A stretch of DNA of 64,000 bases. It comes from an uncultured Bacteroidales bacterium (GTDB lineage Bacteria; Bacteroidota; Bacteroidia; Bacteroidales; GCA-2748055). Below, piece by piece: positions 1-64,000 of the stretch. Position 1 is the first letter of the stretch. Each line of letters starts with the position of its first letter. The position numbers and the translations under genes are program-made. The notes below the pieces were generated by a model. The model was given only the letters and a program-made list of their open reading frames with translations. It ran no database searches and was not told the DNA's origin. The stretch lies in contig CAVVVN010000009.1 of NCBI GenBank assembly GCA_963751705.1, positions 88,697-152,696 on the forward strand. Reading direction: 5' to 3'.

Positions 1-30
1 TTAATACGATCCTGGTGCGCTCGCTCATGC

Positions 31-612
31 TTATGATATTGAATCTCTTAAACTATTGTAAATCATCAGACAGATCCAGGCATCTGTGGCAGCGTACCTC
101 AACTGGGCCTCACTTAAGACCTCTGCATCCCAGTTGGAAACCTGTTGCGACTTGGAGATTCGCCTGTTCAGTACGATTCCGCTAATTTTCTTTAATCCCT
201 TTTCGTCTATCCGGAAGGCCTGCACATATTGCTGAAGGTCCAGGAAACCCCTGGGCTCGAACTGGAAATCCGACCGGAGCCTTCTCAGGTCATCCTGCAG
301 CCCCAGTCCTATCTTCATGGGAATCTCACCGGAGAGCAGCTCCAGGAGCTTCCGGGGGTAACCGAGGCGGTTTACCCGGAGGATCCAGGCCCGTTCCAGG
401 GAAGCGATCTGAATTAAAGAGGTGGGATAAACCTTCCCCTTTTTAAAGGAGGGCCTGGTCTCTGTGTCAAATCCAAGGACAGTCTGCCGGGCTATATGCC
501 CTATTTCCCGTTCAAATGCTTCCGTCGAATCAATCACATATATGGGCCCTTCATACTGAATCAGCTCCAGTCCGGCCACTTCTTCCTTACTTATCTCGTT
601 CTGAAACATCAC
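31..612 (-). CDS. 3'-5' exonuclease (RNase D/WRN-exo-like DEDDy family)
   Basis: ExoI GFDTET and ExoIII YAATDA motifs, plus SNWD; 193 aa. Confidence 0.9.
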   Translation of the reverse strand: MMFQNEISKEEVAGLELIQYEGPIYVIDSTEAFEREIGHIARQTVLGFDTETRPSFKKGKVYPTSLIQIASLERAWILRVNRLGYPRKLLELLSGEIPMKIGLGLQDDLRRLRSDFQFEPRGFLDLQQYVQAFRIDEKGLKKISGIVLNRRISKSQQVSNWDAEVLSEAQLRYAATDAWICLMIYNSLRDSIS

Positions 613-1157
613 TCTTTTTCTGTTGGATCCACTCCTGAAACATACAATTCATGCAGGGCCTGCAATGCACGAAGGAGTTTGGCACCCCATTGTTCGCCAA
701 ACCGTACTTTTATCTCCCAGGCCGCATCATTCATCAACTCTTCAATTCCCAGACTGTAACTGACAGTAAAATCTTTAAGCTCCTGGTACAGGTCGGCCAG
801 ATCCTCTGAAATGGTATGATTCACCAGTTCCGAGCGGTCGAACTCCTCTTCCCCGGCCACCCGGAGAATATCATTGTAGGGACCCAGGACTCTGGCCACC
901 TTTTGAAAAAGGGCCGACCACTCCTGCTCTGTCACTGCAGGTTCAAGGCCTGACTCCAAAACCGGTTCTGTTTCCCCGATATTCAAAAATGTGGTGTAGA
1001 CCGTGGACAGATGTTTGAGCGATTCATTGATAAAAGCCCTTCCCTCGTCACTTTTTAGCTCCTCGAGGTAGCTGCAGCAAGTGTTGGCCGCCTTGACAAA
1101 GGCCACCAATTCGCTGGAGTAAACAAAGTTGTGAACCGGACTAGCTTTTTCCTGCAT
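609..1157 (-). CDS. DUF5063-like Bacteroidota protein
   Basis: Recalled motifs ISEDLADLYQELKDF and F..QWG.KLL.ALQALH; 4-bp overlap with the exonuclease start. Confidence 0.75.
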   Translation of the reverse strand: MQEKASPVHNFVYSSELVAFVKAANTCCSYLEELKSDEGRAFINESLKHLSTVYTTFLNIGETEPVLESGLEPAVTEQEWSALFQKVARVLGPYNDILRVAGEEEFDRSELVNHTISEDLADLYQELKDFTVSYSLGIEELMNDAAWEIKVRFGEQWGAKLLRALQALHELYVSGVDPTEKE

Positions 1158-1161
1158 GGGG

Positions 1162-1169
1162 CAAAGATA
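1162..1169 (-). promoter_or_regulatory. Bacteroidota sigma-A -7 box TATCTTTG, 4 nt before the ATG
   Basis: Minus strand reads TATCTTTG-CCCC-ATG, matching the TAnnTTTG consensus. Confidence 0.65.
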
Positions 1170-1194
1170 GATAAAAGAGTGAAAACCGGGCCGC

Positions 1195-3132
1195 TTAGCC
1201 CTTCCATCTGAGGCTCAGGTCCTTTCTCCGCTCAAGCTTCCCCTGGTCCACCAACCACTCTGCCACCCTGGCCACTTTCAGGGGATCCAGGCCGGTTTGT
1301 TCCACCAGCTTTTCCAGACCAAGGGGAGTCTCCAACAGCTGCTGAACCACTGCCTCTTCCGTGGCTTTAAACTCCTCACTGCCAGGCTGCAGCGGTTCCT
1401 CCTTCCGGCAGACATCGCAGCGTCCGCAGCGCGGGGCGTCCAACTCTCCAAAGTAGCTGAGCAGAAACTGGTTCCTGCAGAGTGTTTGGGAAGAAGCGTA
1501 ACGCAGCATTTCCCTGATGCGTTTCTCAAAACGGTCTTTCCTGAAATTATACCGGTCCTGGGCAATCAAGAGATTTTTATCATCCAATCTTTCCTCCAGG
1601 AAAGTAAGGACCGGGAGCTCCTTTCGCGGAAGGTAGTGAATGATCTGGCGCTTGGACAGGGTCTTGAGATAGCTGTATACTTTTTCCTGGGAAAGGCCGG
1701 AACGCCTGGACAGAGAGGACTCATCAATCTTAACAAACTGGGAAAAGAGTCCGCTGTATGAGCGGAGTAATAGTTTGATAAAGCCATCAAATTCTGCATT
1801 TTTCACCTGGAAGGTGTACAGCTCATCCCGCTCCACGTTAAATTTGATCCGCGAAGGATTATAAAAAGCATCCGTTAGAACCATATAGCCCTCCCTGGAC
1901 AGAATCTGCAGGGAGCTATGAGCCATCATGGCACTGAAGCGGTAGCGGTGAAGAAAATCCCCAAACTCAAAGTCGTATGCTTGTCCCCTGCCGCTGCCCA
2001 AAGGGACCTGCAGGTAGTTGCAAACGGCCCGGTAAACTTCACGAACCATTGGGATACCCGGAAAGTTCACTGCAATACGCTGTTCAACCACCCGCTTATC
2101 CGTCACGTTGTAAAGAAGGATGGCACTCGAGTGTTTACCATCACGGCCCACTCTTCCCGCCTCCTGAAAATAGGCCTCCGGTCCGTCCGGCAGATCCATA
2201 TGGATCACAAAGCGTACATCCGGTTTATCGATTCCCATTCCAAAAGCGTTTGTGGCCACCATGATCCGGAAGTCATCCTGCATCCATGCCTGCTGTCTTT
2301 CGTCTCTCAGGGCCTGTTTCAATCCAGCATGATAGTAGCCGGCACTAATCCCGTGCTCCGTGAGCAGCTGGGAGAGCTCCCTGCACTTTTTGCGGTTCCT
2401 GGTATAGACGATGCCGCAGCCCGCCAGCTCCCCTGCAAGCTTCAGCAGTTCCCTGGGTTTATCCTCGGTGGTTTTCACCAGGTAATCCAGGTTCTCCCGG
2501 TCAAAACTAAGCTGTTTCAGATTAGGCTGCCTGAAATCCAGGCGATCCTGGATATCCACGCATACTTCCGGGGTGGCTGTGGCAGTAAGGGCCAGAACCG
2601 GAACCTCCTCCAGTACCTCCCTGAGGGCACTGATCTCCAGGTAAGAGGGCCTGAAATCATACCCCCACTGGGAGATGCAGTGGGCCTCATCCACCGCAAT
2701 CAGATTCACGTTCATATCCCTTACCCTGGTACGGAATAAAGGGGTGCTCAGGCGTTCGGGAGAAACATAGAGGAATTTATACCCCCCGTAGACACAGTTG
2801 TTCAGTGCAATATCTATTTCATAGGTGCTCATGCCGGAATGGATGGCAAGCGCTTTGATTTTCCGCCCTTGCAGCTGGGCCACCTGGTCCTTCATCAAAG
2901 CAATCAGGGGAGTAATGACGATGCAGATGCCCTCCATGACCAGTGCCGGAACCTGAAAGGTTAGAGACTTCCCTCCCCCCGTGGGCATAAGGGCCAGAGT
3001 ATCTCTTCCGGAAAGGATGGAAAGGATGATCTCTTCCTGCAGGGGACGGAATTTTTCAAAGCCCCAGAAGGCTGCTAAAATCCGGCGAATTTCCTCGAGA
3101 TCTGCTAAGCTTTTTTTTTGTAATTTTGCCAC
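1195..3132 (-). CDS. recQ: RecQ-family ATP-dependent DNA helicase (start uncertain)
   Basis: MPTGGGKS, VDEAHCISQWGYDFRP, ALTATA, ATNAFGMGIDK, QEAGRVGRDG and the Zn motif CR...CGRCDVC; start placed at GTG 3132. Confidence 0.9.
   Translation of the reverse strand: MAKLQKKSLADLEEIRRILAAFWGFEKFRPLQEEIILSILSGRDTLALMPTGGGKSLTFQVPALVMEGICIVITPLIALMKDQVAQLQGRKIKALAIHSGMSTYEIDIALNNCVYGGYKFLYVSPERLSTPLFRTRVRDMNVNLIAVDEAHCISQWGYDFRPSYLEISALREVLEEVPVLALTATATPEVCVDIQDRLDFRQPNLKQLSFDRENLDYLVKTTEDKPRELLKLAGELAGCGIVYTRNRKKCRELSQLLTEHGISAGYYHAGLKQALRDERQQAWMQDDFRIMVATNAFGMGIDKPDVRFVIHMDLPDGPEAYFQEAGRVGRDGKHSSAILLYNVTDKRVVEQRIAVNFPGIPMVREVYRAVCNYLQVPLGSGRGQAYDFEFGDFLHRYRFSAMMAHSSLQILSREGYMVLTDAFYNPSRIKFNVERDELYTFQVKNAEFDGFIKLLLRSYSGLFSQFVKIDESSLSRRSGLSQEKVYSYLKTLSKRQIIHYLPRKELPVLTFLEERLDDKNLLIAQDRYNFRKDRFEKRIREMLRYASSQTLCRNQFLLSYFGELDAPRCGRCDVCRKEEPLQPGSEEFKATEEAVVQQLLETPLGLEKLVEQTGLDPLKVARVAEWLVDQGKLERRKDLSLRWKG
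3121..3128 (+). promoter_or_regulatory. -7 promoter box TAATTTTG for the guaB operon
   Basis: Exact TAnnTTTG match 31 nt upstream of the guaB ATG. Confidence 0.65.
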
Positions 3133-3144
3133 ATTTAAAAATAA

Positions 3145-4629
<1,485 letters not shown>

Positions 4630-4673
4630 TATATAGATCTATCACCCGTTCTATACTAAACAATTTTGACCAC

Positions 4674-6629
4674 ATGAAACATAGTATGCTCTTGATGATC
4701 TTTGTTCTGTTTTTAGGAACAATAGTTTTTGGACAGGCCTCACCTGTACTATTAAGGATTGGGGATGAAGAGATAAGCCTGGAGGAGTTTGAAAGGATCT
4801 ACCGGAAAAACAACAATGAATCCTCGCTGAACAGGCAGGCTCCCGAGGACTACCTGGAGCTCTTTATAAATTTCAAGCTCAAGGTGAAAGAAGCCGAGGC
4901 GCTGGGGATGGATACCACCACTAAATTTGTGAATGAACTGGAAGGCTACCGGAAACAGCTGGCCAAACCCTACCTGGTAGATGAGAAAACCATGGAAGCG
5001 ATGATGCGGGAGGCTTACGAATGGTCCAAATACGATATTCATGCCAGTCATATCCTGATCCGCTTAAACGAAAGTCCATCTCCGGAAGATACTCTGGCAG
5101 CTTATGAAAAGATCATGGAAATCAGGAACAGGCTTAGCAGCGGTGAAGCTTTTGAAGTGGTTGCCAGGGCCACCTCCGAAGATGCCACCGTGCAGCAAAA
5201 CGGAGGAGACCTGAACTATTTTACTGTTTTTTCCATGGTTTATCCCTTCGAAAAAGCGGCATATAACACTCCCGTGGGTCAGATAAGCATGCCCTTCCGT
5301 ACCAACTATGGATACCACATTATCAAGGTGCATGATAAGAGGCCGGCACGCGGATCCGTTAAAGTGGCACATATTTTTATACGAACACCTGCCAATATCG
5401 GGGAAGAGCAGAAAAAACAGGCCTATGAACGGGTCCAGATGGTGTATGACAGCCTGCAGATGAGTGTGGAGTTTGGGGAGTTGGCCAAAAATCATTCGGA
5501 CGACAGGAGCTCAGCCAGATCGGGAGGGGAAATCCCCTGGTTCGGTACCGGACGGATGATCCCTGAATTTGAGAATGCGGCTTTTTCCCTTGAAAAGACC
5601 GGGGACTACTCCCGGCCATTTAAATCTTCCTACGGATGGCATATTGTCAAATTGATTGACAAAAAGGGGATTGGAAGTTATGAGGAGATGAAACCCGAGT
5701 TACAGCAGAAATGCGATCGAAGCGATCGGAATTCAGCCAGGACAGATCAGTTTATCTCCTCCCTGAAGCGGCAGTATTCTTACAGGGAGCATCCTGAAAA
5801 CCTCCAGGCAATCTACCTGGCCGTGGATTCCTCCCTAAGACTGGGCACCTGGAAAGCCGGTGCTTTAAAGAGACAGAACAGCCCCCTACTTAAGATCGGC
5901 GAAAAAGAGGTCCTGACGGGCGAATTTGCATCCTATGTGGAAGAGAAGCAATACCATGGAAAAGCCAGAGATCCGAAAGTCTGGGTGGATCAGCTCTATA
6001 AAAGCTTTTCAGACGAGCTTGTCCTTGCCTATGAAGAGCAGAAATTGCCTGAAAAATACCCGGATTTCAGGTATATATATGAAGAGTACCATGATGGAAT
6101 CCTGCTATTCGACATCATGGATCAAAAAGTCTGGTCATTGGCTCTTACGGATACCCTGGGGCTGGAGGCTTTTCACAGGGAACACCGCAAACAATACATG
6201 TGGAAAGAGCGCACAGATGCCTATATTGTGGAGTGCACCGGCCAGGCAGATCTGGATGGAATCAGGCGCGCCTACAAGAAAATTGCCAAAGGCAAACTGG
6301 ATCAGGAGGCCCTGAATGAGAAGTATTGCAGCTCGGATACCATCCCCTGTATTGTTCTGACACACTACCTTGTTGAAAAAGGGGAGAATGAGATGATTGA
6401 TGCACAGGATGGAAAAAGTGGCCCCGGAGCCCTTGTTGAAGAGGGAGAGAACAGTACCTTTGTGATCGTAAAAGGAGTCCGGTCGCCCGAACCCAAGAAA
6501 CTGGATGAGGCACGCGGTCAGATTACTTCGGATTACCAGGAATACCTGGAAGCAGAATGGCTGAAAGCACTGAAGGCCAAGTACCCGGTTACCGTGAACC
6601 AGGAAGTACTGAAACAAATAAACCGATAG
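4674..6629 (+). CDS. Periplasmic parvulin-type peptidylprolyl isomerase (two PPIase domains)
   Basis: Signal peptide; HASHILI, GGDL, YGYHII, VKVAHIF and GWHIV motifs. Confidence 0.88.
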   Translation: MKHSMLLMIFVLFLGTIVFGQASPVLLRIGDEEISLEEFERIYRKNNNESSLNRQAPEDYLELFINFKLKVKEAEALGMDTTTKFVNELEGYRKQLAKPYLVDEKTMEAMMREAYEWSKYDIHASHILIRLNESPSPEDTLAAYEKIMEIRNRLSSGEAFEVVARATSEDATVQQNGGDLNYFTVFSMVYPFEKAAYNTPVGQISMPFRTNYGYHIIKVHDKRPARGSVKVAHIFIRTPANIGEEQKKQAYERVQMVYDSLQMSVEFGELAKNHSDDRSSARSGGEIPWFGTGRMIPEFENAAFSLEKTGDYSRPFKSSYGWHIVKLIDKKGIGSYEEMKPELQQKCDRSDRNSARTDQFISSLKRQYSYREHPENLQAIYLAVDSSLRLGTWKAGALKRQNSPLLKIGEKEVLTGEFASYVEEKQYHGKARDPKVWVDQLYKSFSDELVLAYEEQKLPEKYPDFRYIYEEYHDGILLFDIMDQKVWSLALTDTLGLEAFHREHRKQYMWKERTDAYIVECTGQADLDGIRRAYKKIAKGKLDQEALNEKYCSSDTIPCIVLTHYLVEKGENEMIDAQDGKSGPGALVEEGENSTFVIVKGVRSPEPKKLDEARGQITSDYQEYLEAEWLKALKAKYPVTVNQEVLKQINR

Positions 6630-6631
6630 GT

Positions 6632-7480
6632 ATGAGAAGCCTTACAGCTTGTTTAATGCTCATTTTTTTCCTGGGCCAGGGCTGCACCCTGTTCAAGGAA
6701 AGCAACCCGGAGGAGCCGGTTGCCCGGGCATTCGAAACCTACCTCTACCCTTCTGACCTGCAAAAAGTAATTCCCTCAGGGACCAATGCACAGGACAGTA
6801 TTCAAATGGCGAAGCGCTACACGGAGACCTGGGTAAAAGATCAGCTGATGAAGCACAGAGCCGAAGAGTCCCTTACGGAAGAGCAGATGGATTTCGAAAA
6901 ACAGATGGAAGAGTACTATCGCTCCCTGTTGATATACACCTACCGTCAGAAACTGCTTCAGCAAAAAATGGATACCGTAGTGAAAGAAAGTGAGATGCAA
7001 GCCTATTACGAGGAGAATCCCAACAACTTCCTGCTGGACCGGAACATCATCAAAGGCACCTTTGTAAAAATCCCCCTTTCAGCTCCTCAACTGGATCAGC
7101 TCAGACGCTGGTCATGGAATAACCGTCCGGAGGACCTGGATCAGATGGAAAACTATTGTCTGACCTATGCAGAGAAATACAGCAATTTTAATGATACATG
7201 GGTGGATTTCGCCTCCATTAAAGATCAGTTGCCCATGAGGATCTCAGATCCGGAGAGATACCTGAGGAGCTACCGCAATATTGAAAGAACCGATTCACTC
7301 TACAGGTACCTGGTGCATTTTAGCGAATACCTCACCGTAGGTGAAGTGGCTCCGTTGGAGATGGTTCAGGAAGACATTATCACTATTATTCTGAATAAGA
7401 GAAAAATACAATTCATAAAGGAGCTGGAGCACCGGGTATATACCGATGGGGTAAGCAAAAACCAGTTTGAAATATACTGA
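6632..7480 (+). CDS. PPIase-associated lipoprotein (conserved in the guaB-surA cluster)
   Basis: ATG at 6632 gives signal/lipobox MRSLTACLMLIFFLGQGC; VARAFETYLY and IILNKRK motifs; synteny. Confidence 0.75.
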   Translation: MRSLTACLMLIFFLGQGCTLFKESNPEEPVARAFETYLYPSDLQKVIPSGTNAQDSIQMAKRYTETWVKDQLMKHRAEESLTEEQMDFEKQMEEYYRSLLIYTYRQKLLQQKMDTVVKESEMQAYYEENPNNFLLDRNIIKGTFVKIPLSAPQLDQLRRWSWNNRPEDLDQMENYCLTYAEKYSNFNDTWVDFASIKDQLPMRISDPERYLRSYRNIERTDSLYRYLVHFSEYLTVGEVAPLEMVQEDIITIILNKRKIQFIKELEHRVYTDGVSKNQFEIY

Positions 7481-7484
7481 TACG

Positions 7485-8825
7485 ATGATGAGAAAAAGAG
7501 TTTTTATATTGCTGGGGACACTCCTGTCTTTTAATGCCATGGCCCAGCCACTGGTTATTGACAGGGTGATCGGGGTTGTGGGTGATTTTCATATCCTCCA
7601 GTCAGATATTGAGCAGGAATTCCTGCAGATGAAAATGTCGGGACAGTCTTTAAGCAGTGATATTCGCTGCGATATCTACAATAGTTTTATTGAACGGAAG
7701 CTTCTGATGGCCCAGGCCAAAATAGATAGTGTGGAGGTTGGACCAAGCATGGTGGAGCTGCAGATGGAGTCCCGGCTTGACTATTTCGTCAGTCAGTTTG
7801 GAAGCGAGGAGGAGATGGAGTCCTATTTCAACAAATCCATCTTTGATATCAAGGACGATCTGCGAGAAGCAATCCAGGAACAGATGATCACCCAGGAAGT
7901 AAGTCAGAGCATTATTGCAGATGTTACCACCACTCCTTCCGATGTGAAAAGCTTCTACCGGTCCCTGGATCCCGATAGCATCCCCTATATCAATACCGAG
8001 GTGGAGCTGGCACAGATAGTGGCCTATCCCCAATACAGTGAAGAAGCCGTTTTTGAGGTAAAAGAGAGGCTGCTTGAACTGCGAAAGCGTGTTCAGGAGG
8101 GAGAAGATTTCGGGACACTGGCGGTTCTCTATTCAGAAGCACCCGAAGCTGCCCGCAGGGGAGAAATAGGATTTATGATGCGCTCTCAGCTGGATAAAGC
8201 TTATGCCGATGAAGCCTGGTCCCTGAAAGCAGGACAGGTTTCTAAAATAGTGGAAAGCTCTTTTGGCTTTCACATCATACAAATGATTGAACGAAGGGGC
8301 GACCGGGCCAATACCAGGCATATTTTGATGAATCCGAAAGCCGACGCCAATGCCAAGCAGCTGGCCATAGCGAAAATGGACAGCCTGAAACGGGTGATCG
8401 AAGCCGACTCCATCTCCTTCGACTGGGCTGCCAAACGTTACTCCGAGGATCCGAAGACAAGTGTTAACGGAGGATTGCTTGTGAATCCGCAGACCCAGGC
8501 CTCCACCTTTGAACTGGACCAGCTACCCACCAAGGATTACTATATGATCCGGAACATGGAGGTGAATGATCTGAGTGAACCCTATGAGTCCACCGACCAC
8601 AATCACAAGCTCTGTTATAAAATGCTCTTGTTGAAGTCCAGAACCGAGCCGCATCGTGCCAATCTCAAGCAGGACTATATGCTACTGCAAAATATGGCCC
8701 TGGCCCATAAAAACATGGAAGTGATAAACGCATGGTATGAGGAAAAGAAAGCATCCACCTATATCCGAATAGATCCCGCTTACAGTAATTGCAGTACATC
8801 CGGCCAGTTGAGCAGTCAGAAATGA
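7485..8825 (+). CDS. surA: SurA-like peptidylprolyl isomerase/chaperone
   Basis: Signal peptide; IDRVIGVVG..IL.SD N-domain; FGFHIIQ and TRHIL parvulin motifs. Confidence 0.85.
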   Translation: MMRKRVFILLGTLLSFNAMAQPLVIDRVIGVVGDFHILQSDIEQEFLQMKMSGQSLSSDIRCDIYNSFIERKLLMAQAKIDSVEVGPSMVELQMESRLDYFVSQFGSEEEMESYFNKSIFDIKDDLREAIQEQMITQEVSQSIIADVTTTPSDVKSFYRSLDPDSIPYINTEVELAQIVAYPQYSEEAVFEVKERLLELRKRVQEGEDFGTLAVLYSEAPEAARRGEIGFMMRSQLDKAYADEAWSLKAGQVSKIVESSFGFHIIQMIERRGDRANTRHILMNPKADANAKQLAIAKMDSLKRVIEADSISFDWAAKRYSEDPKTSVNGGLLVNPQTQASTFELDQLPTKDYYMIRNMEVNDLSEPYESTDHNHKLCYKMLLLKSRTEPHRANLKQDYMLLQNMALAHKNMEVINAWYEEKKASTYIRIDPAYSNCSTSGQLSSQK

Positions 8826-10348
8826 GCTCTGCCCGGCATAAGCGATCCCTGGCCCCCAGCCTGCTGTTGCTTTGTTTACTGGCTCCCGCCTCACCGGTGT
8901 GGGGACAGACCACCATTGATATCCTGAACGCTGACCTCACCGCCTTCGACGTAAAGATCGGGAAAGATGCCCGGAAACTGATCGGCGATGTGCGGCTCAA
9001 ACATGAAGATGTGGTGATGAGCTGCGATTCAGCTTATTTCTATCCGGCCACCACCTCCGTGGATGCCTTCAGCAATGTAAGGGTACAGCAGGCCGACACC
9101 CTGACACTGACCGGCGATCTGGCCTATTACAACGGGATTACCAAACTTGCCCGGGTCAGGAACAATGTGAAGCTGGTAAATAAAGATATTACCCTGCTTA
9201 CCGATTCCCTTAATTATAACCGCAATGCGGGTATCGCCTACTACATGGGAGGCGGGATTCTTACCCAGCGGGACAGCAGGCTCACCAGTGGCAGGGGCCG
9301 TTTTATCCTGGATAAGGAAATATTCTATTTTATGGATTCGGTGGTAATTATTAATCCCGACTACACCATCTATACCGACAGCATGAAGTATGATACCCGG
9401 ACGGAGATCTCCTACTTCAGCGGTCCCACTGAGATCACCGGGGAAGGGCGCTATATCTATTGCGAGAACGGATGGTATGATACCAAACAGGATATCTCCT
9501 ACGTAAGCGATAATGCCTACATGGAAGAGGGAGGCCGGATCCTCCGGGGAGATACCCTTTATTACGAGGCAGAACTGGGATTTGGAAGGGCCAACTCCAA
9601 TGTGGAGCTGATCGACACTGCCGAGAATATGACCTTGAAAGGTCATTTTGGCCTCTACTACAGCGAACAGGAAACGGCCATGGTCACAGACAGCGCCCTG
9701 ATGATACAGATTGATGGTGCCGATACCATGTATGTTCATGCGGATACCCTGTTCTCCATGCAGAATCCAGAATTTGAGGAGCAGAGCAGAATCCTGAAGG
9801 CCTATTATAAAGTAAAAATATTCCGCAGTGATCTGCAGGTCATGTGCGATTCACTGGTCTATGTGGAAGCCGACAGCCTCTTTGATTTTTTTGGGGAACC
9901 GGTGCTCTGGTCCGACCAGAATCAGCTGACCTCCAATCATATGAGTATATATATGGTAGACCAGAAACTGGATCGAATGCTCTTAAGCGGGGTAGCTCTT
10001 GTAGCTTCCCAGAAAGATTCTACAAAATACGATCAGATGAGAGGAAAAGAGATGACCGGCTTCTTTGTGGATAATAAACTGGACAGGCTTCTGGTGACTG
10101 GAAACGGTCAGACCATTTATTATGCCACGGACGAGGACGTCATCGTGGGTGCCAATAAAACGGTTTGTTCAGATCTGACCATCTACCTGAAAGACAATCA
10201 GATTTCGAGGGTGGTATATACCACACAACCTGATGGCACCTATTATCCACTGGAAAGGTTCCCCCCCGAGGAGGCACTTCTGAGTGATTTCAAATGGCTT
10301 GAGAAATGGCGCCCCCTGCGCTGGGAGGATGTTTTTGTGTGGAAATAG
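8822..10348 (+). CDS. OstA-like (LptA/LptD N-terminal beta-jellyroll repeat) protein
   Basis: Repeated CDSA/TDSL/DTL beta motifs; signal peptide; ATGA overlap with surA. Confidence 0.8.
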   Translation: MSSARHKRSLAPSLLLLCLLAPASPVWGQTTIDILNADLTAFDVKIGKDARKLIGDVRLKHEDVVMSCDSAYFYPATTSVDAFSNVRVQQADTLTLTGDLAYYNGITKLARVRNNVKLVNKDITLLTDSLNYNRNAGIAYYMGGGILTQRDSRLTSGRGRFILDKEIFYFMDSVVIINPDYTIYTDSMKYDTRTEISYFSGPTEITGEGRYIYCENGWYDTKQDISYVSDNAYMEEGGRILRGDTLYYEAELGFGRANSNVELIDTAENMTLKGHFGLYYSEQETAMVTDSALMIQIDGADTMYVHADTLFSMQNPEFEEQSRILKAYYKVKIFRSDLQVMCDSLVYVEADSLFDFFGEPVLWSDQNQLTSNHMSIYMVDQKLDRMLLSGVALVASQKDSTKYDQMRGKEMTGFFVDNKLDRLLVTGNGQTIYYATDEDVIVGANKTVCSDLTIYLKDNQISRVVYTTQPDGTYYPLERFPPEEALLSDFKWLEKWRPLRWEDVFVWK

Positions 10349-10365
10349 AAAGAGAAAAGACAGTA

Positions 10366-10587
10366 TTAGTACTCATCCTCGTTAAAAAAGAAATCGTCCT
10401 TGCTGGGATAATCGGGCCAGATATCTTCAATACTCTCATAGACATCTCCCTCATCTTCGATCTCCTGCAGGTTTTCAATAACTTCCATGGGAGCACCTGA
10501 TCTGATTGCAAAATCAATCAACTCATCCTTGGTGGCAGGCCACGGTGCATCTTCAAGTTTCGAAGCTAATTCCAGAGTCCAGTACAT
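10366..10587 (-). CDS. DUF2795 family small acidic protein
   Basis: Highly conserved MYWTLELASKLEDAPWPATKDELID sequence. Confidence 0.92.
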   Translation of the reverse strand: MYWTLELASKLEDAPWPATKDELIDFAIRSGAPMEVIENLQEIEDEGDVYESIEDIWPDYPSKDDFFFNEDEY

Positions 10588-10625
10588 CTAAGTTTTCAAT
10601 TATATTAAACCGCCTTTAGGAGCGG

Positions 10626-10633
10626 CAAATTTA
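10626..10633 (-). promoter_or_regulatory. -7 promoter box TAAATTTG for the DUF2795 gene
   Basis: Exact TAnnTTTG match on the minus strand. Confidence 0.6.
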
Positions 10634-10649
10634 AAAAAAAAATCTATTC

Positions 10650-11207
10650 CTACAAGCCTGGATTCCAAGGTTCCTGTTTGACGCCTGAAAGCTGTGCAAT
10701 TTTACGGGAAAGTACGAAAAAATAATCGGAAAGTCGATTGTAAAAACGAATTATATCTTCCTGGATATTAACATCTTGGGCAAGTTTCAGAATGGTCCGC
10801 TCGCATCGCCTGCAAACCGTCCGGGCGATGTGTGCCTGGGACACGCTTTGGTTACCTCCCGGAATAATAAATGAGCGCAGTGGTTCCATGGAAGCATCCA
10901 TTTCGTCAATTCTTTCTTCAAGAAAGGTCACCTGTTTGTCACCCACTACCGGTATCTCCACAGGGCAATCATCACAATCGGCAGCCAGCACCGAGGCGGT
11001 GGCCATCTGGATATTCAGAATACTAAGCAGCTCTTCCCGGATCTGTTCATCCTGCAACAGATCCCGCAACATAGTGGTGTGGGCCATTAGCTCATCTACT
11101 GTACCATAAGCTTCGATGCGTTTATGGTACTTGGGTACACGCCTGCCTCCAATAAGGGAAGTTTTGCCCTTATCGCCTCCTTTGGTATAAATGCCTGATT
11201 TTTTTAT
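10650..11207 (-). CDS. pduO: Cob(I)yrinic acid a,c-diamide adenosyltransferase (PduO type), probable ATA start
   Basis: Frame extends upstream of the listed ORF: (I)[20 protein letters not shown]...AYGTVDEL; also [16 protein letters not shown] and NRLSDYFF motifs. Confidence 0.9.
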
Positions 11208-11902
11208 GTCCTGGGATTCTTATTGATTTCAATCTTGTCGATCTCTCCATCCAGCAGGCGGATTATCCGGTGGGCATACCGGGAGATGTCCTCCTCATGA
11301 GTTACCAGAATAATGGTATTTCCCTTTTCATGGATCTGACCGAACAGCTTCATGATATCCACCGAAGTCTTTGAATCCAGGTTTCCCGTGGGTTCGTCGG
11401 CCAGGATAATAGACGGATTGTTCACCAGTGCCCGGGCCACGGCCACCCGCTGCCTCTGTCCACCCGATAACTCATTGGGCTTGTGATCCATCCGGTCGGC
11501 CAGCCCCACTTCGCCAAGTGTTTTAGTTGCCCTCTCCGTCCGTTCGCTCTTGGAAGTGCCTGCATAGACCAGCGGCAGCATCACATTCTCCAGGGCAGTA
11601 TATCTTGGAAGCAGGTTAAAGGTCTGGAAAATAAACCCTATCTCCTGGTTCCGGATCTCGGCCAGCCTGTTGTCGTCCATCTTACTCACATCGGTTCCAT
11701 TCAGGATATACTCCCCGCTTGTGGGGGTATCCAGGGCTCCCACCAGATTCATCAGGGTCGATTTCCCGGAACCTGAGGGTCCCATAATGGCCACGTACTC
11801 ATTTTTCTTGATATCAATATCCACAGATCGAAGTGCCTTCACGACAATCGACCCTATATAGTAGTTCTTGACAATTTTATCCAGACTGATAATTGTTTCC
11901 AT
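11204..11902 (-). CDS. ABC transporter ATP-binding protein (LolD/MacB-like)
   Basis: Walker [31 protein letters not shown]. Confidence 0.93.
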
Positions 11903-11961
11903 ATTTAAATAAATTGTAGACGAAAATACATATTAATAAGAAGATTTATTCCATAAAAGGT

Positions 11962-12678
11962 TTAAAACTTAATTTTAATTTCTGTTTTGGGCAGGCCCTT
12001 CTTCAAGAGCAGGATCCCCATATGAAACAGATCTATAGATACTTGCACCTCCGACCAGGAACTTACCTCCTTCCAGGCCCTGAACATCCCCCTGGACCAG
12101 TAGATATCATCCATCACGATCACCGACTCTTCCCCCGCTCTCTCCAGAATCCTCCTGATATAATCCACCGTGGGTTCATAGTGGTGATTGCCATCCACAA
12201 AGGCCACAAAGCGCCGGGGAAGCTGGGGCAGAACATATTCCAGTTTCTCTTCCATCTCGCCCCAGTGGATGGAGACCGGCCCGGGGCTGCACCTGCAAAT
12301 CAGTTGTGCGGCCCGTGCAGCTCTGTCTTTATCTCTCTCAATGCTGTGCAAGGGAGTTTCGGGCGATCCCAAAGAGAGGTAGACGGTACTGATGCCCACA
12401 CCGCTGCCCAGTTCAACGATCGCCTCCGGCCGGAACCACCTGCTGATCCGGTAGAGCAGAAAGCCATATTTTAGTGAGACCGAGGAAGACCTGACAAAGG
12501 GGTCTTCAGCACGCAGCCTGAGGTGCTCCGCTGCAATCCCCGGAGTTAAGCTCACTCCGTCCGAATTAAAGAGTACTCCGTTTATAAACCCGAACAGGTA
12601 GGGGGAGTGAATCCCGTGCCCCTTCCGGTGTCTCCTGTAAAACAGGTGCGTTATATATTTGAATACCCGCCAGGCCAT
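11962..12678 (-). CDS. Class I SAM-dependent methyltransferase
   Basis: GHGIHSP N-terminus, VELGSGVG, FVDGNH, DDIYWS. Confidence 0.85.
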   Translation of the reverse strand: MAWRVFKYITHLFYRRHRKGHGIHSPYLFGFINGVLFNSDGVSLTPGIAAEHLRLRAEDPFVRSSSVSLKYGFLLYRISRWFRPEAIVELGSGVGISTVYLSLGSPETPLHSIERDKDRAARAAQLICRCSPGPVSIHWGEMEEKLEYVLPQLPRRFVAFVDGNHHYEPTVDYIRRILERAGEESVIVMDDIYWSRGMFRAWKEVSSWSEVQVSIDLFHMGILLLKKGLPKTEIKIKF

Positions 12679-12723
12679 GGCTTATTACTGCAATATGCTA
12701 ATTTTACATAAATTGCTTCACGC

Positions 12724-14826
12724 ATGCAACAATATCTGCAACAGGATATTCAGTTTCTTCCGGGAGTGGGACCCAAACGGGCCGATCTGCTCCGGGAGGA
12801 GCTGAAAATAAATACGGTGGAAGATCTGCTCACTTACTACCCCTACCGCTATGTGGACCGCAGCCGCTTTTATAAAATATCGGAGATTAGTGCGGATATG
12901 CCCTATATCCAGATCAAGGGTAAAATTATGGCTTATGCTTCCGTGGGAAAGGGAAAGGGAAAGCGCCTGGTAGCAGATTTTGAAGATGGCAGCGGACACC
13001 TGGAGCTGGTCTGGTTCAGAGGGGCCAAATGGATTCCTGAGAACTACCCCGTGGGGAAGGAGCTGGTGGTATTCGGAAGGCCTTCGGTTTACCAGCGCAG
13101 GCTGAATGTGGTGCACCCGGAACTGGAGGATCCTGAAAAAAAACACGTGGTCAGCTCCAGGCTGCAGGCCGTCTACTCCACCACCGAAAAACTGAAGGAC
13201 CACTACCTCACCTCCAAGGCGATCAGTAAACTGATGGCCAACCTGATCAAGGGGCTTCCAAAGAAATTTGAAGAGACCCTTCCGGCCTGGCTTTTGCAGA
13301 AGCTGTCGCTGGTCAACCTGGATACTGCCATGCGCCAGATCCACTTTCCGGATACCACAGGCCAGTATAAGAAGGCCGAACTTCGTCTCAAGTTCGAGGA
13401 GCTCTTCTACATCCAGCTGAACATCCTGCAAGGAAAGACCGAGCGGAACAAGCGCTTTCGGGGGAATATTTTCGAAACCGTCGGAGAAAACTTCAACACC
13501 TTCTACAGAGAATATCTTCCTTTTGAGCTCACCGGGGCTCAAAAAAAGGTAATGAAAGAGCTGCGCAGGGATATGGGATCGGGCAGACAGATGAACCGTC
13601 TCCTCCAGGGGGATGTGGGAAGCGGGAAGACCCTGGTGGCACTAATGTCCATGCTGATTGCCATTGACAACGGGTTCCAGACCTGCATGATGGCCCCCAC
13701 AGAGATCCTGGCACAGCAGCATTTCAAGAGTATCAGCAATTTTCTGGATGGAATGGATGTGCAGGTGAAACTGCTGACCGGATCCGTTAAAAAGTCCGAG
13801 AGGGTTCCCATCCATGAAGGCTTGCTGGATGGCAGTCTGAATATCCTCATTGGCACACATGCTGTCATCGAAGATGTAGTCCAGTTCAAGCGGCTTGGAC
13901 TGGTGGTGATCGATGAACAGCACCGCTTCGGAGTCGCTCAGCGGGCCCGGCTCTGGAAAAAGGCCGATCTGCTTCCCCATGTGCTCGTAATGACCGCCAC
14001 TCCCATCCCGCGGACACTGGCCATGACCCTTTACGGGGATCTGGATGTATCGGTGATCGACGAACTTCCTCCAGGAAGAAAACCGGTGATCACCCGCCAC
14101 TCTTATGATTCAAAAAGGTTGATGGTCTTTGGATTCCTGAAAAAACAGCTGGCCCTGGGTCGACAGGCCTACATTGTTTACCCCCTGATCAAGGAGTCCG
14201 AATCGATGGATTATAAGGACCTGGAAGATGGACTTGAAAGTATTTCCCGTGCCTTTCCTCCCCCCGAATACCAGGTGAGCGTGGTCCATGGAAAGATGAA
14301 ACCGGAGGAAAAAGAGGCCTCCATGGCCCATTTTGTTGCAGGTCGTACGAATATTATGGTTGCCACAACGGTGATCGAGGTAGGGGTGGACGTAAGCAAT
14401 GCCACCATCATGATCATTGAAAGTGCTGAACGTTTCGGACTCTCGCAACTGCACCAGCTTCGGGGCAGGGTGGGACGTGGTGCGGATCAGTCCTATTGCA
14501 TCCTGATGTCAGGCTACAAACTGTCTGATGAGGGTAGAAAGCGAATCCAGACCATGGTAGAAACAAATGACGGCTTCGAAATAGCCGAGGTGGACCTGAA
14601 GCTGCGTGGACCGGGTGATATTGAGGGGACCCAGCAGAGTGGGGTTCCCTTTAACCTGAAGATTGCCCACCTGGGCCGGGATACCCAGATCCTCCATCTG
14701 GCTCGCGATACGGCCGAGCTAATCATCGAGGAAGATCCGGACCTGAAGCTTGAAAAAAACTTTCTCTTTGCCAGGCACATTAAAAAAGGGAATCCCCGGC
14801 GAATCGACTGGGCAAAAATAAGCTAG
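12724..14826 (+). CDS. recG: ATP-dependent DNA helicase RecG
   Basis: LLQGDVGSGKT, DEQHRFG, MTATPIPRTL, QLRGRVGRG, DLKLRGPG. Confidence 0.98.
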   Translation: MQQYLQQDIQFLPGVGPKRADLLREELKINTVEDLLTYYPYRYVDRSRFYKISEISADMPYIQIKGKIMAYASVGKGKGKRLVADFEDGSGHLELVWFRGAKWIPENYPVGKELVVFGRPSVYQRRLNVVHPELEDPEKKHVVSSRLQAVYSTTEKLKDHYLTSKAISKLMANLIKGLPKKFEETLPAWLLQKLSLVNLDTAMRQIHFPDTTGQYKKAELRLKFEELFYIQLNILQGKTERNKRFRGNIFETVGENFNTFYREYLPFELTGAQKKVMKELRRDMGSGRQMNRLLQGDVGSGKTLVALMSMLIAIDNGFQTCMMAPTEILAQQHFKSISNFLDGMDVQVKLLTGSVKKSERVPIHEGLLDGSLNILIGTHAVIEDVVQFKRLGLVVIDEQHRFGVAQRARLWKKADLLPHVLVMTATPIPRTLAMTLYGDLDVSVIDELPPGRKPVITRHSYDSKRLMVFGFLKKQLALGRQAYIVYPLIKESESMDYKDLEDGLESISRAFPPPEYQVSVVHGKMKPEEKEASMAHFVAGRTNIMVATTVIEVGVDVSNATIMIIESAERFGLSQLHQLRGRVGRGADQSYCILMSGYKLSDEGRKRIQTMVETNDGFEIAEVDLKLRGPGDIEGTQQSGVPFNLKIAHLGRDTQILHLARDTAELIIEEDPDLKLEKNFLFARHIKKGNPRRIDWAKIS

Positions 14827-14892
14827 GCTCCCCCATTTCATTTCTAAACCAAATATACCTACTTTGGGGCTCTGATTATAACTCATACCTTC

Positions 14893-16350
14893 ATGTCCAA
14901 ATTCACTCTTCTTCTGACCGCGGCTCTGTCTGTTTCTCTTTCCCTGACCGCACAATTCACCACCACTCCGGAAGCACTGAAAACACATGTAAGCTTCCTG
15001 GCATCAGACGCCCTTCTGGGCCGTGGCTTCGGCTCCCCCCAGGGTCTGGAAGCTGCACGCTATATCGCTGAACAGTTTGAAATGGCTGGCATAAAGCCAC
15101 TGGACGGGCACTACCTGCATCCCTTCGTTTCCAGGAAGGGAATTCTGAATATTTCAGGCAACAATGTGGTGGGAGTAATCCGGGGCAATGACCCTGATTT
15201 ACGGGAGGAATATATTGTTCTGGGTGCGCATTATGACCACCTGGGCTGGAAAATAGCAGATGGGGATACCGTCGTGTACAATGGGGCAGATGACAATGCC
15301 ACCGGTTCCTCCTCCCTCATTGAGATCGGACGCAACCTTGTGGAAAGAGAGGGTGAGCTGGGCAGAAGTGTGATCCTGGTAGCCTTTGACGGCGAGGAAA
15401 GCGGACTCATTGGTTCCACCCATTTCCTGGAAGACTCTGTGGTGGCTCCGCACCGGATTAAACTGATGTTCAGCCTGGATATGGTGGGCATGGTCAAGGC
15501 CCACGGAGGACTGGACATGAAAGGGGTCAAACTGCTGGATGATTCGGATCACCTGGTGGGTGAACTGGCCCTAAAATATGGCCTCCAGATTACCAAGGCC
15601 AACAGCGCCATTGAACAGCGAACCGACACAGCACCCTTTGGGAAATACGGAATTCCATCCATTGCACCCAACACAGGAACAGAATCCCCCTACCACAAAC
15701 CGGAAGATACTTTCGAGAAACTGGACTATGAGGGTATGGCCAGGGTGGCCAATTATTTGAGCGAGGCCACGCTCTATCTTTCCTCCCGGGAGCCCCTTTC
15801 AGAGTTGACCGGAGTGGAAGAGGGAGAAGAACCGGGAAGCAGTGTAAAAAGTTTCCGTTTGGGATTGCGGCTGAACACTGGATCGAGCCATCACAATTAC
15901 AGGGATCAGTACTACACCGGGAAATCCATCTTCGCCGCAGCCGGCGGCCTGATGACCAATATCCGCTTAAGCCAAAACTTTCATCTCCAGCCCGAAATCC
16001 TTTACGAAACCAAGGGGAGTAAACACAACGATGGAGTGCTTCGAACTCACACCATTACCGCACCCTTAAGCCTGCTATTTATGAGCGATGAGGATCAGAT
16101 TGTCCGGAGGTACGCACACCTCGGCGGATATTTCAGCTCCCATTTCGGTGGTCAGATTTCAGGGACTCCCATCGATTTTGACACCGATTTCAACAGAAAG
16201 GAGTATGGAATCATTTATGGTTTCGGGATGGAAGTGATGAATATCCAGATGGGCCTCTGGTTTCAGAAAAGCTTCTCGGACTTCCATAAAGAGCCCGACA
16301 ACCGCATCAGTCAACAAAGCGTATATTTTTCGCTGGGATGGATGTTTTAA
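14893..16350 (+). CDS. M28 family peptidase fused to a C-terminal outer-membrane beta-barrel-like domain
   Basis: GAHYDHLG, NGADDNATG, FDGEESG, SLDMVG and YHKPED M28 motifs; C-terminal LQPEILYETKG...VYFSLGWMF. Confidence 0.85.
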   Translation: MSKFTLLLTAALSVSLSLTAQFTTTPEALKTHVSFLASDALLGRGFGSPQGLEAARYIAEQFEMAGIKPLDGHYLHPFVSRKGILNISGNNVVGVIRGNDPDLREEYIVLGAHYDHLGWKIADGDTVVYNGADDNATGSSSLIEIGRNLVEREGELGRSVILVAFDGEESGLIGSTHFLEDSVVAPHRIKLMFSLDMVGMVKAHGGLDMKGVKLLDDSDHLVGELALKYGLQITKANSAIEQRTDTAPFGKYGIPSIAPNTGTESPYHKPEDTFEKLDYEGMARVANYLSEATLYLSSREPLSELTGVEEGEEPGSSVKSFRLGLRLNTGSSHHNYRDQYYTGKSIFAAAGGLMTNIRLSQNFHLQPEILYETKGSKHNDGVLRTHTITAPLSLLFMSDEDQIVRRYAHLGGYFSSHFGGQISGTPIDFDTDFNRKEYGIIYGFGMEVMNIQMGLWFQKSFSDFHKEPDNRISQQSVYFSLGWMF

Positions 16351-16357
16351 GCCTTGC

Positions 16358-17416
16358 TCAGTCCTGTACACAACGAACCGAAAATCCCTGGTTTTTATAA
16401 TTGTACTGGCGGTAGACCGTTTCATAGTTGTAATAAAGCGTGCGGTACCAGGCTTTTCCGGTTCCACTATGCTCGCTTGCTGTCCAGAAGGTTGCATAGT
16501 TGCCCAGGCTGTAGAATACTCCCTTATTTCCCCGGAATCCTCCTGGCAAAGCAGTAAATCCGCTTGAATTGGAAGCTCCGGTATTGGGTGATTCCCATTT
16601 GGAAAACCCAAGCTCTTTCAACTGGCCTCCCTGGTCGCTTCCGCGCCACTCATAATTGTCGGCCTGGGCCTGACTCATTCCCAGGTACATTTCAAGTATT
16701 TTCCACTCTGCGTCGCTGGGCAAATGCCAGCCATCGGGACAAACTCCCTGGATCCCGCTGGGAACCGTATCTATACCGGGCAAGCCGTTCATGGCTGCGG
16801 CCCAGGTGTAGAGGGCTCCCGTTGTGTCACTGTAGCCGCTGAGGTTATTATACCAGGAATAGGCCTTCGCGTCGGCAGAAAGGGCCCCCCATTCTGCTTC
16901 ATCGCTCACCAGGGGAATGGGACTTCCATCAGCATAATGAAGTACTTTCAGATTCTCTGCCATCCAGGTCTGGTCGCCAATTTCGATGGTCCCGTATTCG
17001 TTCCCGTCAATATCACTGACTGTTCCATAGTTCAACCCGGGATTAAATCCTCCCGGGCTATCCACCAGTACGGTTATATTCGCTGCCACCTGGGCATCGT
17101 CATTATCCTTGGCGGTAGCACTCAGAGCATAGCCCGCAATCTCCAAATCAGCCGTCGACCAAACATAAACCAGGGAGGAAGCTTCTGCGCTGGCCACCTC
17201 TACACCCTGGACATATATGCTTATTTCCGTGATGGAGCCGTCCACATCCTCTGCTTCAGCCCTGATGCTTACAAGCTCTCCCTGCATTATGGACGAACCA
17301 TTCGCCGGGCTTACCACCTCAACGGTGGGATCCTCATTCTCCTTTTCGCTGCATGCGGAAAACAGTACCCATGGAATCAAATAAATGATATTTAATACAA
17401 TTCTATTCCTACTCAT
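16358..17416 (-). CDS. FISUMP (Fibrobacter major paralogous domain) lipoprotein with an Ig-like domain
   Basis: Lipobox FSAC; DIDGNEY, WMAENL, GALYTW, CPDGWHLPS, GFSVRCV. Confidence 0.9.
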   Translation of the reverse strand: MSRNRIVLNIIYLIPWVLFSACSEKENEDPTVEVVSPANGSSIMQGELVSIRAEAEDVDGSITEISIYVQGVEVASAEASSLVYVWSTADLEIAGYALSATAKDNDDAQVAANITVLVDSPGGFNPGLNYGTVSDIDGNEYGTIEIGDQTWMAENLKVLHYADGSPIPLVSDEAEWGALSADAKAYSWYNNLSGYSDTTGALYTWAAAMNGLPGIDTVPSGIQGVCPDGWHLPSDAEWKILEMYLGMSQAQADNYEWRGSDQGGQLKELGFSKWESPNTGASNSSGFTALPGGFRGNKGVFYSLGNYATFWTASEHSGTGKAWYRTLYYNYETVYRQYNYKNQGFSVRCVQD

Positions 17417-17579
17417 ATCTAAAGTTTTTTTAAGGACTCCCTATAATAGCTCACTTTTCGATCAAAAATTACGCCAACAAAAATAATGTAAAAGGAATCA
17501 TAACTATTTATATCGAGAATAAATAGTCCTGAAACCAGATTAATATGACCTTCAGCAGGTGAGATTCATCCAACATCAA

Positions 17580-17587
17580 TAATTTTG
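17580..17587 (+). promoter_or_regulatory. -7 box TAATTTTG, 5 nt before the rseC ATG (rnf operon promoter)
   Basis: Reads TAATTTTG-TGCTC-ATG. Confidence 0.6.
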
Positions 17588-17592
17588 TGCTC

Positions 17593-18009
17593 ATGATTGA
17601 GCACGAGGGGATCATCGAGCATATTGAGGATGACATGGCGCATGTGAAAATCGACCGGGTCTCTGCCTGTTCCAGTTGCTATGCCAAAGGAGCATGCAGT
17701 GCAGCCGACCAGGAGGAAAAGTATCTGGATGTTCCCCTTCACGGAGCTACTTATAAGCAGGGAGATTCGGTTTTTGTGCAGGTGGCAAATCACCTGGGCT
17801 TCAAAGCCGTTCTGATGGGCTATGTATATCCTTTTCTTATTCTGATGGCTGTGCTTATGGGGATGCTTGCCGCTGGCGCGGAGGAGCTCAGGGCCGGTTT
17901 AGTGGCCCTGCTATCCATCGTTCCTTATTACCTCCTGCTCTACCTGCTCCGTAATCGCTTATCAAAGTCATTCACCTTTAGCATCAAGAAAACAGTTACT
18001 GTGCAATGA
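17593..18009 (+). CDS. rseC: RseC/MucC family protein
   Basis: IEHEG, SACSSC...C motif, two TM helices; first gene of the rnf operon. Confidence 0.88.
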   Translation: MIEHEGIIEHIEDDMAHVKIDRVSACSSCYAKGACSAADQEEKYLDVPLHGATYKQGDSVFVQVANHLGFKAVLMGYVYPFLILMAVLMGMLAAGAEELRAGLVALLSIVPYYLLLYLLRNRLSKSFTFSIKKTVTVQ

Positions 18010-18872
18010 GCCAGATTATAATTTATACCATTCTTACCCTGGTGGCCATAGGGGCCGCCGCAGCCATCATACTCTACCTGGTAGCTCAGAAATTTAAAGT
18101 ATATGAAGATCCGCGCATTGACCAGGTGGAAGAGGTGCTTCCCGCAGCCAATTGTGGCGGTTGCGGGTTCCCGGGTTGTCACAATTTTGCAGAAACCCTG
18201 GTGAAGTCGGAATCCTGGGAAGATCTTTTCTGTCCGGTTGGAGGGAATGAGACCATGTCAAAGGCTGCGGCCATCCTTGGAAGAGAAGCCATCGAACAGG
18301 CACCGAGAGTAGCAGTGGTCCGCTGCAACGGCACCCCGGAATTCAGGCCGAGGATTACCGAATACGATGGGGCGCCCACCTGTGCCATTGCCCATAGCCT
18401 TTACGCCGGAGAAGGAGGATGTCCCTTTGGCTGTCTGGGATGTGGCGACTGTGTGGTCGTATGTAACTTCGACGCCATCCACATGGATCCTGCCACCGGT
18501 CTGCCTGTTGTAATAGATGATGCCTGTACCGCCTGCGGAGCCTGTGTGGAGGCCTGTCCCAGAAATATTATCGAGCTCAGAAAGAAAAACAAAAAGGACC
18601 GGAAAATTTTTGTGAGTTGCATTAATGAGGAGAAAGGCGCGGTGGCCAAGAAAAACTGCAGCGTGGCCTGTATCGGATGCTCCAAATGCTTCAAGGTATG
18701 CAAGTATGACGCTATAACCATGGAGAACAACAAGGCGTTTATTGATTCGGATAAATGCGTCTTGTGCCGTAAATGCGTGCCGGAGTGCCCAACCGATGCC
18801 ATCCTGGAACTGAATTTTCCACCACCCAGGATAAAGGAAGCGGTAGAACCAAGCGAAATCGAAAAAAGTTAG
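18006..18872 (+). CDS. rnfB: Rnf complex subunit B (polyferredoxin)
   Basis: LPAANCGGCGFPGC and multiple CxxCxxCxxxC motifs. Confidence 0.95.
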   Translation: MSQIIIYTILTLVAIGAAAAIILYLVAQKFKVYEDPRIDQVEEVLPAANCGGCGFPGCHNFAETLVKSESWEDLFCPVGGNETMSKAAAILGREAIEQAPRVAVVRCNGTPEFRPRITEYDGAPTCAIAHSLYAGEGGCPFGCLGCGDCVVVCNFDAIHMDPATGLPVVIDDACTACGACVEACPRNIIELRKKNKKDRKIFVSCINEEKGAVAKKNCSVACIGCSKCFKVCKYDAITMENNKAFIDSDKCVLCRKCVPECPTDAILELNFPPPRIKEAVEPSEIEKS

Positions 18873-18895
18873 AGAGAATATAAACAGGCGTTTCC

Positions 18896-20230
18896 ATGAG
18901 TCTTAAAACATTTTCCAGGGGTGGAGTCCACCCTCCCGAATATAAACTATCGGCAGGTTCGAAAATAAAGGTACTTGCCCCTCCGGAAATCGCGGTAATT
19001 CCCCTGTCGCAGCACCTGGGCGCCCCTGCCAAAGTGCTTGTAAACCGTGGCGACCAGGTGAAGGTGGGGCAGTTGATCGCCCAGTCAGAAGGATTTGTAT
19101 CCACCAATATCCACTCCTCCGTTTCGGGGAAAGTACTTAAAGTGGATCAGTTTATGGACAGCACCGGTTATCGTAAAATGGCGGTGCAGATCCAGGTGGA
19201 GGGTGACCAGTGGCTGGAGACCATCGACCGGTCGGACGACCTGGTGAGAAATTCAGTACTTCCTGCAAAAGATATTCAGAAAAAGATCCTGGAAGCGGGG
19301 ATCGTCGGACTGGGCGGAGCTACCTTTCCCAGTCATGTCAAGCTGATGGTTCCCAAGGGTAAATCTGCTGAGTTTGTGATAATCAACGGGGTGGAGTGTG
19401 AACCCTATCTGACAGCCGACCACGCGCTGATGATGGAGCGGTCGGAAGAGTTGTTCTCCGGAATACAGCTTCTGATGAAAGGACTGGGAGTGGAAAAAGC
19501 CATCATCGGCATTGAAAACAACAAGCCGGATGCCATCGCAAAGATGAAACAGGTGGTGGAAGGAAGCCCGGTGAGCGTCCAGGGACTGAAGGTAAAATAT
19601 CCCCAGGGAGGCGAAAAACAACTGGTTCAGGCCCTGCTTAAACGAGAGGTGCCATCGGGGGGACTGCCCATTGATGTGGGGGTGGTCGTATTTAATGTGG
19701 GTACCGCGCTGGCCGTTTATGAAGCAGTCATGAAAAACCGGCCCCTGATTGACCGGGTGGTTACCGTTACAGGTAAATCCCTGGAAAAACCCTCCAATTT
19801 TCTGGTCAGGATCGGCACCCCGGTATCCACCCTGGTGGAAGAGGCTGGAGGGTTACCCGCGCATATAGCCAAGGTGATCAATGGGGGCCCCATGATGGGA
19901 AAAGCCATCTCCACTCTGGAGGTACCCATCGTTAAGGGAAGCTCCGGGATTCTGCTGATGGATGAGAGCGAGGCCCGGCGCAAAGAGGTCCTTCCCTGTA
20001 TCCGCTGCACAAAATGTGTGGGGGTATGTCCCATGGGACTCGAGCCCTACCTCTTAATGAGCCTGTCGGAAAAGAGCCTGTTTGAACGTATGGAAGCGGA
20101 GAAGGTTCTGGACTGCATCGAATGCGGAAGCTGCAGTTACACCTGTCCCTCTTCCCGGCCGCTGCTGGACTATATCAGGCTGGGTAAAGCTGAAGTCGGT
20201 AAAATCAAAAGAGCAAGCTTAGCTATTTAA
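18896..20230 (+). CDS. rnfC: Rnf complex subunit C
   Basis: GIVGLGGATFP, NGVECEPYLTAD, YPQGGEKQ, two 4Fe-4S motifs. Confidence 0.97.
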   Translation: MSLKTFSRGGVHPPEYKLSAGSKIKVLAPPEIAVIPLSQHLGAPAKVLVNRGDQVKVGQLIAQSEGFVSTNIHSSVSGKVLKVDQFMDSTGYRKMAVQIQVEGDQWLETIDRSDDLVRNSVLPAKDIQKKILEAGIVGLGGATFPSHVKLMVPKGKSAEFVIINGVECEPYLTADHALMMERSEELFSGIQLLMKGLGVEKAIIGIENNKPDAIAKMKQVVEGSPVSVQGLKVKYPQGGEKQLVQALLKREVPSGGLPIDVGVVVFNVGTALAVYEAVMKNRPLIDRVVTVTGKSLEKPSNFLVRIGTPVSTLVEEAGGLPAHIAKVINGGPMMGKAISTLEVPIVKGSSGILLMDESEARRKEVLPCIRCTKCVGVCPMGLEPYLLMSLSEKSLFERMEAEKVLDCIECGSCSYTCPSSRPLLDYIRLGKAEVGKIKRASLAI

Positions 20231-20248
20231 GAAATTTTATACACAGAG

Positions 20249-21241
20249 ATGAATAAATTCATTGTATCACCTTCACCTCATGCCTATACGGACGAATCGG
20301 TCCCTAAACTGATGTATGGGGTGATCCTGTCACTTCTTCCGGCCCTGGCTGTATCTGTCTATTTTTTTGGCCTGGGGATGATCATAGTAAGCAGCGTTTC
20401 AGTGGCCTCCTGCATCCTGTTCGAATACCTGATCCAGCGCTTCATACTAAAGACCAGGCCCACCCACCTGGATGGCTCGGCCCTGCTGACGGGCCTGCTG
20501 CTGGCCTTCTGCCTTCCGGCCAATATCCCTTTTTGGATGGCAATGATCGGGGCACTGGCAGCCGTAGGGATCGGAAAAATGACCTTTGGAGGCCTGGGGA
20601 ACAATATTTTTAATCCTGCTCTGGTGGGCCGGGTATTTCTGTTTATCTCCTTTCCCGTGGCCATGACAGCCTGGCCCGAACCTGGACAGTGGATGAGCTA
20701 TACCGATGCCGTGACCGGTGCCACCCCGCTGGGACTCATGAAAGAGGGGCTGGCAAATCGGACGGTGGGTGAGATCATGCCTGAAGTGCCCTCCTTCCTC
20801 CACCTCCTGATAGGGAAGAGCATGGGCTCCGCAGGAGAGGTTTCTGCCCTGGCCCTGTTGCTCGGAATGCTATTTTTGTTGTACCGGAAGATCATCTCCT
20901 GGCACATACCCGTAAGCATCCTGGTCACCGTTGGCATCTTTACCGGGATCCTCTGGCTGGCCAATCCCGATCGTTTTGCCGATCCCCTGTTCCACCTGCT
21001 TACCGGGGGCCTGATGCTGGGGGCCATCTACATGGCCACCGACTATGTCACTTCACCCATGACCCACCGGGGAATGATTATCTACGGGATTGGAATCGGG
21101 ATTGTGACCGTACTGATCCGCGTCTTCGGGGCCTATCCTGAAGGGGTGCAGTTTGCCATTCTGATCTTCAACGGTTTTACACCGCTAATCAACAAATATG
21201 TCAAACCGAAACGCTTTGGAAAGGAGGTGAACAATGGCTAA
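20249..21241 (+). CDS. rnfD: Rnf complex subunit D
   Basis: FGGLGNNIFNPAL, FMN-attachment TGATPL, MATDYVTSP. Confidence 0.97.
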   Translation: MNKFIVSPSPHAYTDESVPKLMYGVILSLLPALAVSVYFFGLGMIIVSSVSVASCILFEYLIQRFILKTRPTHLDGSALLTGLLLAFCLPANIPFWMAMIGALAAVGIGKMTFGGLGNNIFNPALVGRVFLFISFPVAMTAWPEPGQWMSYTDAVTGATPLGLMKEGLANRTVGEIMPEVPSFLHLLIGKSMGSAGEVSALALLLGMLFLLYRKIISWHIPVSILVTVGIFTGILWLANPDRFADPLFHLLTGGLMLGAIYMATDYVTSPMTHRGMIIYGIGIGIVTVLIRVFGAYPEGVQFAILIFNGFTPLINKYVKPKRFGKEVNNG

Positions 21242-21815
21242 AAAGGAATCAACATTTCTGAGTATGGTAGCCACCCTCTTTATGGTTACCCTGGTGGCAG
21301 CCGGACTGCTGGGATCGGTTTTTGCTCTGACCAAAGAGCCCATCCGGCTGGCCGAACTGAAGAAGAAGAACGAAGCCATCCAGGTGGTGGTCCCCGGTTT
21401 TGACAATGAACCCTCCCAGGAAGTGAAACGTGTGTTTGTGGACGGCGATAGTCTCTATCTCTATACGGCCCGCAAGGGAGAGGAAGTTCTGGGAACAGCC
21501 GTGGAGACTTTTACCAACCTGGGGTTCAGCGGAGAGTTTAAGCTGATGGTTGGATTTGCCCCGGATGGCTCCATCATTGATATAGCGGTGATAAAGCATG
21601 CGGAGACTCCGGGACTGGGCGATAAGATGGAGAAGGGGAAAAGTGATTTCAGCCTGCAGTTTATGGGCAAGCACCCCGACAATTTTAATCTGGCGGTCAA
21701 AAAAGACAGGGGCGATGTGGATGCCATTACTGCCTCCACCATCACCTCCAGGGCCTATTGCGATGCAGTAAAACGAGCGTACGCCGTATTTATGGAAAGT
21801 CAAAAAGAAAACTGA
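21234..21815 (+). CDS. rnfG: Rnf complex subunit G
   Basis: ETPGLG; DAITASTITS FMN-site variant. Confidence 0.95.
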   Translation: MAKKESTFLSMVATLFMVTLVAAGLLGSVFALTKEPIRLAELKKKNEAIQVVVPGFDNEPSQEVKRVFVDGDSLYLYTARKGEEVLGTAVETFTNLGFSGEFKLMVGFAPDGSIIDIAVIKHAETPGLGDKMEKGKSDFSLQFMGKHPDNFNLAVKKDRGDVDAITASTITSRAYCDAVKRAYAVFMESQKEN

Positions 21816-21816
21816 T

Positions 21817-22404
21817 ATGAGCCAGTGGAAAAATTTTAGTAAAGGATTCATCAAGGAAAATGCGGTGTTCGTATTGTTCCTGGGCTTATGTCCCACACTG
21901 GGGGTGACTACTTCGGCCATCAACGGACTGGGAATGGGCCTGGCCACCACCTTCGTGCTGGTGATGTCCAACCTGGTAGTCTCCCTGGTGAAGAACCTGA
22001 TCCCCGATAAGGTACGGATACCCTCTTTTATTGTGATCATTGCCTCCTTTGTAACGGTAGTTGAACTGGTGATGAAAGGATATGTCCCTGCCCTCTTTGA
22101 TGCGCTGGGACTTTTTATTCCCCTAATCGTGGTAAACTGCGTGGTTCTGGGAAGGGCGGAAGCCTTTGCCTCCAAAAATACCATATGGGCCTCCATCGTG
22201 GATGGTGCCGGAATGGGGCTGGGGTTCACCATGGCACTCACGGTGCTGGGAGCTGTAAGAGAACTGCTGGGAAGCGGGGCCTTCTTTGGAATGAAGCTGA
22301 TCAGCGGCGATGGCATGCTGCTCTTCATCCTCCCTCCCGGAGCTTTTCTCGCCCTGGGTTACCTGATCGTTCTTGCCAATATGATTAAAGAAAAAACCTC
22401 CTGA
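21817..22404 (+). CDS. rnfE: Rnf complex subunit E
   Basis: LGLCPTLG, PLIVVNC, GRAEAFA, LPPGAF. Confidence 0.96.
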   Translation: MSQWKNFSKGFIKENAVFVLFLGLCPTLGVTTSAINGLGMGLATTFVLVMSNLVVSLVKNLIPDKVRIPSFIVIIASFVTVVELVMKGYVPALFDALGLFIPLIVVNCVVLGRAEAFASKNTIWASIVDGAGMGLGFTMALTVLGAVRELLGSGAFFGMKLISGDGMLLFILPPGAFLALGYLIVLANMIKEKTS

Positions 22405-22406
22405 CC

Positions 22407-22979
22407 ATGGAATATATTCTGATCATTATATCTGCCGTATTTGTCAGCAACATCGTACTGAACCAGTTCCTGGGCATTTGCCCCTTTATCGGAGTTTCCA
22501 GCAAGGTGGAAACCGCCATTGGAATGACCGGGGCAGTCACCTTTGTCATGGTCATCGCCACCCTGGTCACCTATCTGATTTACCACTCGGTCCTGGTACC
22601 TCTGGATATTGTTTACATGCGTACCATCACCTTTATCCTGGTGATTGCCTCCCTGGTCCAGCTTGTGGAGATCATCCTGAAGAAGATCTCTCCCCCGCTC
22701 TACCAGGCCCTGGGCATCTTCCTTCCGCTGATCACCACCAACTGTGCCGTTCTGGGAGTAGCTGTCCTGGCTGTTCAGAAAGACTTTGGGCTTTTGGAAA
22801 GCACGGTATATGCCATCGGGAATGCCATCGGTTTCGGACTGGCACTGATCACCTTTTCCGGGATTCGCGAACAGCTGGATCTGCTCTCTGTCCCCTCACG
22901 CATGAAAGGAGTTCCCATAGCCTTTATCGTGGCGGGTCTGATGGCCCTGGCCTTTATGGGATTTGCGGGGATCGTTTAA
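22407..22979 (+). CDS. rnfA: Rnf complex subunit A
   Basis: FLGICPF, LPLITTNCAVLG. Confidence 0.96.
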   Translation: MEYILIIISAVFVSNIVLNQFLGICPFIGVSSKVETAIGMTGAVTFVMVIATLVTYLIYHSVLVPLDIVYMRTITFILVIASLVQLVEIILKKISPPLYQALGIFLPLITTNCAVLGVAVLAVQKDFGLLESTVYAIGNAIGFGLALITFSGIREQLDLLSVPSRMKGVPIAFIVAGLMALAFMGFAGIV

Positions 22980-23041
22980 TCCGCAAGACGGAAAACAGTC
23001 TTCGCTAAACGAAGCAGGGCAGAAACTACTTAGTGCTCCAA

Positions 23042-23695
23042 ATGTCAGATAAGATTATCCGGAATACCGTCAGTTTTGTAAAGGAGACCCTGGCTGGAGC
23101 TGAGGGAGGACACGACTGGTTTCATATGGAACGGGTCTGGAATACGGCACGCTATATACGGGAGCAAGAAGGTGCAGGTGATCTGCTAACTATCGAGCTG
23201 GCTGCCCTCCTGCACGATATTTCCGATGCGAAATTTAATGGCGGGGATGAAAAGATGGGAAGCCGCCTGGCCGGTGAATTCCTGTTGAGACAGCAAGTGG
23301 AGCAGGAGAAGGTGGATCATGTGCGGCTGATTATCCAACATGTCTCCTACAAGGGAGGTTTTGCCCAGGATAACATCTCCAGCATTGAATTTAAGATTGT
23401 TCAGGATGCCGACCGGCTCGATGCCATGGGAGCCATCGGGATTGCCAGGGCCTTTAATTACGGGGGATTCAAGAACAGGCCCCTACACAATCCAAAAATG
23501 CCCCTCCGGGAATATGACGATTCCAGATCCTATCATACCTCGGATGCCCCCACCATCAACCACTTCTATGAGAAACTGCTGAAACTGAAAGATCTGATGA
23601 ATACCTCCACTGGCAAAGCCTTGGCAGCTGAGCGGCACGAATACATGCTGCAGTTTCTGGACCGTTTCTACAAAGAGTGGGATCCGGGTAAATAA
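23042..23695 (+). CDS. HD-domain phosphohydrolase
   Basis: GHDWFH, LLHD, QDADRLDAMGAIG, HFYEKLL. Confidence 0.9.
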   Translation: MSDKIIRNTVSFVKETLAGAEGGHDWFHMERVWNTARYIREQEGAGDLLTIELAALLHDISDAKFNGGDEKMGSRLAGEFLLRQQVEQEKVDHVRLIIQHVSYKGGFAQDNISSIEFKIVQDADRLDAMGAIGIARAFNYGGFKNRPLHNPKMPLREYDDSRSYHTSDAPTINHFYEKLLKLKDLMNTSTGKALAAERHEYMLQFLDRFYKEWDPGK

Positions 23696-23723
23696 TACTT
23701 CGGGATTTGATCTAAGAGTCTGC

Positions 23724-25079
23724 CTAAAACAGGTAGTTCAGGTTAATATATAAGCCTGTATCTCCATCTGCTTTTTTGGCTGCCATGCCGTAATCGACCG
23801 TTACAATGAAGTTCTGGTTCAGGGCGAAGTGGATCCCGCCGCCAAAGCCAAGGTGAGGCACCTCTTTGGCATTCAGGTCCAGAATCTGGTCGGGAAAGTC
23901 AGCCGGAAGGATTGCCGGAATTCCAGAACTGTCAAAATCGTATTTCTGGGTGACCATTCCCGCGTCCGCAAAGGCTGAAAGGGCAATGTAGAAATTCTGT
24001 TTGAATAAACTGGTCCTGAGTATTTTTCCCCTTAATTCTAGATTTCCAAAGACAAAGCCATCACCCACAATCCGGTTGCGCCTGACACCGCGAACGGTTT
24101 TTGACCCGCCCACCCCATCTCTGGTTAGTTTGGGAGCCGACTGGAACATAAAAGGCATCATGTAAAAGGGCATCTCCCCGGCAATCTTGCCCTGGTAAGA
24201 AAGCCTGTATGCCAGGTTCATCCACTCCGGGATCAGGGTGAAATACTGCCGGTGAGTCAGAACGAGCCTGGCATATCCATAATCCCGGTTACTCAGGAAG
24301 GCAGGAGCATAGTGCAACTGCATTTCCGACCAGATTCCGGTAAATGGATTGGGTTCGTTGTCCCTGGTATCGTAGATAAGCCCGCCCTTTAATATGGTAT
24401 GGTTTCCGCCCTTGATCTGATCCTCCTTTATCAGTCCCCAATCCACATAGCTGCTATACAATGAATTGGACGATAAGAGATCCTCCTCCTTATCTTCGTT
24501 CAAGCCATCCACATCCACGGCATCGATGGAATTCCCATAATAGGCAATCCCCCCCAGCCAGCGTACCTTCTGCCCGATAATCTCTCCCTGGAAATCAGCC
24601 TTGAGCCTCAACAATTGTCTTGAATGCCTGTAAAAGAGCCGGTTGGCAAAACCCTGCGAATCATAGGTCTCTTCAAAATCCAGGTTGTAGACCGCCTGGT
24701 AGCCATTAAAACCATAAAAGTCAAGCGCCTTCTCCGTTAGATAACTCGCCTCAAACAGGGATCTGATTCCGGGTAACAGTTTGTCTGTCTCGTAGGTAAG
24801 CTGGTTAATCCCGTTTCCCTTGGTAGTGCGTGACCACTCCACATACACGGAATGATCGTACTGCGGATAACGTGATCCATCCCCGTACCAGTAGAGGTTT
24901 ACCAGGGCTCCATACTTAAATCCGATATCCGAATCATAGGCCACCACCGGGACACCTCCCAGGTTAAATCCGGTCTTTACCTTCTCTGTCTTTTTCGTAG
25001 AGGTGGTATCCGCATTCTGGGCAAAAAGTGAGACGGACAGGAGCAATATAAGTCCAATGGAAAACAGTCGGATTTTCAT
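23724..25079 (-). CDS. BamA/TamA (Omp85)-family outer-membrane beta-barrel, no POTRA domains apparent
   Basis: Signal peptide from ATG 25079; YDTRDNE, GGSKTVRG, C-terminal LNYLF. Confidence 0.8.
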   Translation of the reverse strand: MKIRLFSIGLILLLSVSLFAQNADTTSTKKTEKVKTGFNLGGVPVVAYDSDIGFKYGALVNLYWYGDGSRYPQYDHSVYVEWSRTTKGNGINQLTYETDKLLPGIRSLFEASYLTEKALDFYGFNGYQAVYNLDFEETYDSQGFANRLFYRHSRQLLRLKADFQGEIIGQKVRWLGGIAYYGNSIDAVDVDGLNEDKEEDLLSSNSLYSSYVDWGLIKEDQIKGGNHTILKGGLIYDTRDNEPNPFTGIWSEMQLHYAPAFLSNRDYGYARLVLTHRQYFTLIPEWMNLAYRLSYQGKIAGEMPFYMMPFMFQSAPKLTRDGVGGSKTVRGVRRNRIVGDGFVFGNLELRGKILRTSLFKQNFYIALSAFADAGMVTQKYDFDSSGIPAILPADFPDQILDLNAKEVPHLGFGGGIHFALNQNFIVTVDYGMAAKKADGDTGLYINLNYLF

Positions 25080-25180
25080 AGAAGCTGGTTTTAGTCCGGG
25101 CAATTTAGGAATAATTTCCAATCGGTCCCCTTAAAGGAAACAGAATATTATGTACTTTTAATTATACCAAGTCCATAAAA

Positions 25181-26236
25181 ATGAAAATAATTCGTCCCCT
25201 CATCTACCTGGTCCTGATCCTTGTGGGAGCATTTATCCTGTTTCTTCTTTATGCCACCCTGGACGACTTCAAGCCCAAGGCTGTTAGTGACCAAGCCATT
25301 GAATGTAAGGCAGATATTCTCAGTGACTCCTTGCGGCTTAAGCTGCTCATATGGAACATTGGATATGCCGGTCTGGATGCCTCCATGGATTTCTTCTATG
25401 ATGGAGGCAAGAAAATGCGCCCGGACAGAGTGGAAGTTCTGAGTAACCTGGAGGGGATCCAGAGCTCCCTGGCTCCCTATTCGGGCTATAATTTCATCCT
25501 CCTGCAGGAGGTGGATCAAAACTCCAAAAGAAGTTATCATGTCAATCAGTATGAGGCCATAAAGAATCAGTTTTCAGCTTACAGTGCGTATTTTGGGAAA
25601 AACTACGAGGTGGGTTTTGTGCCCATCCCGCTCACCGAACCCATGGGGAGGGTTAAATCGGGAGTGATGACCCTGTCCCTTACCTGTCCGCTAAGTGTGG
25701 AGCGGCACAGTTTCCCGGGGAACTACAGCTGGCCCGTAAAACTATTTATGCTGGATCGCTGCTTTCTTGTAAGCCGCTACCAGCTGAGTAATCAGAAAGA
25801 ACTGCTTATAATCAACACACATAATTCGGCCTACGATGATGGCTCACTCAGGGCCCAGCAGATGAACCATCTAAGCGCTTATCTGCTTGCCGAATACGAG
25901 AAAGGGAACTATATCATTGTGGGAGGCGATTGGAACCAGACCCCTTTTGGCTTCGAACCGGAGCTTCCCTCCCACCGTTTCGATAACGAGAACCTGAGCT
26001 ATATAGAGAAAGACTACCCTGCCGCCGGATGGCACTGGGCATACGATCCTGAGCTGCCTACCAACAGGCGTGTTGCCACTCCCTATGACAGGGCTAATTC
26101 TCTTACCACAGTGATCGATTGTTTCCTGGCATCTCCCAATGTGGAGTTGAGCAAGGTAAAAACCGTGGACCTGGATTTTCAATACAGCGACCACCAGCCT
26201 GTGCAGGTTGAGGCCAGTTTATGCTTACATCCCTAA
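25181..26236 (+). CDS. Endonuclease/exonuclease/phosphatase family protein
   Basis: WNIGY, LQEVD, NTH, GGDWN, SDHQP. Confidence 0.9.
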   Translation: MKIIRPLIYLVLILVGAFILFLLYATLDDFKPKAVSDQAIECKADILSDSLRLKLLIWNIGYAGLDASMDFFYDGGKKMRPDRVEVLSNLEGIQSSLAPYSGYNFILLQEVDQNSKRSYHVNQYEAIKNQFSAYSAYFGKNYEVGFVPIPLTEPMGRVKSGVMTLSLTCPLSVERHSFPGNYSWPVKLFMLDRCFLVSRYQLSNQKELLIINTHNSAYDDGSLRAQQMNHLSAYLLAEYEKGNYIIVGGDWNQTPFGFEPELPSHRFDNENLSYIEKDYPAAGWHWAYDPELPTNRRVATPYDRANSLTTVIDCFLASPNVELSKVKTVDLDFQYSDHQPVQVEASLCLHP

Positions 26237-26250
26237 TCCGATCTCCCGAT

Positions 26251-28641
26251 ATGAAAATTCTAAAGCGTTTTCTCACCATCCTTCTGATCGTGATCGTGCT
26301 GGCAATGGCAGGCGGCATGATCTTCCTGAATAGTGTAAAAACCCGGGCCCTGCCTGATTACCAGGCAGGTGTTGACCTCGAAGGACTCTCTGCCCCAGTT
26401 ACGGTGTTCCGCGATTCTATGGGGATTCCTCATATCTATGCCAACAACGAGGAGGATCTCTACCGGACCGTAGGCTATGTGATGGCCCAGGACCGCATGT
26501 GGCAGATGGATCTGATGAGAAGAATTACCACAGGCCAGTTGTCGGAAGTGCTGGATCCAGGACTGGTGGAGGCGGACCAGCTTTTCAGAGCGCTTGATTT
26601 CCCGAAGAAATCCCGCATGGTCATAGCACAAACCGATCCCGCTATCCTCCGGTGTGTGGAAGCCTTCTCCAATGGAGTGAATCAGTATATCACCCAGAAT
26701 CAAAAAAAGCTCCCCTTCGAATTCACCATGCTGGCTTACCAGCCAGAGCCCTGGGAATTGGAGCACTCCTTTAACCTCATCGGGTACATGGCCTGGGACC
26801 TGTCATCGGGATGGAATACCGACATGACCCTCTATAAGATCCAGCAGCTGGTCTCGGATACCCTTTTCAGGGAGCTGCTGCCTGATATGAATGTACACCA
26901 GATTCCTGTATTCCCCGAGTTTATGAGTTCTGATCCCGGACTGGAGCTTCAATCGGCCATGTCAGCTGCCATCGGGATCATCGATGAACTCGGGCTAGAG
27001 GTATTTGAAGCTTCCAATAACTGGGCCGTCTCAGGAAAGAAGAGTGAAACCGGGAAACCCATCATGGCCAATGATATGCACCTGGGGCTGATGGCCCCGG
27101 GAATCTGGTACCAGATGCACCAGGTGATAGAAGGCAGTTTAAATGTAACAGGCGTGGCCCTGCCGGGAGCTCCTTTTATAATTGCCGGACACAATGAGGA
27201 TATAGGCTGGGGGATGACCAATGTGACCGTGGATGACCTGGATTTCTACCTGGAGACCATTAATCCGGCCGACAGCAACCAGTACCTTCTGGACGGGAAC
27301 TGGAAAGATATGTTACTTGTGGAGGAACATATTCCGGTGAAAGGAGCGGATGAGCCTGCCCTTCGTATCAATCGCTTTACCCACCGCGGGCCCGTGGTCA
27401 GCGGGTTTAAAGGAGTTCAGGATAAAGTTATGTCGGCCAGCTGGCAGGGCAATGAATTTAGCAATGAAGTGCGCAGCGTATATCTCCTTAACCGGGCCGC
27501 TAACTGGGAAGAATTCAGAGAGGCGCTCCGGACCTTTAATTCCGTGAGTCAGAATGTGGTCTATGCAGACCGGTTTGGAAACATCGGACTGCAAACAGCC
27601 GCGGGGGTTCCCATACGGCACTCCGGTGGAATCCTGGTCTACCCGGGCGATACCTCTCTGTATGACTGGCAGGGAACGGTTCCCTTTGAGGAGCTGCCCA
27701 GCTCCTACAATCCGGAATGCGGGTATGTTTCCAGCGCCAACAACAAGACGGTGGATTCGGACTACCCCTATTACATTGGTTCCTGGTTCAGCCTGCCCTG
27801 GCGTATTGGCAGGATCCGCGAAATGCTGGAGGAAAAAGAGCTCCTTGGAACCGAAGACTTCAAACGAATGCTTCGAGACCAGCACTCGCTATTTGCCAGG
27901 AAGATGACCCCGGTCTATCTGGAAGCCCTGCAGGATCAGGAAAACGGGGAGTACCAGTCGGCTTTCGAGGCCCTGGAGGCATGGGACTACGATATGCAGG
28001 CCTCCTCGGCGGCCGCCTTAATTTTTGAAATCATGTTCCTGGAACTGAACAGAGCCATGTTCGAAGATGAGCTGGAGGAGCAATACGGGCAGCTGGCTTT
28101 CACCCCCATCGCCGGAAATCTGATAGAGAAAACCAGGATAACCGGAAAATCCCTCTGGTGTGACAATGTGAATACTCCTGATATTAAGGAGAACTTCCAT
28201 GATAATATCCGGAGCGCTTTCCAGCATGCCCTGGATACCATCAGCTCCATGTACGGACCCGATGTCTCCTCCTGGGAATGGGGCCGCCTGCACAAAGTAG
28301 CCCTGATGCATCCCCTGGGTGGGGTTCCCATTGTGGAGCGTTTGTTTAAGGTGAATCGCGGGCCCTATGCCATTGGGGGCAGTTCCCATACCGTTTCCCC
28401 CTATAGCTATCCGAAAGGGAGCAGCTTTATTGCCGATCATGGAGCCTCTGAGCGCCATATCTTCCATACGGCTGACTGGGACAGGTCTTTAACGGTGATT
28501 CCCACGGGGACTTCCGGGATCCCTGCTTCTCCCCATTACCTGGACCAGACCCAACTATACCTCAACAACCTGTATCACAGGGATTTTTTCAGCAGGGAGG
28601 CGGTGGAGGCCAACCACCTTTACCGGGCGGTATTTGAATAG
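26251..28641 (+). CDS. Penicillin acylase family Ntn-hydrolase (peptidase S45)
   Basis: GIPHIYA, AQDRMWQMD, catalytic ASNNWAV, ANDMHL, SANN. Confidence 0.93.
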   Translation: MKILKRFLTILLIVIVLAMAGGMIFLNSVKTRALPDYQAGVDLEGLSAPVTVFRDSMGIPHIYANNEEDLYRTVGYVMAQDRMWQMDLMRRITTGQLSEVLDPGLVEADQLFRALDFPKKSRMVIAQTDPAILRCVEAFSNGVNQYITQNQKKLPFEFTMLAYQPEPWELEHSFNLIGYMAWDLSSGWNTDMTLYKIQQLVSDTLFRELLPDMNVHQIPVFPEFMSSDPGLELQSAMSAAIGIIDELGLEVFEASNNWAVSGKKSETGKPIMANDMHLGLMAPGIWYQMHQVIEGSLNVTGVALPGAPFIIAGHNEDIGWGMTNVTVDDLDFYLETINPADSNQYLLDGNWKDMLLVEEHIPVKGADEPALRINRFTHRGPVVSGFKGVQDKVMSASWQGNEFSNEVRSVYLLNRAANWEEFREALRTFNSVSQNVVYADRFGNIGLQTAAGVPIRHSGGILVYPGDTSLYDWQGTVPFEELPSSYNPECGYVSSANNKTVDSDYPYYIGSWFSLPWRIGRIREMLEEKELLGTEDFKRMLRDQHSLFARKMTPVYLEALQDQENGEYQSAFEALEAWDYDMQASSAAALIFEIMFLELNRAMFEDELEEQYGQLAFTPIAGNLIEKTRITGKSLWCDNVNTPDIKENFHDNIRSAFQHALDTISSMYGPDVSSWEWGRLHKVALMHPLGGVPIVERLFKVNRGPYAIGGSSHTVSPYSYPKGSSFIADHGASERHIFHTADWDRSLTVIPTGTSGIPASPHYLDQTQLYLNNLYHRDFFSREAVEANHLYRAVFE

Positions 28642-28645
28642 AAGA

Positions 28646-29035
28646 TCAGGATAAATACCCGTCCATCTTATCCAGCAGCAGGCTCATGTTCAGCGGTTTG
28701 GTCAGATAGTCGTCACACCCGGCCATTTTAGCCTCATGGTGATCCATGGAAAAGGCATATGCGGTCTGTGCAATCACCACAACGTCCCGGGCAAAGGACT
28801 TGATCTCCCGGGTGGCCGTGAACCCGTCCTTTTTTGGAAGATGAATGTCCATCAGGACCAGGTCTGTTTCGGGGTGATCGCGGACATATTGAACTGCCTC
28901 ATCTCCATCGGTCGTATAGGAGATACGGGCACCGGTCCCCTTTAAAAATGTACCCAGAAGAAAAGCACTTGATTCATCATCTTCCACCACCAGGATGTTT
29001 TTCGAGTTCCACCGGTATATGGGTTGGTCTTTCAC
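28646..29035 (-). CDS. Stand-alone response regulator receiver
   Basis: VVEDD, LMDIHLP, AQTA, KP. Confidence 0.9.
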   Translation of the reverse strand: MKDQPIYRWNSKNILVVEDDESSAFLLGTFLKGTGARISYTTDGDEAVQYVRDHPETDLVLMDIHLPKKDGFTATREIKSFARDVVVIAQTAYAFSMDHHEAKMAGCDDYLTKPLNMSLLLDKMDGYLS

Positions 29036-29162
29036 TATAAGAAAGTTAATGAAAAATATCCCTCTATGAATCTTTTTAGCTCCAATAATTTAGGCTGGGG
29101 CTTAAAAAAAACTAATTTTAAACCTTATAATTAATCTAATCGATCAAAAATTACTCTATCAG

Positions 29163-29924
29163 ATGAAATTGAGAAAGATCCTGGGAATTGATATTGGTGG
29201 TTCCGGCGTAAAAGGCGCCATCGTTGATACCAAAAAAGGTATACTCCTAAGCGAAAGATACCGGATTCCCACCCCGCAACCTGCTACGCCCCAGGCAGTA
29301 GCTAACGTAATTAAAAAAATAACCCAGCACTTTGACTGGAAAGGTCCGGTGGGAGCCGGATATCCCGGAGTCATCCAGCAGGGCGTCGCCCGAACAGCTG
29401 CCAATGTGGACGATAGCTGGATCAACAAGGATCTCAATAAACTCTTTTCAAAGGCTACCGGCTGTAAGGTGCATGTGGTGAACGATGCCGATGCTGCCGG
29501 CATGGCAGAAGTTAAATTCGGGGCAGGGAAAGGAAAAATGGGAACCCTTCTGCTGGTCACCGTGGGAACCGGACTGGGTACGGTGATTTTCAGCAACGGG
29601 ATGCTGGTCCCGAACCTGGAAATGGGGCATATTCTGCTACATGGTGCCGATGCCGAACTCTATGCTACTGATGCAGCACGCAAAAAGCAGGAGCTGGATT
29701 GGGACACCTGGGCCGGCCGTTTTAACGAATACCTGCTTCGCGTGGAGGAACTGCTCTGGCCGGACTTGATTATCATAGGAGGGGGCGCCAGTAAGAAGGG
29801 AGACAAGTTTTTCCATCATCTGACCACCAAAGCCAAGGTGGTCCCTGCCAAACTGATGAATGAGGCAGGAATCGTAGGTGCTGCCATGGTCAGCAAATAC
29901 TACAACAAGCTGGAAGCGGAATAA
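29163..29924 (+). CDS. ppgK: Polyphosphate glucokinase (ROK family)
   Basis: [37 protein letters not shown]. Confidence 0.9.
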
Positions 29925-29926
29925 CT

Positions 29927-30709
29927 TCAATCGAGCTCCCTGATCCTGATATTCTTGAAGGAAACCTTTCCGGGATGATCCTGAAAGCAGATATGGCCTT
30001 TTGAAAATTTGCCAAAGCCTTTCCACCGTTCATCCCCCAGATATTCCGCATCTTCAGGTCTGTTAAACTTGCTCTTTTGAAACATGTCTTCCCAACCTGG
30101 TCCTGATAGAGGGAAAGAATTAATGCGCACCTCATTCAGGATTACCTCTCCCAGATTGGCCTTGTAATCTATCTTAATGTGATAGGTGTTCCACTGCCCG
30201 GCTGGCCTTGCCACATTCATATCCGCGGGTGCAGAGAGATCATACAGTGCACCCACAAAATGTAAGCGGGCTGCCAGATCCTCTCTGGCATTATTGATCT
30301 CTATCTCACCACCGAGAGCGATTCGGGGATCCTCATAAATGGCAGGATCCAGAATCTGAATTTCGGGTCCTGTTTGATAGGGATAGTTATATTTTTTATC
30401 CTCCTGGACACCCCACATAAATCCGCTGTTCCCCCCCGGTACAATTTTCCAGTCAAATTTTATTTCAAAGTTCTCATAGACTTTGTCTGATAACAGACTG
30501 GCATCCCCTTCTCCGCTCTCCATATCGGATATCCCGTTAAAAATCAATATATTATTCTCAACGATCCACCCGGATTTCGTACCCTTATCCTGGAAAATAT
30601 GCCACCCTTCCAGGGAGTTATCTATAATCAGGTCCTTCCATTCGGCCTTTTCTTTTAAACAGCTGCTCAGGCCTATAGCCAAAAGCAGGGGCAATAGTAG
30701 CTTGTTCAT
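29927..30709 (-). CDS. DUF1080 (3-keto-disaccharide hydrolase-like) lipoprotein
   Basis: Lipobox LSSC; GGNSG, GPEIQILD, GQWN, FQDH, FKNIRIREL. Confidence 0.85.
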   Translation of the reverse strand: MNKLLLPLLLAIGLSSCLKEKAEWKDLIIDNSLEGWHIFQDKGTKSGWIVENNILIFNGISDMESGEGDASLLSDKVYENFEIKFDWKIVPGGNSGFMWGVQEDKKYNYPYQTGPEIQILDPAIYEDPRIALGGEIEINNAREDLAARLHFVGALYDLSAPADMNVARPAGQWNTYHIKIDYKANLGEVILNEVRINSFPLSGPGWEDMFQKSKFNRPEDAEYLGDERWKGFGKFSKGHICFQDHPGKVSFKNIRIRELD

Positions 30710-30770
30710 CCTGTGAGTTTTTCCAGTTAACTATTGTATTTGCTTCATCCCAGATTTCAAGTCAGAGATC

Positions 30771-31382
30771 CTATTCGTAGATTCGGAGAACCTGGCCCCG
30801 GTCGTAACCCAGTACACTTCTTGCATAGGCAGAGACTACCTTTTTCATTGGTATGGGAAGGTAGCCCGGGAAATAATCTTTTAGCTTTTCATAGGAATCT
30901 TCCACCAGTCCGGGTGCTACCGCATTCACCCTGATCCCATCTGGAATTTCCAGGGACACTGCCTTAACAAAACTGTGCAGCCCGCCATTCACCAGCGCAG
31001 CACTTGCGGTCTGCCTGACAGGATCATCTGCCAGGATCCCCGTGGTTAAGGTGATCGAGCCGTTTTGATTCAGGTAGTGCTGTCCGATCCGAACCACATT
31101 TACCTGTCCCATTAACTTGCTTTTCAGCCCGATATAATAATCCTCTTCAGTCAGTTCATTAAAAGCAGTCCATTTCGCCTGTCCTGCAATACAGATGATG
31201 GCATCCAGCTTACCAGTACGTTCAAACATGGATTTGATGGAAAAGCTGTCGCTGATATCCACAGACTGCTCTCCACTGCTTCGTCCCGCGGTGATTACTT
31301 CATGATCTGCTGCAAAGTGCGCTGTGACCTGGTTCCCAATAGTTCCCTTTCCACCAATGATCAGTATCTTCAATTTCTTCAT
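30771..31382 (-). CDS. Short-chain dehydrogenase/reductase
   Basis: IIGGKGTIG Rossmann motif, SKLMGQVN, RVNAVAPG. Confidence 0.9.
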   Translation of the reverse strand: MKKLKILIIGGKGTIGNQVTAHFAADHEVITAGRSSGEQSVDISDSFSIKSMFERTGKLDAIICIAGQAKWTAFNELTEEDYYIGLKSKLMGQVNVVRIGQHYLNQNGSITLTTGILADDPVRQTASAALVNGGLHSFVKAVSLEIPDGIRVNAVAPGLVEDSYEKLKDYFPGYLPIPMKKVVSAYARSVLGYDRGQVLRIYE

Positions 31383-32227
31383 AAGCCTAATTTTTGTGTT
31401 TTGTAAAAGGTAACATTTTCCCCGTCCCAGATATCGTTTGCGGGCAGGACCTTATCAAAATGCTCTGTCATAACAAAGCTCCTGGAGGAGAGTATATTAA
31501 ACATATCCTCTGTGGTAAAATAATGTGTCCAGAATCGATAATTCTGTATCCGGTCTGCCTCATCAATGATGGTATGCTGTTTCAGAAATACCCGGGCCTC
31601 CGGATAATGAAATCCGCTGGCCAGTTCCAAATAGGGCGCAGGCTTCCAGAAGCCGCTGAATTCATAGGACCAGGTCTGAGTTTCCTCAAACTTCTGCTCC
31701 TTATTCCGGTCATTCAGTACATCAAAAATGAAGCTGCCCCCCGGCTTCAGTGCCCTGTGGATCCTGTCCAGCAAACCCTCTCTTTCGTCCGGAAGCAGAA
31801 CCCCCAGATCAGTATATATAAGCAGAATAAGATCAAACTGGTTTTCGAAATCAAGCTCCAGATAATCCTGATGCAGGTATACAATGTTTAGCCCCTTCTC
31901 CCTGGCCTGATCTTCGGCATACCGGATAGAATTCTCTGAAAAATCCATCCCGGTGCAAGTATGTCCTGATTCGGCCAGCTTTTCCAGGTACAGGCCCGGA
32001 CCACAGCCCAGATCAAGAATGCTCATCGGGGATTTTTGGCAAAATGATTCAATGAACACATGGGTCTGGTGGATGCTCTCCAGTGATCGGCTCGCGGAAT
32101 CAACTTCGGGATTGAGGTGCAGCTCCAGCAACTTCTTGGAGATATGCTCGTCCGTCCAGATAATGGAATCCCCTTTTTCGTATAATTCCGGTTTCTGAGC
32201 TGCACTATGCAGTTTATCTAAATCCAT
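31379..32227 (-). CDS. Class I SAM-dependent methyltransferase
   Basis: LDLGCGPG, ALKPGG. Confidence 0.9.
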   Translation of the reverse strand: MDLDKLHSAAQKPELYEKGDSIIWTDEHISKKLLELHLNPEVDSASRSLESIHQTHVFIESFCQKSPMSILDLGCGPGLYLEKLAESGHTCTGMDFSENSIRYAEDQAREKGLNIVYLHQDYLELDFENQFDLILLIYTDLGVLLPDEREGLLDRIHRALKPGGSFIFDVLNDRNKEQKFEETQTWSYEFSGFWKPAPYLELASGFHYPEARVFLKQHTIIDEADRIQNYRFWTHYFTTEDMFNILSSRSFVMTEHFDKVLPANDIWDGENVTFYKTQKLGL

Positions 32228-32371
32228 AAGCCGCCTTGGAAGGAAATGAATACCTATTCTTTGTTTATCAAATTTATGCCTCTAACAAATAATATAAACG
32301 GGATATTGCAAATCATGCTCGATCCCGGATAAGCAAGTAAGCCAATCAACTTTCTCCTTATGCTTAATAAG

Positions 32372-32791
32372 TTATGCCTTTAACCCGGCCTTGCAGTTCA
32401 GACAATAAGTCCGATGAACGCTCAAGCCTGAATCACACTCCATGCAGGTCCATCTATCCTGTTCTGACTCGAGAAATAATAACATTCCCTTTGTTTGTAT
32501 GAAACGCAGGTTATCGATCATACTCATGCCATATTTGGTCCGATATCGCTTATCAAGACCTTTTAATCTGGTGCAGGGAAATTTCAGGCAATCATAGCAG
32601 AATCCCGACTCAGTCTGAGCCAATAATTCGCAGTTTTTTATACTGCAGCTTCTGCAAATCTCCGGCTTATTCTTTTGATCTTTTCTGAAACAACCTCCGC
32701 AGGGCTTTTTCTCCCTCAGATATCCAATGCATAGGCCACAATTCATTCCACAGGCTGCGATCAATCCTTCATATCTAAGCTCTTCTTTCAC
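32372..32791 (-). CDS. DUF3795-like cysteine-rich protein
   Basis: ACGMNCGLC, CGGC, FCYDC..FPC, SMIDNL; GTG start. Confidence 0.8.
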   Translation of the reverse strand: MKEELRYEGLIAACGMNCGLCIGYLREKKPCGGCFRKDQKNKPEICRSCSIKNCELLAQTESGFCYDCLKFPCTRLKGLDKRYRTKYGMSMIDNLRFIQTKGMLLFLESEQDRWTCMECDSGLSVHRTYCLNCKAGLKA

Positions 32792-32797
32792 GCCTTA

Positions 32798-32815
32798 ACA
32801 AGTTAAGGAAGTCTG
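32798..32815. repeat. 18-bp direct repeat ACAAGTTAAGGAAGTCTG, copy 1
   Basis: Identical to 33238-33255; contains TAACTTGT on the minus strand. Confidence 0.85.
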
Positions 32816-32849
32816 ATCAAAATGAAGCATCCTGTTTCCTTATATTCTC

Positions 32850-33233
32850 TTAGCCTTGAAACAGCAGTAAAATCCGGGGTATAAATACGAAAGCGCCTAC
32901 CAACAGAGCGGTTATGGAACTTATCAACACTGCTGCTGCGGACAGGTCCTTTATTTTCTTAATACGGCTGTTCTGCTCCAGGCTGATCAGGTCCGCTGTA
33001 TTTTCTATACTGGAGTTAATTGTTTCAACCACAAAAACGATCCCTATGGCGATAGTAAGTGCGATCCATTCGAACCTCGAAATTTTAAGCAAAATCCCGG
33101 CAATAATTGCGCAAATGGCAGCCAGGGCATGAATTCTGGAGTTGTGCTCCTCAAAAAACAGGAGTCTAATTCCATTGAAAGCGTAAGTAAAGCTTTTTGC
33201 TCTTCTCTTTATGGAAAACTTGTTATCCTTCAT
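32850..33233 (-). CDS. dgkA: Diacylglycerol/undecaprenol kinase (DgkA family)
   Basis: SFTYAFNGI, EHNSRIH, ETINSSIE, KDLSAAAVL. Confidence 0.9.
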   Translation of the reverse strand: MKDNKFSIKRRAKSFTYAFNGIRLLFFEEHNSRIHALAAICAIIAGILLKISRFEWIALTIAIGIVFVVETINSSIENTADLISLEQNSRIKKIKDLSAAAVLISSITALLVGAFVFIPRILLLFQG

Positions 33234-33237
33234 GCAT

Positions 33238-33255
33238 ACAAGTTAAGGAAGTCTG
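33238..33255. repeat. 18-bp direct repeat, copy 2
   Basis: Identical to 32798-32815. Confidence 0.85.
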
Positions 33256-33429
33256 CCTGGCTTAGCAATTTTTTAAAAGAGAGTGAAGCCCCTGTTGTCC
33301 ATGTCGATGGCAAACTTGTGGTCCGGAAGCAATCTGTTTCCTTTTGGATTATCTGGTTAAGATGCTTAATTTTAGAGAAGCTGTCTCCCGTTGAGCCAGA
33401 TTAGTATTAATCCCCACAAGCCTTCGCAG

Positions 33430-34392
33430 ATGAAATTCAACCTTGATGTATTAAAAATTGACCCGGTTCAGGAATTAGACAGACTTTCCAGCTTCATAGT
33501 GGAACAGGTGGGTGCATTCCGTAAAAAAGGGGTGATCGTGGGTTTGAGCGGCGGGATTGATTCTGCCTGTATTGCTGCTGTTGCTGTTCATGCTTTGGGA
33601 AATGATAAAGTGCTTGGACTTATCCTCCCTGAATCAGAATCTAATCCAATCAGCAGTGAATATGCGGCCAAACATGCACAGGCCCTGGGGATTGAACATC
33701 GCCAGATCGATATCACTCCCACGGTGGACAGTATTGTCAAGTATTCATGGAGAGATGAATTTCTCCAGAAAATGATTCCGGAGTATAAGCCCGGGTACAA
33801 ATACAATATTACCCTTCCCACAGATCTTCTGGAGCGTGCCAGCTTCAGCTTTTATCGTCTTCAGGTTCAGCTGCCGGACGGCGAATTAAAAAGCAAAAGG
33901 CTGAGCCATGCCGAATTACTCACCTTAACCTCCTTTGCAAACATTAAAATCAGGGCTCGAATGTTGCATCTGTATGCCGAAGCAGAAAGGCGTAGTCTTC
34001 TTGTTGCCGGGACTACCAACCGCACTGAATTTATCCTGGGAGATTTTTGTAAATATGGGGATGGTGGAACTGATATTGAACCATTTACCCATCTATACAA
34101 AAATCAGATTTACCAACTATCCGACCATCTGGAAGTAATACCGGAAATTATTGAACGACAGCCGAGTCCTGATACATTCAGCCTTCCTGTCAGCGATCAG
34201 GAGTTTTTTTTCCGGATTGCGTTTGATAAGCTGGATTATCTGCTTTATGCCTGGGAGCATGAAGTCCCTGAAAATGAGGCCGCAAAAGTACTGGATCTTT
34301 CAGAAGATGCAGTAAGCCGGGCATATAAGGACTTTGCTTCCAAATATCGTGCTACCGCTCATTTACGTGAAGTGGCGAAACCCCTGGTATAG
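33430..34392 (+). CDS. nadE: NH3-dependent NAD(+) synthetase family protein
   Basis: GLSGGIDS, NIKIRARM, GTTNRTE, KYGDGG, PSPDT. Confidence 0.88.
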   Translation: MKFNLDVLKIDPVQELDRLSSFIVEQVGAFRKKGVIVGLSGGIDSACIAAVAVHALGNDKVLGLILPESESNPISSEYAAKHAQALGIEHRQIDITPTVDSIVKYSWRDEFLQKMIPEYKPGYKYNITLPTDLLERASFSFYRLQVQLPDGELKSKRLSHAELLTLTSFANIKIRARMLHLYAEAERRSLLVAGTTNRTEFILGDFCKYGDGGTDIEPFTHLYKNQIYQLSDHLEVIPEIIERQPSPDTFSLPVSDQEFFFRIAFDKLDYLLYAWEHEVPENEAAKVLDLSEDAVSRAYKDFASKYRATAHLREVAKPLV

Positions 34393-34409
34393 CTCCTGGA
34401 TTCACCGGC

Positions 34410-34901
34410 CTAGAAGTAAAGCCCATTTTCATTTATGGACTGAATGGCGTTTTTCTCGTGCAGGAGCAGGCTTCGGTATGTTTCTTCGTCCAGGTTGCTT
34501 TTTGCTCCAATAAACTCCAGTTGGTATCCCTCCAGGATCTTTTTGAAAATCAGTTTAACTCTATCCAGGTGATAATCGGAGGTAATGACAGTTAGCTTAC
34601 GGTAATTAAGTCCTGATAATATGGACTTTATCTTCCGTGCATCATCCACGGTATTTTCAGATAACGCAAAATCTAAAAAGTCCTCTTCTGACAGTCCCTT
34701 CTCCAGTAAATATTTTTTTGCATATAATGCGTGTGGTTGATTCGATGTATTAAAGTGAGCTCCCCACGCTCCTGTGCATAATACCCTTTGTCCTTTCGTA
34801 AATAGGTCTCGACAACAATCCAGTCTGCTTTTTGAAATATCACTGAGCTCTCCGGTGGAAGAATTTGGGGAACCTAACACAAGCAATACTTCCGTTTCCA
34901 T
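34410..34901 (-). CDS. YdcF/DUF218 family protein
   Basis: LVLG, CTG, SENTVDD, ITSDYHL.R. Confidence 0.8.
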   Translation of the reverse strand: METEVLLVLGSPNSSTGELSDISKSRLDCCRDLFTKGQRVLCTGAWGAHFNTSNQPHALYAKKYLLEKGLSEEDFLDFALSENTVDDARKIKSILSGLNYRKLTVITSDYHLDRVKLIFKKILEGYQLEFIGAKSNLDEETYRSLLLHEKNAIQSINENGLYF

Positions 34902-36014
34902 CTAGTGAAGAGCTTTTTCCTGCAGACTGGTGTACACCTTTTTCATCACAGCGGTTTTACCCTCATCTTCAGCTACAGCATTAGTGGTAAACATCATTAC
35001 ACCACTGGATTTTCCTGCCAGGCCACCCTTCAGCACAGTCTCAAATTCTTCAGTGGAAATGAGCCCCGGATCATTATGGGCCTGAACAATGGGCCATACT
35101 TTTGGATAGGTATTTTTGGTGATGTTCAGTCTTTGGCTAAACCAGTTTATATTCTCTTCGACCCACGCGGGTTCTCTTCCCATTCTCGCATGGTATACCA
35201 TGGGAGAAAATACATCGACGGTCTCTTTAAGCAGATCATAATCAAGTCCTAAAATACGATATCTGGCACCATCAAATTCCTGATCATTCCAGGGACAATG
35301 ATAAAGTCCCAGGAGTGCCTCCGGTCTTAACTCCTGGACGATGCTTTTCATTTCCCGGGTCCATTCAACAATCACCCCGCACCGCCAGTTGCGCCATGAG
35401 CTATCCTGGTAAGTCAGGATCCACTGCGCCTTCTCCGGTATCGTTCCATCAGGTATTTTTATCCCGGATTCTTGTGAGAATTTACTAAGACAATGCTCAC
35501 AAAAACAGGTTTCGGGTAAGATGGGCTCAGGATCTTCAAACTGTGCATGCCAGTGCACATAATCCATCCAAACACCATCCAGGTCGTACTTTGAAAGTAA
35601 GGACCTCAGCTGATCAAAGCGGTACTTCCGGAAACCGGGCTCGGTAGGACAAACCCCCATAAACCAAGATGCGGCCTGTACCTTTTCGCCTTTTTCATCG
35701 ATTGCCCAGGCTTCCGGGTGTTGATCCACATAATTTTTACCATTCAGGGTGGCAAATTCAGCAAATACCTTTAGTCCCTCCGACCTGGCCCTGTTTACCA
35801 TTTCATGGCTGATGGAACCGCTGTGGACAAAAACTGCATTGATCCCCAGTTGATTGAGATTTAATTCTTTATCCCAAAGAGCTTTGGGATTTCCATAGAT
35901 CCCTCTGATCTCTACCGTTTCAGGAGAATTTTGTTCACAGGAACTAACTGCAAGGAGACCTGCAATAAAAATAAACAGCATGTACCGGGAACAGAATTTA
36001 GTTTTTGTTTCCAT
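34902..36014 (-). CDS. GHL10/DUF187-like TIM-barrel putative glycoside hydrolase lipoprotein
   Basis: Lipobox VSSC; HPEAWAID, YDLDGVWMDY, CFC..C, SPMVYH. Confidence 0.7.
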   Translation of the reverse strand: METKTKFCSRYMLFIFIAGLLAVSSCEQNSPETVEIRGIYGNPKALWDKELNLNQLGINAVFVHSGSISHEMVNRARSEGLKVFAEFATLNGKNYVDQHPEAWAIDEKGEKVQAASWFMGVCPTEPGFRKYRFDQLRSLLSKYDLDGVWMDYVHWHAQFEDPEPILPETCFCEHCLSKFSQESGIKIPDGTIPEKAQWILTYQDSSWRNWRCGVIVEWTREMKSIVQELRPEALLGLYHCPWNDQEFDGARYRILGLDYDLLKETVDVFSPMVYHARMGREPAWVEENINWFSQRLNITKNTYPKVWPIVQAHNDPGLISTEEFETVLKGGLAGKSSGVMMFTTNAVAEDEGKTAVMKKVYTSLQEKALH

Positions 36015-36037
36015 TTTTTCTAGGCCTGTAATCTGAA

Positions 36038-38569
36038 TTAATTAACTCCACTTTCCTTTTTATTTGATAAATGTTTATCTATCAGAAATAATAGCAAGTC
36101 ACGTCTTAATGGTTTGCTCATATAGTCTATACATCCCGCGTCAAAAGCTTTTTGTCGATCGTCGTCTGTCGCATATGCAGTTTGAGCAATAATGCTTAAA
36201 TCAGGGATATAGTGTATGATTTGTCGCGCTGCTTCGTACCCGTTTATGTCCGGCAGCCGAATATCCATTAATACGATATCGGGGGATTGTAAGCTCGCCA
36301 TTTGAACCGCTTCAGAACCATATTCGGTTTGTAAAATTTTTATGCCGGTATTGGATAGTATTTCTTTAATATATGTAGTGTTATAGGGATCGTCTTCTAC
36401 CACCAGGATGGTTTTACCCGTAAAATCGTATTCATGGCTTTCGTCGATGGAAACTTGCTCAGGATTTGATGATTGTGCTTTTTCAAAAGGGATGGAGAAG
36501 TAAAAGGTGGTCCCTTTTTCAATCTCAGATTCGAGCCATATTCCTCCGCCTAATAATTCAACAAGACCCTTGACTATGGATAGGCCTAAACCAGTTCCAC
36601 CCATCAATTTACTGGAGCTCAGGTTCAACTGTGCGAAACGATCAAATATTATTTCTTGTTTGTCCTGGGGTATGCCAAGCCCGGTATCAGACACATAAAA
36701 TACAAGTCGTTGATTTTCATCCAACTTACAGCCCCCTTCAATTTTTCCAGTTTCAGTGAATTTAAAGGCATTGCTTATCAGATTAATAAATATTTGGCGG
36801 AGTTTTGTTTTGTCCGTAACAATGGCATTTGCTGAGGGACCAGAAGGGGGATATAAATTAAACTTGATTTGCTCTTTGCCGGAGCGTTTTTGATATTCTT
36901 TAAAAAATGCAGTTAATTCAGCGAATAATTCATTCAGGTTACAATATTCCTTGCTAACAGTCAATTGACCGGATTCGATTTTAGAAATATCCAGGATATC
37001 ATTGATGATTTCAAGAAGGTCCTTGCTACGCTGGTTTATGATTTCGGAGAATTGTTCAAGTTTTGCTTTGTTGTTATAATTATCAACCAGTAAGGAGGAG
37101 AATCCCATGATTGCATTCATGGGTGTGCGTATCTCGTGGCTCATATTTTGCAGAAAAGCGGTCTTAAGACGGTCACTTTCTTCGGCTTTTTCCTTAGATT
37201 TAATCAGAGCTTCCTCCACCTGTTTGCGGTAGGTGATGTCATTGATAATTGAATGCAGCACCTCCTTTTTGCCAATTTCGATCTTGCTGCTATACACTTC
37301 AACATCCCTTACAGTCCCATTTTTCAGCCGGTGCCTGAATTCGAATTGAATTCGTTTTTGAGATTTTACTTTCTGTATATTCTTATCAACTTCCTCAGGA
37401 GAAAGGGTATTGATATCCTGAATTTTCATCTGCTTCAGTTCTTCACGGCTCCACCCGTAATAGAGAGCGGCGGATTTATTGGCGTCAATAATCTCTCCGG
37501 AGGCCGGGTCGATCAGCATTTTCACCGCCTTGTGATCTTCGAACAATCTGCGGAATTTTTCTTCGCTCTCCTTTAATGTCTTTTCGGCCTTTTTTCTTTT
37601 TGCCTCTTCTTTAAGGACGTTTCTCACCTTGGCAAGCGAATAAAAATAATAGGCGATCGTAATAAATAACAAGGAAAAAATTAAGATCAAGCGATTTCGT
37701 AAGCGGCTAAGTGCGAGATAAATATCTTTTTCCTGGTATGAAATAAGGATCGTCCAATAGGTATTCCCAAGCGGAGTCCGAATAAAAGTGATATACTTGC
37801 CATCTGACTTCGTATTTCCGACATCTATTGCTTCAGTATGGATACTTTTTTCAGTACCACTGGGCTTTTTCTTAATTTCTTCAGACAAATGAATGGCTGA
37901 AGCTTCCCGATCCATATTCTCCAGAAAAGGTTTTCCGGTATGCCCCACAATAGGGCAATATATTTCGATCCCATTTTCACTCAACAACCATACATTCCCG
38001 GTTCCTCTTATCTTGATATTCCCCAGATAAAGTTTCCCTAATTCATCAATCGGGATTAGAATAGCAAGACTGCCTGCAAACACCTTATCTTTAAACACGG
38101 GAACATGCAAAGCGATAGCCAGGTATCCCTGCGCCGATAAAAATACATCGCTTATAACCGGTTGTTTTGTAGCAATCACCTGACGAATATGTTCTTGATA
38201 AGAGATATCATTTCCTAATACCGGTTGATTGTCAGGATATGTATATAAGATGATTCCGTTTGCATCGACTCGAGTAATAGCCGCAAGAATACCCTTGTGA
38301 GTTTCATAGAAGCTGGCTAGTAATGCTTTGCTGTCCTCCGTAAAATCTATGATATCCTCAAACTCCGATAAAAAAGTAAGAACAGACTGGTAATCATCAA
38401 AGAAGGAAGTAATTCCCTGGGATGCTGTCCTGGCCAATATCAGTTGTTCGTTATTAAACTCATTTATCGTTCTATCTTTAACATCTTCATAAATCAGGTA
38501 AAAAGCTATAAAGAAAATGACTAATACGATGGGCATCAGGAGATACCTGTTTGAATATTTCAATTCCAT
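36038..38569 (-). CDS. Hybrid sensor histidine kinase (Cache-PAS-HisKA-HATPase-REC)
   Basis: Two TM helices; NMSHEIRTPMN, NLISNAFKFT, DTGLGI, GTGLGL; receiver LMDIRLP. Confidence 0.93.
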   Translation of the reverse strand: MELKYSNRYLLMPIVLVIFFIAFYLIYEDVKDRTINEFNNEQLILARTASQGITSFFDDYQSVLTFLSEFEDIIDFTEDSKALLASFYETHKGILAAITRVDANGIILYTYPDNQPVLGNDISYQEHIRQVIATKQPVISDVFLSAQGYLAIALHVPVFKDKVFAGSLAILIPIDELGKLYLGNIKIRGTGNVWLLSENGIEIYCPIVGHTGKPFLENMDREASAIHLSEEIKKKPSGTEKSIHTEAIDVGNTKSDGKYITFIRTPLGNTYWTILISYQEKDIYLALSRLRNRLILIFSLLFITIAYYFYSLAKVRNVLKEEAKRKKAEKTLKESEEKFRRLFEDHKAVKMLIDPASGEIIDANKSAALYYGWSREELKQMKIQDINTLSPEEVDKNIQKVKSQKRIQFEFRHRLKNGTVRDVEVYSSKIEIGKKEVLHSIINDITYRKQVEEALIKSKEKAEESDRLKTAFLQNMSHEIRTPMNAIMGFSSLLVDNYNNKAKLEQFSEIINQRSKDLLEIINDILDISKIESGQLTVSKEYCNLNELFAELTAFFKEYQKRSGKEQIKFNLYPPSGPSANAIVTDKTKLRQIFINLISNAFKFTETGKIEGGCKLDENQRLVFYVSDTGLGIPQDKQEIIFDRFAQLNLSSSKLMGGTGLGLSIVKGLVELLGGGIWLESEIEKGTTFYFSIPFEKAQSSNPEQVSIDESHEYDFTGKTILVVEDDPYNTTYIKEILSNTGIKILQTEYGSEAVQMASLQSPDIVLMDIRLPDINGYEAARQIIHYIPDLSIIAQTAYATDDDRQKAFDAGCIDYMSKPLRRDLLLFLIDKHLSNKKESGVN

Positions 38570-38623
38570 CCTTTTATAATTTCATATATCCCTGCCAGTT
38601 TCTATATATAACTGCAATTAATG

Positions 38624-38631
38624 CAAATTTA
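38624..38631 (-). promoter_or_regulatory. -7 box TAAATTTG for the hybrid kinase
   Basis: Exact TAnnTTTG match. Confidence 0.55.
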
Positions 38632-38667
38632 TTGACGAAGAAGGTGTTTTAATACAGCCTGGTTGCA

Positions 38668-40332
38668 CTAGTTGATTTGAACTCTTTTTTCGCCACGGTA
38701 ACTTCTTAATTCTTTAATATTCCTCAGGTAGGTGATTGTTGCATCAGCGCTTACAATAAAAAGCGATTGACCGGGATCGCTGTGCTCGTATTTGTACACC
38801 TGAGTCATATAGTTATTCATGGCAACCGTATAAGTATCATTCATCGCCAGCGGAGTACCGCTATCGGTCAGAAGAAGCACATCCAACAGGTTTCCATGCT
38901 CATCCAGTTTCAGCATTGTTTGTATCCCTGAAGGATAGAGGGGACGGTTGTCGTCCATGGACCAGGCTTCAAGCATCAAAGAATGAATTTCATTTCCGGT
39001 AAGATTTGTTACTACCAATTCATTTCCAAAGGGATCCAGCTGGTAAACATTCATAATAGTGATGGGCCCTTTTGCCAGACGATCGATGCGGACACCCCCC
39101 GGGTTTACCAGGGCAATGTCAGATTTGGCAGCTTCACGTTGTGCATCGGCCATAAGGTAACCCAGCTCTTCCCGTGATGAAAAATCGTCAGTAGCTCTTG
39201 CAATCACCTCTTTCAGTGCCGGATTGTCGTTGTATGTATCCACCAGGGCACGAATGGAAGGTTTCTCCTTCTCCGAGTTTCTAATTTCGATGAGTTCCAT
39301 GCTTCTTTGAAGCGTTCCATCACCGCGAAGGCTTAATTTAATCAGTGTGCCGTATTTTAATTTGCTTTCCGCCTGTGTAATCAGTATGCCCTTGTGGATT
39401 TGTTCTTTTTCAACTTTTGTATGTGAATGTCCTCCGATAATCAAATCCATACCAGCTGGCATGGTTTCGGCTAGTTTTACGTCGTTCTCAAAACCCAGGT
39501 GAGTCAGTGCAATGAACATATCACTTTGATCTTTCAAATAGAGATATTCGGGAGCTGTTTCAAAGGGAGAGCTGAAGGCAAAACCTTTTACATTGTCGGG
39601 ATGTGTATCGGGAATGCCGTTTTGATTGATCTGCAAAAGACCCAGAAATGCCAGTTTCAGTCCGTTGGGTAAAGTGATAATTTTATAGGGACTAATGTTC
39701 ATATTGTAAGATTCGTCTACGGATAAGTTGGCGCATATAAAATCAAAGTTGGCTTTGTGAGTCAGCTTGCTGAAACCTTCAGGGCGGGTATCGAATTCGT
39801 GGTTTCCTACCGCGCTCAGGTCAAAACCAAGCGCATTCATTAATTCAATGATGGGTAATCCTTTTTCGTGGTACTGATCGTTTACCGGATTTCCTGTTTG
39901 ATTGTCGCCCGCACCAATAAGAAGCATGTCGGGATAAATGGCCCGCAGACTATCGACGATGAAAGCAAACTTTGGAAAATTATCAAGGCTTGCATGCATG
40001 TCGTTAACCGAAAAAATGATGGCTTGTTTTGTACCCTGTTTGAATGTAATGGCTTTCTTCCCGGTGCTGCAGGCGAAAAGAAATCCGATCGTAAGAAAGG
40101 CCAGAATCAGTTTCTGAAATAGAGATTTCTTTTTGTGTTTTCCCTTAATAAAAAGAATATTGCCTTCGGTCAGTTCACCATCATAGGCAACTTTGTTTCC
40201 GTAGCGATCCTCCACAAGAGGCATATGTTTGGGGCTTTTTTTACCCGTCTGCGCATAATATTTGAGAATGGCATCTTTTACTCTGGCTCCGTTGTGTAGT
40301 TCCAGAGAATTACTGTTTACTGTAATTTTCAT
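38668..40332 (-). CDS. 5'-nucleotidase/UDP-sugar hydrolase metallophosphatase with an extra N-terminal ~65-aa domain
   Basis: NDMH, GD, GNHEFD, THLG, GGHSH, NPGGVR; internal lipobox LFAC. Confidence 0.88.
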   Translation of the reverse strand: MKITVNSNSLELHNGARVKDAILKYYAQTGKKSPKHMPLVEDRYGNKVAYDGELTEGNILFIKGKHKKKSLFQKLILAFLTIGFLFACSTGKKAITFKQGTKQAIIFSVNDMHASLDNFPKFAFIVDSLRAIYPDMLLIGAGDNQTGNPVNDQYHEKGLPIIELMNALGFDLSAVGNHEFDTRPEGFSKLTHKANFDFICANLSVDESYNMNISPYKIITLPNGLKLAFLGLLQINQNGIPDTHPDNVKGFAFSSPFETAPEYLYLKDQSDMFIALTHLGFENDVKLAETMPAGMDLIIGGHSHTKVEKEQIHKGILITQAESKLKYGTLIKLSLRGDGTLQRSMELIEIRNSEKEKPSIRALVDTYNDNPALKEVIARATDDFSSREELGYLMADAQREAAKSDIALVNPGGVRIDRLAKGPITIMNVYQLDPFGNELVVTNLTGNEIHSLMLEAWSMDDNRPLYPSGIQTMLKLDEHGNLLDVLLLTDSGTPLAMNDTYTVAMNNYMTQVYKYEHSDPGQSLFIVSADATITYLRNIKELRSYRGEKRVQIN

Positions 40333-40420
40333 TTATTCATGGTTGCGATTTACATAAACCTAAAATACGATTTTCCCTAAGCTCCTTATGCCGATATTTT
40401 TTATACTCTTCATGAAAGTA

Positions 40421-41995
40421 TCAATAATCCGTTTGTTCGTTTTTGAAGTACTTGATATCCAAGAGGTCCAGAATCCGCAAATGATGGTTCAACCGGAGAG
40501 CAAATGATTCCCAGTCTTTGGTAGATTCCTCCAACCACCCAACTTCTGCCAGCGCCAGCATGCGGGGAAATATTTGCCTGTCCATTTCCGGTTCAATTCT
40601 GTTCAGATGTGACCAGTAATTGGCCTGAACTCCAAGAATTTTTTCTTTGTCTTCCTTTTTGAGATCAACCGGCATGGGGGCAAAGGAGTAGACTTTCTTT
40701 GTTGAAGTCGTCTCATAGGTATAGTCAAAATAACAATGAGAAGTTGGTGTCATAATGATATTATTACCCTGATCTAGAACAAATTCCGGCATTTCTGTTT
40801 TCCACCCCCTCCAATACATGACTGTTGCCGTTTTACTTAGTCCGCCTTCTGTGATTTCATCCCAGCCAATCATAGTTTTACCCCGGGCAGCTAAATAAAC
40901 TTCAATTTGTTTAATAAACCAGCTCTGCAATTCATGCTCATCCATTAAGCCCTCATCTGTAATTCTTTGCTGACATTTTGGACATTCTTTCCAATGATCT
41001 TTCGGGGCCTCATCACCCCCTATATGGACATATTTAGAGGGAAATAGTTCTATGATCTCGGATAGTACATCCTTTATAAACACGAAGGTTTCATCATTGC
41101 CGGCACAAAAAATCTCTTTATGTATTCCGGGGCCAAGAACAAAGGGATGGATTTTCAGAGTATCCCCTTTGCAGGATAGTTCCGGATACACGGAAAAAAC
41201 TTCTGAAGAATGGCCTGGCATTTCAATTTCCGGAATGATCTCAATATTTCTTTCCGCCGCATAGCTTATCAGCTCTTTGATGTCTGCCTGAGAATAATAT
41301 CCTTCTCTTTCTTCAGGTTCATGGTAAGAAGTGTCAAATTTTGAGGCAATTTCAGTGAGCAGGGGATACTTGGAGATTTCAATTCGCCACCCCTGATCAT
41401 CTGTAAGATGCATGTGCAGTTTATTCATCTTGTACAGAGCCATTACATCCAAATATTTCCTGCTGATTCTTTTGTCCCAGAATGTCCGGCTATAGTCAAT
41501 CATCAAGCCTCTCCATTCAAACTGAGGGCTATCTTCAATCCTGCAGTTTGGAATATTCCATTCCGTATCTTCAACTTCTGCATGCCTGAATATCTCCCCC
41601 GGTAATAGTTGAAGAAGTGTTTGAAAGGCATAAAATATCCCTTTTGGATGAAGTGCTTCAATCAGAATCTTGTTTTCAGTTACTTCCAGGGTATATCCTT
41701 CATCTCCCAGATTCTCCAGCCTTTTATTTAGGTTTAATATGATCTGCCTGGATCGGATATCGGCTTTCCCAATCTTTAAATCAAATCCTGTGGCAGGATA
41801 TAGATAATCTCTTAGCTGTATTGCCTTGGATTCCAAATTTTTACCAGGAATAATTACGGTCTGCGAGTTTAATTTAAAAAATCCCTCTTGTTTTTCTACC
41901 ATGGAAGGATATGGGATGATATTCAGGTCCTGGCAATAGAGTATAGACGGGAAAAATAAAATCACTGCCAGAATAAGTCCTTTGAAAATCTTCAT
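40421..41995 (-). CDS. Beta-N-acetylhexosaminidase (GH20)
   Basis: WRGLMID, HLTDDQGWR, PEIEMPGH, HIGGDE. Confidence 0.95.
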   Translation of the reverse strand: MKIFKGLILAVILFFPSILYCQDLNIIPYPSMVEKQEGFFKLNSQTVIIPGKNLESKAIQLRDYLYPATGFDLKIGKADIRSRQIILNLNKRLENLGDEGYTLEVTENKILIEALHPKGIFYAFQTLLQLLPGEIFRHAEVEDTEWNIPNCRIEDSPQFEWRGLMIDYSRTFWDKRISRKYLDVMALYKMNKLHMHLTDDQGWRIEISKYPLLTEIASKFDTSYHEPEEREGYYSQADIKELISYAAERNIEIIPEIEMPGHSSEVFSVYPELSCKGDTLKIHPFVLGPGIHKEIFCAGNDETFVFIKDVLSEIIELFPSKYVHIGGDEAPKDHWKECPKCQQRITDEGLMDEHELQSWFIKQIEVYLAARGKTMIGWDEITEGGLSKTATVMYWRGWKTEMPEFVLDQGNNIIMTPTSHCYFDYTYETTSTKKVYSFAPMPVDLKKEDKEKILGVQANYWSHLNRIEPEMDRQIFPRMLALAEVGWLEESTKDWESFALRLNHHLRILDLLDIKYFKNEQTDY

Positions 41996-42175
41996 GGGAA
42001 TATGCTTAGTTAAAAAACAGTTGCGGACAAGAAAGCATTGCTTACTTCTTAGAAGGATATTAAGGTCAATGCCTTCCTATCACACAACACCTAGTGCAAG
42101 CTACAACCTTGTCAACTATAAATCAAATAGAAGTATTTGAGAGTGTAAGGGATATGGCCTGGTAAAATCAATAAT

Positions 42176-42427
42176 TTATGTATTTAAAACCTCATTTGCC
42201 AGATATAAAATGTAAGCTGCTGAGGTAATCCCTTCTTTTTTGAAGATCTTCCATTGAAAGTTAGGATCGAGGAAAAAAATGTAATTCGAAACATTCTGGT
42301 ATTGAACACGATCAATCTCAATTCCATCCACCTCATCTTTGATCCAGCAGACTGCAAAAAAATCACCTTTCGGTTTTGACGTAATTTCGTTGATGATCTG
42401 GGATATGTTGATAGATTCCGGGTTCAT
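42176..42427 (-). CDS. Small hypothetical protein
   Basis: 83-aa ORF fills an intergenic gap in the same orientation as its neighbours; no motif recognised. Confidence 0.4.
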   Translation of the reverse strand: MNPESINISQIINEITSKPKGDFFAVCWIKDEVDGIEIDRVQYQNVSNYIFFLDPNFQWKIFKKEGITSAAYILYLANEVLNT

Positions 42428-42507
42428 TCCATATTGGTCTTCTGGGTATAATTTTCTGGTTTTATATGCATTTTTATTTTCTGAAAAACCTGGATTGTAA
42501 TTTACAT

Positions 42508-43500
42508 TTACAATAATTTTAGTACTGTACGGCCTTTCAACTTCCCCTTAAGCATAAGGTCAAATTTATCCCTGATTTCATCCAGTGTGATTTCATCGCA
42601 GGTTTCTGCTAATTGCGCTGGTTTCCAATCTCCAGCCAATTTACTCCATACCAGCTTCCTGTATTTCATTGGATAATTCTGAGAATCAATCCCTATAAGT
42701 GTAATACCTCTTAAGATAAATGGAAAAACGGTCAGATTAAGATTCGGTGATGCCACATTTCCGCAAGAGGTCACGGCACCCATTGATGCAGTGGATTTAA
42801 GTATATTCTCCAGAATTATTCCTCCTACCGTATCAATAGCACCAGCACATATGGCTTTTAACATGGGTCGTTCCTCTAAATTTTCGAAATCATTTCTCAG
42901 AATTATGTGTTGAGCGCCCAGATTTAGGAGGTAGTCCTTTTCTGATTCTTTGCCTGTAATGGCTGTTACGGTATACCCCAATTTACTGAGGATTGCTATA
43001 CTTAAAGCTCCAACACCTCCTGTTGCACCGGAAACGATAATTTTCCCATCTTCAGGCTTTACCAGTTCAATCAGCCGGAACACTGACATACCCGCCGTTA
43101 ACCCAGCCGTGCCGTAAACCATCGCCTCTTTCATCGTCAGATTTTCGGGTAATTTTAGCGCCCATGCCGATGGCACACTGATATATTCACTAAATCCTCC
43201 ATCTGTATTCATACCCAAATCATAACTGGTGACAATCACCTTTTCACCCACAGGGAATGATGAGTTTTCTGATTTAATGATTGTTCCAACGGCATCTATT
43301 CCCGGGGTATGCGGGTATTTTTTTGTGACGCCTCTATTTCCGGATGCTGAAAGTGCATCCTTGTAATTCAAAGATGAATAGGATACTCTAATTAATAATT
43401 CCCCTCTGGGCAACTCCTCAATTTTTCTTGTTTTGATTGCCCCGATGAATTTTCCATCCTTTTCTTCAACTACAAAAGATATAAATCTATGTTTTTCCAT
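42508..43500 (-). CDS. YhdH/YhfP-family MDR oxidoreductase (acryloyl-CoA reductase-like)
   Basis: YSSLNYKDA, PGID, GTAGLTA, GATGGVG, PFILRG. Confidence 0.9.
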   Translation of the reverse strand: MEKHRFISFVVEEKDGKFIGAIKTRKIEELPRGELLIRVSYSSLNYKDALSASGNRGVTKKYPHTPGIDAVGTIIKSENSSFPVGEKVIVTSYDLGMNTDGGFSEYISVPSAWALKLPENLTMKEAMVYGTAGLTAGMSVFRLIELVKPEDGKIIVSGATGGVGALSIAILSKLGYTVTAITGKESEKDYLLNLGAQHIILRNDFENLEERPMLKAICAGAIDTVGGIILENILKSTASMGAVTSCGNVASPNLNLTVFPFILRGITLIGIDSQNYPMKYRKLVWSKLAGDWKPAQLAETCDEITLDEIRDKFDLMLKGKLKGRTVLKLL

Positions 43501-43539
43501 GTGACATTGCATATCGGGTTTACCTGTTGATAGCCTCTG

Positions 43540-44796
43540 CTAAATCTTTGCTTTAAGTCTTTCCATGCTCCTTTTATGATAATCACTCCCACTTAACTCA
43601 TAGGCTTTTGTAGCATATATCAGTGCAGTAGCATAGTCCTTCTGTCCCGAATAATAATCTGCCATAGAACTACAGGCACTTGCACTTTGGGGGTAGTACT
43701 CCATAGCAAATTCGAAAAACATCCTGGCTTTTTCTGTTTGCTGCATATCTAAACTCATAAGTCCAAGCATATTAAGCAGGTCTTCAGGATAAGGCGGAAC
43801 CAGATAATCAAAATGGCTCCTTAGTTTGTTTTCACGATATTTCACTATGCCATATAGTTCTTCTTTCGGTGTGTCGGGCGAATTGAATCTGCTCGTATTT
43901 TCCATTTGGAACCATTCAAAAACAGCTATCAAGCCATCCATAATGGAAGGGAAAGAAATGGTCCCATGCAAATCTCTGGGATAAAATTTCCACTCAAAAA
44001 ACAATCCGTTACCGGCATTTTGACTGACCAGGTTTGAAAAAGTAAGATTGGAACGGGCAAATGTCGTGAACTCCGAAGAATCCTCCATGACATTGTCAAT
44101 GGTAACACCAGGATCTTGCATATGTAACTGTCCTCCTAAAGACATAAAAAGTGATTTGCCTTTATAGCTCCGTGAACTAAGTAAAGTGGTCGCTTGCTTC
44201 ACCAAATACTGATTATCCCAATCTAAACTGGGATCAATGGCTAAATAGTTGGCAAATAAATTTGGGTGATTCAGTAGAGAATAGATGGCAAATAAGCCTC
44301 CATAGGAATGGCCAATTATAGTTCGGTAATTAGTTACGGGATACTTTTCTTCCACAAAAGGAATAAGTTCATCTTCAATGAATTTGATAAAATTTGCCGC
44401 CTCACCATTCTTTTGATTGAACGGCCTTCCATATAAGGTTTTTATTGATGAGGTTGTCAAATCCCTCATCCTGTTCTTACTGTTAGAAATCCCGATGAGC
44501 ACCATTTCCGGCATAAACCCTCCACTATAAAAATCAAGAACGTTTGTAGCCGTTAGAAGAAATACCTCTCCATCCAGAATATAAACTACAGGATACTTCT
44601 GATTATTCTCAGAGCTATAGTTGGCTGGCAGCTGAATATAAATCTCTCTGGATTCGTTGAGTGTTTTGGAATAAAGACTATCCAACACACCCACCTTACG
44701 CAAAATCTGAGGTCCCTGGCTTGCCTGGGCATTAAGCAATTGAACAGAAAGTATCATAGATCCTGCAATAGCCAGAATTCGCATTTTACTTGTCAT
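43540..44796 (-). CDS. Alpha/beta-hydrolase esterase with a C-terminal TPR-like region
   Basis: YPVVYILDG, GHSYGG nucleophile elbow; signal peptide. Confidence 0.85.
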   Translation of the reverse strand: MTSKMRILAIAGSMILSVQLLNAQASQGPQILRKVGVLDSLYSKTLNESREIYIQLPANYSSENNQKYPVVYILDGEVFLLTATNVLDFYSGGFMPEMVLIGISNSKNRMRDLTTSSIKTLYGRPFNQKNGEAANFIKFIEDELIPFVEEKYPVTNYRTIIGHSYGGLFAIYSLLNHPNLFANYLAIDPSLDWDNQYLVKQATTLLSSRSYKGKSLFMSLGGQLHMQDPGVTIDNVMEDSSEFTTFARSNLTFSNLVSQNAGNGLFFEWKFYPRDLHGTISFPSIMDGLIAVFEWFQMENTSRFNSPDTPKEELYGIVKYRENKLRSHFDYLVPPYPEDLLNMLGLMSLDMQQTEKARMFFEFAMEYYPQSASACSSMADYYSGQKDYATALIYATKAYELSGSDYHKRSMERLKAKI

Positions 44797-44843
44797 TTGA
44801 TTGTTCTTTTGAGTTTGATATGTGATCTTTCACTTATATAAAA

Positions 44844-45533
44844 CTAAACAGTATTAATGCCAAATAAATACCCGATGAGAGCCGTAATTCCCATTGCTAT
44901 CGTCCCCCAAAAAGTTATTCTAATTACCGCTTTACTGATGCTCGACCCGCCAGCTTTTGCTGCAACCGTCCCTAAAATAATTAAGAAAACCAATGCTGAA
45001 ACGTACTGAAAGTACCCCATGTATTTTAAAGGAGACGCAAGTGCAACTATTACAGGTAACAAGCCGCCAAGAGTAAATGAAGCACCTGAAGCCAATGCGG
45101 CTTGCAAAGGTTTTGCCTGGGTAATATCATTTATCCCTAATTCATCTCTTGCATGTGCTTCCAGAGCATTATTATGTGTCAATTGTTCAGCAACCTGGAA
45201 GGAGAGTTTTTCATCTAAGCCTCTCCTTTGATAGATTTTGGCAAGTTCTTCTAATTCAATTTCTGGTATATTCTTCAACTCATTAGATTCTCTTTTGATG
45301 TCAGCCTTTTCGATATCAGATTGTGAACTTACTGAAACATATTCTCCCGCTGCCATGGAAAGCGCACCAGCAACCAAACCTGCCACTCCAGCAAGAATTA
45401 TAGGATCTTTGGTTTCACTTGCCACTGCAACACCAATAACAATACTCGCTGTAGAAAGAATCCCGTCATTGGCACCTAAGACAGTAGCTCTCAACCAGCC
45501 ACTTCTGTTTACATAATGTTTTTCTAACTCCAT
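44844..45533 (-). CDS. VIT1/CCC1 family Fe/Mn transporter
   Basis: WLRATVLGANDG, SMAAGEYVSV, HARDELG. Confidence 0.93.
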   Translation of the reverse strand: MELEKHYVNRSGWLRATVLGANDGILSTASIVIGVAVASETKDPIILAGVAGLVAGALSMAAGEYVSVSSQSDIEKADIKRESNELKNIPEIELEELAKIYQRRGLDEKLSFQVAEQLTHNNALEAHARDELGINDITQAKPLQAALASGASFTLGGLLPVIVALASPLKYMGYFQYVSALVFLIILGTVAAKAGGSSISKAVIRITFWGTIAMGITALIGYLFGINTV

Positions 45534-45922
45534 AGCTGTTCATATTAATTTTGGATTCTTTTTCACTCAATTTATATCTTCTTACTAAGACTAAAAGATT
45601 AATAACTCTTTAAAATTATTCATTCGTATTTGAAAATAATAATAGATCCCAAAGTGCGATTGCCCTAAGCTTAGAGTAAATTCGCGTACTACTGAGAAGG
45701 TTTTCTGCCTTTTCCCCCAGAAGAAGTGATAGGCAGTGTGTAATTTTAACAGTATTAGGTGGCGAATTCCTGCTTCGAATATATGGATTAGTGCTTGAGG
45801 TGTAATTTATTGAGGGCTTCAAGGCTAACCAGTTGCCACCCAGAATATCGGGGGTGATAACGCACGAAAATCTCTTAACTCCAAATGATCTATAAACATT
45901 GTTGGCGTTAGTGTTTAGGTTT

Positions 45923-46936
45923 TTAATCGTCAATACTTAAGACTATCTTACCTTCCACTTCATATTTTTCCACAAGTTTATGTGCTTCTGCTGCTTGTTC
46001 TAATTTCATTACTTTTCCAATAACAGGTTTGATTTTTCTTTCGGCCAAAAGCTTGAATAACACATTTAAATCTTCTCTGAACCATTCTGGATGTTTTTTT
46101 CGAAATGAAGTTATTACATAGAATTCAGTAGACGGTTTAGATGGCAGCAAATTCCAAAACTTGATCTTAAAATAATCAAGCACAACATGTCCATCTTTGC
46201 CACTTGCAGCATTTTGATATCCGAAACCAACCAAGATCCCATCTTTTCTTAATATGCTTAAAGAACGTGGAAAATAATTGCCCCCAATAGGGTCGAAAAC
46301 GGCATCTATCCCATTGGGTTCGTTTTTTCCTATTAGCTCAACGAAGTCTTCGTTTTCGTAGTCAATAGGAATTGCACCCATGTCTCTGATAAACTTATGT
46401 TTACTTTTTGAAGCTGTTCCATACATTTTCAGGTTCAATAGTCTGCCCAATTGCAAAAGTGCGGTGCCTACGGCTCCTGAACATGCATGAATCAAAATTG
46501 TATTGCCATTTTTTACTTTTATGCAACGGTTTAACATTTGATATGCTGTCAGGTAAGTTAGTATCATACTAACTGCTTCACCATTATCCAAATTATCAGG
46601 GACTGGGACAACAGAATTTGCATCAAGGCATATGTATTCGGTATATGCCCCGATTACTGTCAGGTCAGCAACTTTTTGTCCGATTGATAAATGCTTGACT
46701 CCTGCGCCAAGGACATCTACCACACCTACTAAATCATATCCTGGCGAAAATGGCGGTTTATTTCTAACGGCTGGATAAATTCCACGTCGAATAAGGGTAT
46801 CAGTAAAGCATGCACTGGTTGTTAATACTTTGACTCTGACTTGTCCTTTTTTGGGCGTTGGAAGCTCTTTTTCTGTTACTTTTTGCAACACTTCTGGTGC
46901 TCCAAATTTTGATATGACTATTCGATTATATGTCAT
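45923..46936 (-). CDS. Medium-chain dehydrogenase/reductase (quinone oxidoreductase-like)
   Basis: PGYDLVG, YLTAYQML, SGAVG, GKIVL. Confidence 0.88.
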   Translation of the reverse strand: MTYNRIVISKFGAPEVLQKVTEKELPTPKKGQVRVKVLTTSACFTDTLIRRGIYPAVRNKPPFSPGYDLVGVVDVLGAGVKHLSIGQKVADLTVIGAYTEYICLDANSVVPVPDNLDNGEAVSMILTYLTAYQMLNRCIKVKNGNTILIHACSGAVGTALLQLGRLLNLKMYGTASKSKHKFIRDMGAIPIDYENEDFVELIGKNEPNGIDAVFDPIGGNYFPRSLSILRKDGILVGFGYQNAASGKDGHVVLDYFKIKFWNLLPSKPSTEFYVITSFRKKHPEWFREDLNVLFKLLAERKIKPVIGKVMKLEQAAEAHKLVEKYEVEGKIVLSIDD

Positions 46937-46982
46937 TTATGTTTCTGAAAATGTTATTTGTATACTAAGCAACTTGCCATAA

Positions 46983-48074
46983 TTATTCAGTAATAAATTC
47001 ACCCCGAATCAGATTAAATGAATCATTTTCTTTTCGTCCTGTAAAAATCAGGGAAAAATGTTTTCCATCTGCACTAAGCCATTTGTTCGAGAAATTCCAG
47101 TAAAATGTATTTAACGGGAAATGTCCTTCACCCCACTTTTGTTGATAGAGGACTGTAGTCCATGGACCCCAGGGTTCCGGCGCATCAAATATACCAATGT
47201 TGCCGCGATGAGTTTCTGTATGTTCGCTTGTTAACAGATATCTTTTTAATCGGGAATTGTAACTAACATTGATACACCAGCCAACTCCATCAGGGTTTTC
47301 AAATACAGGTTTTCGTTCTTTATTATCTTTTGTCCAGATTGGGTCGCTGCCTTCCATCCCTGCAAAAAACGAGTAAGCTCTCTGAATTGCTATAGAATCT
47401 TTATGAACACGTGCCAAATCTATTAGTCCTGGTTTTTGACAATTTAGCCAATCAACCTTATCTTCATAATCATCAGGTCCTTCATAAGACTGAAAACGAA
47501 TCAGGTATACATAAACGAAATTATCTCTCGCATTTTCATAATTTTTGTCATAATTACAAAGGGTTGGCATCATAATGCCTTCTTCTCTTGTAAATGCCCA
47601 ATTCGCAAATTTCCAACTCCTTCCATGATCTTCGGAAAATGCAATTTTCGTTTGATTAAATTGGTCGATATTAGTTTGAAAGAGACCAACCCACATATAT
47701 AAAATCCCTCCTATACAAACTATTCCATAACTTTTCCCAATTACATTGCTGTCATTTTCGCTATTATACCCTCCCCAAATATTTACTGGTGTAAAATCAT
47801 GCCAATTCCCTTGGATGCAAGCGACTCCAATACTTGAGCGACCTATACTGTTTGTTCCTCCAAATCCACCTCCATCTCCCCAAACTGTATACTGATTATC
47901 ATCATCCGCCCAAGTAACCGGCCAATTGTCGCTCCCAGAGGCTAGTCTTAAATGAGAAGACCAATTAAATGTAATTTGTCTAATAATAGGACTAGGTGGA
48001 TACGGCACTTCCTGTGAAATTGCTATTGTTGCATTTAACAACAGACCTAGCATAATTATTAGTTTTATTTTCAT
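46983..48074 (-). CDS. DUF4185-like secreted beta-propeller protein
   Basis: GSDNWPVTW, WGDGGG, SEDHGRSW Asp-box, APEPWGPW. Confidence 0.7.
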   Translation of the reverse strand: MKIKLIIMLGLLLNATIAISQEVPYPPSPIIRQITFNWSSHLRLASGSDNWPVTWADDDNQYTVWGDGGGFGGTNSIGRSSIGVACIQGNWHDFTPVNIWGGYNSENDSNVIGKSYGIVCIGGILYMWVGLFQTNIDQFNQTKIAFSEDHGRSWKFANWAFTREEGIMMPTLCNYDKNYENARDNFVYVYLIRFQSYEGPDDYEDKVDWLNCQKPGLIDLARVHKDSIAIQRAYSFFAGMEGSDPIWTKDNKERKPVFENPDGVGWCINVSYNSRLKRYLLTSEHTETHRGNIGIFDAPEPWGPWTTVLYQQKWGEGHFPLNTFYWNFSNKWLSADGKHFSLIFTGRKENDSFNLIRGEFITE

Positions 48075-48095
48075 TGGAACAAATTATGTAGATTA

Positions 48096-48228
48096 GGGCT
48101 AAGGTTATATATATGATTGGTGCGGCTTAAAATCCATAAAGGTTTTCAGCTAGCCCAATTAAATACTGGAAACATTGGTTTTAAATGAAGTGCTAATGCA
48201 AGCATAAAGTATATGTATCGTTGTAACC
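48096..48228. repeat. Degenerate attC-like palindrome upstream of the DUF4185 gene
   Basis: GGGCTAAG-GTTATATATATG...TGC pairs imperfectly with GCATAAAGTATATGTATC-GTTGTAACC. Confidence 0.5.
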
Positions 48229-48643
48229 CGATTAATAATCTGAGCCCACTGATTTAGTTAGTATTGACTGATTGGTTTGATATATATTTTGTAACATTAA
48301 AAAAGGTATCTACCCAATAATCTTGTTCATTTTCTTTAAGATAGATTAATAATTCCTCCAAAGCTTATTATAAGAATATTAGCCAATTGCGGGCTTCATA
48401 CCAATCAAGTTATTAGTGAATTAAAGCTTGCTAAAGTGCTTTAATATATTGCTGTTACAGCTATTATTTTTATGCCTTCACTCCAGGTGACAGATTTAAA
48501 CCAAGGCCAAAATTTTTCCAACTTTCACCACGAAGATAGAAATAAATAGAATTAGGATTTCGCCTATTTTGTATAGCTGAGATGTTTGCAACTGTTTTCC
48601 AATTTCTGCAAAAGGCGTGACAGGCAGTATGGAATTAAACAAT

Positions 48644-49727
48644 GTTATGAGCTTTTTTTCCTTTTCACAATTTTCACTATTCGATTATATACGATTTCCG
48701 CTAAATTCCAGGTGTATCCACCACTTGTATTTACAAACTGAATAACGACCGCATCAATGTCTTTGTGATACCTGGCAATACTAGAGTATCCTGGCAATAA
48801 TCCTGTATGTTCATATGCATAAATAGTTGAATAAATAGCTTGTTCATTATCATTTTGCAAAGAGCCATCGTTTAATGCCCGCATGAATATGCCCACATCC
48901 TCCGCAGTAGCAACCATTGAGCCGGCAGGGCTTGTGAAATCATTATACTTTAAATCACCATCATAAGATACGTCATACCCACTCATAACATCGTCTAAAT
49001 CCACTTCACTAAGCAAACTGTAAGTATTTTTCAGTCCAAGCGGTATCAAAATTTCCATCCTGATATATTGGTGATGGCTATATCCCAATGTTTTATCAAG
49101 GATTTCGCCTATCAACAAATAATTCGTATTTGAATAACTATATTTTTTATCAGGTTCAAAGTCAGCAGGCGTATCAAGTACTAACTTAAGATTTTCTCGA
49201 TTGGCTTTCGGTGGGCTTTCCCAATAGCCAGGGGTGTCCGTATAATTGGGAATTCCACTTCTATGCTGCACCATCAATCTCAAGGTAATTTTTTCTGCAT
49301 TTTCAATTCTTCCCACAAGTTCCGGAAGGTAATCAGCGAGGGTTTTATCCAAAGACAATTGATTTTCATTTACCAATTTAGCGACAGCAACAGCAACATA
49401 TAACTTGCTGATGCTGGCAATCTTGAATAAGGCTTGCGGGTCGGCAGGAATTTTATTTTTTCGGTCATGCCAGCCTGCGGCATAAAATTCCGGTGGCTTC
49501 CCAGCTTGGTCCACGTATACAATCATGCCGTCCAATCCATATCCGATGGCATCATTGACTTGTTCCTGAACTGTATCAGGCATTGGTGCTAACCATGCTC
49601 TTACCAGAATCCATGGTACGAACACCAGAGAGCTTATGCTTGCAATAATTAATACTAGTCTGAGTATTCGCTTTGTTTGTTTTTTTGTCATACTATTTCA
49701 GGACAGTTTTTTTTAATTGCTCATAAC
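48644..49727 (-). mobile_element. Putative gene cassette carrying the serine hydrolase
   Basis: Bounded by GTTATGAGC (48644-48652) and its exact reverse complement GCTCATAAC (49719-49727); the stop codon lies inside the boundary. Confidence 0.7.
48645..49691 (-). CDS. Serine hydrolase, beta-lactamase/class C-like family
   Basis: SxxK (ASISK), YxN (YSNTNY), HTG; N-terminal TM helix. Confidence 0.9.
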   Translation of the reverse strand: MTKKQTKRILRLVLIIASISSLVFVPWILVRAWLAPMPDTVQEQVNDAIGYGLDGMIVYVDQAGKPPEFYAAGWHDRKNKIPADPQALFKIASISKLYVAVAVAKLVNENQLSLDKTLADYLPELVGRIENAEKITLRLMVQHRSGIPNYTDTPGYWESPPKANRENLKLVLDTPADFEPDKKYSYSNTNYLLIGEILDKTLGYSHHQYIRMEILIPLGLKNTYSLLSEVDLDDVMSGYDVSYDGDLKYNDFTSPAGSMVATAEDVGIFMRALNDGSLQNDNEQAIYSTIYAYEHTGLLPGYSSIARYHKDIDAVVIQFVNTSGGYTWNLAEIVYNRIVKIVKRKKSS

Positions 49728-49853
49728 GTTTGCGTTTATGAAACGTTGAGGATTACGCGCTAATATCCTATCAAACTTTACCAAACTTGATGCGAGGCAT
49801 AATGTTTGCAGCACCACTTAAATAACAATGTTTAATAAACGATGCTGTAGGGC
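49719..49853. repeat. attC-like imperfect palindrome between the serine hydrolase and S41 cassettes
   Basis: GCTCATAAC...GCTGTAGGGC; arms 49733-49748 and 49826-49841 are 14/16 complementary. Confidence 0.75.
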
Positions 49854-51309
49854 GTTTTAATTTGTCAGAAAACATATTTCTTCCATTTCCAAATCAGTGT
49901 TTGACAGGTATGATTTAGCTGTGTAATATACTTTATAGTCAGGTATAATTCCGTGATGATTATCGGGAATTAATATTTCATTATTAAACCGGAAAAGCGG
50001 AAAACTAATGATGATTTTTGAATTTGGAAGTTCAAGCTTCTGAAAGCTATTCGCATTGCATCCTGTTTCGCCACCCGCAGTCTCTTGGCCAATACAAATT
50101 GCGGAAGCTTTATATTTGAGATAAGCCGCAAGTGTACATGAAGATGATGCTGTATATCCATCTGTCAGGACGAAAATTTTCCCTGTAAATAGCTTTTTCT
50201 TAGGATAAGTAAGGTTGGTAATGTACTTTATTCCTGAATCTGTTACCTTATGCCGAGTTGTTTTCTCCCAGAACCAAACTCCTGCCAGTTTCAATTTAGA
50301 GCTCAAATATTTACCTGCATTTCCTTTGGGCCTGAAGTCAATCTGAGATAGTGTATCGGATAGGATGTATGATAAAAAATCAAGGGTGCTTCTCGTGGAG
50401 CCCCCTCCATTGCCTCTTAAATCTATTACCAAAGTCTTGATTGGCTTGTCATCTAATTGCTGAAATATTTTCTCGTTTACTTTCTTATAGTTACCATAGT
50501 CCATCGATTTAATCTTTAAATACATGGTATTCTGAGTTAGATTGAATAACTCGACAGACTTCGCACTAATTAACGAATTTGATTTGGGTTGAAAATATTG
50601 AAATTTATTTGGCGAATAATTTTTTACAGCTTTTATGTTGATTTCAGCTATCTCATCATTGGTTTTTTGATATTTTATTCTAAAATCATCGGTACCAATA
50701 AAACACCTTCTGATTAATATTTCAGAATAATCATTTATAATGGAGTAGCCTAATGTTTTCTGATGTCCGTCAACCGGTTGATAAATAATAAGCTTATTTA
50801 TTATCTCCGTCGCGGGCATGTCGTTAATGGAGATTACTTTGATAGGAAGGTCTATTTGTGGGTTGTTATCATTAAATTCTGCATCCAGGATGTACAGGCC
50901 CGAAGAATCAGCAAAACAGCGAACAGGCAAGTATTTGTTCTCTCCAATTTGTTCACGATATAGTTCAGCCATTGGTGATTCTTCTATTTTGGTATGAGAA
51001 CATCCCACTTTACATAGGGCCTCACGAATACTATTTTCATATTCAAAAGCAGTGAGCTTTCCAAGCGATTGATTCTGTACATGGCTTATATAGGAATCCA
51101 ATTCGTTGGTCCATGCTTTGTTTAAAGTTACTGGATGTCCTTCTGTTATTGCTGTATTGAGATAAATCAAGTCTTCAATTAATTTATCCTTTGACAAGAT
51201 TTGAGAACTCGAATTACATCCAAGCATACATAAAACCGGTATGAAAAAATGAATTTTTAGAAATTTTCGTTTCATATGACTCGTCCTGTTCTTTTAAATG
51301 CCCTACAAC
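49844..51309 (-). mobile_element. Putative gene cassette carrying the S41 peptidase
   Basis: Bounded by GCTGTAGGGC (49844-49853) and GCCCTACAAC (51300-51309), 9/10 complementary. Confidence 0.7.
49857..51275 (-). CDS. S41 family peptidase lipoprotein
   Basis: Lipobox MLGC; IDLRGNGGG, TASS, IGQETAG, GIIPD; AT-rich. Confidence 0.88.
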   Translation of the reverse strand: MKRKFLKIHFFIPVLCMLGCNSSSQILSKDKLIEDLIYLNTAITEGHPVTLNKAWTNELDSYISHVQNQSLGKLTAFEYENSIREALCKVGCSHTKIEESPMAELYREQIGENKYLPVRCFADSSGLYILDAEFNDNNPQIDLPIKVISINDMPATEIINKLIIYQPVDGHQKTLGYSIINDYSEILIRRCFIGTDDFRIKYQKTNDEIAEINIKAVKNYSPNKFQYFQPKSNSLISAKSVELFNLTQNTMYLKIKSMDYGNYKKVNEKIFQQLDDKPIKTLVIDLRGNGGGSTRSTLDFLSYILSDTLSQIDFRPKGNAGKYLSSKLKLAGVWFWEKTTRHKVTDSGIKYITNLTYPKKKLFTGKIFVLTDGYTASSSCTLAAYLKYKASAICIGQETAGGETGCNANSFQKLELPNSKIIISFPLFRFNNEILIPDNHHGIIPDYKVYYTAKSYLSNTDLEMEEICFLTN

Positions 51310-51457
51310 GGTTTATGCAAACGCTGTGTTGGCGCTCCGGTCCTCATTCCAACCAGCCTTGATCTCTTGCGAAACTGAGAATCCTTTTACCTGGCCTCCC
51401 AATAAGTACCGGAACGGAACTTGGCGAGGGCGTTGCCTTTGCAATCGTGTTGTTTAG
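51300..51457. repeat. attC-like imperfect palindrome upstream of the S41 cassette
   Basis: ACAAC-GGTTTA-TGCAAA pairs with TTTGCA-ATCGT-GTTGT; ends GTTGTTTAG. Confidence 0.65.
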
Positions 51458-51585
51458 TTAGTTATAAAATGCTTTCACAATATGGTGTTTGCACAACCTA
51501 AGTATACAATCTACGAATTTTAGTTGTACAAATCAGAAAGAACAAAAGAGAGGATAAAGCTTAATTCAGCAGGATCTAAGGTAAT

Positions 51586-51866
51586 TTGGGTCGACTGGCA
51601 ATAGAACGTGGGCCAGTAGTCTATTGCGCCGAAGAAGCCGATAACCAGGTCAGTGTCTTTAGTGTTTCAATTGACCAGGAGATGATGCTTGAAACTGAAT
51701 TCCAGGAAGACCTGCTTGGGGAAGTTACCGTTTTAAGCGGCCAGGCGATGAAAATTGATGGCTGCGGAAATGATTATCCGTCGACGCTTGAAATGATCCC
51801 ATATTTCTCCTGGCGTAACAGGGGGCAAATGAAATGGCCGTCTGGCTACAGCGGAAATCAAGGTAA
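51586..51866 (+). pseudogene. C-terminal remnant of a GH127-like beta-L-arabinofuranosidase
   Basis: GRLAIERGPVVYCAE...IPYFSWRNRG; adding one G at 51821-51825 restores NRGANEMAVWL; 5' part absent. Confidence 0.8.
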
Positions 51867-51919
51867 ATTATACAACACACAGGAATTTTTGTTAAAATGC
51901 AGTACAAAAAGTTAACAGC

Positions 51920-54772
51920 ATGAAACTATGTAAAGCAATTGTCTTATTAAGCTCCATTCTTTTGCTTGCCTGCTCTCAGGAACCTGCGCCCCTAAAGATT
52001 ACCAACCTGGAATGTGAATACCTGGTCAATCCCCTTGCAATGGATGTACTTGAACCCCGCCTTAGCTGGAAGTTAGAAGCATTAAATGATCAGGTTTATA
52101 ACCAGAAGCAAAAGGCATATCAGATTTTAGTTGCCGGTTCTCCTGAAAAGCTGACGGAACAAGCGGCTGATCTATGGAACAGCGGAAGAGTTGAATCGGA
52201 CAAAACGGCGCAAATTATCTATGAGGGAAAACCTTTGGAAAGCATGCAGTTCTGTTATTGGAAAGTGAAAGTCTGGAACAAGGAAAATGAGGTTTCACCT
52301 TGGAGTGAACCTGCCTTCTGGAGGATGGGCCTGCTGGAAGAAACGGACTGGAAGGCACAATGGATTGGAGATGAACCCGATTTGAGGCAAAAAGCTTACC
52401 GTGCATATTTGGATCAGCATAATCCGGTAAATGATGGAGCTTTGAAAAATGTTAGGCCTATACCTCCCCCTTCTTCGATGTTACGGAAGAAATTTAGGAT
52501 TGATAAGAAGGTCAGGAGAGCCTTCCTCTATGCTTCGGCGCTGGGATATTATGAAATTTGGCTCAATGGCCATAAAGCAGGTGACCAGGTCCTCGCACCT
52601 GAATGGACCGATTACAACAAAAGAGTGCAGTACCAGGTGTATGATGTCAGCAAAGCTCTCAGGGAAGGAGATAATTTAATTTCTTCGGTGTTAGGTGATG
52701 GGTGGTACCTGGGTATGCTGGGTCCCACCAAATGGCATGCCGAGTATCCCCGCCGGGGCTATTATGGAAATGACCGCCGGCTGATAGCGCAACTAATGGT
52801 CGAATATAATGATGGGACAAAACTGGTAGTAACAACTGATGGTTCCTGGAAAATAAACGCCGATGGATATATTATCGATGCCGACAATTTCCGGGGACAG
52901 ACTATTGATGCCCGTAAAATTCCTGCCGGATGGAAAAAGGCGGATTTTGATGATAATTTATGGAAGAATGCTTTCGTTGATGCCTCAATCGACAAAAACC
53001 TTGAAGCACAGAAGAATGAACCCATCAGGGTTTATGATACACTCTCCCCTGTCCATATTCATCAAAAGGGAGATAAATATATCATTGACTTTGGTCAAAA
53101 CCTTGCAGGATTTACCAAATTGACAATAAAAGGAGACAGGGGAGATTCCATTACCCTGAGACATGGTGAAATGCTTACGGACGACGGTTTACTTTACACA
53201 AGCAACCTGGCAGCTGCCATCCAGGAAGATCATTATCTGCTTTCCGGCGGTGAGGATATTTTTGAGCCCACTTTTACTTATCATGGTTTCCGTTACGTGG
53301 AGATTTCCGGATTAACCGATGCCCCCGAAAAAGAGATGATTAAAGCCTTGGCTGTCTCCTCCGATCCGTTAGTAACGGGTAACTTTGAATGCTCTAATCC
53401 AAAACTGAACCAGCTATGGAGCAATATCCTGTGGACCCAGCGTAGCAATATGACAAGTGTTCCCACAGACTGTCCCCAACGCGATGAGCGTATGGGATGG
53501 ATGGGGGATGCCCAGGTTTTTTGCCAGACCAGCATGTTTAATATGGATATGGCTGCTTTCTACACCAAATGGTTAAAAGATATAAGGGATGCGCAATCGC
53601 AGCGGGGTACCTTCCCTGATATCGCCCCACATGCCAACGACCCCGATAGCCGTTTCAGCAATGCCCCTGCATGGGCAGATGCCGGTATGATCATTCCATG
53701 GCGGATGTACCAGAATTACGGCGATACGGAAATTCTTCGTCTGCATTATCATGCCATGAAACGGTATCTGGAAAATATCCGGCAGCAAAATCCGGATCAT
53801 TTATGGCTCCATGATACCGGAAATCACTATGGGGACTGGCTTAATGCCAATACGATTATAGCAGATGAATACTCAAATACTCGCGGCGAAATTCCCAAAG
53901 ATGTTTTTGCCACCGCTTTTTATGCCAATTCGGTCAGGCTCTTCAGTAGAATGGCTGAAATTCTTGGTAACGAAAAAGATGCAGCCGAATATTTCAAGCT
54001 CTTTGAGGACATCCGGAGGAAGTTTAACGATACCTATGTCAACTCTGAGTTCAGGATAAAAGGGAATACACAATCGGCCTATGCCTTGGCTCTGCACTTT
54101 GATTTGCTACCTCAAGAGAACCAGAAGGAAGCATTTGATCATATGATCGAATGCATCGAAGAATACGATTATCGCATTTCTACGGGTTTTGTCACCACAT
54201 TAATGATGATGAAAGAATTGGTGAAATGGGGGAGAACCGATATTGCCTGGCAATTGCTTGAGTCGGAACGTTTTCCCTCGTGGATATATTCCATCAATCA
54301 GGGAGCTACCACCATATGGGAACGGTGGGATGGATATGTGAAAGGGAGAGGATTTCAGAATCCAGGGATGAATTCGTTCAATCACTACTCTATCGGAGCG
54401 GTTGGGGAGTGGATGTACAGGGTAATTCTGGGAATAAATCCATCTGAAGAGCACCCTGGATTCAAACACTTTATCATACATCCCCGTCCAGGTGGTACTT
54501 TAACCTGGGCAAGGGGTCATTATAATTCAATCAACGGATTGATTTCATCTGAGTGGAAATTGGAGAATGGATTATTTTCTCTTGAGATTGTGATTCCTAT
54601 AAATACAACCGCTACAGTTGTTTTACCTTGTGAAACCCATGAAAAGATCAAATTAAATTCAAAACCGGTTTCTTCGGCTGAAATTGATAAAAAGCATCTG
54701 ACTGAAAATGAAACAGTCTTGGAACTGGGATCCGGAAAATATCAGATTTTGGTACCAAGCAGTTTTGATTGA
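51920..54772 (+). CDS. Alpha-L-rhamnosidase (GH78) lipoprotein
   Basis: Lipobox LLAC; DFGQN, FTYHGFRY, PTDCPQRDERMGW.GD, ATTIWERW, NSFNHY. Confidence 0.95.
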   Translation: MKLCKAIVLLSSILLLACSQEPAPLKITNLECEYLVNPLAMDVLEPRLSWKLEALNDQVYNQKQKAYQILVAGSPEKLTEQAADLWNSGRVESDKTAQIIYEGKPLESMQFCYWKVKVWNKENEVSPWSEPAFWRMGLLEETDWKAQWIGDEPDLRQKAYRAYLDQHNPVNDGALKNVRPIPPPSSMLRKKFRIDKKVRRAFLYASALGYYEIWLNGHKAGDQVLAPEWTDYNKRVQYQVYDVSKALREGDNLISSVLGDGWYLGMLGPTKWHAEYPRRGYYGNDRRLIAQLMVEYNDGTKLVVTTDGSWKINADGYIIDADNFRGQTIDARKIPAGWKKADFDDNLWKNAFVDASIDKNLEAQKNEPIRVYDTLSPVHIHQKGDKYIIDFGQNLAGFTKLTIKGDRGDSITLRHGEMLTDDGLLYTSNLAAAIQEDHYLLSGGEDIFEPTFTYHGFRYVEISGLTDAPEKEMIKALAVSSDPLVTGNFECSNPKLNQLWSNILWTQRSNMTSVPTDCPQRDERMGWMGDAQVFCQTSMFNMDMAAFYTKWLKDIRDAQSQRGTFPDIAPHANDPDSRFSNAPAWADAGMIIPWRMYQNYGDTEILRLHYHAMKRYLENIRQQNPDHLWLHDTGNHYGDWLNANTIIADEYSNTRGEIPKDVFATAFYANSVRLFSRMAEILGNEKDAAEYFKLFEDIRRKFNDTYVNSEFRIKGNTQSAYALALHFDLLPQENQKEAFDHMIECIEEYDYRISTGFVTTLMMMKELVKWGRTDIAWQLLESERFPSWIYSINQGATTIWERWDGYVKGRGFQNPGMNSFNHYSIGAVGEWMYRVILGINPSEEHPGFKHFIIHPRPGGTLTWARGHYNSINGLISSEWKLENGLFSLEIVIPINTTATVVLPCETHEKIKLNSKPVSSAEIDKKHLTENETVLELGSGKYQILVPSSFD

Positions 54773-55013
54773 ACTATACCTGCACGACCCTTCGTCTCTT
54801 TAACTCCTGCCAGAAACGGGATAATTTGTTTGGGTAAGTGGGCATTACAGTGAAATTACTTACTGCAAGTTTTTATTATTTTAAGGTCAAGTGTATATGC
54901 TGGTCTGGCTCTTTGCTTGCCCAAATAGCCTGGCATATGACACAACAGGCTGTTTTTTTATTAACTATTTTATTATCAACTTTTTATTTCAAGTACCTCT
55001 TAGAAAAATAGAG

Positions 55014-55021
55014 TACCTTTG
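55014..55021 (+). promoter_or_regulatory. -7 box TACCTTTG upstream of the ceo-like gene
   Basis: Exact TAnnTTTG match. Confidence 0.5.
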
Positions 55022-55177
55022 CAGCAGGTTTATATCATTTTTGATTTCAATTAGTCATTGCTCCATCTTGCTGCACTATTAGTATAATCTTTCACCCTAG
55101 CAGCTGATTCCTCATTGAATTACGATAGTCGGACCGACATTAATTTGTTATTTAACAAAATAAAGAACAGAGTACTC

Positions 55178-56326
55178 ATGAAAAAACTAACCTTAGGAGT
55201 TATTGGAACTTCAAGAAAAGAAGATGAAAAACGTGTTCCAATTCATCCGGAACATCTAGCACGTTTACCAGAGGATATTAGAAAACAACTAGTTTTTGAA
55301 AAGAGTTACGGAGCACCTTTTGGCTTAGATGATGATTTTTTTGTTTCTCAAACCGGAGGAGTTGCTTCTCGTCATGAATTATTAGCTGAACTTGGTTCGG
55401 TGATTATTGCGAAACCAGTATTAGCAGATCTACAAGAAATCCGTAAAGGGGGATTCATTTGGGGTTATCCGCATTGCGCTCAACAAGTAGACATAACACA
55501 AACTGCAATAGATCGGAAATTAACACTAATTGCATTTGAGGATATGTTTGTTTGGACTCCCAATGGTCAAATAGGAAGACATACGTTTTATAAGAATAAT
55601 GAAATGGCAGGCTATTGTGCAGTTATTCATGCGCTACAATTAAGGGGGATTGATGGCCATTATGGTAACCAGCGAAAAGCAGTTATTTTTAGTTTTGGGG
55701 CCGTTAGTCGTGGGGCTATTTATGCCCTAAAAGCCCATGGTTTCAGAGAAATTACAATTTGTATCCAAAGGCCTGACTACGAAGTTCGCGAAGAAATCTT
55801 AGATGTTCATTATGTTCGTATTCGTGAAGGTAAGAATGGAGAGGCCAGAATGGTAACTATTGAACATGATGGGACGGTTAGACCATTAGCAAACTTAATA
55901 AGTGAATCTGAAATCATTATTAATGGCACCTATCAGGATACAGACAATCCTATCAATTTTGTTACAGAAGATGAAAAAGACATTTTAAAAGCAGGAAGCT
56001 TAATTATTGATGTTAGCTGTGACGAAGGTATGGGGTTCTATTTTGCTAAACCTACTACTTTTAAAAACCCAATTCTAAAAATTAATAAAATCGACTATTA
56101 TGCAGTAGATCATACGCCAAGTTACTTATGGGAGAGTGCTTCGAGGTCAATATCTGCAGCACTCATAGTTTATCTACCAACAATTTTAGAAGGTCATGGA
56201 AGTTGGATGAAAAATCCCACAATTGAAAAGGCCATTAATATAGAAGATGGCGTGATTAAAAAGGAGTCTGTTTTAACTTTTCAGAATCGTTTTCCTCATT
56301 ATCCTCATGATTTCATAAGGAATTAG
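55178..56326 (+). CDS. N5-(carboxyethyl)ornithine synthase-like (AlaDH/PNT family)
   Basis: KEDEKRVPIHP, WGYPH, IAFEDM, NNEMAGY, IDVSCD, VDHTPS. Confidence 0.85.
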   Translation: MKKLTLGVIGTSRKEDEKRVPIHPEHLARLPEDIRKQLVFEKSYGAPFGLDDDFFVSQTGGVASRHELLAELGSVIIAKPVLADLQEIRKGGFIWGYPHCAQQVDITQTAIDRKLTLIAFEDMFVWTPNGQIGRHTFYKNNEMAGYCAVIHALQLRGIDGHYGNQRKAVIFSFGAVSRGAIYALKAHGFREITICIQRPDYEVREEILDVHYVRIREGKNGEARMVTIEHDGTVRPLANLISESEIIINGTYQDTDNPINFVTEDEKDILKAGSLIIDVSCDEGMGFYFAKPTTFKNPILKINKIDYYAVDHTPSYLWESASRSISAALIVYLPTILEGHGSWMKNPTIEKAINIEDGVIKKESVLTFQNRFPHYPHDFIRN

Positions 56327-56405
56327 CAGTCAGAACATATCTACTCTTGAGAACATTACATTATTATATAACTAACTGTTTTAGCTCTATGCAACAATAG
56401 AACTT

Positions 56406-56540
56406 GCCTCTAAGGTAACGTGCAAACGATGTGGGGTAATGGCGCTTGTTTTGCGTTTGAATTGATTATGTTATTATTGATTTATTATGGTCTGCAAAAC
56501 ATGTGACAAACCACATGGAGTTTACCTAATGTTGGCTGTC
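56406..56540. repeat. attC-like palindrome downstream of the membrane-protein cassette
   Basis: GCCTCTAAG...GTTGGCTGTC; arms ATGTGG/CCACAT (56429-34/56511-16) and TGTTTTGC/GCAAAACA (56447-54/56494-501). Confidence 0.6.
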
Positions 56541-57038
56541 GTAATTATTCTTTATTGAGTAATCTATTTGTGTAACACTCTTAATGAACTCAGCAATCTT
56601 TATTGCTCTTCTTCGACCAGTTTTAATAATTGGGACACTGCTGTTTTTAAGACCGAAATATACATCATATGAATTCAGATCATATTCAAATGGTACAACA
56701 CCATTAATGTAGCCTTTCCCTCTTTTTTTCTTGGGTACAATGAGGATTCTATCTGCTTCCTTTGGGATTTTGATTTTGTCAGTAGATAAACTTCTCCCAA
56801 AGACTCTATACTCTTTGAGAATCAACAGCCTTTTTTCATCTACAAAGAATCTGGTTCTGAATGTAACTAGTAAGAGTCCAATCCCCAGGAATCCAACCAT
56901 TCCCACAATGCGGCCAGATGATTCTTCTAAGGCAGAATAGTCTATGGCGAAAGTAGCTGAGTATATTGAAAAGCCTATAAATATATATCCCAGAATCACT
57001 AATGCAAGAGGAAAGAGATTATATGCATAATTCTTCAT
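56526..57038 (-). CDS. Hypothetical two-TM membrane protein
   Basis: ATG at 57038 (the longer listed ORF starts inside the palindrome); two hydrophobic helices followed by a basic soluble domain. Confidence 0.7.
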   Translation of the reverse strand: MKNYAYNLFPLALVILGYIFIGFSIYSATFAIDYSALEESSGRIVGMVGFLGIGLLLVTFRTRFFVDEKRLLILKEYRVFGRSLSTDKIKIPKEADRILIVPKKKRGKGYINGVVPFEYDLNSYDVYFGLKNSSVPIIKTGRRRAIKIAEFIKSVTQIDYSIKNNYDSQH

Positions 57039-57066
57039 ATCAATGTTTTCAATTAGGACAGCCAAC
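56531..57066 (-). mobile_element. Putative gene cassette carrying the membrane protein
   Basis: Bounded by GTTGGCTGTC (56531-56540) and its exact reverse complement GACAGCCAAC (57057-57066). Confidence 0.72.
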
Positions 57067-57156
57067 GGTCCGGGTATACTAACGTTTGCTAATGGCGGGC
57101 TTTTTGTCACAAAAAGCGTGATTAGGCAAATGGAGTATATATTATGTTAGCGTTAG
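57057..57156. repeat. attC-like palindrome (best preserved copy)
   Basis: GCCAAC...TATACT-AA-CGTTTGC-TAAT...GCTTTTTG-TCA-CAAAAAGC...ATTA-GGCAAATG-G-AGTATA...GTTAGCGTTAG. Confidence 0.75.
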
Positions 57157-57233
57157 TTGTTACTTCTTGCCTAATTAATATTTTACGACTCTTCTTTCCT
57201 GGTAGCTCATTATCAGGTTCTACAAGCAAATTT

Positions 57234-57482
57234 CTATCGTTTTTTAAATATCAAATTAAACAATAGCAATATTACAATTGCTCCCACAGCACCTGTCAGT
57301 ATGGCTCCAATCCAACCTGCGCCCAGATTAACACCAAGTTTCCCTAAAAGCCAGTAACCAACAATACTCCCAATAATCCCCACCACTATATTCCCAATGA
57401 AACCAAGGCCACTACCCTTGTAAACCATGCTGCCTAACCAGCCAGCTGCTCCACCAACGATAAGAATAACAATAATTTCCAT
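57234..57482 (-). CDS. GlsB/YeaQ/YmgE family stress-response membrane protein
   Basis: GGAAGWLG, GNIVVGIIGS..G, GAVGAIVIL. Confidence 0.9.
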   Translation of the reverse strand: MEIIVILIVGGAAGWLGSMVYKGSGLGFIGNIVVGIIGSIVGYWLLGKLGVNLGAGWIGAILTGAVGAIVILLLFNLIFKKR

Positions 57483-57588
57483 TTTCTTTTGGTTTTGAAT
57501 GATTTATAAATTGCCTATGCATATCTAATTCACTTAGTATTGCATTCCATGATGTCTCAATATGGACAACATAAATGCAAACCATTTC

Positions 57589-59358
57589 TTATAATCCCAG
57601 TTCATTATAAATGGCCTGAAATCTGGGATCACCTCTAAGAAATTCGAAATCCTTAGAGAATTTCTGGGAAAGTAAATTACTATCACCAGCCTCTAAACTC
57701 TTTTCCAACCATACAAGGGCTTGATCAGCATCCCCCAGAAGACTGTAAAAACATGCAATCCGAGAACTCAAATTTATCCTTAGATAGAAATCCGAAGAGC
57801 TATCTTCTTGCAGCCAAAGGATGTACCATTTGATGACTCCTTCGATGCCAGAATCCAGGAAAATGGTATCAATCATTTCGGAATCATTAACTGAAGGATC
57901 CATTGAAACGAGTTCTTTTAGATTTTCTACGGCTGCCAAATCATTGCCCAACCTGATATTACATTTAAAGATCCTTTGCATGGGCCATCCATACTGAAAA
58001 ATCTCGAGGGACTTCATGCAATCATCGATGGCCTCTTCATAGGCACCTTCATCATAATAGTAACTTGCACGCAAGTTATACATAGTCTGGGAATGGGGAT
58101 TGAGCCTGATGGCCTTGTCAATATATTTTAGAGCATCCTTGGTTTTCCCCAGAGTACTCATTAATTCTGAAAGATATTGGTAGGCATTGGCATCATTGGG
58201 ATTGAGCGAAATAGCATACAGCAACTCCTTTTCAGCCCCCTTCCAATCCCTGTCATACCATGTTAAAACTCCTCCAAGTGTAGCGTGGGCTTCAGGGAGA
58301 TTCTCATTGATTGAAAGGGCTTTTTTGAGGTAGGTCTTTGCTTTTTCATAGCCTTCATCCCTTGGGTAACTTCCCCACCAGCTCATAATAAAATACACAT
58401 CGCCCATTCCGGCGTAGGCGAGTGCATAATTGGGGTCGATTTCTATGGCCTGCTCGAAATTTTGTAAACTCTTATACAAATCTTCCTGCGTTCGCCGGTG
58501 CCAGAAATAGCGCCCCTTCAGGTACAGATTATAAGCGTCAGGATTTTCCGTTTGTCGATGACCGACTGTTTCTCCTTGATTGCCCAGCAGCTCAACTTTG
58601 AGCTTTTCAACAATTGCCATGGATATTTCATCCTGAATGCTGAAAATGTCATTGAACTCACGGTCAAATTGCTCTGACCAAAGGTGAGAGCCATCCTCTA
58701 CATTAATCAGTTGAGCGGTAATACGTAGCCGATCACCAGCCTTTTGCACACTCCCCTCCATGACCGTACTCACACCCAGAATCGCTCCTATTTCACGGAT
58801 ATCTGTCTGCTTGTTCTTGAAGGCAAAGGTGGAGGTTCTTGCGATGACCTTTAAGTTATCGAGTTGGGTTAAAGAATTTATTATCTCTTCGGCGATTCCA
58901 TCACAGAAATACTCCTGGTCCTGTTCTATACTCATATCTTCGAATGGTAAAACAGCAATGGATTTATCCACGATCTGCTTATCGTTAGCCCGGGGAACAA
59001 CATTCAATATGATCAGTCCCACAATCACTGCAAAACTGATATAGCTGGCGATCTTCCAGCTGCTGAAAGATTTGGAAATTTCCTCAGTTTTTAACTTATG
59101 AGCCGGTTCTGTCTTTACCATTCCCTCTTTCGGGTGGACGTCATAGATCCATGAGAAGATAATAACTATTGGGAATCCGATTGCAAGAAGAACAATAACG
59201 AAAGTAGGAGTCCAGTCCGGCAGGCGAAGTGGTTCAGTAATGTTGTTGATCAGCTCTATGATCACAAATGCTGCTCCTGCGTAGACCGTTATCACCCGAA
59301 CTACATTCCTTCTTTTTAGTTCCTGCCAGATTCGGGATAGTTTGTTGGGATTAGCCAT
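57589..59358 (-). CDS. Membrane-anchored TolB-like/TPR protein
   Basis: ELKRRNVVRV N-terminus, SIAVLPF, ARTSTF, EGSV, HLWSE, TPR repeats. Confidence 0.85.
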   Translation of the reverse strand: MANPNKLSRIWQELKRRNVVRVITVYAGAAFVIIELINNITEPLRLPDWTPTFVIVLLAIGFPIVIIFSWIYDVHPKEGMVKTEPAHKLKTEEISKSFSSWKIASYISFAVIVGLIILNVVPRANDKQIVDKSIAVLPFEDMSIEQDQEYFCDGIAEEIINSLTQLDNLKVIARTSTFAFKNKQTDIREIGAILGVSTVMEGSVQKAGDRLRITAQLINVEDGSHLWSEQFDREFNDIFSIQDEISMAIVEKLKVELLGNQGETVGHRQTENPDAYNLYLKGRYFWHRRTQEDLYKSLQNFEQAIEIDPNYALAYAGMGDVYFIMSWWGSYPRDEGYEKAKTYLKKALSINENLPEAHATLGGVLTWYDRDWKGAEKELLYAISLNPNDANAYQYLSELMSTLGKTKDALKYIDKAIRLNPHSQTMYNLRASYYYDEGAYEEAIDDCMKSLEIFQYGWPMQRIFKCNIRLGNDLAAVENLKELVSMDPSVNDSEMIDTIFLDSGIEGVIKWYILWLQEDSSSDFYLRINLSSRIACFYSLLGDADQALVWLEKSLEAGDSNLLSQKFSKDFEFLRGDPRFQAIYNELGL

Positions 59359-59502
59359 GAATAAGTATATACATAGTTACAAGTTAGGTTAGAAGTACAT
59401 ACGAGTCAAACAGAAGAAATTAATTATGAAAGCTAATGATTTGAATAAGCGACTTTGTTGATAGCGATATTTTTTGTTAAAAAACGTTTTCCATCACGGT
59501 TT

Positions 59503-62500
59503 TTATTTGGTTTTACTGGGATAATCTTTCATTTCAATAACAAGCTTTCCTCCTTTGATCAATTCTTTTTGGGAGAATTTCCACGCCTTCAACTTTTTCC
59601 CATTTAACCATGCTGAATGGATGTATTTATTTTCCCTGGATGCATTTTTTGCCTCTATGACAAAGGTGTTTCCTCCATAATAATCTTCGCTAAGATGAAT
59701 GGTTGCCTTCTCAAATCTGGGGCTTCCTAATTCATATTGCGGATTTGTTGATGCACCTCCATCCATTTGAAATAATCCCAGTGCACTCATAACATACCAT
59801 GCACTCATCTGGCCTTGATCTTCATCTCCCGGGTAAGCATCACGGGTGCCAGTACCATAGTAATTTTCCTGAATGGCTCTTGCCCATTTTTGAGTTAAGC
59901 AGGGCGCATTCGCATAATTAAAAAGGTAACAGGATTGCATATTGGGTTGGTTCCCGTGATTTATGGGATATTTTGAAAAATCATCCCCCAAAGCATTAAA
60001 ATTTACTTTTTCGGAACGATACATCGCACTATCCAGCCGTGTGATAAAACGTTCTTTGCCGATCGCATCTACCAGGCCGCCCATATCATGTGGCACAAAC
60101 CAGCTAAATTGCCAGGCATTTCCTTCGACAAAACCGGGAGTGTGATACGGACTAAAGGGTTCATACCATGTTCCGTCTGCATTTTTTGGTCGCATAAATC
60201 CTGATTTTGAATCAAAGATATTGCGCCAGTTTTGAGAGCGCTGCATAAACAACTCATAGTCATCGGTTTCCCCCAGTTCTTTGGCTGCCTGTGCCAAACA
60301 CCAGTCGTCAAAGGCGTATTCAAGTGTATTAGATACATAACTTTGATAAACACCTGTTTGCAGGGGTACATACCCATATTTCATATAAGCGACAAGGCTT
60401 TCGTTTCCCACTCGGCCACCTCCAGGATGCGATTCCTGGGGGAATGTGGTTTGTACATGGCGCATGGCCTCATATGCTTTTGTAAAATCAAAATCTCTAA
60501 TACCAGAGTTCCAGGCACCTACAATCCAGGGAATGGCGTGTTCGGCAACCATAACGCTTGAGTATTCACCAGCAAAAATACCCTTGGACAACCATCCGCC
60601 TATATCATAAAAAGCCAGTAAACTTTTTATTTGCATCGAGGAAAATTCGGGGGCAATAAGTTGATTCAGTTGCTGAACATTCCAAAAAGTATTCCAGAAC
60701 TCTCCCGAACATAATCGTTGATCCGGGTCTTTAAATGTTTGGATATTTTCATTCATATCTACCCATTGACCGTTTACATCACCCCAGGCCACTCTACCAG
60801 ACAATGCTCGATAAAGATTGGTATAAAACTTTACCTTTTGTAAGTAATCGTCCGTCTCTATTTCTATTCTGCCAAGATATGCGTTCCATACATTTTTTTG
60901 ATTTTGAACGACCTTTTCAAAATCGAAACCAAACGGTTCAGTAATTTCTTTTTCTAAGTTCAACCAGGCATTTTCTGTACTCACCAATGAAATAGAACTT
61001 CTTACTAAAATGGTGTCATTATCTTGCGTTTTAAAATTGATAAATGCACCTGTATGTCCTGAACCACTTATTTCGCTTACATCACTTAGCACGGACCCAT
61101 AGCTAAGACCATGATTTAATTTATCTAAGGCTTTTGCTTTGTCTGTCCACCCGCCCAAGCTATCGAAAGCTTTGTTAAACTCCAGAACAAAATATAATTT
61201 ATAGTCCTGAGTAAGTACATAGCCCGTCTTATCACATATATGGTGAACATAGCCCTCCACTTTCTTATTGCCAATTCGGGTAATTTTTGCTTCCACGTTT
61301 TGATAACTGTATTCAGCATCTGGATATGTGTCAATTAGGATGCGTGAAGCGTCAGATTTAGGGAAAACATATCGCTGAAGTCCGGACCGGGTAGTGGCTG
61401 TAAGGTCTACATGAACATTATAATCGGTCAAATCCACGCTATATATCCCGATTTCAGCTTTTTCTGCTGTTTTGTCAATGCGAGAACGATACCCAAGGTC
61501 CGGATTGTGCTCAGGTCCGGGTTTGGTCTGTAAAAGCCCTACGGTGGGCATCATCAAAAATCCGGACATGGTCCATTCTTGCGTATGATTAAATCCTGAA
61601 ATATTTTCGATTTGATATTCATAACCGGCTTTCCAGACCGTGCGCTCATTATTTGGACTAAGTTGAACCATAGGCATGGGGTGCCTTGGGCCGGGAGTAA
61701 TCATCCAGCGGGATCCGCTCGTTCCCATAAACTGATCTACATAATCGGGATAGCTTATTTTTTTTGCAGGGAAGCGTTGGAGTTGTTCCCTGAATTTAAG
61801 TTTTTCATCAATGTAGATTTCAACCTGGGATTTTCTTCTCTCTTTTACTGCCGGCAAATAGAACTCCAATATGCTATGGCCGGGCTCTATCTGTTTTTTT
61901 ATTTCTTTGTCATCCACAATTACCCTGATGGAAGCATGGTTTTTTTGCTGTCTGATATCTACCAGTAAGGGTTGGATGTTTTCTGTAGTGTTACCCATTT
62001 CGAAGTTGGCGAATGCAACAGATATCAACATCGTATTCCCCGGATAAACCAGGTGTAAATCCTCTGGTCCATCCATTTTAATGGCATCAAATACGCACCA
62101 GTTGCCTGTCATATTCTGAAAGATAATTTCATTGATGCCTTTCTTAAGTTCCTCTGCAGGAAATGAAAAGGAAATCGTCTGAGGATTCATGCCTAAGTCC
62201 TGAGGAATACCCCCCGATTTCCCAGCCTGCAACTGATGGTTATAAGCCTTCCCATTAATCACAGCACGAAATAGTGGCGGATTTTCCGAACTCACCTCTA
62301 TGATCTGGACCACAAGCGTGCAAGCGCCTTCCGCAGGCACGTAATCCAATTCAAAGTAAATAGGTAAGCGATGCAATGCCAATCCTGCCCAATAGCCGTA
62401 TCCCGAAAAACGGTCTTTAGGTCCTGGCAGGATATAAGGCCAGTCTTCGGATGGGATCGATTTGCCCACAACATAATACCTGTCCTTCCCGCCGAAACCC

Positions 62501-62691
62501 TGGGCTACAAAATCCTTATAGGCATTTGGAGTCAAGGCAAACTCAGATGCTGAAGAATCATATTCTCCTATTTGCCATATCGTTTTAAGATCGATGCTTT
62601 GTGCCTGAGACTCATAAAAGCAGAAGCCTGCTAAAATTAGTATTATGAAAGATGTTTTTTTAAGTATGCTGTTATAAATCTTGTTAGTCAT
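59503..62691 (-). CDS. GH92 alpha-mannosidase with an N-terminal beta-sandwich (PL4 domain III-like) module
   Basis: VDQFMGT, SNTLEYAFDD, EGNAWQ, HGNQP, GDEDQGQMSAWY; start moved to ATG 62691 (signal peptide). Confidence 0.92.
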   Translation of the reverse strand: MTNKIYNSILKKTSFIILILAGFCFYESQAQSIDLKTIWQIGEYDSSASEFALTPNAYKDFVAQGFGGKDRYYVVGKSIPSEDWPYILPGPKDRFSGYGYWAGLALHRLPIYFELDYVPAEGACTLVVQIIEVSSENPPLFRAVINGKAYNHQLQAGKSGGIPQDLGMNPQTISFSFPAEELKKGINEIIFQNMTGNWCVFDAIKMDGPEDLHLVYPGNTMLISVAFANFEMGNTTENIQPLLVDIRQQKNHASIRVIVDDKEIKKQIEPGHSILEFYLPAVKERRKSQVEIYIDEKLKFREQLQRFPAKKISYPDYVDQFMGTSGSRWMITPGPRHPMPMVQLSPNNERTVWKAGYEYQIENISGFNHTQEWTMSGFLMMPTVGLLQTKPGPEHNPDLGYRSRIDKTAEKAEIGIYSVDLTDYNVHVDLTATTRSGLQRYVFPKSDASRILIDTYPDAEYSYQNVEAKITRIGNKKVEGYVHHICDKTGYVLTQDYKLYFVLEFNKAFDSLGGWTDKAKALDKLNHGLSYGSVLSDVSEISGSGHTGAFINFKTQDNDTILVRSSISLVSTENAWLNLEKEITEPFGFDFEKVVQNQKNVWNAYLGRIEIETDDYLQKVKFYTNLYRALSGRVAWGDVNGQWVDMNENIQTFKDPDQRLCSGEFWNTFWNVQQLNQLIAPEFSSMQIKSLLAFYDIGGWLSKGIFAGEYSSVMVAEHAIPWIVGAWNSGIRDFDFTKAYEAMRHVQTTFPQESHPGGGRVGNESLVAYMKYGYVPLQTGVYQSYVSNTLEYAFDDWCLAQAAKELGETDDYELFMQRSQNWRNIFDSKSGFMRPKNADGTWYEPFSPYHTPGFVEGNAWQFSWFVPHDMGGLVDAIGKERFITRLDSAMYRSEKVNFNALGDDFSKYPINHGNQPNMQSCYLFNYANAPCLTQKWARAIQENYYGTGTRDAYPGDEDQGQMSAWYVMSALGLFQMDGGASTNPQYELGSPRFEKATIHLSEDYYGGNTFVIEAKNASRENKYIHSAWLNGKKLKAWKFSQKELIKGGKLVIEMKDYPSKTK

Positions 62692-62704
62692 TTTATTCAG
62701 TAAT

Positions 62705-62880
62705 GTTTTATAAAGGAAGGCGGTATGTGATTGTAGCTGCTCTGGTAGAGCGGTAAAAACCAAGGAAGCGCGAATGCGCGCATCTGCACTGCAGACTGGA
62801 AGCAGGATTGTTTCGGCGAGGGATTTTACAGCGAAACCAGATGGTGCTGTTTTTGCCATACCGTCAACTTTGTTAGGAAC
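62705..62880. repeat. Long imperfect palindrome upstream of GH92 (attC-like family, degenerate)
   Basis: ~55-bp arms: GGCGGTATG...TCTGGT...GC.GTAAAA versus TTTTAC.GC...ACCAGA...CATACCGTC; ends GTTAGGAAC. Confidence 0.65.
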
Positions 62881-63153
62881 GTTGCTTATCTAAAGGTAAG
62901 TAAAAATCATAGAATTTGGTTTCGCAGAATAGAAGCGCATCCCAACATTCACATCGATATTTCAATTATTGCATTTTTTCCATTTACCCAGCGCTTAAAC
63001 ACAAATAGGTGGTCTATTACCCAATTTTACTTTGCGATTTTGTTTAGTGCTGCTAAGCTGCCTGAACGATTTTCAGGTAAGACTACACCTGAACCACGCG
63101 ATATAATCGCGCAAAAGCGGGGAATTCTCATAAGCCCTAAAATGCTAAGTTTT

Positions 63154-64000
63154 TTATTTCGAAACCAATTCGTATCGTATAAGGTAAGCTTCATCTCCAT
63201 TGTGCACCATTGATATGCCCCAGTTAAGGCCTTCTCCCCTCACAGTTGATTGAGTTAAATCTTGTCTGAATGCACCAGGCGCTTTGGGGCAGTTTTTTAT
63301 TTTTACACCCAACTTATTGCTCATAAAATCTATTCCGTCTGGGGCATATTCAAATGTATTACTCAATGATGCCAAGGCCCCTATTCCTGTGCCTTCTTGC
63401 CACAATATCACTTCATGGCTTCCAGATAATATTGGATTGTCGAGCTTCGTAAAGGGGCCCTCAGGATATTTTGAAAAGGCAGTCCCCATTTGCGTATGAA
63501 CCGGGCCATTTTCTCCGTTTACTCGGCTACGTCCTTTGTAATAGAGCCAATACAGGCCATTTCGGTATAGTAATGCAGCATCATCTACCCGGTAACTGTC
63601 AAATTTATCTGGTTCAGGACTAACCTTCAATATGGGGTCATGACTTAAACGAGTAAAAGGCCCTGATGGAGAATCGGAAATGGCAAGCCCTATGGCTGTA
63701 ATATCAGTAGTTGAATTATTCTCAAATGCTCCCTCTTTGTTACCTGGCGTGGGTTTTACTCCTGTGTAATAGAGGTAATATTTACCATTTGCATAGAGGA
63801 TATTGGGTGTAAATGTTGCCTGTGAATCAAATGTATTCTTTTTTCCCCGGCCCAAGATCTCTCCCTCTTCTTTCCATGTGTATCCTTCATCTCGGGATGT
63901 AGCATACCAAAGGGTCCCCCAATAACCGGGACTGCGACCATATACTTTGGTATAGTACACATAATAAATATCTCCTACTTTTATTATATCACTGGGATCT
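63154..64000 (-). CDS. GH43/GH117-like five-bladed beta-propeller glycosidase (5' end beyond the window)
   Basis: DPSDIIK...YYTK, WYATS.D.G.TW, FTPNIL, RVDD, LYYKG, HEV. Confidence 0.82.
   Translation of the reverse strand, partial: DPSDIIKVGDIYYVYYTKVYGRSPGYWGTLWYATSRDEGYTWKEEGEILGRGKKNTFDSQATFTPNILYANGKYYLYYTGVKPTPGNKEGAFENNSTTDITAIGLAISDSPSGPFTRLSHDPILKVSPEPDKFDSYRVDDAALLYRNGLYWLYYKGRSRVNGENGPVHTQMGTAFSKYPEGPFTKLDNPILSGSHEVILWQEGTGIGALASLSNTFEYAPDGIDFMSNKLGVKIKNCPKAPGAFRQDLTQSTVRGEGLNWGISMVHNGDEAYLIRYELVSK

What the first reader, a model, noticed from the sequence alone, without database searches (positions are those of the whole stretch)
48096..57156. Integron-like gene cassette system in a Bacteroidota genome: hybrid attC-like hairpins whose ends match across each gene
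Seen: co-oriented minus-strand genes are flanked by ~100-160 bp imperfect palindromes running ...AAC to GTT... (49719-49853, 51300-51457, 56406-56540, 57057-57156). The two ends of one palindrome do not pair with each other, e.g. GCTCATAAC vs GCTGTAGGGC. The two ends flanking each gene do: serine hydrolase GTTATGAGC/GCTCATAAC (9/9), S41 peptidase GCTGTAGGGC/GCCCTACAAC (9/10), membrane protein GTTGGCTGTC/GACAGCCAAC (10/10). Each ATG lies 28-36 nt from its GTT, leaving no room for a promoter, and each stop lies in or next to the AAC end. Established: integron cassettes recombine at G|TT, so a cassette's first bases complement its own R'' box and the site is fully paired only in the excised circle. 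Inference: these are mobile cassettes moved by a tyrosine recombinase acting on folded ssDNA. The cores (GTTATGA, GTTGTAG, GTTGGCT) deviate from canonical GTTRRRY and show longer end-pairing, so standard attC models may miss them. No integrase is in the window. I cannot tell whether this site family has been described.
Basis: partly seen in the sequence, partly recalled or inferred. Interest (0 to 1): 0.9.

Follow-up and report, generated by a model that had tools for sequence, protein, structure and literature searches.

The report
Integron-type gene cassettes in Bacteroidales
These genes are real mobile gene cassettes of the integron type, but they belong to a Bacteroidota-wide array headed by a simpler Xer-like recombinase that lacks the domain thought essential for integron integrases.

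Summary
Three minus-strand genes (serine hydrolase, S41 peptidase, membrane protein) are each bounded by GTT… at the start and its reverse complement …AAC at the end. The 100–210 nt sites between them have integron attC anatomy (R''–L''…L'–R').

In the closest relative (G059) homology breaks exactly at the R' box at two junctions, as crossover at G|TT predicts.

The window has no recombinase. The genome has two:
- a canonical integron integrase on contig C1, with its own attC family that is absent from this contig;
- a 284-aa Xer-like recombinase on C4 that lacks the IntI-specific insert.

In G059 the Xer-like gene heads, co-oriented, the contiguous array syntenic with the window. A conserved site downstream of it ends at |GTT.

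Homologues across Bacteroidota, including gut Bacteroides that lack IntI, head arrays with the same cassette-end signature: 63 exact matches against 20 in four-fold more control DNA.

This platform was described in 2019 as rAID-1, "reminiscent of integrons". I found no paper giving the attC anatomy, the [G/A]|TT crossover or the missing I2 domain.

Here the cargo is hydrolases and peptidases, with no immunity-family hits. The single-stranded substrate and the acting recombinase are inferred.

The parts
48075..48643 (-). Non-coding tail of the array. It holds the 5' half of the attC that follows the hydrolase gene (R'' GCTCATAAC, then ATT, then L''-like GTTTAATTCC), followed by decayed remnants.
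   Evidence: sequence; pieces match intergenic and attC pieces of G059, where two further genes (233 and 268 aa) lie between them. No L' or R' partner was found.
48644..49727 (-). Cassette 1: serine hydrolase of the beta-lactamase fold (ORF 48645-49691). It starts with G|TTATGAGC and ends with GCTCATAAC.
   Evidence: PF00144, 1.5e-45; homology with G059 begins at the R' box.
49719..49853 (-). attC site B: R'' GCCCTACAGC, spacer, L'' GTTTATTAAAC ... L' GTTTCATAAAC, spacer GCAAAC, R' GTTATGAGC.
   Evidence: 12 Watson-Crick pairs in the L stem, 0 of 500 shuffles as good; z = -1.96; end complementarity 4/10 in the array form and 9/10 with its own cassette start.
49844..51309 (-). Cassette 2: S41 peptidase (ORF 49857-51275). 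It starts with G|TTGTAGGGC and ends with GCCCTACAGC.
   Evidence: PF03572, 5e-22.
51300..51507 (-). attC site C, long form: degenerate R'' (..ACTTAG), L'' GTGCAAAC, a conserved ~150-nt inner repeat, L' GTTTGCAT, spacer AAACC, R' GTTGTAGGGC.
   Evidence: four more copies at 83-86% identity (C9:157565-157700, 163725-163866, 167471-167620; C4:9538-9692); in those copies GTGCAAAC pairs with GTTTGCAC.
51575..51584 (+). Left copy of the 10-bp direct repeat TCTAAGGTAA.
   Evidence: read directly. A truncated GH127 C-terminal ORF starts 2 nt after it.
51585..56406 (+). 4.8-kb block in the opposite orientation that interrupts the array: GH127 C-terminal fragment (51586-51915), GH78 alpha-L-rhamnosidase (51920-54772) and an alanine-dehydrogenase-like gene (55178-56326).
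   Evidence: Pfam. GC 41.5%; the AlaDH-like gene also lies inverted inside the array of G013; the whole stretch 49728-57083 is absent from G059.
56407..56416 (+). Right copy of the 10-bp direct repeat. On the minus strand it is the R' box G|TTACCTTAGA of site D.
   Evidence: read directly.
56406..56540 (-). attC site D: R'' GACAGCCAAC, ATT, L'' AGGTAAAC ... The 3' half is ambiguous: GTTACCT could be L' or R'.
   Evidence: z = -0.58; only 5 pairs, p = 0.31. Related sites lie in G020 at 76-82% identity.
56531..57066 (-). Cassette 3: 170-aa protein with no Pfam match (ORF 56526-57038). It starts with G|TTGGCTGTC and ends with GACAGCCAAC.
57057..57156 (-). attC site E: R'' ..CGCTAAC, ATA, L'' ATATATAC ... 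L' GTATAC, spacer CCGGACC, R' GTTGGCTGTC.
   Evidence: the same attC in G059 is followed directly by the hydrolase cassette.
57221..59437 (-). Upstream cassette-like unit: an 82-aa Transgly_assoc protein and a 589-aa TPR protein. It starts with A|TTAGCTTTC at 59437.
   Evidence: homology with G059 (97.5%) starts at the TT of this box, whereas G059 has GTTAGCTATC behind a proper attC. Paralogous 604- and 606-aa TPR cassettes with GACAGCTAAC ends lie at C9:165300-169545.

Best explanation
The stretch is the distal part of a chromosomal array of promoterless gene cassettes of the integron type.

Cassette anatomy. Each cassette is a gene plus an attC-like imperfect hairpin. On the gene strand the site reads: R'' (..AAC), 1-3 nt, L'', a variable middle of 20-200 nt, L', 3-7 nt, R' ([G/A]TT..).

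Crossover. A tyrosine recombinase cuts between the first base and the TT of R'. In the array, each site therefore carries the R'' of one cassette and the R' of the next. A cassette's own two ends are complementary and would pair only in the excised circle.

Platform. The array belongs to a Bacteroidota platform consisting of:
- a 280-aa Xer-like recombinase without the IntI I2 insert, co-oriented with the cassettes;
- a conserved block just downstream that ends in an attI-like ...|GTT;
- then the cassettes.
This is the platform published as rAID-1.

In this assembly the recombinase lies on contig C4, and the array has been broken up by blocks of glycoside-hydrolase genes.

Shown: cassette anatomy, breakpoints at [G/A]|TT, linkage to the recombinase in relatives, spread across the phylum.
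Inferred: that the Xer-like enzyme is the catalyst, that the substrate is folded single-stranded DNA, and that the array is still active.
For: 1. Cassette ends.
- In the 10 cassettes chosen for having at least 8/9 end matches, R''/R' complementarity is 3-9 of 10 inside a site and 8-10 of 10 with the cassette's own start. The second figure is partly by construction.
- The circle form is more stable in 9 of 10, by 0.8-7.1 kcal/mol.
- Beyond the window the array runs to the contig end with further 9/9-10/10 pairs.

2. Breakpoints. G000 and G059 (92-97% identical) diverge exactly at R' at window 49726 and 59436.

3. Recombinase.
- C4:10393-11247 scores NF040815 at 229.9 bits (cut-off 220) and TIGR02249 at 220 (cut-off 265).
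- Against Vibrio IntI (2a3v) it aligns in two pieces. 56 residues of IntI correspond to 13 here.

4. Linkage.
- In G059 the recombinase heads an ~18-kb contiguous array syntenic with the window. The same holds in G013.
- The recombinase is present in 35 of 48 other genomes of the genus. IntI is over its cut-off in 7 of 24.
- The block downstream of the recombinase is conserved up to ...|GTT and then differs between species.

5. Segregation. The IntI-linked attC motif has 39 matches in the genome, none on C9. The site-C repeat occurs only on C9 and C4.

6. Phylum-wide.
- 80 loci with homologues of 44-64% identity were examined.
- Exact TT+7/7+AA cassette-end matches: 63 in 268 kb downstream and co-oriented, against 20 in 1086 kb of controls.
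- The next base is C in 60 of 63, which the search did not impose, against 5 of 20 in controls.
- 25 of 41 loci with at least 3 kb downstream have a match.
- The P. vulgatus and B. finegoldii records have such arrays but no IntI over the cut-off.

7. Hairpin covariation in B. finegoldii sites: 93.8% of cells paired, 4 of 10 pairs with compensatory changes, 0 of 500 shuffles as high.

8. GC content: arrays 35-40%, genome 47.7%.
Against: - No recombination was observed. The public runs are kept as contigs only and showed no joint at a cassette boundary.
- Folding is modest. Only 3 of 10 sites have z below -3, and D, E and four others are within -0.6 to -1.6.
- L stems are weak in 3 of 11 sites.
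- A crude unanchored stem search over 62 sites in other genera did not beat shuffles (median 6 against 5.6 pairs).
- RNAalifold on a mixed two-species alignment predicted no structure.
- The genome, G059 and G057 also carry a canonical IntI, which could act in trans.
- In G013 the hydrolase gene's 5' boundary is not at G|TT.
- In G000 the recombinase and the window are on different contigs. Large non-cassette blocks lie in the array and several boxes are mutated (AAG, TTT, ATT), so parts may be fossil.
- The I2 helix is reported as the innovation that let IntI recombine single strands (abstract of PMC7790495, search listing). An enzyme without it is an unproven catalyst.
Confidence: 0.7

Rival explanations
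1. The array is a CALIN: a cluster of attC sites without its own integrase. Its cassettes are moved in trans by the canonical integron integrase on contig C1. The Xer-like gene next to such arrays would serve another purpose or only the first site.
For: - A bona fide IntI is present: TIGR02249 at 415.6 bits against a cut-off of 265. G059 and G057 have one too.
- Site A and several C9 sites share an inner motif (GTCACGC.CTTTGCAGA) with the IntI-linked attC family.
- That IntI enzymes accept varied attC sites is from my own recall, not from a call.
Against: - The two attC families do not mix: 0 of 39 family-1 motif matches lie on C9.
- G013, G022, G008 and G017 have the Xer-like gene, and G013, G022 and G017 have window-type cassettes or site-C repeats, but none has an IntI match at E <= 1e-40.
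- The gut Bacteroides records have arrays with the same signature and no IntI.
- The conserved site ending in |GTT lies directly behind the Xer-like gene.
Confidence: 0.2
2. The array is a fossil. The cassettes were assembled by site-specific recombination in the past, but the window's copies no longer move. The boundaries persist only as relics.
For: - Boxes are degenerate: R'' CAGC for S41, AAG and AAA elsewhere, TTT or ATT for GTT.
- Site A lacks a 3' half and site D has a weak stem.
- Non-cassette blocks are inserted.
- No variant joints were seen in contigs.
Against: - G000 and G059 are 92-97% identical yet differ by whole cassettes at exact R' boundaries, so rearrangement is recent.
- The recombinase ORF is intact in G000 and in most of the genus.
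Confidence: 0.08
3. The palindromes are MITE- or REP-like repeats, or the end matches are chance.
For: - They are intergenic, imperfectly palindromic and 100-200 nt long.
- One subfamily (site C) is repeated five times.
Against: - The ends of one element do not match each other: 3-6 of 10 in 8 of 10 sites. The matching partners lie across a gene.
- I noticed no target-site duplication around any element when reading the sequences; this was not searched for systematically.
- End matches are enriched in arrays.
- Homology breaks fall at [G/A]|TT.
Confidence: 0.02

Closest known systems
rAID-1, recombinase-associated acquired interbacterial defence arrays of gut Bacteroidales (Ross et al. 2019; preprint 10.1101/471110, passages read)
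   Same: - A XerD-like tyrosine recombinase sits at the 5' end, followed by co-directional genes.
- Array GC is low: 35-40% against 47.7% for the genome.
- A conserved motif lies behind the recombinase stop, and intergenic sequences are repetitive.
- The C4 recombinase is 50-53% identical to those heading immunity-gene arrays in B. finegoldii, P. vulgatus and Parabacteroides.
   Different: - Cargo: hydrolase, S41 peptidases, TPR proteins, SnoaL/DUF4440 and glycoside hydrolases. No immunity family was hit at E <= 0.001 among the 26 array and neighbouring proteins scanned.
- Sites are 60-260 nt with a GTT core, against 45-55 nt with an ATT core in the gut arrays.
- The habitat of the runs holding the stretch is marine sediment.
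- In the passages I read, the paper describes motif enrichment only. It does not describe R/L boxes, the crossover point or the missing IntI insert. Its supplements and the journal version were not seen.
Classical integrons (IntI, attI, attC cassettes), including sedentary chromosomal integrons
   Same: - Promoterless co-oriented cassettes.
- attC anatomy R''-L''...L'-R' with AAC/GTT cores.
- Crossover after the first base of R'.
- Cassette-specific R''/R' complementarity.
- ORF-less cassettes.
- Assemblies break at the repeats.
   Different: - The recombinase lacks the IntI-specific insert and falls below the TIGR02249 cut-off.
- It is co-oriented with the cassettes rather than divergent.
- The cores depart from GTTRRRY, and the first base may be A.
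- The spacers are unequal: 1-3 nt against 3-7 nt.
- Extrahelical bases were not established.
The canonical integron of the same genome (C1:57369-58334 IntI, with arrays on C1 and C3)
   Same: - Same host.
- Same cassette logic, with cassette-specific ends such as GTTATACTG/CAGTATAAC.
- Low GC.
- A shared inner motif in some sites.
   Different: - A true IntI, divergent from its array.
- A highly conserved ~100-nt attC family (..ACTAAAGCCGACCG...CGGCGGCTTAGT-TCCACC-GTT) that is absent from C9.
Xer/dif modules (pdif modules of Acinetobacter plasmids); recalled, not tested against sequences
   Same: Genes bounded by inverted sites and moved by Xer-type recombinases that lack an IntI insert.
   Different: pdif sites are conserved 28-bp double-stranded XerC/XerD sites. 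Here the paired boxes differ from cassette to cassette and lie 60-250 nt apart, so only folding can bring them together.

Membership tests
Integron (sensu stricto) | Integron integrase with the IntI-specific additional domain (I2 helix) next to the array | tested here: not met
   The recombinase linked to this array (C4; G059 C25) scores 220 bits against a cut-off of 265 on TIGR02249. It lacks model positions 180-239, and 56 aa of 2a3v correspond to 13 aa. A true IntI exists on C1 but heads a different attC family.
Integron (sensu stricto) | attC sites with R''-L''...L'-R' inverted boxes and AAC/GTT cores | tested here: met
   8 of 11 sites have L stems of at least 6 Watson-Crick pairs (5 with at least 9, p <= 0.008), and 3 are weak. 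Cores are AAC/GTT with mutated exceptions.
Integron (sensu stricto) | Crossover between G and TT of R', giving hybrid sites in the array | tested here: met
   Comparative only. Homology between G000 and G059 starts at the TT at two junctions. Own-cassette complementarity is 8-10/10 against 3-9/10 within a site. The first base varies A/G while the following TT is fixed.
Integron (sensu stricto) | attI site beside the integrase gene as the primary insertion point | tested here: met
   The block behind the stop codon is conserved and ends at ...|GTT, after which 6 aligned species carry 4 different continuations. The same pattern was seen by eye in most of the 30 loci. Function was not tested.
Integron (sensu stricto) | Extrahelical bases that set strand choice | tested here: inconclusive
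   A single bulged base in the 5' arm appears in some B. finegoldii and P. vulgatus sites but not in all. The window's sites were not resolved.
Integron (sensu stricto) | Detection by the IntegronFinder attC covariance model | not testable with these tools
   The model is not in Rfam. Rfam gave no match at E <= 0.1.
rAID-1 | 5' XerD-like recombinase at least 44% identical to the B. fragilis NCTC 9343 reference | tested here: inconclusive
   The reference itself was not available. Identity is 50-53% to homologues in B. finegoldii, P. vulgatus and Parabacteroides that head arrays holding Imm43, Imm-NTF2, Macro and ankyrin genes.
rAID-1 | Two or more co-directional downstream genes with GC of 41% or less | tested here: met
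   G059 has ~18 kb of array and G013 more than 38 kb. GC is 38-40%.
rAID-1 | Cargo of orphan immunity genes | tested here: not met
   None of the 26 array and neighbouring proteins scanned hit an immunity family at E <= 0.001. Six had no Pfam match, so hidden immunity genes are not excluded.
MITE / REP element | Self-matching terminal inverted repeats and target-site duplication | tested here: not met
   Within-site end complementarity is 3-6/10 in 8 of 10 sites. I noticed no flanking duplication when reading the sequences.

The most novel reading that the evidence does not exclude
The rAID-type arrays are a second, Bacteroidota-wide lineage of integrons. Their recombinase has no I2 helix, yet it recombines folded single-stranded attC hairpins at [A/G]|TT. 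On this reading, structure-specific attC recombination does not require the IntI insert, or it predates it. Integron-like cassette capture would then be common in a phylum where integrons are counted as rare, and in free-living members it would carry general accessory genes (glycoside hydrolases, peptidases), not only toxin immunity. This genome, with both systems and unmixed attC families, would be a natural test bed for their specificity.
Probability: 0.45. Interest if true: 0.9.

Novelty: new variant of a known kind. Interest (0 to 1): 0.7.

Why it matters
Integron research treats the I2 insert of IntI as the step that made single-strand attC recombination possible. Surveys that require it find almost no integrons in Bacteroidota: one complete integron, in Salinibacter, in the IntegronFinder 2.0 survey (PMC9024848, passages).

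The gut-microbiome literature knows the rAID arrays as immunity-gene stores "reminiscent of integrons". In what I could read, it has not described how cassettes enter or leave.

The evidence here joins the two fields. It gives these arrays exact cassette boundaries, a crossover point and an attI-like site. It shows them across the phylum and in sediment bacteria with metabolic cargo.

If the Xer-like enzyme is the catalyst, three things follow:
- the origin of integron recombination becomes directly testable;
- tools to find such cassettes, which current attC and IntI models probably miss, would be justified;
- the turnover of immunity genes in gut Bacteroides would have a mechanism.

Tried and rejected
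- Rfam found nothing at E <= 0.1 in the window 44000-64000 or in three array loci.
- Public runs: the four best holders are marine-sediment metagenomes of one study and may be the source. All runs are kept as contigs. Laying X1, X2, X5 and X9 gave no joint at a cassette boundary, only short skips inside genes and many loose ends. This says nothing about mobility.
- Single-site folding gave weak z-scores for 7 of 10 sites.
- An unanchored stem search over 62 sites of other genera did not beat shuffles.
- RNAalifold on a mixed P. vulgatus and B. finegoldii alignment predicted no pairs. I then aligned B. finegoldii alone and counted a structure I had drawn from those same sequences, which favours it.
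- The G013 copy of the hydrolase gene does not have a clean G|TT boundary.
- I did not build a covariance model, because the sites vary from 58 to 257 nt. I ran no tree of the recombinases for lack of named outgroups.
- I did not test whether contig C4 abuts the end of C9. The contig ends look compatible, but this is not shown.
- IntegronFinder was not available.
- Not in print, as far as searched: searches found no paper linking rAID or Bacteroidota Xer-like recombinases to attC boxes or a G|TT crossover. Subscription journals, the journal version of Ross et al. and all supplements were not seen and may bear on this.

Full report
**What is in the window.** Between 48.0 and 57.2 kb, three minus-strand genes are separated by non-coding stretches of 100-210 nt:
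- a beta-lactamase-fold serine hydrolase, 48645-49691;
- an S41 peptidase, 49857-51275;
- a 170-aa protein with no Pfam match, 56526-57038.

Read on the gene strand, each gene is preceded 28-36 nt upstream of its ATG by GTT plus six or seven bases. It is followed, at or within 3 nt of its stop, by the reverse complement ending in AAC (9/9, 9/10, 10/10). The two ends of a single intergenic element do not match each other (3-4 of 10 for sites B and D).

**The pattern continues past the window.** The contig runs on to C9:169620 and the same pattern continues. Examples are GTTGGGTAC/GTACCCAAC, GTTAAGCAGC/GCTGCTTAAC, GTTGTGCAT/ATGCACAAC, TTGGCAACC/GGTTGCCAA, and two paralogous 600-aa TPR genes with GACAGCTAAC ends.

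**Chance.**
- Exact GTT+6/6+AAC matches between an ORF's upstream and stop regions occur in 9 of 4461 ORFs, against 0-3 in five shuffled pairings. Seven of the nine lie in arrays.
- A looser TT+7 rule has more background: 57 of 4408 ORFs outside arrays. It is still enriched in arrays at 6 of 53, odds ratio 9.7.

**Anatomy of the sites.** Aligning the sites by eye and by an anchored stem search gives one plan: R'' (..AAC), 1-3 nt, L'', a variable middle, L', 3-7 nt often ending in ACC, then R' (GTT..).
- The L stem has at least 9 Watson-Crick pairs in 5 of 11 sites (p <= 0.008 against shuffles), 6-7 pairs in 3, and is weak in 3.
- Site D is one of the weak ones, and its 3' half is ambiguous.
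Its L'' box GTGCAAAC lies about 190 nt upstream of its L' box. The stretch between them is a 150-nt repeat with four more copies on C9 and C4.
- Single-site folding is unimpressive: z below -3 in 3 of 10, -0.6 to -2.0 in the rest. That is expected if R'' and R' are mismatched in the array.
- Replacing each site's R' by its own cassette's first bases lowers the energy in 9 of 10 cassettes, by 0.8-7.1 kcal/mol. Those cassettes were chosen for matching ends.

**Comparative evidence for the crossover point.** The closest genome, G059 (92-97% identical), is syntenic with the window.
- There the hydrolase cassette follows directly the attC that in G000 precedes the membrane-protein cassette.
- Identity between the two genomes begins at the TT of GTTATGAGC/GTTAGGAGC. 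Upstream of it the sequences are unrelated.
- G000 therefore has 7.36 kb (49728-57083) that G059 lacks.
- A second break of the same kind lies at 59436. G000 has A|TTAGCTTTC behind a GH92 gene, whereas G059 has G|TTAGCTATC behind a proper attC.
- In G013 the hydrolase gene sits in a third context, but its 5' boundary there is not at G|TT.

**Two recombinases in the genome.** The window has none.
- Contig C1 carries a true integron integrase: TIGR02249 at 416 bits against a cut-off of 265. It is divergent from an array of a highly conserved attC family. Further arrays of that family lie on C3.
- A 20-nt motif of that family has 39 matches in the genome: 10 on C1, 25 on C3 in three clusters, 4 singles, and none on C9.
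- Contig C4 carries a 284-aa recombinase that passes the XerA-type model (229.9 bits, cut-off 220) but not the integron model (220 bits). It lacks model positions 180-239.
- Against Vibrio IntI (2a3v) it aligns in two pieces, with 13 residues in place of 56. Its best solved relatives are archaeal XerA proteins.
- It shares with IntI a C-terminal ..PLD tail.

**Which recombinase goes with this array.**
- In G059 the Xer-like gene heads, on the same strand, a contiguous ~18-kb array that runs into the region syntenic with the window. G013 has more than 38 kb of co-oriented genes behind it, including the hydrolase.
- The gene is found in 35 of 48 other genomes of the genus, often within 2 kb of a contig end. 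IntI is over its cut-off in 7 of 24, plus one truncated copy, and in 0 of 16 genomes of other families of the order.
- G013, G022, G008 and G017 have the Xer-like gene and no IntI match.
- Behind the stop codon lies a block conserved between species. It ends at ...CTAT|GTT, and after that the sequences differ: GTTCAGGCAC, GTTAGCAAC, GTTAGCACAC, GTTAAAGACC. This is what an attI-like primary insertion site would look like.
- The upstream neighbour is a thioredoxin-domain housekeeping gene, so I see no partner protein.

**Spread across the phylum.** A scan of one genome per species found 573 relatives. I examined the best 80 loci (44-64% identity), from Marinilabiliales, Prolixibacteraceae, Cytophagales and Flavobacteriales to gut Bacteroides, Phocaeicola, Parabacteroides and Alistipes.
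- ORFs whose upstream TT+7 has an exact reverse complement at their stop number 63 in 268 kb downstream and co-oriented. Controls (upstream on both strands, and downstream on the opposite strand) gave 20 in 1086 kb.
- The base after ..AA is C in 60 of 63, against 5 of 20 in controls, although the search did not ask for it.
- The base before TT is A in 34, G in 27 and T in 2.
- 25 of 41 loci with at least 3 kb downstream have at least one match.
- In P. vulgatus ATCC 8482 and B. finegoldii the sites are 45-55-nt hairpins with an ATT core. Their cassettes include Imm43, Imm-NTF2, Macro and ankyrin proteins. These records have no IntI over the cut-off.
- Seven B. finegoldii sites keep a two-helix hairpin with compensatory changes in 4 of 10 pairs (93.8% of cells paired, 0 of 500 shuffles as high). 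I drew that structure from the same sequences.

**What is already known.** Ross et al. (preprint 10.1101/471110, passages read) described rAID-1 in 226 of 423 Bacteroidales genomes. [quoted passage not shown]
- A 2025 preprint on rAID (PMC12247911, passages) does not use the words integron, attC, hairpin or excision.
- Integron surveys list Bacteroidota among phyla with integrons (PMC8618304, passage). One survey reports a single complete integron, in Salinibacter (PMC9024848, passages).
- A tyrosine-recombinase classification notes that the insert "is not fully conserved" in its integron-like subgroup (PMC8138268, passage).
- Eight searches found no paper that gives these arrays R/L boxes, a crossover point or an attI. 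The journal version of Ross et al., all supplements and subscription journals were not seen.

**How it most likely works.** Shown: the cassette structure, the hybrid sites, breakpoints at [G/A]|TT, the attI-like block, and the linkage to the Xer-like gene.

Inferred from the established integron mechanism:
- The boxes that must pair lie 60-250 nt apart and vary from cassette to cassette while staying complementary. Only folding of one strand, or a cruciform, can bring them together.
- The first base of R' stays with the upstream site, so the cut lies between it and the TT.
- Expression probably comes from the recombinase side, because cassettes have no room for promoters (median 26 nt from TT to ATG). 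This was not tested.

Confidence:
- about 0.93 that these are site-specific recombination cassettes of the integron type;
- about 0.7 that the Xer-like enzyme is their recombinase;
- about 0.5 that it acts on single strands without an I2-like element.

**State of this particular array.** It is ragged.
- A 4.8-kb block in the opposite orientation (a truncated GH127 fragment, a GH78 rhamnosidase and an AlaDH-like gene) lies between sites C and D. It is flanked by a 10-bp direct repeat, one copy of which is the R' box of site D.
- A GH95-GH43-GH92 block sits further upstream.
- Some boxes are mutated, and the tail at 48075-48643 holds only remnants of cassettes that G059 still has.
- Array GC is 35-40% against 47.7% for the genome.

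**Verdict.** The system is best filed as an environmental, long-attC variant of the published rAID-1 platform, living beside a classical integron. What seems new is the mechanistic reading and its consequence for the role of the IntI insert.

Noticed in passing
outside the window: G000 C1:36000-58334; C3:956600-972600; C3:1825600-1839700: A classical integron (IntI at C1:57369-58334, divergent) with about 10 conserved attC sites, plus two IntI-less arrays of the same attC family on C3 (14 and 9 motif matches). The cassettes there also have specific complementary ends.
   Followed up: partly
G000 C1:55586-56928 and C3:1822157-1823499: The same gene pair (134 aa with no Pfam match, and 307 aa) lies between IntI and its array on C1 and again at the edge of the C3 array. 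It looks like an insertion sequence that may have split the integron.
   Followed up: no
G000 C4:~10010-10327 and C9:~167190-167480; G059 four copies; G057 five copies: An ORF-less ~320-nt cassette ('U') is the first cassette after the attI-like site in several species and recurs within arrays. Its first 85 nt fold so that the cassette start pairs with its own R'' box, with compensatory changes in 3 pairs. Its attC has an AAT/ATT core and a 12-bp L stem. Function unknown.
   Followed up: partly
window 62848-63165: The non-coding stretch upstream of the GH92 gene holds a partial copy of the U element's L'' region (..GCAGCACTAAAC AAAATCGC..).
   Followed up: no
window 51575-51584 and 56407-56416: A 10-bp direct repeat, TCTAAGGTAA, flanks the inverted 4.8-kb block. 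One copy is the R' box of site D, and the other abuts a truncated GH127 gene. This fits integration of a circle at R' or a microhomology event. My rough estimate of the chance expectation is 0.005.
   Followed up: partly
window 59503-64000 and C9:152697-155371: Co-oriented GH92 (1118 aa), GH43 (358 aa) and GH95 (783 aa) genes lie inside the array between an attC with R' GTTATGCCC and the A|TTAGCTTTC box. GC is 41% and no attC lies between them.
   Followed up: no
window 57589-59358; C9:165300-167114; C9:167725-169545: Three paralogous 589-606-aa TPR proteins, each a cassette with nearly the same ends ((G/A)TTAGCTGTC / GACAGCTAAC). G059 and G013 hold more copies.
   Followed up: no
L099:6999-8039 (B. 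finegoldii): The first gene behind the rAID-type recombinase is an IS91-family Y2 transposase (PF04986 and its zinc-binding domain).
   Followed up: no
window 49104-49537, 51274-51707, 55180-56047: In the sediment metagenome contigs, summed depth over part of the hydrolase gene, site C and the AlaDH-like gene is several-fold above the flanks (about 250, 65-75 and 40-59 against about 10). Many related copies may therefore exist in the community. Contig depth sums other organisms too, so this is no copy number.
   Followed up: no
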